A stretch of DNA of 64,000 nucleotides from Azolla caroliniana. Lineage: Eukaryota > Plantae > Polypodiophyta. Under the pieces are notes generated by a model. It did no database searches. It worked only from the letters and a program-made list of their open reading frames with translations, and was not told where the DNA came from. The position numbers and the translations under genes are program-made. Each line of letters begins with the position of its first letter. Within the stretch, counting starts at the first letter, position 1. Location: assembly GCA_043228905.1 (NCBI GenBank), contig JBHGNT010000018.1, positions 12,152,001-12,216,000 on the forward strand, given 5' to 3'. Shown one piece after another: positions 1 through 64,000 of the stretch.

Positions 1-1746
1 GAAGCTGGCAACAATCATATCTTCCTTCACCAAATGGTGACCCTATTTAGCTGGGGCCCAACATCGCATCCAGGTGCTAACCGACCTCAAAAATCTAATT
101 TACTTCACCACCAGTCGTACATTGAATCGGCGGCAAGCCTTTTCTCGCCGACTACGACTTTGAGATCTTGAATCGACCCGGAGTTCAACATGGGAAAGTT
201 GACGCCCTCTCTCGGCAACCTCATTTTGCATTGCGCCCAGGAGATGATGCATATTCACAACAATCCCATAGTTTGATGTGGCCTGATCAACTTCAGATGT
301 TCACCACCTGCATGTTACATGATGATTCTTTGCTCAACGAGATCGCCACGACAACAGTGTCAGACCCATTCGCCAAAGAAATCATGGGCCGCAAGCTCAT
401 ATCTCAACCAATTTACAACCCGGGATGGGTTACTATATCGTAATCATCTCTTGTACGTTCCCGAATGATCATGTCGTACACGGGTTCTACAAAACTGTCA
501 TGATGATCCTCTTGCCAGCCACTTTGGGATTACGAAAACCCTGGAATTGCTATCTCGTGGGTTTTGGTGGCCCCAACCTTGGAAATTTGTCAAGAAATTT
601 ATCAAGACATGTGATGTATGTGCTCATCCCCATCGGCCATATGATCTTCTCCACCCGCTCCCCATTCCACGTCGACCATGGGTCTCACTATCCATGGACT
701 TTATCACCGACTTGCCTCTGGTTGGTGGACATGACACGGTGCTAGTCATTGTCGACCGGTTTTCGAAAATGGCTCAATGTTTTCTATGTTCCAAAACAAT
801 TTCCAGGGAAGAGACAACTAATCTTTTTCTTCAAAATGTTGTTTGATTACACAGCTTACCCGAGGATATCACCTCTAATCGAGGTTCTCAGTTCATTTCC
901 CACTTTTGGCGACAACTTCTACAAACATTCGGGACTTCTGTCAACTTGTCCTCAACATACCATCCTCAAACTGATGGACAAATGGAGCGAGTCAACCAAA
1001 TCCTAGAATAATACCTTCAGTGTACCGTGAGCTACCAACAGGAGGATTGGGTGGACTTCCTTACAATGGCGGAATTTGCTTACAATAATAGTATCCATGC
1101 TTCGACTAAGGTTTCCCCCTTCTTTGCAAACTATGGATTTCACCCTCGTTTCAGCATTTCCATACTTGCAACTTCGGTCAATCCTTCGGTAGAGACGCGT
1201 GCCCGCGCTTTACACGATGTCCATCGTGTCCTCTCCTTGGAGATCCGTGTTGCTCGTGACCACTATAAAGATCAAGCGAACCGACATCGCTTAGCTGCAC
1301 TGACGTTTGCAAGCGGGGACATGGTTTGGCTGTTACGTCGTCACATCGCCACCACACGTCCTTGTGCGAATTTGGACTACAAAAGACTAGGCCCCTTTCG
1401 TATCATCAAGCGGATCAACCCAATCGCCTTCCGGTTAGCACTTCCTCCAACATTCAAGATTCACCATGTTTTTCACATTTCCCTCCTTGAACTCTACCAT
1501 CCTTCTCAAATTCCAGGATGACACCCTCCTCCACCACCAACCTGAGGTTGACCAAATCCTCGACTCTCGATATCGTCGTCGACAGCTCCAATATTTGGTC
1601 TTATGGAAAGGTTACTCCATTTCGGACGCCACATGGGAACCAGTTACACATTTACAAAATGCTCCGGAGGCCATTCGCAATTTTCATTAACGATACCCAC
1701 ATAAACTAGGTACGAGTCCCGGGAAGCAACCTTAGAGGGAGGATAA
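1..1746 (+). mobile_element. Degenerate chromoviral Ty3/gypsy pol 3' part (RNase H end, integrase, chromodomain) with PPT
   Basis: Frameshifted ORFs with integrase motifs (SMDFITDLP, HPQTDGQ, EFAYNN, GPFRI) and a chromodomain ([21 protein letters not shown]); PPT agagggaggataa at 1734-1746. Confidence 0.93.
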
Positions 1747-2018
1747 TGTCATAGACACAATGGAATATAGGGGGTTGAACCCATGACCTCTTGGTCTTAT
1801 AGGGCAACCTTACCAATTAAGCTACATTCCATCCATGCATTATTGTATTGTATAAGTTTCAACTTATTACATTGTAAGTTAATCACTAGAACTTTCAAGA
1901 AACTTCTAGAGAATGCATAGACAACCACTCTCTAGAAGTTTCCATGCATTCTCTAGATGTTTCCTAGCTTACATGCGTACCACCACATTCTTGTATAAAT
2001 ACTTTGGTGCACCTTTAT
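1747..2018 (+). repeat. Truncated LTR (family 1), U3 part only
   Basis: Starts TGTCAT right after the PPT; near-identical to 4675-4947, then diverges just after the TATA box (gtataaatact) into internal pol-like sequence. Confidence 0.9.
1759..1833 (-). ncRNA. tRNA-like cassette in LTR U3 (antisense)
   Basis: Reverse complement TGGAATGTAGCTTAATTGGTAAGG...GAGGTCATGGGTTCAACCCCCTATATTCCA: A-box-like, B-box-like and paired ends. Confidence 0.7.
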
Positions 2019-2313
2019 TGTACCACAAGACGTGCACGGTCGTTTTCTTGTTGTCGAGAAACCTCTGCAAGACGTCCACGGTGGGATTGATGACGAGGGT
2101 CGCGCATTGGGCAATGGCGGATGACATGGCCGGGGGTACCACAATAGAGGCAGAGGCCATTGTCACGTTGATGTTGCCGATTCCATTGTGGCCGATTCGA
2201 GCGTGGTCACCTCCATGCCTGTTGTGTCACATGACGTCCCTACTCTTGTCACCAATTTGCCCGCAAGATATTGCGATTTTTTGGACATGTTCGAAAAGCG
2301 AAATGCAGACCGG

Positions 2314-3041
2314 TGTCGTGAAGACTTTCGGCAACGGTATGAAAATTGTGTGCAACGAACGAAATCGAGAAGGTGTGATGTGGACGTGTGAAAGGGCTGA
2401 AGGCCACACGCAGATGCTAGCATGTTGTAAATAGGATTGAAATGAGAATCATAAAAGAAAAGCTAGATGTAAAGTTAAACATGTGCACGTGTGATGTGCA
2501 TTCAATTGTAAATATAAAAATAAGACTAAAGCGTAGTAACATAGGGGTGGAAGCAAGGCTTGAACCTTGCACCTCCAAAATAGGAGACAAATTAACTTAC
2601 CACTAGAATTTGTATATTTTCTTTTTCATATTCAGTATTTTGTAGGAAGCAAACAAATTGGGCACAAAACCATGGTTTTAGCCCATGGTTTTAGCCCGTG
2701 GTTTTAACCCATGGTTTCAGCTAGTGGTTTTAGTCCATGGTTTTTGCATGGAGAGACCTATAAACGCCTATAGTTCGGCTTGTGTAAGGGAGGCAAGTGA
2801 TGTAAGTAAAAAAAAAGAAATTTTTAATCAAAGATCGGAGTTATCCTAATGGTGATGTATCTTGTCTCGTAAAACTAAAGTCAAGGGTTTAATCTCTATC
2901 TCAATCTCTCTCTCTCTCTCTTCATCCATCTATCTATCTTCAATAATTTCTCGCTTACGCTACTAAAAACATCGAATCCTTCCAGTCCAAGACCCCGGTG
3001 GTCCCACTTCATTTTGTGAACACGCGAGGATTTCCTCGACA
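2314..3041 (+). mobile_element. Solo LTR of the non-chromoviral gypsy family, inserted in pol
   Basis: TGTCG...CGACA termini; 4-bp TSD ccgg/ccga whose removal restores [11 protein letters not shown]; both ends resemble the LTR at 35603-42122. Confidence 0.85.
2668..2745. repeat. About 6 tandem copies of a 13-14-bp unit (cccatggttttag) in the solo LTR
   Basis: Direct reading of the sequence. Confidence 0.85.
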
Positions 3042-4674
3042 CCGATTTCCGGCACATCGCCCCTATGATAGCCCAATCGAACTCCAAGATGGCGCACACC
3101 CGCCATTTGGGCCCATCTATGGGCTATCTAAACCCAAACTTGAGGCCCTTCGCACATATCTCGATGAAAACCTTGTCAAGGGCATCATTCAACCCTCCAA
3201 ATCACCGGCTAGAGCCCCAATCTTATTTTTCAAGAAGAAGGACGGCTCATTACGCCTATGTGTGGATTATTGGGGTCTCAACAAAATTATGGTATGTAAT
3301 CGTTACCCCTTGCCTTTAATTCCAACACTTCTTGACCGACTTCAAACCGGGCGTATCTTCTCCAAAATCGACCTTCGGGGAGCCTACAATCTGGTGCGTA
3401 TCAAGCCAGGAGACAAGTGGAAAACGCCCTTTCGAACACGCTATGGACATTTCGAGTACAAGGTGATGCCTTTTGGTCTCACCAACACCCCTGCGGTCTT
3501 TCAACACATGATGAACGATATATTTCGGGAGTATCTCGATCACTTCGTGGTGATTTACCTTGACGACATTTTAGTTTTTTCTTCCAACATAGAGGAGCAC
3601 ACCTGACACATCTGATTGGTCCTATCCAAACTTCGGGAACATGGACTTTACACCAAAAGTGAGAAATGTGAATTCGATCGGACCTCTATTGAATTCCTAG
3701 GCTATGTGATTTCACCCTCCGGGATCACAATAGATGCATGCAAGGTAGCGGCAATCACCAATTGGCCTATCCCTACTCAATTTTTTCCATGTTCGAAAAC
3801 CATTTCCGGGGAAGAGACAACTAATCTTTTTCTTCAAAATGTTGTTCGATTACACGGCTTACCCGAGGATATCACCTCTAATCGAGGTTCTCAGTTCATT
3901 TCCCACTTTTGGTGACGACTTCTACAAACATTCGGAACTTCTGTCAACTTGTCCTCAACATACCATCCTCAAACTGATGGACAAATGGAGTGAGTCAACC
4001 AAATCCTTGAACAGTACCTTCGGTGTACCGTGAGCTACCTACAGGAGGATTGGGTGGACTTCCTTGCAATGGAGGAATTTGCTTACAATAATAGTATCCA
4101 TGCTTCGACTAAGGTTTCCCCCTTCTTTGCAAACTATGGATTTCACCCTCGTTTCAGCATTTCCATACCTACAACTTCGGTCAAACTTTCGGCAGATATG
4201 CGTGCCCGCACTTTACACGATGTCCTTGTGCAATCGGGGACATGGTTTTGTTGTTACGTCGTCACATCGCTACCACGCGTCCTTGTGCAAAATTGGACTA
4301 CAAAAGACTAGGCCCCTTTCGTATCATCGAGCGGATCAACCTAGTCACCTTCCGGTTAGCACTTCCTCCAACATTCAGGATTCACGATGTTTTTCACGTT
4401 TCCCTCCTCGAACTCTACCATCTTTCTCGAATTCCAAGATGACACCCGCCTCCACCGCCACCTGTGGAATTGTCAACGGGCAAAGAATATGAGGTTGACC
4501 AAATCCTCGACTCTCGTTATTGTCGTCGACAGCTCCAATATTTGGTCTTATGGAAAGGTTACCCCATTTCGGACACCACATGGGAACCAGTTACACATTT
4601 ACAAAATGCTCCAGAGGCCATTTGCGATTTTCATCAACCGCGAGTCCTAGGAGGCAGCCTTAGAGGGAGGATAA

Positions 4675-5123
4675 TGTCATAGACACGATGGAATGTAGGG
4701 GGTTGAACCCATGACCTCTTAGTGTTATTGGGCAACCTTACCAATTGAGCTACATTCCATCTATACATTATTGTATTGTATAAGTTTCAACTTATTACAT
4801 TGTAAGTTAATCACTAGAACTTTCAAGAAACTTCTAGAGAATGCATAGACATGCACTCTCTAGAAGTTTCCATGCATTCTCTAGATTTTTCCTAGCTTAC
4901 ATGCATACCACCACATTCTTGTATAAATACTTCGGTGCACCTTCATTACAATCAAGGTGAACAACACTAGTTATGAAAGCATAATTTAGTTTTCGCTCTT
5001 TTGTCTACCCTCTCTCTCTCTTGTTCTCTTATCTATGCTCCTCTCTATCTATATATCTATATTTCTCTCTTTGTTAATATTGAGCTCACCTACTTGTCGT
5101 TGCCCTCGTCTACGTCTGTGACA
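4675..5123 (+). repeat. 3' LTR (family 1)
   Basis: TGTCAT...GTGACA, follows the PPT, TATA box at about 4922, CT-rich U5. Confidence 0.88.
4687..4761 (-). ncRNA. tRNA-like cassette in LTR U3 (antisense)
   Basis: 12-bp inverted repeat gatggaatgtag/ctacattccatc enclosing TAGCTCAATTGG (A box) and GGTTCAACCC (B box) on the minus strand. Confidence 0.75.
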
Positions 5124-5139
5124 ACCATGGCTTTTGTCA

Positions 5140-5390
5140 ATTCCATCCGGTCGCTAGTTCCCGGCTTCGTTGCCAGGTTCGTCCGGTTATTGGGTCCGTT
5201 TGATTGCCGGTTGCCGGGTCCACCCAGTCGCCGGTTGTTGGATCTACTCGGTGGCCGGTTGCCATTTGTCGGTTCCGTATGGTCTCCAGTTTCCAACTCA
5301 CGTCCAATTTCCGGTTGCTAGTTCCACGATTGCCAGCTCTGTCCAATTTCCGGTTGTTGGCTCATTCCGGTTTCTGATTACCGGTTCCTT
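5140..5390. repeat. CCGGTT-rich degenerate repeat tract, possibly a transposon subterminal region
   Basis: Many ccggtt/ccagtt motifs; no convincing ORF. Confidence 0.4.
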
Positions 5391-5721
5391 AGCCACATTT
5401 GTCCATGTAGACAAATTGGTCCAAGTCAAACTATTCATTTTGTGTTGTCAACATAGATAAAAACTAATGGTTTTCAATCTGGTTATATAGCTGGATGCTA
5501 AAGTTTCCTATCTATGTGGGATATCTTAAAATTCTAGTATTTCCTCATCCTCTTAAGCTTCACAGTTACATAACTTAATATGTAGTTATCCATTTTATAT
5601 GTAGTAAAATGCATTCGGAAACTCTTGAAGGCATTCATCTTTCTATAACAAGCCATTAAGATAATATAATAATTATTTCATTATTTTTTTACATAGTGTG
5701 TGAATAATCACACGACATCGA

Positions 5722-8309
5722 CGCTTGAATAAAGTGACGATCAAGAATTCATATCCATTGCCCCGGGCGGACGATCTAATTGATCGTCTCCAAGGAGCTC
5801 GGTATTTTACAAAACTTGATCTCCGTATAGGCTACCATCAAATTCGTATAAGTGAGGATGATGTTCCTAAAACGGCATTTCGTACGCGTATGGCCATTAT
5901 GAGTTTTTGGTTATGCCTTTCTGTTTGATCAATGCTCCGGCCACATTTCAACAAGAAATGAATGACATTTTCCGAGAACAACTTGGAAAATTTGTCATTA
6001 TTTTCTTGGATGATATTCTAGTTTATAGTCATACATTAGAAGAACATGCTAAACATGTCTGCTTTGTTTTACAAACATTGCGCGACAAACAATTCTACGC
6101 GAAGATCTCAAAATGTGAGTTCTTCAAGAGATCAATTACTTATCTTGGACATCTCATAACTAAACGAGGAGTTGAAATTGATCCTTCTCGCATCGAGAAA
6201 ATCAAACTTTGGCCCACTCTTCGGAATATTCGAGAAGTTCGATCAGTCCTTGGTTTTGTCAGGTTTTTGCGAAAATCCATTCGTAATTACTCCCAATTGA
6301 CAACGTCGTTTACTGATCTTCTAAAAGGTGAAATGCGTAAGTCTACAAAATGTATTGTGTGGAATGCTACACTAGACCTCTCCTTTGAGGAACTCAAGGA
6401 CCTAGTGTGCAAGGCTCCTTCGCTTCTTTTGCCTAATCCTTCAAAACCTTTTGAGGTTGAAACCGATGCAAGCGATATGCTATAGGTGTTGTCTTATATC
6501 AACATGGTAAACCAATAGCATTCGAGAGTAAGAAATTTGATTCTGCTCAATGTCGGTATACGGTTCAAGAAAAGGAATTATTTGCAATTACACATGCGCT
6601 CAAAACAAGGCGCCATTATCTTTATGGAAATCATTTTTTGGTAACTACGGACCACGAGTCCTTGAAATATTTTGGTGACCAACAAGACCTGAAAGGTCGT
6701 AAGGCACGATGGGCTGATCTCATCCAGGACTTTGATTTTTCCATACGATATCATAAAGGTTCCATGAACATTGTCGTTGATGCATTAACTCGCATTTGTG
6801 AAGTTAACATGCTTAGCTTCACTGAAATAACATTAGATCTTTATGATCACCTTCGAGGAAAGTATCATGATGACAATTATTTTGCGAAATACTGGGCAAG
6901 AGTTGAGTCTAGAACAAACACCACCACATCCTCAAAGGAATCCTTCCACATTGCTAACGGTCTGCTCTACCGTAATGGAAAGGTTTGTGTTCTAGATTTG
7001 CCTGAGGTCAAAAAAAGAATTCTTTTTAAATGCCATGATGCACCCTCAACGGGGCACCCTAGAATACATCGTACACTCGTTCTCATCTCCACGCAATTCT
7101 ATTGGCCTAAGATGCATCGTGACATACATAGCTATGTGACTAAATGTCACCAATGTCAGGTTAACAAAGCCGAGCGACTTAAAGCCGCAGGACTTTTACA
7201 TCCTTTGGACATTCCCAATAATAAGTGGGAAAGTATATCCATGGATTTTATTGTTAGCCTTCCTCGCACCCAAAAAGGCCATGATGCCATCTGGGTTGTG
7301 GTTGATAGACTAACTAAAATGGCTAGATTTATTGCTACTAAAACCACAGTAACAGCTCTTGAATTGGCTTACCAATTCGTTGACGAGTTATTTCGTTTTT
7401 ATGGGTTACCGATGGATATTGTGAGTGATCGAGATCCAAAATTTACTAGTGACTTCTGGACGCAAGTCTTTAAGAAGTTAGAAACTACGTTGAGCATGAG
7501 CTCAACGGATCATCCTCAATCCGATGGACAAACAGAACGAGTAAATCAAATTATTGAGGACATGCTTTGAGCATACGTTGGTGCAAAACCAACAAAATGG
7601 GAATGTTATCTCCCAAATTTGGAGTTTGCTTATAACAGCTCCAAGCATACGTCGACGGGATATAGTCCTTTTATGTTGATGTATGGTTTTCAGCCATGAG
7701 CCCCGATTGATGTTAATATACATCATGATGAGTTGCAAAGTACGCAAAACTTTCTTAAGGATATGCAAGATATGTTGCATATTGCACGAGACAATATAAA
7801 AACAGCTAAAGATAGAGGGCATTTTTACGCCGATCATAATAGGCAACCTCGTGTATTCAAGCCTGGACAGAAGGTATTTTTACGTGTACCTCACAATTCT
7901 AAGATATTATCTACGGGTAAGTGTGCTAAGTTAGCCCCACGGTTTTGTGGACCTTTTCAAGTCCTCAAACGCACTAGTTCATCAGCCTATTGTCTCGCTC
8001 TTCCCGATGGCGTTGAAATTCATCCAGTTTTTCATGTAAGTCTTCTAAAAGAACTTCTAGGTTCTGGCGACAATACAGTTACAACTGAAACTCTGGTTAC
8101 TTCTGAAGAACTATCTTCTAAACCACATGTACCAGAAAGAATTCTCGATGTTAAAACAAAAAATCTGCGTACTAAAATAATCTGAGAATTTAAAATTAAA
8201 TGGATGGATAAATCTATCAAAGATGCCACACAGGAACGCAAAAATACTCTTAGAACTAACTTCCCTAACTTTTCATTGCAAGAGTGCAATGTTTTAAAGA
8301 GGGGGAGTA
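5722..8309 (+). mobile_element. 5'-truncated degenerate Ty3/gypsy pol (RT, RNase H, integrase, chromodomain-like), different family
   Basis: [46 protein letters not shown] motifs; PPT aaagagggggag at about 8297-8308. Confidence 0.92.
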
Positions 8310-8762
8310 CGTTACGAGCATGACCATATAATATCCCGTGGTGAGAATTTACCGTAGTATTCTATACACGTGGATAAGTGTAGGGTTAAACGAGAGTGTA
8401 AAGAAGGGGAGGATTACTTTTAATCCTTGGGATTGAGACAACCCATTAGGCCAAGTGTGAACTTGCTTGGGGACCTTGGGTATCGCTATAAATATGAGGC
8501 CTAACTACCCTCATTTCATCATATCTTGACTACGTCGAGACTCTGTTTCATGGTGGGTCAATTCTTGTAGCGAGCGCACGCTAGCACCAGGTACGACTCA
8601 ACGCCACGACAGTGATATGGGATGTCGATCGAGGCTCCAGTCCGTCTCGATCCCTTCGCTTGGGGGTGGTCGGGTGGATCGGCACCCTTCTTTCTCTCTC
8701 TCCTTTCTATCTATCTATCTTTTATCCTTATCATATGCTTACTTTAGATCATAACTCTAACA
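8310..8762 (+). repeat. Probable 3' LTR of the preceding gypsy
   Basis: Follows the PPT, TATA box at about 8488, ends ...ctctaaca where copia sequence begins. Confidence 0.6.
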
Positions 8763-9862
8763 CACTAGAACGCAATCAAGCATGTGTTTAGATATCTAGT
8801 GGGCACAAAAGACCTTGGCATCCTATTCGGCCCGAACGACACTTCAGGCGTAGTCGGATACATCGACTCGGACTTTGTTGGCTGCGTGGAAAGTCGAAAG
8901 TCAACAACCGGATACTGCTTCAAACTTGGCAATGGAGCAATTTCATGGAAATCAAAACTTCAGGAGTGCATTGTCACATCAACGACTGAGGCCGAATACG
9001 TAGTCACGTCCGATGCGGCGAAAGAGGACTTATGGCTCGGTTGGATGGCTTGCACGTTTTGACAAGCTGAATCCGGCTTGACTCTAGTTGTCTACAACGA
9101 TAGTCAAGGCGTTATTGCTCTATCGAGAAATCCGGTCCAACACAACGCCACGAAGCACATTGACGTTCAATATCACTTTGTTCGGGGCTGCGTCATTTCA
9201 GGAAAAATCGGCCTTGAGAAGATACATACAACCGATAATGTCGCAGATGAGATGACCAAGTCTCTTTCGGTGGATCGATTTTGATCCCTTCGACACCAGA
9301 TGGGTGTAACGAAGAATCAATCAGATTAAGTCGGACACTTAGGATGTTTTTGAACAATCAACTTCGATAGTTCGAAGTTCAGTCGGTCTCATTGACTCCT
9401 GCCAATTCGGCCTTCTGATTTTTCGGAGTTTTCCGACCTGAACGAAAAACCGATTTGCTCAAAAACGTTGTACTAATCTGTATTGTACACTTATTTCGAT
9501 ACTACAAATTTCGGATGTATACGCCCATTACGGGGGAGTGTCGAATACAGGTCTCTAATGGATGTATTCACATTTGGGACTTCTTGTACACACTAGGTTT
9601 AGGCTATTTATGTAAATAGTGAGAAGGGCAGTTGCCCTAAGTTAGTCAGTATATAAATTGACTTCGTAACCTAGTTTTGAAGTGGTTAAAAAATACAATT
9701 CATCTTGTGCTTAACGTCTCTCTCCACCTTGCATTATGGTTGTGTCTTGCTTTCTGTTGATGTTGCTTAGACTCATCAATCTACCCTGCCTGTATCTGTT
9801 TTATGATCTTCTCTCTATAAGAGTGTTGATTAGTTCCGCACTAGACGATCACGTTCCCAACA
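8763..9862 (+). mobile_element. Ty1/copia 3' remnant (RNase H, PPT, 3' LTR at about 9539-9862)
   Basis: DSDF, STTGY, ISWKSK, STTEAEY, KHID motifs; PPT cgggggag then TGTCG...CCAACA. Confidence 0.85.
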
Positions 9863-9995
9863 GTTACCCCTGCCAATTCGACCATACGCCGATTGACTTG
9901 TAATTATACAATTGTAACTTTAGATTAAGATTGTAATCTAGGTTTACTAGGGAGATAACCCCATATCGATGTATGTAGATAGATTAATCCTTTTA

Positions 9996-10153
9996 TGGGG
10001 GAGTTTGTTGGGCTAAAAGTCCCACTCTACCCACCTGTATCCTAGTGTGAACACGTCCTCACAACTAGGGCTAAGTTACCCTAACTATATAAGTGAGAGA
10101 GTAAGCATTGTATATGAGGTTCGAGGGTTAATGTAACAAAGTCTTCTTTTGAG

Positions 10154-10221
<68 letters not shown>

Positions 10222-10290
10222 CTTACATATCTCCACTTGCATTGTTTGCCAGACTAATCGACAAGTCCTTAATCATCTTCTACATCAACA
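9996..10290 (+). mobile_element. PPT plus LTR remnant containing a (CT)n microsatellite
   Basis: atgggggagt followed by tgttggg...catcaaca, TATA box at about 10087. Confidence 0.5.
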
Positions 10291-11227
10291 TCTCTACATA
10301 TTAGCTTCCACACATCCAAGTCATATAATTGGACTCATCGAACATAAGTGGCGGGAGTAAGCATTTCTCTATTTGTAGAGGTTGAAAAGTCATGCTAACG
10401 GTAACAATAAAGTAGATTTGTATAACAAAATAATTAATTGTTATGGTAGAGACTAATCATGCTGATAACATGTTATAGAATAGACTGATTATAAACTATT
10501 AAGCAAGATCAAAGAACGATTAGATATTAATCTAGATCACTGATCGCATATTAATATAATCTCTAGATAGAGCTCATAGGCTATGCTCTTCTATAGAATG
10601 CCAAAATGATTCAGATACATGAGTTTATGACCCACAATATGATGGGATGCATGCATACAATTACATCATGACTTGTTAGCTAAAGCTTAAGACGAAGATA
10701 GGTATAACATGACTCATTACATGCATGAGTTAATAACAATTGAAGCAAAAAAATGGTTATTGTCTACCAAAATGCCAATCAAGTTTTTGAACTATCTAAT
10801 TGGCAAGATTTACAAAGTGTACCCAGTATGAGAGAGAGAGAAACAAATCATACAAATTTTATGGCCATTTGACCCTAACTTCATTCATACAAACAAGTGA
10901 TATCATTAAATGATGCATATCATAAGTTGATGACGAAGGTAAGTGGATGGAAGAACGGGTTACAACTTACAAATATATGGGGTTTCCATATATGTTAATG
11001 TCATCATGGCACGTTGGTGTTTTCAATTGGTGCAACAAGCTAAGGAGCTTTACCATTGGGGGTTGCATCAATGGAATTGAAACACAGGAGGCATCAATTT
11101 CTTTCATGCTTGATCATTGAAATGGTTTGGAGGTGTATCATTTTGTGTGGATGTCATTGACTACAGTAAAACTATCTTCACTCAATTGGGGTTTTGCACA
11201 TATGGAGAATAGTGGAGTGATGTCTCA

Positions 11228-11665
11228 TGTTAAGAATTAGGTAACTAAGCAAGGGTTTATTAGTACCTAATTATGTGATTAAGTTAAGCAGAAGATTAAG
11301 TGATATGTGTGTGAGAGGAAGAGAGAGAGAAGTACACTTATGAGCAACACAAGATAGGTGATGATTAACTCTATATTAAATTAGCATCGTCAAATACAAA
11401 AATACCCACAATGAGGTATATATACAACTCATGTGCAACGATGCACATGTGTGAGTAGTGAGTAGAATATAGGTACAAGGATGTAAGTCCTATATTCAAT
11501 ATACTTGGTAGTGGAAGATCTTGAATGTATCCCCACTTACGTACAAGTACAAAATCCTATTTAAGGGTTTATAGTCAACACTCTTAACTAGATTCTATCT
11601 AGGTAACTACGAAATTACATGGTTGACTAATATAACTAAACTAAGTTGAGCTTGATCTCTCAACA
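11228..11665 (-). mobile_element. Copia solo LTR
   Basis: TGTTAAG...CTCAACA, TSD tctca/tttca; clearly homologous to LTR 52508-52953. Confidence 0.92.
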
Positions 11666-11804
11666 TTTCATTTCCACATAAATTTACAATATTTCATTAT
11701 TTAGAATTTTTTGAATTTTAAAGATGTTCCTAAAATGTGAGAATAAGGTCTAAAAATGAAAAGATTGTTTAAAAACAAATTTTAAATTTATAAAATAAAA
11801 AGCT

Positions 11805-11910
11805 GCTAAACCGCGGTTTTTTATTGTTGAAACCGAACCGAACCGAACCATGAAATCGTGGCTTCGAACCAAACCGTTAAGCCACGGTTTCGCGGTTCGA
11901 ACTGTTGCCG
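11805..11910. repeat. AACCG/CGGTT-rich tract, hAT/MITE subterminal-like remnant
   Basis: aaccgaaccgaaccgaacc and inverted cggttt motifs. Confidence 0.4.
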
Positions 11911-12076
11911 ATTGTTAAAGAGAGCCAACCATGCAAGGTCACATGCAATCATAGTTTGACATTTGAATTGGTGTTTTTTTTCTTTTGCAATGAAAGGCAT
12001 TCTGTGTTTACGGGAGGAGAGAGAGAGAGAGTCTCCCTCCCCCTCCCCAAGGCAAAAGTGAATTGAATGGCGCCAC

Positions 12077-12117
<41 letters not shown>

Positions 12118-12815
12118 GAAAGAAAAGAAGAAGAAAAAATGAGAGAAGAAAAAAATAAAGACATGATGTTGTGTGTGTGTGTATGTTTCCGTTGGGGGGT
12201 GGGGTGGGGGGGACTAAACACCAAAAAAGCAGAGAGCACATAAAAAAGCAACTGCTAAAGTTAGTGGCAATCAATCAATGAATACGTGTATGTACATACA
12301 TATGTATGTAAGTCTAGCAGAACAAAACCCACAAATACAAATACAAATACAAATACATACTACATATGTACATATTTGAAAACCAACGAACGAACGAGAG
12401 CAGAGCCATAACTCCCCTTCATTCATTCATTAAATCTCTTCTTACTCCCCTTCTCTGCAGGAAACTTGGGAATGGATCCTCCTCTGGCGTTTCTTGAACG
12501 CCCCACTTCTCTCTCTCTCTCTCTCTCAATGCTCTTATGAAACAAACAGAGATTAACAACAGATTAATTTGAACTTGAGTGAAAGAGAGGAGAGATATGG
12601 GGTTTTGTATATGTACTTAAAGGAAATCCTAAATCGAATATCCAGAAACACTGTTGAAAGACCCAAGAGAGAAGGTCTGAGAGAAAGAAAGACAGAAACG
12701 ATGGGTTTTTGGGTAGTAGAAGGAAAGCGCAAACTGAAATCCCAAAGCCAGAGGAGTTAAAAAAAAAAAAAGGACTTGCCAAACCCCCCCACCCCACCCC
12801 ACCCATACGCAGAAA

Positions 12816-15800
12816 ATGTTGTGCAACTCTAATATGAACTTCTCTCCAGACAGCATAGAAGAAGAACCTAAAATATGGGAGCATGAGAAGAAGCATGGAC
12901 ATACAACGATAACGAAGAAGAAGAAGGCAAAGAAGAAAAGTGTTGTCATCCCTTTCGATACTATTTTGGTAGCCTCACATCTCGGTGATTCCGAGGGTTT
13001 AGATCTTCTCTCATGGGCGATTAACGTTGCTGCTCGACCAGGGGATTCTGTTATTCTATCCCATTTCAATACGAAGTGTATGTCTTATTCTTCATTTCCT
13101 ATGGTTTTTTATGCAGTTGATTGTGACATCCTTAATGGGCTTGTATGCATTTTATTGTCTCTGCACTCATCCTTTCATGATCCTTAATGAATTCGTTAAT
13201 ATGAGTTTGAGTGTCTTCTTATGCATCCGTTGGTGACCCTTTCGTGGGTTTCTATTGCATCCTTTGAAGGCCAATCAATTGGCTAATGTAATTATACTTC
13301 GTAATGGTTGGTTGGTCGGTCATCAATTGATGCCTTTTCACTTCCATTTAGTTTCTGCTTTGTTGTCCTCCAGGGGAGACTACTTACGGTGGAAAACTAA
13401 AACGTGAAAACATTCAGGGTCAAGAGAGCTTGAGTGCAAAATTTGCAGCATTGAAAGATGTCTGCAAGATTAAGCAGGTAATACATAGACATGGAATCGC
13501 TCCATATATATATATATATATACCAGTTTGCATTGATGCAGTTCAGTGTCTCATGAAAACGTTGTTTGGGGCAGGTGAAATTGGACTTCAAGGTGTGCAA
13601 TAATTGGCTTGATATAATTCAGCAAGCTTCATCCAGTAATGCAACAATGCTTGTTGTGCGACCATCTAGTCAACGTGAGCTACTACGGTAAGAAGAAGTA
13701 TGGAAGAGAAACAAATATATGTGTGCTGTAACGCACATGCAAACTTTTTCGTTTTTCATTGTATATAGAGTGGTGGTATTTCTTCAGGAACATACAAAAG
13801 ATGGGTAACTCATTGGCACAGAGAATACCAGCAAGTTGCTCTGTTGCCATTGTGAAAGACTATAAGGTGCTTTTCTACAAGGAGAAAGCTTCTGACAGTA
13901 GCTGTATGGTTTCTGAAGGTGAAGCATACAATATTCTCATTGTTATAAGTATTACAAAGGATTAAACAGTTTTCCTATGGAGTAATTGTAATGGAGCATA
14001 TTCGGTTTGACAGAAACTCCAAATCTATTGCATGATTGGAGGACTGAGGGATTGAACCCTGCATCCTTTTCACATAATTCAAGTCCATGCTGGGGTAGAC
14101 AAGAGGAGAACGTTAAGTGTAATTTAGGCGGTAAACTATTGGCGAATGATGCTGGAGGGGGTTCTCCAAGAGGTGTTCTGGATGGATTTGGATTTTCATC
14201 AGAGTCCGACATGAGCTCACCTTCAAGTAGTCATTGCTCATTATCATATTCCCTCTCCCGAAAAGGATTGCTCTCTTGTGTTTCCTTGCAAGATGATAAT
14301 CAATCCATGTGTAGAGGTAGCCCAAAGAGAAGTATGTTTATGCAACGGTCATTCACATTTCCTTCAAATAAGCATCATAAGAAGTGTCCAGGTCCATTGG
14401 ATTGTAAACTAATGAGAAGCTCCTTCAAATCATACATAAATAGTCTTTGCAGCACAGAGAGCATGAGCCATGATCCATTGGCACCAGTGCCTGTGGTTGT
14501 GGATTGGAGATGCTTCTCTTATAAAGAACTCGCTATTGCAACAGATGACTTCAATTCTGGTTAGCATTTAATTTCTGCAATTTAGGGAAAACGCCATCAT
14601 ACCCCCAACTTGCTTGGTATTTACTACAGCAGCTCTAACTTCATTACTTACTAGATTATTCCTATGTAGTACAACTTTTACTATTGTAGAAAAGTATTAC
14701 ACTGAACTTATAATTTGTCTTTATTTTATGATTTAAGGCTGTATATATTGGCTGTTATGTTTCAGGGAATATGGTAGGAAAGGGAGGTCAGGCCGAGGTT
14801 TATAGGGGTATGTTGGATGATGGTAGGCTTGTTGCTGTGAAGCGACTCATACAGAAATCCTCTGGGGATGTTAAAGAGAAGGAGTTTCTCTCAGAGCTTG
14901 GCATCATTGGGCATGTGTCACATCCAAATACTGTTGCTCTCGTTGGATTTTGTGTTGAAAATGGGTTACATCTCATATTTGATTATTCATCTTATGGGAG
15001 TGTGTCAACATTATTACATGGTAAACACTAGAACTCCACCCTTGGAAATTTTTGAGCGATCAGAATAAATTTCCTGAAAATTAATGTTTATAGATGTCTG
15101 TGTGTGTGTATGTGTGTGTGTGTGCGTGTGCGTGTATGCACATGTATAGATGTATTCAATGTACATACATACATTACATATTTGTACTTGTGGAACGAAT
15201 TCCATGTACTTACTTATTTATACTCTGTAGGTGGAAATGAATCTGTTTTAGAATGGTCAATTCGTTACAAAATCGCTGTTGGAACTGCTCGGGGTGTCCA
15301 CTACCTTCATAGCGGTTGTCAGAGACGAATTATTCACAGGGATATAAAAGCATCCAACATCTTGTTAGGTCATGAATTTGAGCCACAAGTAAATATTTCG
15401 CCCCCTAAATTTGCTTTTAGATGTGCATTTTGAAATTCTTCTAATGATTTTAGCCTTATCATGTAGATTTCAGATTTTGGGCTAGCCAAATGGCTTCCTG
15501 GGGATTGTACCCAGTTGAGCGTTTTTCCTGTCGAGGGAACATTTGGGTAAGTTAAACACAACTTTCTATGCTAAAGCATTATCTTTAAGCATTTCCTTTC
15601 TACTTCATCTCACATCTCTAAGAACTAATTATTATGAGTGAGTTAAACAAGAATTATATGCTGAAGCACAGTGTGAAATCATCACCTGTTTACATTGTGT
15701 AAGAGACCAGAAACATCCCCACCCAATAAAATATTATGTTGTACTCATTTACGTGTTATGTATTTGATAGTGTTTAAACATCTCAGTTTAATCCTGATTT

Positions 15801-17293
15801 TGTAGTTTTAAATGCTGTGGTAAATGTTGTTGGCTCAAATCTAGAGTAATTCATGCTTATTATATATAATTCGTGATAACTTTAATTGTAAGATCATGAA
15901 CACTAACAGTAGTTTTCTCTTAATATTATGACTTTACATGTTCCTTTCACCAATCCAATGATTCAAAACTGCACCACTCTCTTATGGCAATGGTAAAAAA
16001 TGTGTATATATGTTTACTAACTCTATCGTACCTTGATGTTGGTTGATATGATAGCTATCTTGCCCCGGAGTATTTCGCGCATGGCATTGTGACTGAGAAA
16101 ACTGATGTTTTTGCATTCGGTGTGTTTCTACTTGAACTAATTACAGGGCGACAGCCTATCGATGAGCATCAACACAGCCTGGTTATGTGGGTAAGCATAT
16201 TATCTGAACCCCATTGCAAGCATTTCATTGATGGCAGACATCAAATTAAGAAATGAACTATCTATCCATGGCATGTCTGGCGTCATTTGTGATTATTCAA
16301 TTTTGAGCAACACATTAAACTACCCCTAAGTTATTGGGAATTTCCAGAATACCTTATATTTCAAAAATCACTAGAATTCTCTCTTATAGTTCAAAGACCA
16401 AGGAGAATTCCTGATAATGTTTTGAACACAGGGTTTTCTGGTTAATTTTGATGGGCATTCTTGAAATTATCCTAAACACTGAAGGAGAATTCCTGATAAT
16501 GTTTTGAACACAGGGTATTCTGGTTAATTTTGATGGGCATTCTTGAAATTATCCTAAACAATCTTTTCATCCCTTATCTGTTCTTGTTTGATAGGCAAGA
16601 CCTTTGCTAGAATCCTCCGTATCACTGGAGGACCTTGCTGATCCGAGGCTTGGGAGAGCATACGATCCTCAGCAAATGCGAAGTGTTGCATCGGCAGCGA
16701 AGCTCTGTATACAATCCTCAGCTTTTTGTAGGCCTAACATGAGCCAGGTGAGCTTGATTTTGACCTCATTCTTTTCTGGGCCTCTGGCAAATGGTCTTGG
16801 ACGTTTTTATTGGATAGTGTTCTATTCTAATTGATATCAGTATTCAATGTTTAATTTATTGCAATCTCCATTGCATACATATGTACTACGTACACATTCA
16901 TGCATGCCACTCCATCCACGATGCATCTGTATAGTACAGCATCCAAGTGTCTATAATGTATACATCCATCCATGCAACCCCATCCTTGATGCATCTCATC
17001 TGTATAGTACAGCATCAATGTGTCTTCTAAATGTATGTATACGCCACATTCATACGTGTACTTGAGGTTATTTTAGTCATGCACATTGTTGCATCTTTAT
17101 TTTGTAGGTACTGGAGTTGCTCACTGGTGGAGAAGTAGGGTTGTCCCATTGTATTGATGCACACCTCATTCAGCAATCATCTTGCTATCATGATGCATGT
17201 GAAGCAGATGAATATAGCTCGAGTAGCTATCTCAACGACTTGTCTCGTCACCGTCAAGTTGCCCTCCAATCAGAGGGACCCTTCCATCTCTGA
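12816..17293 (+). CDS. Receptor-like cytoplasmic kinase, RLCK VI (RBK-like), with N-terminal USP-like domain; exons 12816-13077, 13374-13477, 13575-13687, 13788-13918, 14014-14559, 14766-15020, 15231-15388, 15467-15546, 16055-16190, 16595-16747, 17108-17293
   Basis: GT-AG introns in consistent phase; [58 protein letters not shown] motifs; N-terminal ILVA...[16 protein letters not shown] is USP-like; C-terminal [13 protein letters not shown] typical of RLCK VI. Confidence 0.93.
16402..16560 (+). repeat. Tandem duplication of about 80 bp in kinase intron 9
   Basis: ggagaattcctgataatg...tcctaaaca present twice. Confidence 0.9.
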
Positions 17294-18514
17294 AAAAGGG
17301 GTTTGGCCATAATGTGCATATATACTATATATGTACACTAATTAATACAATGTATAAAATATTTTGGAGCAATATATGCAGTGTCATATGACTATTATGA
17401 CATGTGTAACAAATGATTTCTATATATTGCTTTTACGTCATTAGTCCATTTTTGAGTATCGTGACGGTTTTTATTTGATCGTTACAATTGATTATATGAT
17501 ATGTATATGTAAACAATAGTTGTGGGGATGAAAATTTGCTCTCTTATGCAATGCATGAATGTGGTACTTTCATGCTGTGTCTTGTTGACTACTTATTATC
17601 AATAGCTTTGTTGGGTTCCTCTGACTTCAATACAATTTCTTAATGTAGTCATGTGGCATGATTGTGGTCATGGAAAACAAAAATAGGCAATGATGCAAAA
17701 ATGTCATCCAACATAGTTGTGGCAGTTATAACTATAGGATAATATAATTACCTTGTAGTTGTTCTTAACAAGGAATCCTTTTGTGTGTTTTGACTAACTA
17801 ATATGTGGAACATGTGGATTAGTTTATTAGAACATTCGAGTATTTTTTTTATTATCATGCTACTAGTCTTTCCATTTCCATCAAGATTTGGCATAAACGT
17901 CAGATTTTAGCATAGGTGGGGGTGTTAACACATCTTGCCATTTCGTCATATCCATTTGGAAGTAGACTTGGCATTATTTTGATGTTGAAGCTTGATCAAA
18001 GTACATGGTGAGAGTGTTAATGCATAAATGCTAATGACTTTGAAAGCAATATATGTGAATAAGGCTATCAGTCTTGAAAGTTATGAACCCCATTCTTTGG
18101 TGCCAATATTGCTGATTAGAAGATCCTTTTAATAGATTCACATTGTGTGCGCTTGTGAATCTACATGCATGCGAAAATACATACGCAGTAGATGCATATG
18201 CATACATATACATATACATACACATACATACATTGAGGCAACGTATATGCGTTAGAATTGCACCAACGTTGATATAATGTCTGTCCTATGGATAGAGATA
18301 TATCGTCGCTCAACCTCCTAATGTCTTACATATATATTATTCATTGTGCTGCTGCCCGACCAACAACCACTCACTACTCCTACTACTAGCGCATCTGATG
18401 ATATGCATGCCTATATAGCAGCAGCAGCAGCAGCAGTAATGAGAGGGCGTAATTGAGTTGTATTTTAGATTAGGAATGTAGTAAGTTGTTGGTAAGTTAC
18501 ACAGTTAATTAGTT

Positions 18515-21500
18515 TCACACTGTCTTAATTAAATCCTTCTCCTGCTTTTGGAGAGATTGGAGAGATATTGTTGGTAAGGATAGCAGGATGGACATGTCCT
18601 CCTTCTCCTTCTCCTTCTCCTTCTCCTTCTCCTTCTCCTGCTGCTGCTGGCGACGAGCCAGGATGAGATGGTCCATGCAGGTGGCGTAGATGTGCCGAAG
18701 CGTAGGGTTCATATCCAGGGCATCATTAAACCATTTCTCCTCTTTCTCCTCCTCCTCCTCCAGAAGATTCACCAGGTCCTGATCTTCAGCACTCATCGAT
18801 CTCGCTGCATGAATCCAATATTCATCATGTTCTAGCTTTTTCTGTGCCCACTGATGATCCTCATCTGACAGCTTGCTCTTCTCCACTAATGAAGCTAAGT
18901 CCATTATCTCTTCAGAGCTCCTCTCTGAATTAGCGTCCTCCTCGTTTTCTAGCTTCCTTGTCATTCCTCCATCAATGTATTGGCTATATTGGATCAAGGT
19001 TATGGGACAATCCTGTGGCCGTGGCTCCTCCGCAGTAGTTGTCACGGTGATCAACAATTCTGGACGCACAGGAGTTTTCCCCATATTAATGAATTCTTGT
19101 TCATTGATGGCTACTGTTGCAGGAAGAGCAGTAGCAGTAGAAGTATTATTTTGCAGGTGGGATTGGGCAGCGTGTGTTTGAACACTAGCTGTAGCATCTA
19201 CATCTTTCTGCGTGTTGCTTCTTAATATACTCTTATTACAATAATGAGAAGATGATTTGCAGTCATCAGGATCTTGTGCTGACATATGATAAGAAGAAGA
19301 AGAGTTGATATCAAGGATCTGATCGTCATGTACATTATATTGTGGCCATGAATCAGCGGATACCCTCTGGACCTGATAATTATGTGTGGGAGATGTGTAC
19401 TCAGCCAAAACACTCGTGCTCATGGTCGAGCCCGCAGCAGAAACAATTGTGGTAGTCCGTTCTTTATGCAGCATGCCCAGTTCTACTTCGACAGCTACTT
19501 CATCCTCCTCACCACCCTCCTCCTCATCATCGACCTGAACCTGCAGCATCACGACAGTGCTAAAGAATTTATTCAGCTGTATGTATTTAATATATAATTT
19601 TTGTGACAATCAAGGCATGGCTTTGGAGCGAAATTATGGGAGCTCCATTTTAGCGTGTTGTAATTAAAGCTGGATGAAATAGAATGTTTATGATTTGCAA
19701 ATTCATTGTTTAAGGTGCACCACTTACAGAAATGGGCTTCACTGATGATGATGGCATGTTGTTGTTGTTGTACATTTGGGCTTCCTGGTTATAATTTGGT
19801 CTGCAGGATGCCATAAGCTCCGAGACAAGCCGTCTGGCCCACTTCCGAGGAGACAAGCCCTCCAGATCCTCCAAGCTGTAGCGGCAGTATTGTTTTGACG
19901 ACCTCCTGCTAACCATGGAGCATGATGAGCTTTTCATGGCGGCCTTCCTTTTAATAACCTGCGTCTGCATCCCTCCTCCTCCTCCTCCTCCTCCTCCGGT
20001 GTGTCCTACACCTCCACCTCCACCTCCACCACCACCACGATCTCCCCTGCTCATGATCCGAGGAGGTTTCGAATGCACCACATTAACGGGCTTCGTCGTT
20101 AATAATCTCGGCACAACAAGACTTCTATTAGCACAGGCGCCACTCCTGCTAGTACTGCTCTTCTGTACAAGGTTGTCTGAGCCAGATCCACTTTTTACGC
20201 TGGATAAGCTCAACAAATCGTCTGCAAAGGACCTTGTGCTGGGGCTGGGGCTGGGGCTGGGGCTGGGGCTGATCATGTCCTTGTTCTTCACGGCTGCAGA
20301 ATCCCTTAGAAGGTTGCCATCCAGATCTCTGGGGATAAAGACGGACTCTTCTTCTTCTTCTTCTTCTTGGCAGACGCTACAGCACTCGTGAGACACCGTG
20401 GATGAGGCGTCGACAGGATCACGCATACAAACTGAGCCTGATGATCTGCAGGAAAGGGATGCCGCCACTGCAGCTGCATTATCACTAGTACTATGACAAC
20501 CTTCCATTCCGGCTGCCTCCCCAACAGGCATATGAGTGCAGCAAGCATTCCCCCAGTGGCAGCACCTATGGTCGCTGGACAGAGGCCGCCTCTTTGTGCT
20601 TCGCGAAGGGGGCCTTACCAGAAGGTAGCTCGCTGACTGCAAGTTTATGACTTCATTCTCAGAGCGTGCCCGCGGGCTATGATGATGATGAAGAGTATCC
20701 TCCGCCTGATTATGCTGGAAACTGTGGAGGAAAGCTTCCTGCATCTTCTGCGAGCTTCGATGAGGATCAGGTACGGGAGAACATTTAGTCCTAGGTTTTT
20801 TGGCGGCCATTATATGTTGGTCCGACTCTACATCAAGAAGCCTGCTACACTTAATAAGGTAATTCATAGATGACCTCCGGCCGTCTGTGTCTGGCTGTTG
20901 GCCGTACTTGCATTGATTTTGTTTCTCATCACCCAATTTCACAATATTCAGCGCATGGCCGATGCTGCTAGATTGATAGGTGCTAGTATCGTCACTCTCC
21001 TCCATAGACTGCCTGTAGCTGTGAGCATCAGACTGGACCTCGATTACATCAGAAGCCGAACGATCAGAATTTAGCATCGGCTCCTGTAGCTGCTGTAATT
21101 GGCGATCGTAAACCATATTTCTGTCGCTGTGGAGCAGGTGGTAATTGTTACCCGCAGACTCATGAAAGGTGAGGTTCATTTGATTGCGGAGACAGGTGGG
21201 CCCGGAGGAGAAGCGTTCCCATGCGTCCAGACCTGACGAAGAGGAATACTGTATAGAAGAAGGAGGAGGAGGGGAGGCAGAGGAAGAGGAAGAGTCGGTT
21301 GAGTTGGAAGGAGAGGAAGAAGGGGAGGCAGGTATTACGGGTAGGGAATTGGAGATGTCGGAGAGATTGAAGTGAGCGAAGCTATTGGGTTGGTTGGAAC
21401 AGAAGAGGCTAGGGTTAGGGTTGGGATTGGGATTCTGAAGAGGGTTAGGGAAAGGGCTAAATGCGGCGGTAGAAGTGGTAAGGTTAATGAAAACAGCGGA

Positions 21501-22161
21501 AGAAGAAGGGCGGCTGGTGCTTGTGCTAGTGGTAGTGGTAGTGGTAGTGGTAGTGGTAGTGGTAGTGCGGCGGAGGAAGGAGGGATAGATGGAAGTGTCG
21601 TGGGGGTTCTTCCTGCGCTCGGTGATGGAGCGTTGGGAGCGGATTCGCCTGCACATGGAGAGGAGGTTGTGGAGGTGCGAGATGGTGGCAAAGGGCGACT
21701 GAGACCGATTATTGATTTGGATCTCCCGCTGGATGTTGCGGGGGAGGAGGGGGAGGAGGAGGCTGGAGGCGGAGGCGGAGGCACCGGTGCCGGCGCTAGC
21801 GCTACTACACGGCGGCCATATCAGGCTCTTGATTCGAGTCCTCCGGTTGCGACTCAGTGCGCCTGCACTGATGACGGGCAGAGCCGCAGTGCTTAACGAC
21901 CTCCTCATTCCTCCTCCTCCTGATCCTGATCCTGATCCTGATCCCCATCCGGCCCCACTCCTATGAGGAGGAGGAGCAGGAATCATCATCGTCTTTTTCT
22001 TCTTCTTCTTCACCTGTGCCACCCGCCTGAATGTCTCCCTCACTTCCGCCATCTCCTTCTCCTTCTGCACTGCGTGCTGCTTCTGCTTCCTCCGCCGCGA
22101 TGCCGCCTGCATCCCGCTCCCACTATTACTATTACTATTACTATTGCTATTGCTATTGCTA

Positions 22162-22201
<40 letters not shown>

Positions 22202-22235
22202 ACTTCTGCTGCTGCTGCATCATCATCGGTGACAA
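18515..22235 (-). CDS. Uncharacterised low-complexity protein of about 1,180 aa; exons 22235-19728 and 19540-18515
   Basis: 841-aa and 364-aa ORFs joined in phase 0 by a GT(AAGT)...CAG intron; triplet-only repeats preserve the frame; no recognisable domain. Confidence 0.72.
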
Positions 22236-22516
22236 CGATGACGAAGACGATAGAGCATCATCTTCTTCCTCTCTTCGTAGAGAGCTTATCTATCTATCCG
22301 CTTCTTCTATTCTTATTCTTGTTTGGTTAGGTTCGATTAATGCCCGTCTAACCTCCCTCTCCCTCTCGTCCGTCTGTTACGTGGTCGTGGTTAACCAAAT
22401 CATCCATCCATCATTACATATGTACCCCTTCCTATCTTAATCCAATCTAATCTAGTCTTTTTATTATAATTCTTTTAATCCTATGAAACAACAATTACAT
22501 GTTTGTCCTACGAGAG

Positions 22517-22551
<35 letters not shown>

Positions 22552-22778
22552 AACACACACACATAGTAACGGAGAATATGGTTTCATTTCCATCCAAGTC
22601 TCTCAAAGAGGACCGGGGTCTTGAAGGGTTCCAATGGTCTAGTGTCAATGTAAGTGGTATCTTGATCATAGCTTCTAGGCGGGATAACTCCCATTCCCTT
22701 ATCTTTTTTATTGCTTCTACACTAACTTTGAAGCTTGGTGCTCGATGGCATTTGTTTGCTCTTTGGTTCCACGTTCAT

Positions 22779-22814
<36 letters not shown>

Positions 22815-22828
22815 CGAAAAAGCCCTGA

Positions 22829-22901
22829 CGGGCATAGCTCAGTTGATAAGATTGCCCAATGAAGACCAAGAGGTCATGGGTTCAACCCCTATCTTCCACA
22901 A
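22829..22901 (+). ncRNA. Free tRNA-like (tRNA-Phe-resembling) sequence, SINE head or tRNA pseudogene, homologous to the LTR cassette
   Basis: GGGCATAGCTCAGTTGATAAG-ATTGCCCAATGAAGACCAAGAGGTCATGGGTTCAACCCC; shares ttgccc...ccaagaggtcatgggttcaaccc with the 1759-1833 cassette; anticodon arm does not pair. Confidence 0.65.
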
Positions 22902-22999
22902 TGGCATCTAGTGAATTAGGAAATATCTATAAAGTAATAGAGAGATGAGAAAATTAGGTTTTGAACCCAAGGCGTAGTGCTCGTAGCCGCGAGATTCCG

Positions 23000-24450
23000 C
23001 ATTATGACGCCATCACACCACACCAAAGGTGGTTAATGTTCCACGAAACCACATCACTCCCTCCTACACCCACACCTACAACATTGCATTGTGAGTGTTG
23101 AGGAAAGAAGTAGGAGGATGTACCACCACCACCACCACCCACATCATACACTGTTGGATAGTTACTTCTATAGGACAAACCTTGGTGCTTGGATAAATTA
23201 GCATTAGCTATTATGTAGCCCAGATGACCCTCACCAGAACGCAATCGTCAAGACCTTGTTTTTGGAATTCGGTAGTTGCTCAAAACCCCGACCCATGGTT
23301 GGTTATTCAACAAAACCCCCTCCTTAGAGATAATCCTTCACAAAAGTGGACTTCTTGTCCATGTATCATGATCAAGTCATTCCTAGGACTCCTCGTGTCA
23401 TGCCATGCCACAAAATCCATTCCTTCACTATGATTCTTATTTTGTATTTACCCACAAGAGCCATCAACCTTTTACTTAGCTCTCATACACATGGGTTCAA
23501 GAGTTCAAATAGTTGAATCAAAGCCAAAGAAGTAGGCTATGATATGACCTAATAAAATCTAAGTTTTGAAATTGAGGCCAAGAGACATGAAGGAAAAAGT
23601 AAAGTTGTGGCAGAAGTCAAACAAGGGCAAACAAGCGCGCCGATCACAACTTCATGATTCTAATGAGCATATTCCTTGACTCCCCGGGATTATGAGGTCC
23701 TCATATATGAATAACAACTTTTACCCCTCATTCACATTTGACCAATAAGTAGGTTACCATTCTTCTTATGTTTCACTTATCCCCTTTGAAGTATGTGGAC
23801 CTTCGTTCCAAAGATTTGTAATAGTCAAGAAAATTGTAAAAAAACTCTCCTCCTCAATCAAACATTACCTTCATTTCTTGATGCTTCTCCACTATCTCAT
23901 GCCACTTTCTAAATCCTCCAAGAGCCTCAATCTTCTCGGCCTTGAGAAATTAAACCCATATCATTCTATTGTAATAATCTATTTTGAAGAAGTAGGATGA
24001 CTTGTCTAATGCTTTAATCATCATCTCTCCACAAAGCTCAGCCTATTAGAGCTAACGGTTCTTAGTAAAGGTTCAAGACCAAGTATATGGACCATTTGCA
24101 CACAATGATGGTGTTCTCAAAACATGTAAGTGGTATCCAATAGTTCCTTCACAAACTTAGAACTAAGTAGATCAACAATGATGCTTAGATAGTACCCAAC
24201 AATAAGGCTACAAAAGGAAAACGACTATTAGAAGATGGTACACATTATACACAAGGATAAAGCTCCAAAACTAATGCATGATTCTAAGATTCTCATGTGC
24301 AAACCATTATGATGCACTCATAACGCTACGAGAAGACCCACTTTTTAAGACATAGTTTTCTTCATCACATTATAACTTGGAATATATGGTTCATACTTGG
24401 GTAAGCAATCAATATATTTCCAACCACTCCATGCAATTCATATTTATGAT
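23000..24450 (-). mobile_element. Highly decayed retroelement gag-like remnant
   Basis: Weak zinc-knuckle-like residues (GEGH, CGM..HEE) on the minus strand; many stops. Confidence 0.3.
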
Positions 24451-25070
24451 AAAAATCTCCCGTGGAGGTCTTGGTCATCAGAAAACTAGCAAATTATTTC
24501 TATCAATTAACTACATCCACCTCTTGAGTGCAACTAATGTATGTAAAGTATTGACGGAATTTTATTAAGGACCATGTTATAAACACAAGGGAGAAAGACT
24601 TTAAGTTGTGTGTCTATGTATGTATGTGTAAGGAGACAAAAACTTCATATAGTATTGAGAACAACTTATATTGATTAGGTGGAGAATTAAGGAGAAAAAA
24701 TTAGATAAAGAGAGGGTTGGTTTATATGAAAAAGACTTATGAATTAAAAGTGAGTAAAGTAAACCAATAATTCATATAGAGGGAATGAAGGCGTCCAATG
24801 CATTCAATATTGAGAATATATCCCATACACTTATCATAAAAAAAAGTTCATCTCAAAAATTTGAGTAGAACAAGCTCGTCAAACAATCCATTAGCAACCA
24901 TTTGTTACTAGTATTATAATTTGCTTTTAAAAAGGGGTAGTTAGCATGGTGATAGTTCTTGGTTGTAAAAGAGTAGCAAGGGCAATAGTGAAGTGAAGAC
25001 TTTTATGAGAGTAAAATATAGACAAAAGTGGTAACATTTGTGCAATTGGGACGAACGCATAACTATTAAA

Positions 25071-27920
25071 GAAGACCTCCTCCAGGCATATGAGGAGATC
25101 ATCACCTTTGGAAGCATGCCGGAGGAATTTGGATAGGGGATGGTACATCTCATTCCTAAAAGTGGTGGGAACCAACGACATTAGCAAGTGGCGGCCCATA
25201 ACTCTTCTCAATAATGTATATAAGTTGCTCGCAAAACTCGTGGCACGTCGTTTAACACCACTTCTCCCTCAACTCATTCATTCGTCCCAGACAGGGTTCG
25301 TTAGAAATTGGAGCATCCTAGACAACCTCTTCTCATTCTGGGAAGTAGTAGCCCTTGCTAAGCGTACCAACAGCAAGGTAGCGGTGGTGTTACTAGATTT
25401 TGAGAAAGCATATGACAGGGTATGCTGGAACTTTCTAGAAAGTGTGATGGGGAAACTCGGCTTTCAAGAGACATGGATCAAAGGCATTGCAGGACTTTAT
25501 AGGAATGGCAACAATTGTGTTTCATTGGCAGGTGAAAGGGGCCCCTTTTTCCCAATATCCTGATCTGTATGACATGGATGCCCACTAGCTCCATCCTTAT
25601 TTCTATTATACGCCGAAGCACTCTCTTGCTTTCTCAACTCGCGGCATCTCAACCTACGTGGTCTTCCCATACCTCATTCTCAGCAAAGCATCCTAGATAT
25701 AGAATTTGCAGATGACACAACAGTCTACCTGCAAGGGGACTTGGAAAACCTCCAAAAGCTAGAAAGTGGGCTAGCTGTATTTTGCAAGAGATCCAATACC
25801 ATGATCAATTGGCACAAATCCTGCGCAATATGGCTCTCTCAGGAAACACATTCAGCGTGGCACCCACATCCCGCTTTCAAATGGATCAATCAAGGAGCGA
25901 GCACCAAATATTTGGGTTTCCAAATTGGTTTCAACATATCGCCGGAGACTATGATTGCACCCGTTATCCATTCCATTCGACAAAAGTTGATATATTGGAG
26001 CTCGAAAAAACTATCGCTAGTAGGTTGCATCATAGTGGCAAATCAGGTACTACTCACAATAACATGGTACAGTCTATCATGCTGGACAATCTCCAAGGAA
26101 TGTATACATCAGATTCAACGATTGGTTCGCAACTACATTTGGTCTGGTAAGGAAGACCATGTAGCTCGCACCAAGGTGGTGTGGCCTATACTCACAGCGC
26201 CTAAGTCGAGAGGGGGATTGGGTCTTATTGATCCCCTTTCACAATTGAAAGCCTTACGTGCCAAATTTGAGGTGCGAGGACTCCAACCAAGAAATGATTG
26301 TTGGAAACTACTACTGAGGTTACGCTTCGCTTACTTTAGGCCATGAAAAGGGGTCAATTGGCCCCCCCAAATGGGATGGATTCTAAACATGGATCTCAAA
26401 CCTAGTTTCTCCCGCCAATTGGAGGATAGATTCAGTGTATCCATGTGGACGGCATGGTGTGACATTCGTCGAGGGCTCAAGTGTGATCAACCGAGATTCG
26501 AACCTGCCTGGCTCAGTCAACGTATCCTATGGAACCCACGTATCAAGGATGAATCTAATCAACTACTGGGATCACGTAAGGGGTTGTCATGGGGATACAT
26601 TGCAAAAGGTCCAGGAAAAAGTATAGAATGTTGGCGACGGTTTATGTCACTGCCACTACAAGATTAGGCAAACATACTCCATGGAATCAGGGGCGGATGG
26701 ACTATGAGATCGGAAATCATTAACGCTCTACTGATTAGGGAATTTGCTACTCAAAGGACGACAATGGAGAAATGGATAGGTCACGAGGAAGAGGGATCTC
26801 TGATCCCGAGAGGCAGGGGACCACCAAACAAGCTCGAAGGCTCTGAATTGTGAGACACTGAGACACCAACACAGAATAACGCAATTCGAGTACTCGCGTA
26901 TACTGGTCATAAATGGATTGTAGATCCTAATCCGATCAAAGTACAATCTGATTGGCACATATGTACTCATGAAAACACATGGCTATGTAAGGTTAGTTGG
27001 GACCCTTTTGCAATGGACATGGCGTGATCCCTACGCGGGGCAAGGAAGCAAACCAATCCCTTTCTTCCAATTCAGAACTAGATTGGGTCGCCACATTCTA
27101 GTTGCTCAAACCGCCAGAGAACCGGCTGCTGCGAAGGTCTGGCACACATTTCAAGTTCCTCCCACAATAATCACCAAGTTTTGGCAGAAAATCTGGAAAC
27201 AACAACACGCGAGGCGAATTACCACGTTCTAATGGCTATTAATACATAAGTCCCTACTGGTGGGAGCATGGCAACGTGGGAACCTTAGCTATCCTAATTG
27301 TGTAGAGTGCCCACATGCAGTAGAATCAATACGACACGCTTTGTGGGATTGCCCAACGTCCCATCGAATATGGCGGGGGGTTGGCCGCTTGTTGCAATTA
27401 TGCCAGGTGCAAGGCTCAATCAAGTGGGGAAATATATGTTGGCTATCATGGCAGGCCGTAGTTGGCAGATACGAGCACCAGGAGGAGGGGATGACTTTGG
27501 TGATAAAAGCACAAGAGGTCCTTTTCTCCTCTAGCGGCAATGTCCACTCCACTCCTCTTAATGACAAATCTCAAGAGGTGTTGGAATTGGTCAGCCCAAT
27601 AACTCTTTGGATTCTATAGAAACAACGATGTAGGCGAGTCTTCTCCAACCAAACCGCACATCCAACAAGGTTACTGCAAGAGATATGGAGTGAAATTGTA
27701 GCCACTCTAAAGAGCCAATATGATGGCCTTAAGGGCGGCTCCGATGGAGTTGAAAGACAACAAATAACCTTCATCTAACAATGGTCGTCCTCTCCCTTTC
27801 TCAAGTCAGTGGGCATCCACATAAGGTGGAACTATCGCGTCCCTACATGGATTTGTACATAATCGTCTCATTTGTAAAAATTTATAACTAATGGAAGGAG
27901 TTTTTTTTGGAAAAAAAAAA
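25071..27920 (+). mobile_element. 5'-truncated L1-clade LINE (ORF2 RT plus zf-RVT), degenerate
   Basis: WRPITLLN, QTGF, LDFEKAYDRV, GCPLAP, FADD, KYLG, GGLG and C..C...ES..H.LWDC motifs; ends in an A10 tail at 27911-27920. Confidence 0.92.
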
Positions 27921-28208
27921 CAATCATAAGTGAAACTATTTGAGGATACATACTACCATTATTTGTTTTATTGCTTTGTTAGGAAGAGTATTCCGCTTTG
28001 TAAACATGTTATTAACATTTTGGTCTTATGATTGCATGTTTCATCAGTAGATTGAGTTTAATTTTGTCAAGTTGGTGTTAGGAGGCACTCGTCATGTCAT
28101 GTTTTGGGTATGTAACATGTTGTTGTTTAACCAACCTTCGTTTGGGTGGACATGATTTGGACTGCTCTCACGAAGCCTATGAAATGAGTCGAAATGCTCA
28201 TTAATAAT

Positions 28209-28250
<42 letters not shown>

Positions 28251-28864
28251 ACATTCATCATTCATTCCCTTCACTATTTTTGGGGAGGCTTCCTTCCTTT
28301 TTTTTTTTCCTTCGTGTTTTGCTCCATTCCATGCAAACAGAGAAAGCCCACGGGCGGATGAGTGTGAAAGCAGCCCGCCCAAAACACACACAGAGAGATT
28401 ATTATGATTAGATCCCTGCGACCTGTCCTGCTTTCGCTCTCGCTCTCCTTCTCCCTCTTCCTCTGTGTGTAGCTCTGTAGCTAGTAGCTAACTTCTCCAT
28501 CGCCCATCTCGATCTTTCACACAGAAGACGAAGAAGAGAGAAAGAAAAGCACTACTACTGTACTGTACTCTACATTCCTCCTCCTTCCCCTTCTCCCCTT
28601 ACTTACCTTTCTTTGCATGCATGCATTATGCATGCGCGCGCGCACATATACCTCTACTATATTTTCAATTGAATCAATCCTCTGCTTTCTTTGTCGTCTA
28701 AGTTCCCGGATCTTATTAATTAGTCAATAGGAGCTCAAAATTTCCACATATGTACTGTTTGTTGTATAAGTATAAACCCACTTACTTTTACGTTGCCTTC
28801 TTGTTGCAGGGATCTGATAGATTTTTTTTGGTCGTCTGTCTCCTCCGCTCTGCTCTCAGGAATA

Positions 28865-31853
28865 ATGTCATCTGCGTTAGTTTTTGCTGCCTGCTCCATG
28901 GCAGGGACTACTGCTGTGTCCTCCTCTTCTTCTGCTCCTCAGAACATGCAGGTATGCCATGCCGCCCACGCCCACACATGTATGTACATATACTTAGAGA
29001 TTCATCCTCGTCTTCTATCTCTCTCTCTCTTTCTCTACCCGATGCCCAATAAGTAATTACCCACCCGTCCGAATTTTAAGTGGAAAGGCAAGTAAACCTT
29101 TCTTCCACTTCGAATTGATTGATTTATTTTTATTTATTTTGTTGCTTGGAGCAGCAGCAGCAGCAGTCTTCACCACATTCTCTCAAGTTCTGTGGCTTGA
29201 AAAAAGCTGCCTTTGCATTCCAACATGGGAAGGATCTTCCCATCCTTAGCTTAAAGGTAAATCGATTCACTTCCCCTCAGTTTCTTCCCCCTGTGGATCA
29301 ATATAACATTTTATTCTTCTGTTGTCCAGTCTGTAGCCAGGATGAACATGTCTATCAGCACAGAGGCTTCTCGGTTTCATGGAGTTCCAATGGCTCCTCC
29401 TGATCCGATCCTGGGTGTCTCAGAAGCGTTCAGAGCTGACAAAAGTGATCTGAAGCTCAACCTTGGCGTTGGAGCTTACAGGACAGAAGAACTTCAGCCA
29501 TATGTTCTCAGCGTTGTGAAGAAGGTTATACATCTTCTTTCCTTTACCTGTGTATTTGTACTTGTGATTCTGAGGTTGAGGTTTCTGGATCAAGTCCAGT
29601 TAAATGTTGAGATCTTGATTTGGCTTGTGATTCTGTAGGATCTTGATCTGTGTTTTGTTTTGTTTTGATGAGTTACTTCTTTGAATTGTGACTTATTAAT
29701 GGTAACATAATTTTCGTTCTTCAGGCTGAGAAGCTAATGCTAGAGAAAGGGGATAACAAAGAGGTGATGGTCTTCTTTAATCACTCTGAAAAAATTCTAT
29801 AATACAAATTACGGATGAATCCACGAATGGAAGCGTTTCTCAATTAGGTCTATATTATACAGATTGCCGAAATTTTCATGAAATGAAGTGGCAATGCTTG
29901 CATATATTTTTGTTATTTATCATGCTTCTATAGATATACCAGAAATTGAATGGTAATATCCATGGTTTATGCAGTATCTACCAATTGAAGGTCTTGCAGC
30001 TTTCAACAAGGCCACTGCAGAGCTTCTTCTTGGAGCAGATAATCCAATCCTGAAAGAAGGCCGAGTAGGTGACCGTGTTTCTAAGAAATAATAGGGCTGA
30101 CTTACTCTAATCTGGAGCGTTATTTACTTATCAATGTTGTAAAATGTTTGTTTCCAAAATGAACAGATTGCGACAGTTCAATCTCTTTCAGGTACAGGAT
30201 CACTTCGTCTTGCAGCAGCCTTCATCCAACGATACCTACCTGGAGCCAAAGTTCTCATTTCATCTCCAACCTGGGGTAAGGACGTGTCTCCGATTTCTTA
30301 GTGTACATCTTGACGGTAAATCAAGAATGTTTTGCAGTCTTTTCTGTACATTTTGTTGTGTATCTTGAAGCTTCATTTTAATGCACAGAAGTCCTATTTC
30401 AAAGATAATTATTTTTGTTCTCTACTTACCCTTTGAAGTGGTTATCTGTATGTGCTAATATATGTATTTCTGCACTGACTAATCACTTTCGAATGGGGTA
30501 TTTATATGTGATGCTATCACTTGATGAGGAACAAAACAGCATGTCTGTCGGTCATTGGCATCTTGGCAGATATCTTTGATAAACCTTAAGATTTTCTCAT
30601 TGCTCTGTTATATGTTCTGATTCCCTGTTAACAGGCAATCATAAGAATATTTTGAACGATGCTGGGGTCCCATGGTCCGAGTATAGATACTTTGATCCAA
30701 AGACTGTTGGACTAGATTTTGAAGGAATGATAGCTGACATTAAGGTAATAGAAGATGTCATCCATACAGCTAGATAAATAAAATGCTATAAAATAATATT
30801 TTCTCCTTTTCTAGATTCCTCTCTCATACTGCCTTATTTCATTTTCTGGCATCAAAAGGATGCTCCAAGCGGATCTGTTATACTTCTTCATGGTTGTGCT
30901 CACAATCCAACTGGGATCGATCCTACCAAGGAACAATGGGATGTTATAGCTGATGTTATACAGGAGAAAGGTCACATAACTTTCTTTGACGTAGCATATC
31001 AGGTAATGTGGGTGGTCATTTGAATCTGGTCTGATTTTGACCTATGTGGATTATATAACGTGTTTATGATTGTTTTGTTTTAATAGGGATTTGCTAGCGG
31101 AAGCCTAGATGAAGATGCTTATTCTGTTAGGCGATTTGCTTCTCGTGGGATGGAGCTATTTGTTGCACAATCGTACAGCAAGAACTTGGGCTTGTATGCT
31201 GAACGTGTTGGAGCAACAAATGTGATTACATCTTCTGCAGATGTTGCTGCTCGGTAGGCTTCATTTTTTCTGCAAATAGTACATTTTTTTGAATCTTTTC
31301 TATTTTCCCCGCTCCAGCCAAGCTATCTGAGCTGTCTTTCAAATTGTTTGCTAACACACAGCATCAAGAGTCAGTTGAAGCGTTTAGCTCGCCCCATGTA
31401 CTCTAATCCTCCTGTTCATGGAGCTCGCATTGTTGCCAATGTTGTTGGAGACCCTGTCTTATTTGATGAATGGAGAGCTGAGATGCAGATCATGGCTGGA
31501 AGAATCAAGCAAGTAAGGCAGAAGCTATATGATGAGCTATCTTCCAAGGACAAGAAAGGGAAAGACTGGTCATTTATTCTCAAACAAATTGGCATGTTCT
31601 CGTTCACTGGCCTCTCCAAAACACAGGTATGTAGGATAAATTGTTGCAGGATAAATTGTTAATGTTAATTATATTTTCATATGCTAATGAATGTTATTGG
31701 TGAAACAATTTTGTTGGGCAGAGTGATAACATGTCAGACAAATGGCATGTTTATATGACTAAAGATGGGCGCATTTCATTGGCTGGGCTCTCTTCTGCCA
31801 AATGTAGCTACCTGGCTGATGCGATCATTGATTCATACTATAATGTGCAGTAA
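28865..31853 (+). CDS. ASP5: Plastid aspartate aminotransferase; exons about 28865-28951, ~29151-29256, 29330-29524, 29725-29763, 29975-30065, 30166-30275, 30635-30744, 30859-31002, 31087-31253, 31362-31626, 31722-31853
   Basis: [65 protein letters not shown] (PLP lysine), [14 protein letters not shown] motifs; Ser/Ala-rich transit-peptide-like N-terminus. Confidence 0.95.
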
Positions 31854-32889
31854 CATCATTGAGCAACCATATTTTTTCCGGAAACAAATCCAACTGTAGC
31901 AAAAAGTCATTTCATTCCTTGCAATAATGGTCTTTCTTATATGGCAGAAGACATTACAGATGGCAGTGTTGAGTCTTGCAATAGGGCAGTTTTGGGGGAT
32001 ATTTTTTCTGTTGAATGCTGGGCCTCTTTGGTGTTGCTAGCATATATACATTTAACAGTTCTGCCCTTTAGGTAGCCAAGCAGAAAAAAGAATAAATTAT
32101 AATAATTTTTTATGTAAGACATTTTGAAGTTGCATGCATGCCTTTCTAACATGGACATATTACGATATAAATAAGTCAGAAACAACAATTTGTCACACTA
32201 TTCTTAACAGCTTCAGTTGAATAATAATATCCTTTACATTGTTGCTAGAAGTTCCAATTAGAAGGAATCATCTTTGCTTTGCTACCATTTTCGTCAGTTA
32301 GGTCAGATCGAAGGATCTTAGTTGGGTGGGAAAAAGATATACATATATACATATGGTATGCATTTTAATGAACAATCTGTCTTGGTTTGACCCAAAAAGA
32401 GGGGAGGTGATGAATGCTATTGTTTGCCATTAATCTTTCCTCCCCATTTGGCATTGTTAGATTCAAGCTATGTGTTTTTTTGAATCTTTAAAAGTTTTTG
32501 AAGCTGTCCTGTCCACATAGACGAAACTCTTTTGGGTTTCTGATCCATTCAGTAATTTATCAGCTTCATATTAATCTTTTCATGTTTCTTATTGTTTGTC
32601 GTATAGTAGTGTATGTGCTATATTCAATACGTTTCCCTTGATATTCAATTTTTATAATACTTATTTTATTTTGTTCATGTCCTTTATTGTAGTGTTGCGT
32701 GTTGTCGTCAATGTGGGTTAATTTTAGTATATATTTCTATTTTAAATGCATGATTGGACTCAGCAATGGCTTTTTGATATTCTAAGTGTTATTCTTGCTT
32801 TATTTGGCTCACATATTCAATTCAATACTGATTGGCATGAATCATGATTGTAATTTGTGGAGAGTTGAACACTGTCTTGATGTATTGAT

Positions 32890-33560
32890 TACCTTATTCG
32901 GATAAATTTGATTGAGCTGATGTCCTGAGATAACAAATATCATATCGAGCACATAAAGTAGAGCATGAAGTCAATGAGCTCAAAAAACGTGAATTAATGC
33001 TCTTTGCCAACAACCAAAGACACTTTTGAGGCAGAAACCTTTTAGGATCAAGCATTCTTTGATAAACCATAAGAGTATTGAGCATAGGCAGAATTAGAAT
33101 TTGTAAAATCTCTTACTTGAGGTCAAGCTTCAACAAACTAAAAATAGTCATCTGAAGAAACTTCAAGAAAAAATTCTTAAGAGTTCAATACAAGATGAAA
33201 AGCCTCATGACCAAGTTCAAGTAGCGTTTGAACAAAGCCAATGATAGTAGAGATTACAAACATAGTTGACCTCAATGCACACGAAGGTTCAAGCTGATAG
33301 CTTGCAATGGGAAAAGGCAACTAAAGCAATAAGAATGACTTTGCTTTGAACAAGTACATATTTTGAAGATATATTGTCCTTGATGTTGAGCACATTTGCA
33401 GAGATCTTGCTTGAACAAAACCATCTACTAACATTGTTTTGTGATATTTCCCAATCACGATGAGGATGAAATACCAACAAATGTCAATCTTTTCCTAGAA
33501 AAGTTACCTGTCCTATTTATCAAAGGCATTTTCATTCTCGACATTGCCATCATCTCTAGG
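32890..33560 (-). mobile_element. Decayed retroelement gag-like remnant
   Basis: Fragment WLLAKSINSRFLSSLTSC resembles a copia gag N-terminus; heavily degenerate. Confidence 0.3.
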
Positions 33561-33858
33561 CTAGGTCTATTTGACCTCATGGAATTCACACACCCATGTA
33601 ACCTAATAGTGTTGGTGATGGAGAAAAACTCATATGAAGTGTGGATAGCAGTGAATGCTCTTTCATCTAATTAGGAGAAAATGATTTAGGACACAATAGA
33701 TTTAGAGGAATAAGGGGAAAAATGTTTCCTTGCATCATACCTAATGTGGGATTGTGGCCCCCCGATCTCAGCCACCCAAGATTGCTCATGCAACCCATCA
33801 TTAACATCCTCGTTTCCATAGAACCATACACCACTACCTCTATTGTTAACGGCATTTT

Positions 33859-34270
33859 TTAAAAGTCCACATGACGTATATTGTCACTCATCTTTGGATA
33901 GTCGACTAGCTTGATGCAAGATTGATTACCGCAGAACAACATCATTGTTGGAATAGCGAATAAGTTAAAATCCTCGAGCATTGATTTAATCCAAATGCCT
34001 TTTTTAGTCGCTAAAGTCAAGACTACATACCCACCACCACCAACGAGTGCGTAAATGATAATGCTATAGTAGATTGCTTCCTTTGACTTCCAAGAAATCA
34101 CAACACCAGAAAGAAAGTGTGTGGACATACCCACCAGCACCAACGAGTGTGTAGATGATAATGCTATAGTAGATTGCTTCCTTGACTTCCAAGAAATCAC
34201 AACACCAGAAAGTGTGTAGACATACCCACCAACACCAACTAGTGTGTAGAGTGCTTCCTTGACTTCCAAG
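33859..34270 (-). mobile_element. Copia RNase H fragment with an internal ~100-bp tandem duplication
   Basis: GYVYTLSGVVISWKSRKQSTIALSST repeated; CGNQSCI, RHVDF. Confidence 0.8.
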
Positions 34271-34325
34271 AAAAGTGGGGGAATTTGGAAATAACATTTG
34301 AATTACAAAATCCACACAAACTTTT

Positions 34326-34736
34326 GTTGGAGCACTATAAGCAACGTGTTAGAGAGTGATATACTTTCTCAAAATTTGGGTATTTTTTAGGCTCTCATTG
34401 GGAGTGCAGAATCTAGGTTTAAACACACCCATTTAACTTAATAAAGCTTACATTGTTTCTACTGTTGTAAGCCTTGTTTTGAGTATAATTAGAGTTTCAA
34501 AGTGTTCTTTATTCTTGAGTATGCTAAGCTTGAAAGTGTCTCATCTACTTTTTATATATTCATAAGTGTATGTGTTTGAAACACAAGATATAGATGCAAA
34601 CTACTTGTTTGGATAGTTTTTTAGTTTGTCTTGTCTTGTGCAAGGAAGTTGTCACACAAAGTTAACCAAATTTAGAGAGGGTCCTTCATACTTGTTTTGT
34701 AACTAGGGCTGAATATAATTCTATCAATGGTATCAA
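34326..34736 (+). mobile_element. Putative LTR followed by a partial tRNA-iMet PBS (tggtatca)
   Basis: tgttgg...ctatca then atggtatca; orientation opposite to the adjacent copia fragments. Confidence 0.4.
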
Positions 34737-34740
34737 TGGT

Positions 34741-35602
34741 CTCTGCATGAATTGACTTATCACCCCGACTGGGTAGCTAAGATCTGGTCGGATGATAGTT
34801 AAGTATATAAGGCTCTCGACAATTTGTTAGAATTGGGTCGCATCATAGGCCGCTCCTGAGTCGGGACGTAACTTTAGGTGTCTGTCGAGGGGAGTAGAAA
34901 CGAATCGGCAATCCGTCATACTGAACTTGTACAACATATTCAATAGTGTCATTGAGACAACAATATGCCGTCGGGGGGTGTGGATCACTTTGATCCTGAG
35001 GAAGTAGTGAAGGTCCCCTAGGTCCTTCATCTCAAAGGTGTTCGACAACTGGGACTTGACTCAGCTTATTTCTGCAAGGTCAAGGCCGGTAACGACCAAG
35101 TCGTCCACGTATAGCAGAATGCAAACCGGACCCTTCGTACCTTTCCGGATGAACAGAGAAGAGTTCGATTTGGAGGCCGCAAACCCCATCTTATGCAATC
35201 GGTATGTGACCTTCAAATTCCAAGCACGAGGGGCTTGCTTCAGGCCATAAAGCGACTTCTTTAGTTGACATATTGCCGACTTGTTCACCTCCGACTGAAA
35301 TCTGGGTGGCTGGACCATCTATACTTGTTCTTCAAGATCTCATTGAAGAAACACGTTCTTCATGCCCATCTGGTGGAGATGCCACCCTCTTGCCGCTGCT
35401 ACTGCCAACACCACACGAACCATCGTCATCTTCACCATTGGTGCGAAGGTCTCGTCGTAGTCGATTCCGTGTGTCTGCGCATATCCCTTGGCTACCAGTC
35501 GGGCCTTGTATTGGTTGACTGAACCATCGTCGTTGTATTTCACCTTATATACCATTTGGAGCCAATCGGTTTGTAGTCTCGGGGAGGCATGCCAGTTCGT
35601 GT
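34741..35602 (-). mobile_element. Copia RT fragment
   Basis: KARLVAKGY, LKKSLYGLKQAPRAW, LLYVDD, MKDLG motifs. Confidence 0.9.
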
Positions 35603-35969
35603 TGTTGTGAAGATTTCCGGCTACGGTGAGAAAACTAGGTGGAATAGGCAAAGTCAGCAATGTGCACCGTGTGCACATGTACATTCGAAAATGTGTATAA
35701 AATAAAAAGGGGATATTTATCCCACATTGTAACGTCCTTCCCTTCTTGGACTATAAAAGGACGTCCTTCCCTCCTTAGACTATAAATGGAGAGGAAGGGG
35801 CTCTTTTGAGGGGTTGCACATTTTGCGTTAGGAAGGTATCCCAATTAGATCTAAGGTTTGATAGTTGTCTCTTCTTCTTACTTTCTTTTAGGGTTTCTTC
35901 TTCGTCGTGTGGGTTGAGTCTTCTTGTCTATTAAGGGTTTAGCCCGGTTGAGAGCTCATATGTGTCATG

Positions 35970-36039
35970 ATATGGCAAGACTCGAACCCATGGCCTTATG
36001 TTACATGGGTCGAGCTCTTGACCATTAGACTATATGTTG
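35970..36039 (-). ncRNA. tRNA-like cassette in the 5' LTR (antisense)
   Basis: Reverse complement ...ATATAGTCTAATGGTCAAGAGC...CATGGGTTCGAGTCTTGCCATAT. Confidence 0.65.
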
Positions 36040-36493
36040 TACTACGAAGATATTATTTTCATTTAGGTTTTACTATAGAAAATTGATGTATATTCCAGAT
36101 TTCTCTGGAACATTCTAGAAACTTTAGGAGTACTCTTGAGAACACTATAAAAGGAGGCACAAGGCATTATTTCGAACCAAATCGGTTCAACGCTAGTCTT
36201 AAGCCTCCTAGCTACTATTGTATATTCCCTTAACATAATATATATCTTTTGTTATTCTCATTCTCTCTCTCTCTCTCTCCTTCTCTCGAGAGTTCTACAC
36301 CTCCCTTAGTACTAATCCTCATCTTTTAGTACTAATTCCTTCTCTGTTTTAGTACTATTCCTAACAATACTTCTCTGTCTTAGTACTGCTCCTGATAGTT
36401 TGAATCGATTTCTCTCGCTTTCCTTCTCTTCCTTTATCTTCTTACTTCTCCCTCCCTTCGTACTTATCTCTTATTCCTCTTTTCTCTCATACT

Positions 36494-37636
36494 ATGGCCA
36501 CTATTAGTGCTCAAGAATATCAATCTGTTTTCTCAGAGCTGCAATGCTTGAAAGAGAAGTTCCTTGCTTTGGAACAAGAAAATCAACGGTTGTTGGGGGA
36601 TCTTCAACAAATCTCCTTAGAAAAGCAGCAGACACAACAACAACATGGGGAACTAGTGGTACGTGTGCAACAACTCGAAGCAACCTTAGTAACGATGCAA
36701 CAACAAGGACCTAGTACACAAGGGATTCATAAAGAACCCAATATCGGCCTTCCCATGAAATTCAATGGAACGCGATCGCAGTTTAGAGGATTCCTTAATC
36801 AGGTACGATTAGTCATTCAAATGCATCCTTCTCGATATCCCACCGATGCATCACGAGTGGGACTAGTAGGCACTCTACTTAGTGGCACGACTTTGGCATG
36901 GGTCGCCCCCCTATTAGAAAAAAACTTTCCCTTTTTAAATAATTTCGAAGAGTTTATTACCGAGTTTAAAGCCTGTTTTAGAGATACCGATAGTGTTAGA
37001 ACAACAATCAACAAAATCCAAAGATTGCGCCAAGGTGAGTGGCCGGCCTCAGCTTATGCTGCGGATTTCCGTCTTCTCGCCATCGATATTCCCTGGGATG
37101 ATCAGACACTAATGGAGCAATTTCATTTTGGCCTATGTAATGATGTTAAAGATTTACTCTTAACTTTCCCTGAAGAGCCAAAGCCATTGACACAAACAAT
37201 CAGTCGTGCGGTGCGATGCGATAATCGCCTCTTCGAACGATGTTCGGAACGTCAGTTCCAAATGCCACGGACAAAATCGGAGCCCACCTACGCTTCAATC
37301 GTAGCAAAGCCTTTCCCAAGGGAGTCATTCAATATGTCTCCAACAAATACTCTAACTCCAATGGAAATCGACACCACATGTCGCCGCGAACCACTATCGA
37401 AAGAAGAAAAACAGCGACGTAGGGCAAATCGATTATGTCTTTATTGCGGTGGACCGGGGCATATTGCAATGAACTGCCCCCATCGGCCGAAAAGGCAGGT
37501 AAATCAAATAACCGCTAGTACTAACAGTACTAAACCCGAGTCTATTCCTCTAGGTGTGTCTGATAGTCTTAATAGCCCAAGCCTTTCAAACAAATTTGAA
37601 ATCCTTAGTCAACTAGAACAAGAGTTAAATGATTAA
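36494..37636 (+). CDS. Intact gag ORF of the chromovirus (380 aa)
   Basis: KFNG..FL, LRQG, PMEID and CLYCGGPGHIAMNC zinc knuckle. Confidence 0.9.
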   Translation: MATISAQEYQSVFSELQCLKEKFLALEQENQRLLGDLQQISLEKQQTQQQHGELVVRVQQLEATLVTMQQQGPSTQGIHKEPNIGLPMKFNGTRSQFRGFLNQVRLVIQMHPSRYPTDASRVGLVGTLLSGTTLAWVAPLLEKNFPFLNNFEEFITEFKACFRDTDSVRTTINKIQRLRQGEWPASAYAADFRLLAIDIPWDDQTLMEQFHFGLCNDVKDLLLTFPEEPKPLTQTISRAVRCDNRLFERCSERQFQMPRTKSEPTYASIVAKPFPRESFNMSPTNTLTPMEIDTTCRREPLSKEEKQRRRANRLCLYCGGPGHIAMNCPHRPKRQVNQITASTNSTKPESIPLGVSDSLNSPSLSNKFEILSQLEQELND

Positions 37637-40600
37637 GTCCAACCAAAATAGGAGCCGTTTGGTTGGACAACCCTAGATCTGTGCAACCCATTAGTGGTTC
37701 CATTTCCTCTAAGGAAGTTAGCAATGTGTTCTTAGCTCAAGTAATGGTTAGTACTAAAAGTACTCCAGTACATGTCTTAGCACTCTTAGATTCCGAAGCC
37801 AACTCTTGCTTCATGGATAGGAATTTTGCCCAAGCTCATCAGATATCCCTAAAGAAACTCCATGTCCAGCCTCTGTAGTAGTCATTGATGGTCATCCCAT
37901 TGCTTCTGGGAATATTATAGAAGAGTTAGAACCCGTTAATATTGTCCTAGATAACTTTAGCATGTGTAGTATCATTTAATATAATTAGTATCCCAGAACA
38001 TCCCATTGTTTTGGGATTACCATGGTTCGAATTACACAACCCAACCATAGATTGGAGAACAAGAGAAATACGACGTCTACAAACCTGAGGATCTACTCAT
38101 AAGATTGCAACCATTTCACTACATTAGTTGTGTGAGGAAAGACGCAACGAAGAAATGTTTCTCTTCGCAATATCAATAAACCCCTCTAGTATCAATAAAG
38201 AGGAGTCCGCCGTTCAACTTCTAGAGAAGTATCGTCATTATGCCGATGTGTTTGATAAAGTGCGAGCTAATACACTTCCTCACCATCGATTGTATGATTG
38301 CCCCATCGATTTACAACTGGGAAAAGAACCACCATGGGGACCGATCTACAATTTGTCACCAATTGAGCTAGAAGTCCTTCGAGCCTATATAGAGGAGAAT
38401 TTGGCAAATGGTTTCATTTGACATTCGAAATCTCCAGCCGGTGCACCCATTTTCCTCGTCAAGAAAAAGGATGGATCACTTCGTCTTGTTGTAGATTACC
38501 GTGGGTTGAATAAAGTCACCATCAGGAATAGGTATGCACTTCCTCTTATCTCAAGTCTTTTAGAACGGAACAATGGTGCAAGGTTCTTCACAAATATCGA
38601 CTTACGAGGAGCGTATAACCTCGTACAGATCTGACCAGGAGATGAATGGAAGACTGCGTTTCGCACAAGATATGGGCACTTCGAGTATACGGTCATGCCA
38701 TTCGGCCTCACTAATGCGCCAACAATCTTCCAACACATGGCAAATGATATATTCCGAGATCTCTTGGATGATTTTTTGATCATTTATTTGGATGATCTAC
38801 TGGTTTATTTGAAGACCCAAGAAGAGCATGATTCTCATGTACTGTTAGTACTAAAATGACTTCAAGAACGTGGTCTTTATGCAAAGCTGGAAAAATGTAG
38901 TTTCGGGTGCAACTAGGTAGAATTTTTGGGCTGTCATTTCCTCGGAAGGCATCTCCATGGATCAAGCTAAGGTCAAAATGGTGGTAAAGTGGCAAACTCC
39001 GCGTTCATTGCGAGATGTGCAATTCTTTTTAGGCTTTGCCAATTTTTACCGCAAGTTCATACAGGATTACTCAAAGCTTGTTCTGCCTCTCACACAACTT
39101 ACCAGGAAGGGAAAATCGTTCGTTTGGTATGAAGAAGCGGACATTGCTTTTGAGAGTCTTAAGAAGGCATTTACATCAGCTCTTATTTTAGCTCATGTTG
39201 ATCCAGAAAAACCATTCATCATTGAAGCAGACGCGTCAGATTTCGCCTTGGGTAGCATTCTGTCTCAACAAGGCGATGATGAAAAGCTACATCCTGTGGC
39301 TTTCCATTCACGCAAGTTTGACGGCGCGGAAATCAACTATGAAACTCATGATAAGGAGCTATTAGCAATAGTGGACTCTTTTACGCAATGGAGACATTTT
39401 CTAGAGGGGTCTTCTCATCAAGTCATTGTATTCAGTGATCACAAAAACCTTGCCTACTTTCAGAATGCTCGTGTGTTAAATTGACGTCAAGCTCGGTGGG
39501 CCCAATTCCTCACTCGTTTTGACTTCAAAATTACATATTGTCTGGGGAAGCAACAAGGGAAGGCGGATGCATTATCACGGTGTTCGTATCTAGCACCGCG
39601 TCCCAATGAGCCGGCTTTCGATAACCAAAAGCAAGTAATTTTGGGACCGACACGATTGCAAGAAACGCAGGTCTTCAGTATGCCCTTGGATTCCCATGTT
39701 ATCGATACCATACTTGAGGACTTGAAGATAGATGTTTTCGCTCAAGCCATTCTAGCACAAATTGATCCCTCTCGAGCATCTTGTTCATAGTCACAACAAC
39801 CAGGTACGAACTATTGGCAATTTGAATGTCATGATGGATTATTATTCTTTAAGAAACTCTTGTATGTTCCTAATGGTACTTGTCGTCTTCAAGTAGTCCA
39901 AAACTGTCATGACACATATACAACTGGGCATTTTGGTAGTACTAAACACTAGATTTAGTACAACAATCCTTCTAGTGGCCCCATATGCGACAATTTGTCG
40001 AAGATTTTGTTCGGACTTATGATACATGTTGCAGAGCAAAAATGCCAAGGCATCATCCATATGGTTTATTAGAACCATTACCAATTCCAAGCAAGCCATG
40101 ACAATCCATTGGCCTAGATTTCATCACATATCTTCCAGTCTCTAAGGTATTCAATGCGATCTTAATAGTTGTAGATCGATATATGAAGATGGCCCATTTC
40201 CTACCATGTACTAAGGAAATCTCCAGTGAAGAAACCGCTAAAATTGTCATGCGTGAAGTATGTCGTCAGTTTGGCCTTCCCGATAGTATCATCAGCGACC
40301 ATGGACCCCAGTTCATCTCAAAGTTCTGGAAGCACCTCTTTAAAATGCTTAAGGTCACTTGTAACCTCTCCTCCGGCTACCACCCGCAAACAGATGGCCA
40401 AGTAGAACGAACAAATCAAACGTTGGAGCAATATCTTTGGTGCTTTTTAAGCTATCATGAAGATGATTGGGCGGATATTCTCCACTTCACCGAATTTGCG
40501 TATAATAACTCTGCCCACTCATCGACAAAGGTGACACCATTTTATGCTTACACGGGCTGTCACCCCCGGTGGTGTGTATTTGAAACCCTAGAGTTATCCA

Positions 40601-41213
40601 AAAATCCTTGTGCAAGGGATAGTTTGGAGCGGCTACGTAAGATACAAGCGGATTTATCTACTCATCTACAACAAGCTCAACAAACACACAAGGTTTATGC
40701 AGATCGTCATTAGCTTCCATCCAATTTTGACATTGGAGATTGGGTGTGGCTACTACGATGACAAATCAAGACTACTCACCCATGCGAGAAGTTGGATTAT
40801 CGGCGATTAGGTCCTTTCTGTATTATCGGAACAATTAATGATGTCGCTTTTCGTTTTGATCTACCTCCACAACTTCGGATACATCCGGTGTTTCATAGTT
40901 CTCTCCTTGAACCCTATCAAGACAGCACCATCCCAGGTCGTATTAAACAACCTCCACCCCTGATCGAACTTGAAGATGGACCTATGTATGATGTTGCCGC
41001 CATCCTCGATTCCAAGATTGTTCGCAACAAGCTCTACTATTTAGTAGATTGGCTAGGATATAGTCCCAACGAGCATACTTGGGAACCAATAGAGAATGCG
41101 ACCAATGCTTGTGCTCTTCTTGAAGACTTCCATCATCAATATCTAGACAAACCGGGTCCTCAATCCAAAACGACTCGTGACCCTCGTCGTTTTAAAGGGG
41201 GGATAATGTCATG

Positions 41214-41283
41214 ATATGGCAAGACTCGAACTCATGACTTTATGTTCCATAGGTCGAGCTCTTAACCATTAGACCATATGTTG
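41214..41283 (-). ncRNA. tRNA-like cassette in the 3' LTR (antisense)
   Basis: Reverse complement ATATGGTCTAATGGTTAAGAGC...GAGTTCGAGTCTTGCCATAT, with atatgg/ccatat end pairing. Confidence 0.65.
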
Positions 41284-41501
41284 TAATACGAAAGGTATTA
41301 TTTACATTTAATTTTTACTATAGAAAATTGATGTATGTTCCCGATTTCTCTGGAACATTCTAAAAACTTCAGGAGTACTCCTGAGAACACTATGAAAGGA
41401 GGCACAAGGCATTATTTCAAACCAAATCGGTTCAACGCCAGTCTTAAGCCTCCTAGCTACTATTGTATATTCCCTTAACATAATATATATCTTTTGTTAT
41501 T

Positions 41502-41556
<55 letters not shown>

Positions 41557-43212
41557 TCTTTGGAGAGTTCTACACCTCCCTCAATACTAATCCTCATCTT
41601 TTAGTACTAATTCCTTCTCTGTTTTAGTACTGTTCCTGACAATACTTCTTTGTCTTAGTACTGCTCCTGACAGTATGTCCTAGGGGGTTTCGCTTGTGCT
41701 CTGTCTCTTGTGCAAGATCCCACTCGGTGCGACGAGCCCGAGAGCTGCCCGATCGGCGGCTTGGTAGTAGACAACTACTGTAACCTAGTCTACCTTAGTC
41801 CGGCTCGAAGCCGGAGTTGTATCTTGCTCTTGTGTGTGTATATATATATATATATAAGTGGAGTTCTGTGCATCTGTGTCGGTGTCGGTGTCTTTGGAGT
41901 TCTTTCTTTCTGGTTTCTGTACATAGCAAGCGTGTGTCTAATCGGTTTTGCGTACATGTCCTTTTTCCTCTCTCATTCGGTTGCTTCCGGTACGTATCTG
42001 GAAACACTCTGGTCGGTCGGCGGAAACGGCAAAGCTCGACCTTCTATGCTCCTTCTCTCTTAGGTCCAAAACCCCGGTGGTCCCGCCCCAGATCTAACAC
42101 GTACCCGCGGAAAATCACGACATATTTGGTGACCCCGATGTGAAAGGGTGGCAAGGGAGGATGGAGTTCGAAGATGATGACTTCACGGAGATAATGGCGA
42201 AGGTACTGGTGGAGTTCGGACAAGAGACAATGAGACGAGAAGCGGCGCAACAAGCAGTCGAGACCGTGGTCTAAAGAGTCGGCTATTTCAACGGGAATAA
42301 AGTCCCATTCTACTTGGAAGCCTACAACGCGGAAATGGAGGTGCGAGATGTAGACGAGGCATTGAGGCTAGAGTTCTTCTATCGGGTCGTAGTTGTCCGT
42401 ATGCACCCTGAAGTAAAGGAGCTCCAAGAAGCTCATAGTTCGTGGGAGGCCTTCGAAGAGGTACTCCTACAGACATACGGAGGACGGCCAAAAAGCCGGG
42501 GACGGCGCAACATCGACTAGTGGGTAGCATCGACAAAGACCCGCTGAAGTGCAACAAAGGGGTTCCTAGAGTTCGGGCGGCACTTTGCTCGACTCCCGGA
42601 GAGGGAACAAACACTCATGGGGGTGGACAAAGTCGTCTTGTTCGTTAGGTCGATCAACCGAGAAGAACAGGAGGCTATCGAAATCGAGCTCGAAGATGGC
42701 GACAGAGTGAATGACCTTACAAAGGACGGGTCAAAAGTCGAACGAGTATGCTGGCGGTTGGATGAGGAGCAGTCCACGAAAGGAAAAGGGAAGATGACAG
42801 GTGACGGCGCATCATCACAGTAGGCATGTGCGTGCAACGAGACGGAACGACGAAAATAGATGTCGTGTCCCTGGTCCAGGAAGTGTATGAGGCTCTGAAG
42901 GCAATGGTCGAGGAAGAGGAGAGATCCAGCGCGCGGTCAAATCCGGAGATCCAGAGCTAGTCGGCCTTCCGGACGAGATGGACGTGGCCCACGCGGAGGC
43001 CAGAGGACGGTACGATGGTACCACGGGAGAGGGTGCAGAGCACGACACCCTCTCGACTTGCGGGGATAGTCCGACCAAGGATAAGGTCGGAATCGGAGAA
43101 GCGATGATCGTTGGTTCAGAACGAGACCGGCAGTTCAGGCGCGACAGCCCAAAACTCTGGATATTGGAGAAGCAAGCCCAAGTGGGGCTTGCGCGATCAA
43201 AGGAGAAAGAGC

Positions 43213-46200
43213 TGTTGAGAACTCGACGTTCCTTATGTCCGACGCTCGGCCACAACCGAGATTCTTTTCATACACAGAAAAACAGGTAATGAAACGCGAC
43301 ACAAAGGGGAGAAATGGTACACAGGAGGTTTACGTGGAAAACCCCAAAATAGGGGAAAAACCACGGCAGCCCACAGGCTGCAAACTGTCACTATGTAGGA
43401 ATATACAACAGTGAGTTCACTAAGGCAACGACCTCGTGCTCTCAGATCTTCGCCACAGGCGGCGGTTACAACAGAGGCAACGACCTCGTCTCTCTCTCTC
43501 TCTCTCTGTACAGTTACGCGCTCTCGCTTCTTCTTGCACCAACAAGGAAGAATAACAACAACAAAAACGACACACCTAAAAGTTTGCCCTAAGTCATATT
43601 TATACTAATATGACTTTTCGGCTATTTACAAATGTAGCCTCGATGGGCTCTCAGAAACATATTTACGAATATGTCTCTTCCTCCGGTTCATACCGGGCCT
43701 ACACCATCCGGCTCTCCGCAGTTGGGTACTCCCCATCCGGTTCATACCGTTTCGGCCTCGGCCGAGTTTGTTCGTCGGCACTGTTCTTCTCCCTTCCCAT
43801 CCGGAGGGACCTGTCTCCCAACAAACTCCCCCTTCACTCCGGCATGGGGTGTCTTTCCAGCCCGATCCTCTTCCGGCATGCGTCCAGCTTGTCGGGTGTC
43901 AGCACTTTGGTCAGCATATCTGACCCGTTCTCGGCCGTGTGGATCTTCGCCAATGCGAACTCCTGGTCATCTACCCTTTCCCGGATCCAGTAATACCTCT
44001 GCTGGATATGCTTCGTCCGGGAATGGTAGGCCGCATTCTTAGCAAGGTGGATGGCACTTTGACTGTCGCAGTAGAGTCGGTATTCCTCTTGCCGGATACC
44101 GAGCTCTCCGATGAAGTCCTTCATCCATAATATTTCCTTGCCGGCTTCTACAACCGCCATGTACTCCGCCTCTGTGGTTGACAATGCAACCGTCTTCTGC
44201 AGCCTCGACTGCCACGAAACAGCTCCCCCTGCATATGTCATCACATGCCCGGATGTAGACCGGCTGGTATCCACATCAGCCGACATGTCCGAATCGGTGA
44301 AACCGTCCAGTTGAGGTTTCCCGGAGCCGAATTGGAGACACATATTTGAAGTGCCCTTCAAATACCGGAGTATCCATTTGACCGCGTTCCAATGCTCCTT
44401 GCCGGGATTACTCATGAACCGGCTCACCACTCCGACTGCGTATCCAATGTCTGGTCGGGTACAAACCATTGCGTACATCAAGCTCCCGACGGCAGAGGCA
44501 TATGGAATCTTCATCATATCTGCCTTCTCTCCTTTTGTCTTCGGGCTTTGCTTGCCAGACAACTTGCAGTTTGCCGGAAGTGTCGATCCGACCGGTTTTG
44601 CATCTGACATGTTGAACCGGTGAAGCACCTTTGTCACATACTTCTCCTGTGACAGCCATAATTGGTTCACTGACCGGTCCCGAATGATGTGCATCCCCAG
44701 CATCTGTCTTGCCGGACCCAAGTCATTCATTGAGAAGGTCCGGTTGAGAGCCTTCTTCAGCATCCGTATTTTGACTTGGTCCTGTCCGACGATCAACATG
44801 TCATCCACGTACAGGAGGAGTATCAGGAAGTCCCCTCCTTCGAACTTCTTCACAAACACGCAGTGATCGGCCTGCGTCTTGTGGTACCCTTGATCGGTCA
44901 TGAAGGAGTCGAACTTCCGATACCATTGCCGGGGAGCCTGCTTCAGTCCGTATAGGCTCTTCTTCAACCGGCATACCAGGTGCTCCTTCCCTTTCTCCAC
45001 AAATTCTTCCGGTTGCTGCATGTAGATCTCCTCTTCGAGGTCGCCATGAAGGAATGCCGTCTTCACGTCCAGCTGCTCTACCTCGAGGTCCATGCTTGCT
45101 GCTATACTCAGCACCGTCCGGATGGAGGTCATCTTTACTACCGGGGCGAATATTTCGTCGAAGTCCACGCCCTTCTTCTGCTGGAACCCCTTCACCACGA
45201 TCCTGGCTTTGTATCTAGGGGGGTTGCCGACATCTCCCGGTTTCAACTTGAACACCCACTTGTTTCGGAGTGCCCGCTTTCCTTTCGGCAGCTCCACCAA
45301 TTCGTACGTATGGTTCTCATGCAGGGAATCCATCTCATCCTGCATGGCACTTAACCATTTTCGGCTATGGGTGTCTTCCTTCGCTTCTTCGAAGCTTTCC
45401 GGCTCCCCCTCATCGGTCAGTAGGACATGCTCTGCATCCGGAAATCTCCGGGGCGCCCTTCTCTCTCTGAGAGGATATCTACGTCTTCGGGCTTCGGTAA
45501 CCGGTTCCTCCATTTGCTCTTCATCCGAATCCGATTCGGGGTCTTGACCGGTTCCGGTCTCAGCTTCCTCTACTTCTTCTTCTGCCGGTTCGGTATCCTC
45601 ACCGTAACCGGCTGGTTCCTCGAGTGCTAACCGGTCTCTTGCCGATTGGGTCTGCTCATTGTAGAGTCTATCCTTACCGGTCGACTCGGAGTTCATTACC
45701 TTCTTCTCCGACTCCCAGTCGGCGAGCGTCTTGTCCTCCATGAAGATAATATCTCGACTCCGGAATACCTTCTTGTCGACCGGGTCCCACACTCGGTAGC
45801 CGAACTCATCGTCACCGTAACCGAGGAATATGCATGGCCGGGTCTTTGGATCTAACTTTCCTCTCCGGTCCTTTGCTACATGCACGTACGCGAGACACCC
45901 GAACACCCTCAGATGCCGGTAGGACACTTCCTTACCGGTCCATACTCTCTGTGGCGTGTCTCCGTCCAAGGGTACTGAGGGTGATCTGTTTATCACATAT
46001 GTCGCCGTCGACAGTGCCTCAGCCCAAAACTTCTTGGGTAGTTTTGCATGCGCTAGCATACTCCGAACCCTCTCCATTATGGTCCGGTTCATCCTCTCGG
46101 CCAGTCCGTTTAGTTCCGGTGTCTTCGGCACGGTAAATTCGAGCCGGATTCCCTTCGAGCGGCAGTACTCCTCGAACTGCCCCCGGTACTCACCTCCGTT

Positions 46201-48558
46201 ATCTGCTCAAACCGCCTTCAGCTTCCGGCCGGTTTCTCTTTCCACTCTCACGTGGAGCTCTTTGAAGACTAATAACACCTGATCCTTCGTCTTCAGCGGT
46301 GTGGCCCACAGCTTCCGGCTGTGGTCATCTATGAACGTCACGAAGTACTGCGCTCCGGCATGTGACTTCGTGTCTACTTGACAAACATCCGTATGCACCA
46401 ACTCCAGTGGTGCATTACGTCTCATCGGTGGCCTTGGTCGGAAGGAGGTCCGGTTCTGCTTACCGGCCAGACAATCAGTGCACTTCTCTAAGTGCACGTT
46501 CTTCACTGGAATGAGGTTGTCGTCTCCAAGCCTCTTCATCCCCTTCTCACTCATGTGACATAGCCTCTTGTGCCACAGCTCACCGGCAGTGTCGGAAGCC
46601 ACGTTCACTTCTTCCGGACATAACCGGGCATTCATCAGGTACAGTGTGTTTACCTTCCGGGCCCGAGCCACAATCAGGCTCCCTTTGCTGAACTTCATGA
46701 CACCATTCCGGATGCTACCCGTGTAGCCTTCATCATCCAGCCGACCGGCTGATATCAGGTTCAGACAAACTTCTGGAACGTGTCGGACATCCTTCAACAG
46801 CAACTTGCATCCGGTTGGTGTTGTCAGCCACACGTCTCCTATGCCGACAATTCGGCATGTTCCTTCATTCCCCATCCGGACACAGCCGTGATCACCGGCT
46901 GAGTAGGATGAGAAGCATTTCCGGTCTGGGGTAAGGTGGAACGACGCTCCGGAGTCTACCACCCAGGTCATCTCGTCGCCGGCATGGTTTATCTCACTCT
47001 CCTCGGTGATGAGCATCAACTCCTCTTCACTTGCCGCAATTGCCGTCGTTCCCTTCCGGTCTGGCCCCCTCTGGTCTTTACCGTTCCGGTCTGTACCGTT
47101 CCGGTTCGAGGTTTGCTTCGAATCGGTACCGTCGGTTTCCTTGTCTTTACGGAAATGCCGACAGTTCTTTTGGAAGTGTCCCGGCTTGCCGCAATAGAAG
47201 CAAGTAGGCCTCCCCCTTGACTTTGACCGTGTCCCCGACTTCTCCCGGTTCTGGGGACTACAGTTTCTATGTCTTCCGCGTTCCGATTCGGTAAGGAGCG
47301 CTTTGGAGTCGGAGCTCGTATCTTTGTCTTTTCGACGAGCCTCCTCATCTAGCAAGCTCGACTTTACTCTTGCTAGGGATAACCGTTTTCCTTCCGGCCC
47401 GGCGTTGCCCAAAGTGACAACCAACGTCTCCCAGCTATCCGGGAGGGAACCGAACAGGAGTAGCGCTAGGACCTCATCGGCAAGAGGTACTTCCAATGAC
47501 GTTGCCTGGTGGATCAGCCCCTGGAAGGCATTCATATGCTCCGCCATGCTGGAGCCATCTTGGTACCGGAGTCTTACTAGCTTCCGGAATACCGACACCT
47601 GATTGACAGCATTTTTGTTCTGGAACATTATGCCGATCTTCTCCCAGAGCTCATGAGCCTTGCTCTCTTCATTGAAGTTGTTGTACAGGCTCATGTCGAT
47701 GAAGCACCGTATGTACGCCGTTGTCTTCATGTGCATCACCTCCCATATCGCGGCGTCGATTTTGTCCGGTCTCTTGTCCCCGAACTGAACCGGCAGCCAG
47801 AGGTCTTTAACCACGAGCATGTCCCTCATCTTCGACTTCCACACTGAATAGTTGGAGCCGGTGAGCTTGAACATGCCGCCAAACGATTCGTCCATTTTCT
47901 GTGTCGATTTCGCTCTGATACCACTTGTTGAGAACTCGACGTTCCTTATGTCCGACGCTCGGCCACAACCGAGATTCTTTTCATGCACAGAAAAACAGGT
48001 AATGAAACGCGACACAAAGGGGAGAAATGGTACACAGGAGGTTTATGTGGAAAACCCCAAAATAGGGGAAAAACCACGGCAGCCCACAGGCTGCAAACTG
48101 TCACTATGTAGGAATATACAACAGTGAGTTCACTGAGGCAACGACCTCGTGCTCTCAGATCTTCGCCACAGGCGGCGGTTACAACAGAGGCAACGAGCTC
48201 ATCTCTCTCTCTCTCTCTGTACAGTTACGCACTCTCGCTTCTTCTTGCACCAACAAGGAAGAATAACAACAACAAAAACGACACACCTAAAAGTTTGCCC
48301 TAAGTCATATTTATACTAATATGACTTTTCGGCTATTTACAAATGTAGCCTTGATGGGCTCTCAGAAACATATTTACGAATATGTCTCTTCCTCCGGTTC
48401 ATACCGGGCCTGCACTATCCGGCTCTCCGCAGTCGGGTACTCCCCATCCGGTTCATACCGGGCCTACACCATCCGGCTCTCCGCAGTCGGGTACTCTGGA
48501 GTTTGTTCGTCGGCACTGTTCTTCTCCCTTCCCATCCGGAGGGACTTGTCTCCCAACA
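43213..48558 (-). mobile_element. Near-intact Tnt1-like Ty1/copia: LTRs 47926-48558 (5') and 43213-43823 (3')
   Basis: Perfect TSD agagc, iMet PBS 47912-47923, PPT 43824-43834, near-identical LTRs. Confidence 0.97.
43834..47895 (-). pseudogene. Copia gag-pol polyprotein with a single in-frame stop (46207-46209)
   Basis: CFYCGKPGH, VDSGAS, WHKRLCH, HTDV, NGLAER, YVDD, TDSD; KLKAV*ADNGGEY, consistent with CGA>TGA. Confidence 0.93.
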
Positions 48559-50076
48559 AGAGCCTCCTCTGCCTACCCCACCGATGAGTTGGTGGCTATG
48601 GACAAGTCGTCGGAGGGCGAACATACGAAATCGTTCTCCGGACTGTTTCCAGAGACTACGACAGTTTGGACGCCGTGGCAACGTAAGGCCATAGAGATGG
48701 AAGATGGCAGAGGGAACGCCAAGGAGAAGGATAAGGATGAGTCGGAGCTTAGATGGAGAGATCCCTCCACACTGGTTCCAGAGACTTTGGAAGTTGGCCG
48801 AACGTGGCAATGTGAGACTGGAGAGAAGGAAGGTGGCGGCGAGGCGACTCAGTCCGAGAGAAGTACAAATGGAGGCGGTGAAACGAAGGATGGTCCTATG
48901 GATCTCCTCACACTTAACCCAGAGACTTCGGCAGTTCATCCCGAGAGAAGGATGGTGGCGGCGGGAGAACGGGATTTGGTAATGCAGAGGAGTGCGGACG
49001 GAGCGGTCCCTCCACACTAGATCCAGAGATTTCGGCAGTCGAGCTTGTGTGCCGACGTGAGACCAGAGAGATGGAAGGTGGTGGTGAGAGGACATGGCTC
49101 GAGGCCAGCGTGCACGAAAGGAAGGATGAGGCTAGCGAGGCGGCCAAAGACGAAACCACGGCGGGTGCGAAAAACAAAATCGTCTGAGACCGATCCGAGC
49201 AAACGATGAGTCGGCCTAACCGGAGGTGGATGTGACAGGGGCCGGTGAGCCCATAAAAAAATGGATGCGGAGAAGAGCCCTCCACACCGTTTCCGGAGAC
49301 TTTGGCAGTTCAACCACCATTGCAACGTAAGACCGGAGAAATGGAAGGCGGTAGCGAGGAGTCCTGGCACAATGCGAGTGAAGATGGATGGGAGATGGCC
49401 TATGAGGAGGCTAATGACGGAGCCATGGCAGAGTGAATTATAGATGCAAGAGGCGATGCCGAAAGAAGCGGAGTCGGAAATCGGCCCGACCGGGAGCCGA
49501 TCCGGTCGGCATTCCGATTCCGATGGAGCACAATCCGGGCATGGATCGTTTGACCGAAACCGGACCGAGATGTGGAAGACAAAGGAGAGGCAGTTGAGCC
49601 TGATCGGCAGGGGACAAGTCCGGACGAGAACTAGGAATGCCGAAATCTGGATGACCGATCCTGAAGAGAAGACCCGAGAGGGATCCTCCAGACCTAACCC
49701 AGAGACTTCGGCCGTTGCAGATTAACATAAAACTGAGGAGACAGATGGTGGCAGCGAGGGGACGAAGGTCGCAGTATGCGAAGGCACCAAGAGAAACAAG
49801 TGGAGTGCTATGGAGAAAAACGGAGGCCAAGAGGGCCAATCGAGCGAAGAGGGTATTCCTCGGAGTTGAGCAACGTTAACGAAGGAGTTGGAGGACGGAG
49901 AATGAGTTGTCTCCTCGGAAGTGAAGGCCGGGCTATGTGGAGGACGGAGAACGATACATCGGTACCACGGGAGAGGGTGTGGTGCGAGCCATCCTCTCGA
50001 CATGTGGAGAACGAATGACCGAGGACAAGGTCGGGGATGGTGAGGCGATGATCACCGATTCAGGAGAGGACAAGCG

Positions 50077-53000
50077 TGATAGGAATCGACCGGCCACAAC
50101 CGATTGCATGTTCGTATGCGTGTGCAGAAACCAAGACACATGAACACATATATTTTACGTGGAAAACCCGAAATGGGAAAAACCACGGGGGTTCACAAAC
50201 CCCGAGAAATAGATCGCTAAGTAGAGAGGAAGTACAAAATACGAAACTTGGAGGCAACGACCTCGAGTTCTCCTTCGTCTGACAGACGGCTATAGAGTTA
50301 CACTCTCACTCTCTCACTAATGGTTACAGAGGCAATTACCTCGTTCTAACTTTTCAATAATGATTAACTACCCATTACTAAAGTTTGCCCTAGTTGCTTA
50401 TAAACAAAAGTGACTTTCTGGCTATTTACAAGTATAGTCCACAAGGGCATTTTAGACTATTTACAATTATAGTCTTCCGAAACGATTTTGACTTCGGTTT
50501 TCGATTACGATTTTGATTACGATTTCAGCCAAGATATTCAGCAACATGGTACTTCTCTTCCCATCTAGAGGGACATATTTCCCAATAAACTCCCCCTTCA
50601 CTCCGGCATGGGGTACTTTACGAAATAGACTCTATGTCGGCACACATTTAGCTTTTTGGCTGACAACACCTTCGTCAGCATATCCACTCCATTTTCGGCT
50701 GTGTGGATCTTCATTAGAGCAAACTCCTTTTCTTCTACTCGCTCTCGGAGCCAATGGTATTTTCTCTGGATGTGTTTGGTCTTCGAGTGGCAGGCGGCAT
50801 TTTTCGCAAGGTGGATGACACTCTGGTTATCGCAATGGAGTTGGAATTCCTCTTGTCGAATTCCTAGCTCACTGATAAACTCCTTCATCCATATGATTTC
50901 CTTCCCGGCTTCCGTTGCGGCCATATATTCGGCTTCCGTGGTCGACAGTGCCACAACCTTCTGGAGCCTCGATTGCCACGAAACAACTCCCCCTGCATAA
51001 GTCATTATTTACCCGAGCGAGGATCGACTAGTATCCACATCAGCTGACATGTCCGAGTCAGTATAACCTTTTAGTGTGGGGTTACCCAAGCCGAAACGAA
51101 GACACGTGTTCGAGGTGCCTTTTAGGTACCGAAGTATCCACTTCACGGTAGCCCAATGCTCTCATACAGGGTTGCTCATGTATCGGCTAACCACGCCAAC
51201 TGCGTATCCTATGTCCAGCCTGGTACACACCATTGCATACATTGGGCTTCCAACTACCGAGGCATAAGGAAATTTTGACATCTCGGCCTTCTCGGTTTTC
51301 GATTTCGGACATTGTTCTTTGCTCAACTTGTAGTTCGTTGGCAGTGTCGAGCTGACTGGTTTCGCACTTTCAATGCTAAATCTCTAGAGCACCTTTGTCA
51401 CGTATTTTCCTTGTGATAGCCACACCAATTTCTTTGTTTGATCCCAAACAATGTGCATCTCCAGGATTTGCTTTGCCGGACCCATATCCTTGATCGAGAA
51501 CAATTTGCTCAAGGCTTTCTTCAGCACTCAGATCTTCGTATAGTCCCGTCTGACAATCAACATGTCGTCCATGTACAACAGGAGGATGAGAAAATCTCCT
51601 CCGTCGAATTTCTTCACAAATATGTAGTGATTGGTTTGCGTTTTATGGTACCTGTTGTCGATCATGAAGGATTCGAATTTTCGGTACCATTGCCAAGAAG
51701 CTTGCTTCAAACCGTACAAGCTCTTCCTCAATCGACATACTAGATTTTCTTTACCTTTTTCCACGAATCCTTCTGGCTGAGGCATGTATATCTCTTCCTC
51801 CAAATCTCCATGGAGGAAGGTAGTTTTGACGTCCAATTGTTCGACTTCGAGATCCAAGCTGGCCGCGATGCTCAACATGGTTCAGATTGACATAATCTTT
51901 ACGATCAGGGCAAATATTTTGTCGAAATCGACACCCTTCTTCTGCTGAAATCCTTTCACGATGATTCGTGCTTTGTACCTGGGTGGATTCTTGCCATCTG
52001 CCGGTTTCAACTTGTATATCCATTTATTCCGAAGTGCCTTCTTTCCTCTTGGTAGTTTGGTCAGCTCATATGTGTGTTTCTCATGCAAGGAATCCATCTC
52101 CTCTTGCATGGCACTCAACCACTTTCGGTTGTGTGTATCTTCCTTAGCTTCTTCATCCGGAAATCTTCGGGGGCCCCACCTTTCTCTTAGGGGATATCTT
52201 TGGCCCCCGTTAGGCATGGTCGGTTCTTCTTCGACTTCTTCGGACGATTCGAATTCGGTTCCTTGTTCGGCCGTTTCCCCTCATTTTTCAATTAGTTCTC
52301 GATTTTTCCGAGTATGAACTCGGCCGACTGGCTCAGATTCGATTTCGATCGATTCGGCTTCTACTCGATTCGGCCGAGTGTCGACTGGGTTTGATTCGGT
52401 AGTTGGAGACTTATTCTCAATCTCCCAGTAGACTATTGTCTTTTCCTACATGAAGACAATGTCGCGGCTCCTAATCACTTTCTTCTCAGCTAAGTCCCAT
52501 AGCCGATTGTTAAGAATTAGGTGATTAACTATGGGTTAATTAGTACCTAATTATGTGATTAGTTGATAAGCAGAAGATTAAGTGATATGTGTGTGTACAT
52601 GTGAGAGGAAAAGAGAGAGAGAGGAAGTTAACACTTATGAACAACAAGATTCAGGATGATTAACTCTATATTAAATTAGCATCATCAAAATCCAAAAATA
52701 CCCACAATGAGGTATATATACAACTCATGTGCAACGGTGCACATGTGTGAGTAGAATATAGGTACAAGGATGTAAGTCCTATATTCAATATACTTGGTAG
52801 TGGAGGATCTTGAATGTATGCCCACTTACGTACAAGTACAAAATCCTATTTAAGGGTTTATAGTCAACACTCCTAACTAGATTCTATCTAGGTAACTACT
52901 AAGTTACATGGTTGACTAAATAACTAAACTAAGTTGACCTTGATCTCTCAACACGCCCCCTCAAGCTCAAGTGTGAGGTGTCCAACATCCGATTCGGCTT

Positions 53001-56000
53001 TCGTCAGCTTTGTGTGCTTTCGTTCAGCCTTTCGCTTTCTTCAGCCTTTCCGAGGCAATCTCGGTTCCTCCCCCTCAAACCGGTGACGAAGGCTTGTAGA
53101 GTGTGGATGAAGACTGACTACTTCCACCCATTGTGGGTTATGAGCCATTTTTGTAGAGCTGTCAAGCTCTTGTTCGGCCGCTACCTTCATCACGAAGGCA
53201 TAGTGATGGACCATGTACTCATTGTACTTGAGCCGAGCGACAAGATTCTTCTCTCCAGAAGAGCGTCGATGTTCTTTGCTCACTGATGTGAGGGTCTTCT
53301 TTACTCCGGGTGTCCATATGATGGGTACACCAAGCTCACTGTTTAGTGAGAGAGCCGACGCATCTGAATCATTGTCATTGGGGTGGTTGACTTCGTATTT
53401 GGGCATCTTACCTTTGCCTTTGTCCGTGTTTGGACTTGGCCGCGACGTGCTTTGGTTGCTCGGGGGCTCTTGTGGCCCACTAAGCCTTGTCGTAATCAGA
53501 CTTCGAAGTTGTCTCTAGTGCATACCAGGATGCGGACTCGTTGAAGACTACATCTCGACTTACCCGAACCGCTCGAGTAGAAGGGTTGTAGCATTGGTAT
53601 GCCTTCTTCTCAGACGAGTATCCTAAGAGGATAAATTTCTCCGACTTCGCGCCGAGCTTTTGTTGGTTTTCGTTCGGGATGCATACATTCGCAATGCTTC
53701 CGAACACCTTGAGGTGTGACAAGATCGACTTCCTTTTGACGAGGAGCTCGTATAGAGTTAGCTCATGCACTCCATTAGTGGTACATCGATTCATGAGATA
53801 GACGGCCGTGGATGCCACTTCGGCTCAATAGAAGTTCGGCATGTGCTTCTCATGCATCATGGCGCGTGCTACCTCTAGTATTTGCTGATTCTTCCTTTCA
53901 ACTACTCTATTTTGTTGGGGTGTGTGTTGGCACAAGAATTCTCTCCGAATGCCTTCACTTTGGAGGTAGGAGGTGAATTCATCGAAGAAGTACTCCCTTC
54001 CTCCGTCTGATTGTAGGCATCAAATGTGCCGACCGGTTTCTTTTTTGATTTGGCCTTTGAGCTTTTGGAAGTGGGAGAGCACTTTGCTCTTTTTCTTCAT
54101 TGGGTAGATCCACGTGTAGCGGGATAGTCGTCGATGAAGGTGACGTAGTATCGGCATCCTTCGATCATCGGTGTTTGAGCCGGTCCCCATACATCCGAAT
54201 GTATGATGTCGAGGAGGCATTTGCTTGCGGAGCTCTCCTTCGGAAATGGGAGTCGATGTTGTTTGCCGATTGGCATGCTTCGTACACTTGGTCAACTCGT
54301 TTCGACTCGAAGGTCGGAAGTCTGATGACGACTCCCTTTGTTTGCATAGCTCAGAGCCGTTGGAGGTTGATGTGGCCGATTCTCTTGTGCCACAAATCGA
54401 TGTTTGTTTCGGTTTTGAGACCTTTGGCATACATGGACAATTTCATCTCATTCGAATTGAGGATGAACATGCGACCATCTCTCCGTCACTTGGCTATGAG
54501 TTGGCCATCTTTCTCGATGAAAAAGCCTTCGTTGTTGAAGTGAACTTCCATTCCTTCCTCCACGATTTGGCCTGCCGAGACCGACATCCGAACTTGAGAA
54601 GAACCACACGGATTGGAGGTGATTGCAGAGTCGGAGGCCGACATAGAGTTCGCTCTATGCCTCATTATGAATAGTCCGTCATAGTCATCGTATTCAGAGT
54701 TGGTGGGATAATTCGTGAGTTGTTAACTTGTCAAAGCCGACTCGCTTCTTCTTTTTCAGCACTCCTCCTTGCGGTGGCCGATTTTCCACAATAGTTGCTA
54801 GTTGCGGGCCTCATTTGCTGACCTTGTTGGGCATGGAAGCTCCCCCTTCTTCCGAAGGTTCCTTGATGGCTTCTGTGAAGGTTTGAGTTCCCTTCGTGTG
54901 ATGGGCCGAATTGGCCTCTTCTACCGTTGTGACCTCCTCCGCCATGACCTCGTCCTCAGCCACCGTCCGAACTTGAGAAGAACATTTGTCCTTCCGACTT
55001 CTTCTTCTTGGTTCAGACGTGGTTCTCTTCAACCAATAACATTGATTGGAGGTCGAAGAATGAAGGAGGGTTTTCTCTCGCCAAGATTGCCATCCGTAAT
55101 GGATCGAATCATTATGCGAGGCCGCCCAAGCATACTTGAACCATCTCTTCTTCATTGACATTTATGTTGATGGAGCCAAGCGAGTCGCAAATGCTCTTGA
55201 TTTTGGTGGTGTAGTCCGACACAGACATATCTTTTTGCCAAATGTTGTTCAACTCTTGTCGGAGTTGAAGCTTTCAGGCAGTCGTGTTGGCGGCAAACAT
55301 TTTCTTTAAGTTCTCCCATGCCTCCTTAGGCATCTTGGCATCTCGAATGTGGTTAAGCATGTGGTCACGGACACATGTTGCCAAGCAATATATGACTCGA
55401 CTCGTCGCTTGTTGAGTAGTTGGCGTTCTTTGAGTTGGATCGATTTTCTTGTGCTCCGTTGATGTAGCTCCAATACCCTTGACCGACGAGGTATTGGGTC
55501 ATCTAGCTTTCCACTAGGGAGCGAGCTACGCATTTGTGTGTTCATGTTGATTGTAGTGTCTTCCATGCTACGTAGTGGTAGTACGGTAGCGGATAGCCGG
55601 ATTTTGTCACCAACGTCTCAAACACACAATCACGGAGTCGGGTGGACTTAGTGGATGTGCTAAACCACAAGCTCTGATACCATGTTAAGAATAAGGTGAT
55701 TAACTATGGGTTAATTACCTAATTCTTAACATTGATAGCCAAATGCATCATTGCGTAGCCGAGAAATATGCATGGCTGAGATTTCGGGTCCAAATTTCCC
55801 CTTTGGTCTTTTGCCACATGCACATAGGCATGCCAACCGAACACCCTCAGATGTCGGTATGAAACATCTTTTGCCACTCCACACCCTTTGTGGGATATCA
55901 CTGTCCATGGGCATTGAGGGTAGGTGATTTATCACATATGCTGCCGTCATCAGTGCCTCAACCCAGAACGTCTTTGGTAGCTTAACATGTGCAAGCATAC

Positions 56001-58412
56001 TTCAGACCCTTTCCATTACAGTCCGATTCATTCTCTTGGCCAGCCCATTTAGCTCTGGCGTCTTCGGCACGGTATGCTCGAGCCGTATTCGTTGATTTCG
56101 GCAATATTCCTCGAATGGTCCATGGTACTCTCTGCCATTGTCCGCTCGGACTGCATTCAGTTTTCGGCCGGTTTCTCTCTCGACCCTCTCTTGGAACCCT
56201 TTGAAGATGGATAACACTTGATCCTTTGTCTTTAGCATGAAAGCCCACAACTTCCTTCTATAGTCATCAATGAAGGTCACGAAATACTGTGAACCACCAC
56301 GTGATTTCATGTCCACATAGCATACAACTGTATGCACGAGTTCCAACGGTATTTTCTTCCTCATCGGGGGCCTCGTTCGGAAGGATGTTCGATTCTGTTT
56401 ACCGTCCAAGCAATCAGTCCACTTCTCAAGTTGCACGTTCTTCACGTCGGGAATGAGGTTATCCTCGGCAAGCTTTCGCATCCCCTTATCGCTCATATGG
56501 CACAACCTCTTGTGCCACAGTTCACCGACCATGTCGACTGCCACGTTTGCTTCCTCTCGGCATATTCGAGCATTCATTATGTGTAGTGTGTTGGTTTTCC
56601 GAGATCGAGCCATGATCAGGCATCCTCAACAGAACTTCAGGACACCGTTCCCGTGTAGCCTTCATCATCTAGCTGACCGACTGATATTAGGTTCAATCGA
56701 ACCTCCAGTACATGTCGTACATCTCTCAACACAAGTTTGCACCTGGTCGAGGTTTCCAAACACACATCTCCAATGCCGAAGATTCAGCATGCTCCTTCAT
56801 TTCCCATCTTTACGGATCCGAGATCTCCGGCTCTGTAGGATGAGAAGCACTTTCGGTCAAGGGTTAGGTGGAATGACGCACCCGAATCGACCACCCATGT
56901 CGATTCTTCGCCGACGAGATTCACTTCGTTTTGCTGAGTGATGAGCAACAACTCCTCGTTAGTCGTGGCGATTGATGAGGTGTTCTTTCTGTCTGGGATT
57001 TTCTTCGGCTCTACACCATCAGGTCCCCCTTTCTCCTTTCGAAAGTGTCGGCAGTTTTTCTGGAAGTGCCCCGACTTCCCACAGTAGAAGCACGCGGATT
57101 TCCCCCTCGACTTCGACCTGGTCCCCGACTTATCTTGGCTCTGGGGACTTTGATTTCGGTTTCTTCCCCGAATCGTGTCACCTTCCATGACTAGGGAATT
57201 CTGGTCGGTATTGGACTCTCGGTGCTTCTTGCGAGCTTCTTCGTTAGCAAGCTCGACTTCACCTAGTCTAGGGATAAGTGTTTCCCTTCCGGTTCTGCGT
57301 TGTCCAACGTGACAACCAACGTTTCCCAACTGTCCAGAAGGGATCCTAGCAACAATAGTGCTAATACCTCGTTGGCCAAAGGTACTTCTAGAGAGGTGGT
57401 TTGGTTCATCAATCCTTGGAAGGCATTGATGTGTTCCGTCATACTCGAGCCATCCTGATATTGGAGCCTCACAATTTTTCGAAATATAGAGACTTGGTTC
57501 ACGACGTTCTTGTTTTCGAACATGATGCCAATCTTCTTTCATAGGATGTCTGCTTCTATTTCTTCACCGAAGTTGTTGTATAGATTCATGTCTATAAAAT
57601 AGCTTATATATGCGGCCTTCAGATGCAACACTTCCCAAGTCGTTGCATCGATCTTCTCAGGACTTTTATCTCCGAATTGCACCAACAGCTAGAGGTCTAT
57701 GCACACGAGCATGTCTCTCATCTTCGACTTCCACATTGAGTAGTTGGAGCCGGTTAACTTAAACATGCCGCCGAACGAGTCTTCCATCGCTCTGATACTA
57801 CTTTGATAGGAATCAACCAGCCACAACCGATTACACATTCGTATGCGTGTGCAGAAACCAAGAACTAGTACACAAACAAAGTCGTGAAGACACAGGGACG
57901 CAGATATTTTACGTGGAAAACCCGAAATGGGAAATTCAACGAGGGTTCACAAACCTTGAGAAAATGATCACTATAGTAGAGAGGAAGTACAAAATACGGA
58001 ACTCAGAGGCAACGACCTTGAGTTCTCCTTCGTCTGACAGACGATTACATCATTACACTCTCACTCTCTCACTCACGGTTACAGAGGCAACTACCTCGTT
58101 CAAACTTTTCAATAATGATTAACTACCCATTACTAAAGTTTTCCCTAGTTGCTTATAAACAAAAGCAACTTTCTAGCTATTTACAAGTATAACCCATAAG
58201 AACATTTTAAATTATTTACAATTATAGTCTTCCGAAACGATTACGATTACGATTTCGATTAATTACCCATTACTAAAATTTGCTTTAGTTGCTTATAAAC
58301 AAAAGTAGCTTTCCGGATATTTACAAGTATAGCCCACAAGGGCATTTTAGACTATTTACAATTATAGTTTTCCGAAACGATTTCGGTTTTGGTTTTCGAT
58401 TACGATTTCGAT
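50077..58412 (-). mobile_element. Degenerate Tnt1-like copia (related family): 3' LTR 50077-50587, 5' LTR from 57804 with an internal duplication and truncated end
   Basis: PPT 50588-50598, PBS 57789-57800, fragmented gag-pol similar to 43834-47895. Confidence 0.92.
52508..55731 (-). mobile_element. Internally deleted copia nested in the preceding copia: 3' LTR 52508-52953, PBS 55671-55682, 5' end a 49-bp palindrome
   Basis: TSD ccgat/ttgat whose removal restores host FGYRLWD; gag/integrase remnants; RT largely missing. Confidence 0.9.
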
Positions 58413-58425
58413 TTGGGGGGGGGGG

Positions 58426-58768
58426 TTGCTTCGGACCATAAAATGACTTTTTGAGTCAGCACACCGCCGACCTGTTCAGCTCCGATTGAAAACCGGGTGG
58501 TTGGATCATATTGACCTGTTCTTCAAGGTCACCTTGAAGAAACACATTCTTCACGTCCATTTGGTGAAGATGCCATCCCCTTGCCTCAGCAACAACCAGT
58601 ACCACACGAAACTTCGTCATCTTCGCTACCGGAGCGAAGGTCTCGTCGTAGTCGATTCCGTGGGTTTGTGCGTATCCCTTCGCCACTAACCGGGCCTTGT
58701 GTCGGTTGACCAAACTATCGACATTGTACTTTACCTTGTACACCCACTTGCAGCCGATCGGTTTACAT
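58426..58768 (-). mobile_element. Copia RT fragment (same family as 34741-35602)
   Basis: KPIGCKWVYKVK, KARLVAKGYAQ, HQMDVKNVFLQG. Confidence 0.9.
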
Positions 58769-59111
58769 TGTCTGGGAGGGTTGATGAATGACGAGGCTAC
58801 GATTGATAAGGTTACAAACGTGGAACTCAACGTGATGAGGCTAGAAACTCGGGAAGTTGGGAGCAATGAGAAGACGCTAGCAACAATACAAGAGCATAAA
58901 GATAGAGATGTAAATCAAGGAGAGAAGATGGGGCTAAACAAGAATACTAGATTGACGTGTAGGTGACTTGTGTTACAAGTATTTATACTCTAAGTTGAAG
59001 TACATGCATTAGAATATTGGAACCTTCTAGAACTTTGTAGATGTCTTGAGAATATACCTAGATCATGTACATCTTATACAATGATATGTAGATATAATAT
59101 ATTTTACACAA

Positions 59112-59180
59112 TGCTCATATGAAGATGGTTGAGCATGGTGTATTGTTCATGTGAGGTTGTAAGTTCAATCCTCACCAACT
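59112..59180 (+). ncRNA. Degenerate tRNA-like cassette in LTR (antisense to the element)
   Basis: gctc...atggtt-gagc D-arm-like and gaggttgtaagttcaatcctc T-arm/B-box-like, followed by T4. Confidence 0.5.
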
Positions 59181-59265
59181 ATATATTTTATGTCATTGTA
59201 TTGTGACATTATCCTCCCCTTTACGACCGCCTTTTCGAAAGTGTAGTGCAGGAGTGAGTGGAGAG

Positions 59266-59981
59266 TGGAACACCAACTGACATTAGCAACCATGTGCAGT
59301 TCTCACCGAAGATTGGAACACCAACGAACGTGAGTGACCATGTGCGGTTCTCACTGGAGACTAGAACACCAACGGGCGTGAGCGACCATTGCGGTCCTCA
59401 CTGGAGACACGAACGCCAATGGATGTGAGCGACCATGTACGGTCCTCACCGGGACTGCGAACACCAACGTGCATGAGAGACCATGTATGATCCTCATCGG
59501 GAATGGGTGTGAGAGACCATGTGCAGTCCTCATTGGATATACGAACACCAAGGGGTGTGAGCGACTATGTGCGGTCCTCACCAGAGACACGAACACCAAC
59601 GGGCGTGAGCAACCATGTGCGGTCCTCACAGAGAACTGGAACACCAACGGATGTGAACGATCATGTACGGTCCTCACAGGGAACTGGAACACCAACGAGT
59701 GTGAGAGACCATGTGTAGTCCTCACGAGGAACTAGAACACCAACGGGCGTGAGAGACCATGTGCGGTCCTCACCAGAGACACGAACACCAATGGATGTGA
59801 GCGACCACGTGTGTTTCTCACCAGGAACTGGAACACCAATGAGTGTGAGAGACCATGTACGGTCCTCACCGGATATGTGAACACGAAAGGGCGTGAGAGA
59901 CCATGTGCGGTCCTTACCGGAGACATGAACACCAACGGATGTGAGTGACCCTACATGGTTCTCATCGGGAACTGGAACACT
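59266..59981. repeat. About 15 tandem copies of a 48-bp unit containing a hairpin
   Basis: Consensus gaacaccaacgggcGTGAGcGACCatgtgcGGTCCTCACcggagacac. Confidence 0.93.
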
Positions 59982-60129
59982 TGACGACAATGACGGCTAG
60001 GAAAAGTAGTGTTGATGACGACAACAAGAGGGTTGAAGATGATGATGTCGAAGATGAAGCAATGAAGGAAATGATTTTGATGAAGTGTCTTTGGAAGCAA
60101 CGACTTTGACTATGGCAATGATGGAAGCG

Positions 60130-60520
60130 GAGAAAGAGATGAAGAGGATAAGAAACATACAGATCGAGATGTTGAGGTTTTGAAGAAACACAAAGACACA
60201 TATACCAAGGATGATAGAAAACACAAAGACAGGGATGAAGGTGATAGGAAACGCAGAGAAAGTGACGAAGATAATAAGAAACACATTTAGATAGAGATGA
60301 AAATGGTAGGAAACACAAGGAGAAGGATGACAATGACAAAATATGCAAAGATAGGGATGTGGAAGATGATAAGAAGTGCAGAGATATAGAGATGATGAGA
60401 TGAAAATAGGAGATAGAGATGAGAAGAAACTAGGAGAGAAAAGACAAAGACAATGATGAAAAGAAACTAAGAGATAGAGATGGCAAGGAAGATAGAAAAC
60501 GAAGGGATGTTAATGATGGT
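60130..60520. repeat. Degenerate ~30-bp purine-rich repeats
   Basis: gaNgatgatag/aaaacacaaagatagagat units reading (E/D)DRKHKDRD on the + strand. Confidence 0.7.
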
Positions 60521-60665
60521 AACTCTAGAAGCAAGGGCGAAGACGAAGATGGGTAATGCTTATAGTTGGAAGGGATTCAAACTATCACAGACACAACAAC
60601 CCTAGACTACGACATAGCACGAATGACGAGGCTATGACCGATAAGGTTACAAACGTGGAACTTAA

Positions 60666-61227
60666 CATGTGTTAGTTCACCTCGTTTCCTAACCTTATTC
60701 CCATGCATATTAACAAGAGTCATAAACTATGCTCTCCGAAACAACGCTAGATGACTTTTTCCCAACACGAAATCCAATAGCTTGCTGATAGGATATGTAA
60801 TAGAGAAAAATAGAATGACTAGAACTCGTACAATAGGTGTCATTGTTGCACCAACTGCTAAGCCATATCTTGTGCAAACAGCTTGTGGGAGAATCTCACA
60901 AAACATCAAAATCAGTGTTACTGATATCAAGATGGCACCCCAAGCATTTACCAATGCATCAAGAACTATGGGCAACACCTCCATGGCAAGAGCATTACCA
61001 ATTAAAAGGGTGCATAGCAATAAATGTTGATTCTTCACAACTGGGAGAATTTTTGCTGCATATTTCTGATCCTTCGTGGTACCATATTTGATCAAAACTT
61101 CTAAGTCCATGAGACTGAGTGACATCAATCCAAGGGTGAGTCCGGACATCATGCCAACAAAGAGAACAAGCCCAACAATGATGAGGAGATAAATCCAAAA
61201 AGTCGGTCCACAACAATGCTCTGTCAT
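60666..61227 (-). pseudogene. Intronless 5' fragment of a DUF21 (CNNM/CBS-domain) membrane protein gene
   Basis: [69 protein letters not shown]...GELTH, continuous without introns. Confidence 0.9.
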
Positions 61228-61599
61228 TCTGTATTTGACAGTTGCAATAATTCAGAGAACCCGATGTTTAAACTCTTTAAAGCCTGGAGGCCTAGATCAG
61301 AGTGCTCATCAGTCAAATGTTGGGAACAATTGCATTTCCCTGTCAGTAATCCAAGGAGAATTTCTTGAAAAGGTGAATTATCGAGTTCACCATGTTGAAC
61401 GAGTAATCAGCAAGTTCGACGTAGCAATATAAGAAGCGAGGCTGGTGTGAAGGTAAGTATGTAACACGAACTGTTAAAATGATGATTTTGGCGGTGTAGG
61501 TGATGGAGCTATTATTATATTCACAACGATTCTTTCTTTCTTTCTTTCCATCTTTTTTCTTCTCCTCCAGGCTCTTCCTCTTTTATTTTTTTATCTTCT

Positions 61600-64000
61600 T
61601 CTTCTTCTGTCCTTCTTCCTTCTTCCTTCCTCTTCAAATCAGATTCTATTGAGAACATAAATCAACTATTGGTAGCCATGCATCAACTTCAACTTGAAAA
61701 TGAGAATCTCTGGGAATCTCTCTAGAAACTCCAAGCTAGGACTGTAATGGAATTGGAGAATGAAGAACCCAAGTTCCCTCCTACATCAAGGAATCTCCAA
61801 TCTGTAGAGCTTGGCCGCTCATCAATCCTCGCTCCAATTCCTCTTCATCCCACTTCAACTATAGAACCCAATGTTAGTTTACCCGACAAGTTCGATGGCA
61901 CAAGGGCGTGATTCCGGGGGTTCATAAATCAGATCAAGCTTATTATCCAGCTACAACCCCAAAGATATGCGAATGATTTTTGCCGAGTTGGCCTCGTTGG
62001 GACTCTCCTCTCGGGAGTTGCACAAAGCTAGTTCGCACCTTTGGTTGAAACATCATTGCCACTTCTCAACAATTTTCCTGCTTTCCTAGAAGAGTTTGAG
62101 GCGACATTTGGGGATACGGATTGGCGTCGAACAAGCCTTAACAAAATCTATTCATTACATCAAGGTAAGTGTCCAGTGTCTGTTTATGCATCTGAATTTA
62201 GACAATTGGCATGTGATGTTCAGTGGGACGACCAAGCCCTTTGCGACCATTTTCATCAGGGCCTTCAATGTGATGTTAAGAATCTAGTACTAAACTTCCT
62301 GGAGCCGACTTCATTATCGCAAACCATCAAGCAAGAAGTCAGTTGTGACAACCACCTTTTTGAACTTCGACAAGAGGAATGGGCGACTTCCAAGTTGTCT
62401 CCATTTCTCCACGTTAAACCTATGGTACAACCCCAAGTGACCGCGAGATCGTCTCCAGTGACATTGTTCAATGATCCTATGCCGATGGAAATTGATCGAG
62501 CTCGAGCCCCACTCACCACAACCGAATGACACCATCGATGAGCCAATGGGCTATGTCTATATTGCGGCGCCTCTACCCATCGAATTCATTTTTACCCACT
62601 CAAAAGCAATCTGTGACGAGTCTATCGGGACAATCCAACTAGTGAATCTCAACATTCGGAAAACGATGATGTCCAACTATAGTAGGAGCTATGCGGTTGG
62701 ACAACAAACATACATGTTGCTCCTAAAGTTCTACAAACGACTTTTCCTTCGAGGTAACTCTCTGTTTCTAGTCTATTTCAATTCAATCCTTAACGCTACT
62801 CGATTCCGGGGCCACGACATGTTTTATGGATGAAATGTTCGTTCGTAAACACAACTTTCCTGTTGTCTGGTTGTCCAAGCCTATCCCTATCAAAGCTATC
62901 GATGGACGAATGCTCTCCTCTGGCACAGTCACCAAAGCCACGACCCCCCTCATTTTGCAGCTTGGGACCCATCATGAGGCCTTATCATTTTACCTGATCA
63001 CTTACTTTACAACCGCAAACTCACATGGAGGTTGGAGCGGCTTCCAATGTCGTTGTGTCAAAATGCCCCGAATCATTTTCTGTCGAGCACTCCGCCATTC
63101 AACTCAGACCAATGCACTCAGATGCTCATGCCCCAGTCACAATGCACTCCATCTCAATGGGCAATGATGTAGAGTCGAGCACCCCAACTTTGGTTCCTAT
63201 GAAAGCCAATCTGAACTTGCTTCCATCCAAATATGGTGACATTGCTGATGTGTTCGAGAAGAAATGTAGATCACTTATCGGAGCACCGACCATATGATTG
63301 TCCAATCGATCTACAGGAGGGCACATCTCCACCCTTTGGGCCCATTTATGGTCTCTCTGAACCAGAACTAGAGGCTCTTCACACATATCTTGATGAAAAT
63401 TTGGAGAAGGGCTTCATCCAACTATCTAAGTCACCAGTTGGGGCCCCCATCTTGTTTGTGAAGAAAAAGGATGGATCATTGCGTCTATGTGTGGATTACC
63501 GTGGCCTCAATAAAATCACGGTATGTAATCGATACCCTTTACCTCTCATCCCAAAGCTCCTTGATCGCCTTCGTTGTGCACAAGTCTTCTCCAAGATTGA
63601 CTTGCGGGGAACATACAACTTGGTTCGGATTAAACCTGGTGATGAATGGAAGACAACATTTTGTATGCGATACATGCACTTTGAGTACAAGGTAAGGCCT
63701 TTTGGACTCACCAATGCTCCAGCTGTTTTTCAACATATGATGAACGACATATTTCGAGAATATCTCGATCACTTTGTCGTTATCTACCTTGATGACATTC
63801 TTTTCTTCTCGTCGAGCATTGAAGAGAATACTCACCACGTTCGATTAATTCTCTCGAAATTCAGGGAGCATGGCCTCTATGCCAAGAGAGAAAAATGTGA
63901 GTTTGATTGCAATTCCATAGAATTTCGTGGTTATGTTATCTCCTCCCAGGGCATCACCATGGATCCAAGGAAAATCAAGACAATTCAAGAATGGGCCACT
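61600..64000 (+). mobile_element. Degenerate Tcn1-like gypsy gag-PR-RT, continuing beyond the window
   Basis: PDKFDG, PMEID, CLYCG knuckle remnant, [22 protein letters not shown]. Confidence 0.92.

Follow-up and report, generated by a model that had tools for sequence, protein, structure and literature searches.

An outward-facing tRNA-like cassette at the LTR edge of chromovirus-type retrotransposons in Azolla caroliniana, a candidate mobile TFIIIC boundary

The window analysed here, a stretch of 64,000 nucleotides of the Azolla caroliniana genome, is dense in retrotransposons and holds a few host genes. Host exons were recognized for a kinase (14732-15430), an aminotransferase (30778-31659) and a CNNM protein (60730-61251), together with a LINE-like reverse transcriptase remnant (25063-27616) and, on the reverse strand at 18515-22289, two long low-complexity ORFs of 364 and 859 amino acids without Pfam match. 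A preliminary description had reported five tRNA-like cassettes, at 1759, 4687, 35970, 41214 and 59112, and all five are present with their boxes at these sites, each lying just inside the TG start of an LTR and antisense to the element. In the family A 3' LTR at 4675-5123 (forward strand, TG...CA), which follows a PPT and a chromodomain-integrase end, the cassette occupies 4687-4761 on the reverse strand, with its A box at 4741-4752 and its B box at 4700-4709, and is bounded by the exact 12-bp terminal inverted repeat previously noticed (4687-4698/4750-4761). A second family A 3' LTR (1747-2019, forward strand), truncated at 2019, carries its cassette at 1759-1833 (reverse strand; A box 1813-1824, B box 1772-1781), the inverted repeat showing there 10 of 12 matches. 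Both LTRs of family B bear a cassette on the reverse strand, at 35970-36039 in the 5' LTR (A box 36022-36032, B box 35979-35988) and at 41214-41283 in the 3' LTR (A box 41266-41276, B box 41223-41231). Complementary ends had been ascribed to two families; they hold for family A with its 12 bp, but not for family B, where only about 6 bp pair, use A-box bases and are not in acceptor-stem register. The family C cassette, at 59111-59185 on the forward strand (degenerate A box 59118-59128, B box 59163-59171), shows a T4 run 14 nt after the B box and lies in a reverse-strand 3' LTR at 58787-59208. Its presence agrees with the preliminary description, but the element to which the LTR belongs is a non-coding derivative, its interior measuring 1.37 kb (59209-60582), and not a coding chromovirus.

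A pattern combining PPT, TG and boxes matched the window twice, versus no match in 100 shuffles, and the four PPT-TG junctions of the cassette type in the window all have a cassette, as does the 5' LTR at 35963. When a profile of the cassettes was run over the window, two previously overlooked copies were located, one LTR-less at 22835 and one divergent at 2557-2608. The divergent cassette, spanning 2545-2615 on the reverse strand (A-box-like motif 2600-2608, B box 2557-2566; profile match 2553-2576, E 0.04), shows by eye a GG-to-B-box spacing of 36, precedes, also by eye, an AT-rich tract, repeats and a TATA, and is probably the start of another LTR. The profile gave no match at the copia LTRs of the window or at the second-clade chromovirus LTR near 8310.

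Outside the window, LTR starts were collected by a metagenome scan with a pattern consisting of a PPT, an LTR start and a B box, 99 of an estimated ~750 matching stretches being listed. Before counting, 76 of the 99 were dropped, 75 of them as an unrelated tRNA-SINE-like repeat (61 flagged by script and 14 by eye) and one (L051) as chance-like; no retrotransposon protein match was found in any of the 76. This abundant repeat fits the search pattern coincidentally (L001, L003-L006, L008 and about 70 more loci). The outside set kept comprises 23 LTR starts in 22 loci among the matches listed, two pairs being near duplicates, and together with the five window sites makes up the 28 LTR starts listed; seven LTR groups, window included, were assigned by eye. 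The pattern imposed both the antisense orientation and the B box on the 23 outside LTR starts and, because the B box was imposed, only non-imposed features are counted as retained; selection by the B box likewise makes the share of related LTRs without a cassette not derivable from this set. Family B is abundant in all four runs examined, which carry four organism labels, and viral contigs gave no match to the cassette pattern and none by protein.

The family B element (35963-41672, forward strand; LTRs 35963-36397 and 41207-41672, 87% alike) is a full-length, mutated Tcn1-like chromovirus, a 5.7-kb Ty3/gypsy element with gag, reverse transcriptase, RNase H, integrase, SH3 and chromodomain, flanked by a 5-bp target duplication with one mismatch. 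Pfam Chromo is matched by three window ORFs, and the chromodomain cage residues Y, W and Y are present by eye. Integrase cores are 79, 67, 63, 51 and 46-55% identical to that of family B, and their tree, built without a reference Tcn1 row (likeness to SM-Tcn1 being judged by eye), contains two supported deep clades, one of B, F and G and the other of A and E. Since a chytrid protein joins the A, E clade, the tree does not unite the cassette bearers to the exclusion of other elements. Among named sequences, these integrases are closest to some from chytrid fungi and a frog, and they stand apart from seed-plant elements in the tree. A chromovirus of another clade lies at 5871-8740 (forward strand), its nearest named protein being from the fern Ceratopteris (54%), and its LTR start near 8310 is without cassette, which makes it a useful negative control. 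By eye, SM-Tcn1 of Selaginella also has no cassette at its LTR start, so that, considering both, chromoviruses do not need one.

A self-priming site follows the 5' LTR of family B (36398-36411, forward strand), complementary in 11 of 12 positions to the LTR 33 nt after the TATA (36146). Complementarity of this kind (11-12 of 12 positions, 31-33 nt after the TATA) is displayed by five of nine junctions in four covarying versions, the site and its LTR partner changing together between families (window 36398-36411, L025, L030 and L044). The four junctions without partner correspond to one truncated 5' LTR, two in a copia-associated repeat and one in L075. The repeat in question, of 610 bp and 94% alike between its copies around a copia gag-pol (43213-43824 and 47926-48559, reverse strand), holds a TGACA-GTTTG junction of self-priming-like appearance whose partner reaches only 7-8 of 12. 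With the genomic RNA starting just after the TATA, the cassette falls in U3 and is therefore neither primer nor promoter of that RNA.

Arrays of nGAAn or alternating GAA/TTC units, which we take to be heat-shock-element-like, are found at 4816-4845 (forward strand), 1888-1917 and 36107-36125, the family A TATA (4922-4927) coming after its array. Such an array precedes the TATA in 19 of the 28 LTR starts listed, 136-226 nt into the LTR, and the order within the LTR is cassette, AT-rich linker, heat-shock-like array, TATA and self-priming site. The linker, upstream of the boxes, has a GC fraction of 0.12-0.36 in 26 of 27 cases and of 0.48 in the rearranged L050. The motifs suggest that these chromoviruses may be heat-inducible, and no report of heat-shock-like arrays in them was found in the literature searched. 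Derivatives without coding capacity, whose 1.4-kb interior holds a 48-bp tandem array along with a low-complexity tract rich in purines, occur in the window at 58787-60669 (reverse strand) and in L030, L044, L069, L075, L080, L081, L086, L095 and L096; the one with the cassette at 59112 is related to L030 (80% over 1.3 kb), and both L030 and L044 contain LTR-interior-LTR-interior arrays.

Three families unlike in sequence had been described as keeping position, orientation and boxes of the cassette, an observation that extends here to seven LTR groups. The A-box end, TGG or TGGT, was not imposed by the search and stands 34-42 nt before the B box in 23 of the 28 LTR starts listed; outside the window, TGGT at that spacing is present in 18 of the 23 listed, against a background of 0.07-0.10 per 6-nt band. 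When every 4-mer of the 230 nt that follow the B box was compared, TGGT was common in place to all seven groups and AGGT to six. With one representative per group these values became seven and five, respectively, and none of 300 shuffles reached seven of seven; the remaining top 4-mers across groups correspond to the heat-shock-like array. AGGT is not a textbook promoter contact. A and B boxes at tRNA spacing include a full A box in families A and B and a partial one elsewhere, with G10 lost in groups C, F and G and A14 lost in E, as judged by eye. A crude estimate of the between-group identity excess gives 0.062 for the cassette versus 0.056 for the U3 stretch located 100-144 nt further on, and thus does not set the two apart.

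Within families, comparison of the boxes with the rest of U3 gave a divided outcome, variation being restricted to the anticodon stretch in family A and no overall gain being displayed by family B. In genomic contigs of family A, substitutions at a level of at least 10% affect seven cassette positions, all within 4717-4726, the anticodon stretch. None of the 65 other cassette positions reaches this level, versus 9 of 108 downstream positions (Fisher p 0.014, for regions picked post hoc), apart from one common 1-base deletion at 4698; cassette depth exceeds that of the flanks, partly owing to an LTR-less repeat. For family B, contig depth in run X1 is about 1,000,000 at the LTR start and B box and 80,000-160,000, about a tenth, at the anticodon and A-box region. 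Variable positions amount to at least 10 of 76 in the family B cassette and at least 20 of 170 downstream, and both variants listed in the 5' half of the A box remain within its R and Y positions.

Likeness to tRNA is recognizable but incomplete. Among the window cassettes, the two of family A alone give an end-to-end alignment with the Rfam tRNA model, scoring 25.4 and 24.4 bits (E 0.0035 when 201 bases were searched), and all scores fall below the cut-off of 29 bits. Any score at all was obtained at two of the five noted window sites and one of 20 outside loci, and ARAGORN found no tRNA gene in the window or in the 22 outside loci; on both grounds, the cassettes are considered tRNA-like sequences rather than tRNA genes. 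No conserved cloverleaf was found, folds differing between groups with broken D and anticodon stems, and a fold z of -2 or lower is reached by seven of 27 LTR starts listed. The B box stands 12-38 nt from the LTR edge in the 28 LTR starts listed and 6 nt from it in an unselected LTR of L044, a range which shows that the cassette can do without the 3' side of the tRNA acceptor stem. Only three of the 28 LTR starts listed, all of group C, have a T4 run within the LTR; in the others the first T4 lies 41-220 nt away or is absent from the retrieved sequence (seven cases). The proposal that these elements maintain a Pol III/TFIIIC module is supported in part, by motifs and spacing that persist in seven groups where the fold does not. 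That the boxes and their distance are kept while fold and terminator are not points to a type 2 promoter acting at the DNA level.

The LTR-less copy (22830-22915, forward strand; cassette 22835-22898, profile match 22833-22891, E 6e-10) combines a family A cassette with a short tail. One comparison gave it 86-88% likeness to family A; in another, family A cassettes match it at 73-84%, the related L089 at 70% and all others at 64% or less. In a tree on 69 columns, 13 of whose 23 inner branches are open, it is placed among the family A cassettes (98/95). Its tRNA-5'-end head is joined to a short tail that three runs show again in contig ends with varied flanks; neither a clear A/T tail nor a target duplication was seen in this copy, and its A box misses the RVTGG motif (PMC7315354). 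Judged by its sequence, the repeat may be SINE-like, either a SINE born from the LTR cassette, a recaptured SINE or a fragment of an LTR subfamily, and the first of these would imply Pol III transcription. In run X21, guessed to be RNA, four contigs matched the cassette alone, some of them including the tail of the LTR-less copy, and in run X23 none did, neither count being a measure of expression. A very weak box pair at 22955-23007 (reverse strand, E 1.4) converges on this copy; the long ORF at 19710-22289 lies about 550-700 nt downstream of the pair.

A and B boxes bind TFIIIC, and TFIIIC places TFIIIB on AT-rich DNA upstream. As the cassette faces outward, TFIIIB would assemble on the AT-rich linker at its inner side, beside the heat-shock-like array and the TATA. 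In the 5' LTR the TFIIIC/TFIIIB complex would then separate silent chromatin in the flank from the Pol II promoter, which could stay open after insertion into heterochromatin, and reverse transcription would copy the module to both LTRs at each cycle; every step from factor binding onward is one that we infer. Considering that (i) the cassette has this outward geometry, (ii) chromodomains of the cage type, whose residues are present here, read methylated H3K9 (PMC6317226, in its accessible parts), and (iii) tRNA genes bar the spread of silencing in yeasts (PMC7990762, likewise), the reading chosen is that the cassette acts as a mobile TFIIIC/TFIIIB barrier shielding the Pol II promoter of the element from silencing, a tentative one to which we give slightly less than an even chance. 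The portions of the literature examined contained no demonstration of tDNA barriers in plants. A broader version, in which a chromovirus-borne insulator of Pol III type was kept or re-acquired in two integrase clades and its outward Pol III transcripts founded a SINE-like family, appears rather doubtful. Its LTR-to-SINE route would be the reverse of that proposed for Helenus and Cassandra, and the direction is tentative, given the short cassette tree with many open inner branches.

Alternatively, the cassette could be a passive relic, a tRNA or SINE captured once and copied along with the LTR with no present function. The weak tRNA model scores, the variable A-box region of family B, the bias of the outside set toward the B box and the existence of cassette-less relatives (SM-Tcn1 and the second chromovirus clade of the window) all agree with it. 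Nonetheless, the A-box end and its spacing persist in seven of seven groups, between whose LTRs the heat-shock-like array is the only other common feature, and in family A variation stays within the anticodon stretch, features that make a mere relic unlikely.

Selection might instead act on a product, namely a short Pol III transcript that leaves the LTR, crosses the PPT and the end of the integrase in antisense, and regulates the element. The AT-rich linker upstream and the T4 run shortly after the group C B box would suit such a transcript, as would LTR-less copies that start near the cassette 5' end, have varied flanks and nest with family A cassettes, since this is expected if Pol III transcripts were retrotransposed. 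The short antisense RNA envisaged in the preliminary description is nevertheless weakened by the scarcity of T4 runs inside the LTR (three of 28 listed) and a read-out length that is not conserved, and the absence of a conserved fold further renders a functional RNA quite unlikely.

Ty3 has a split primer site, to which a role in the genomic RNA can be likened: the sense strand would anneal to the D and T loops of host tRNA, or form a hairpin by the PPT, aiding packaging or strand transfer. The words kept are exactly those of the invariant tRNA loops, AGGT included, and in families A and B either strand can form a long hairpin; against this, the elements self-prime, the complementary patches span just 4-9 nt and the hairpin is missing from most groups, making such a role improbable. 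Families A and B had suggested that a long hairpin might be conserved, but it failed across groups. It is highly improbable that the cassette serves as a landing pad for integrases aiming upstream of Pol III genes, as in Tj1, a self-priming Tf1 relative inserting within 12 bp upstream of tRNA genes according to the accessible parts of PMC4600332, for none of the five noted window LTRs is interrupted just upstream of its cassette, none of three element flanks in the window is cassette-like, and contig ends at the LTR start disagree mutually (agreement 0.36-0.40).

The mobile TFIIIC barrier preferred here has partial counterparts in known systems, compared below on the accessible portions of the cited sources. 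Novelty of the cassette had been left to a literature check, whose outcome is mixed, the antisense cassette in coding elements being unreported there and tRNA-derived LTR segments being known from Helenus TRIMs (PMC10886601). In these elements (TRIMp3; Kojima 2024, PMC10886601) the LTR contains a tRNA-derived segment with conserved boxes A and B in which the tRNA itself is non-functional; a SINE origin was proposed, and one plant case, in Selaginella, is given. Helenus elements measure 311-1263 bp, are non-coding and have tRNA-complementary primer sites, and their segment is thought to drive the element's RNA, autonomous partners being expected to use Pol II, with no such elements described (PMC10886601). 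Both systems share a tRNA-like sequence inside the LTR. However, the Helenus segment is in sense orientation in the LTRs compared, whereas here the 28 LTR starts listed all have it in antisense, at the outer margin of U3. Helenus elements are short and non-coding, up to about 1.3 kb, in contrast with the family B element of 5.7 kb with gag-pol and with a non-coding derivative whose interior alone is 1.37 kb, and their tRNA-complementary primer site differs from the present one, which pairs with its own LTR in elements that keep a TATA promoter. On these accessible descriptions, the cassette resembles the TRIMp3 promoter module in build and is not Helenus by size, orientation and priming. Kojima also states that "not a few" Repbase LTRs resemble part of a tRNA (PMC10886601), and unremarked LTR records may for that reason exist.

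LTR segments derived from 5S are known from the short, non-coding Cassandra and Ajax (PMC10886601, PMC7215508). Cassandra TRIMs similarly carry a small-RNA-derived Pol III promoter in both LTRs, are present in ferns and form LTR-sharing tandem arrays, as L030 and L044 do, but their promoter is 5S-derived, and they are non-autonomous and tRNA-primed, with element RNA made by Pol III (PMC7215508, PMC12786077). In their accessible parts, a 2025 review (PMC12786077) gives Cassandra as the one exceptional case of Pol III use in plant LTR elements, and a paper of 2026 (PMC13570524) refers to Cassandra and Helenus/Ajax and to no others. With the Tcn1 clade, known from non-seed plants, the window elements have in common the Ty3/gypsy order, cage-type chromodomain, self-priming and 5-bp target duplication, and differ in that an LTR tRNA-like cassette goes unmentioned in the accessible text (PMC6317226, PMC2864245) and is by eye missing from the SM-Tcn1 LTR. 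Self-priming of Tf1 type was predicted for this clade (PMC6317226), and no evidence of it was reported for SM-Tcn1 (PMC2864245), whose sequence in supplement 3 of that paper displays, by eye, the same pairing as the window elements. Yeast tDNA/TFIIIC barriers agree with the cassette in A and B boxes, AT-rich upstream DNA and location at a domain edge; they are fixed host genes that seemingly need the full Pol III complex, unlike the mobile candidate site here presented (PMC7990762). No report of an antisense tRNA-like cassette at the U3 edge of coding elements was found in literature that left Repbase and most subscription papers uncovered. As for its origin, a tRNA gene or tRNA-derived SINE was presumably captured, once long ago or repeatedly; an LTR that grew outward across an adjacent tRNA gene would fit the geometry.

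A portable TFIIIC boundary next to a promoter of stress type would explain directly how chromoviruses that insert into silent chromatin remain expressible. If the mobile barrier reading is true, tRNA-derived LTR modules would extend from tiny non-autonomous to coding elements, and the host genome would have very many candidate TFIIIC sites, along with tRNA-like false positives, scattered over it.
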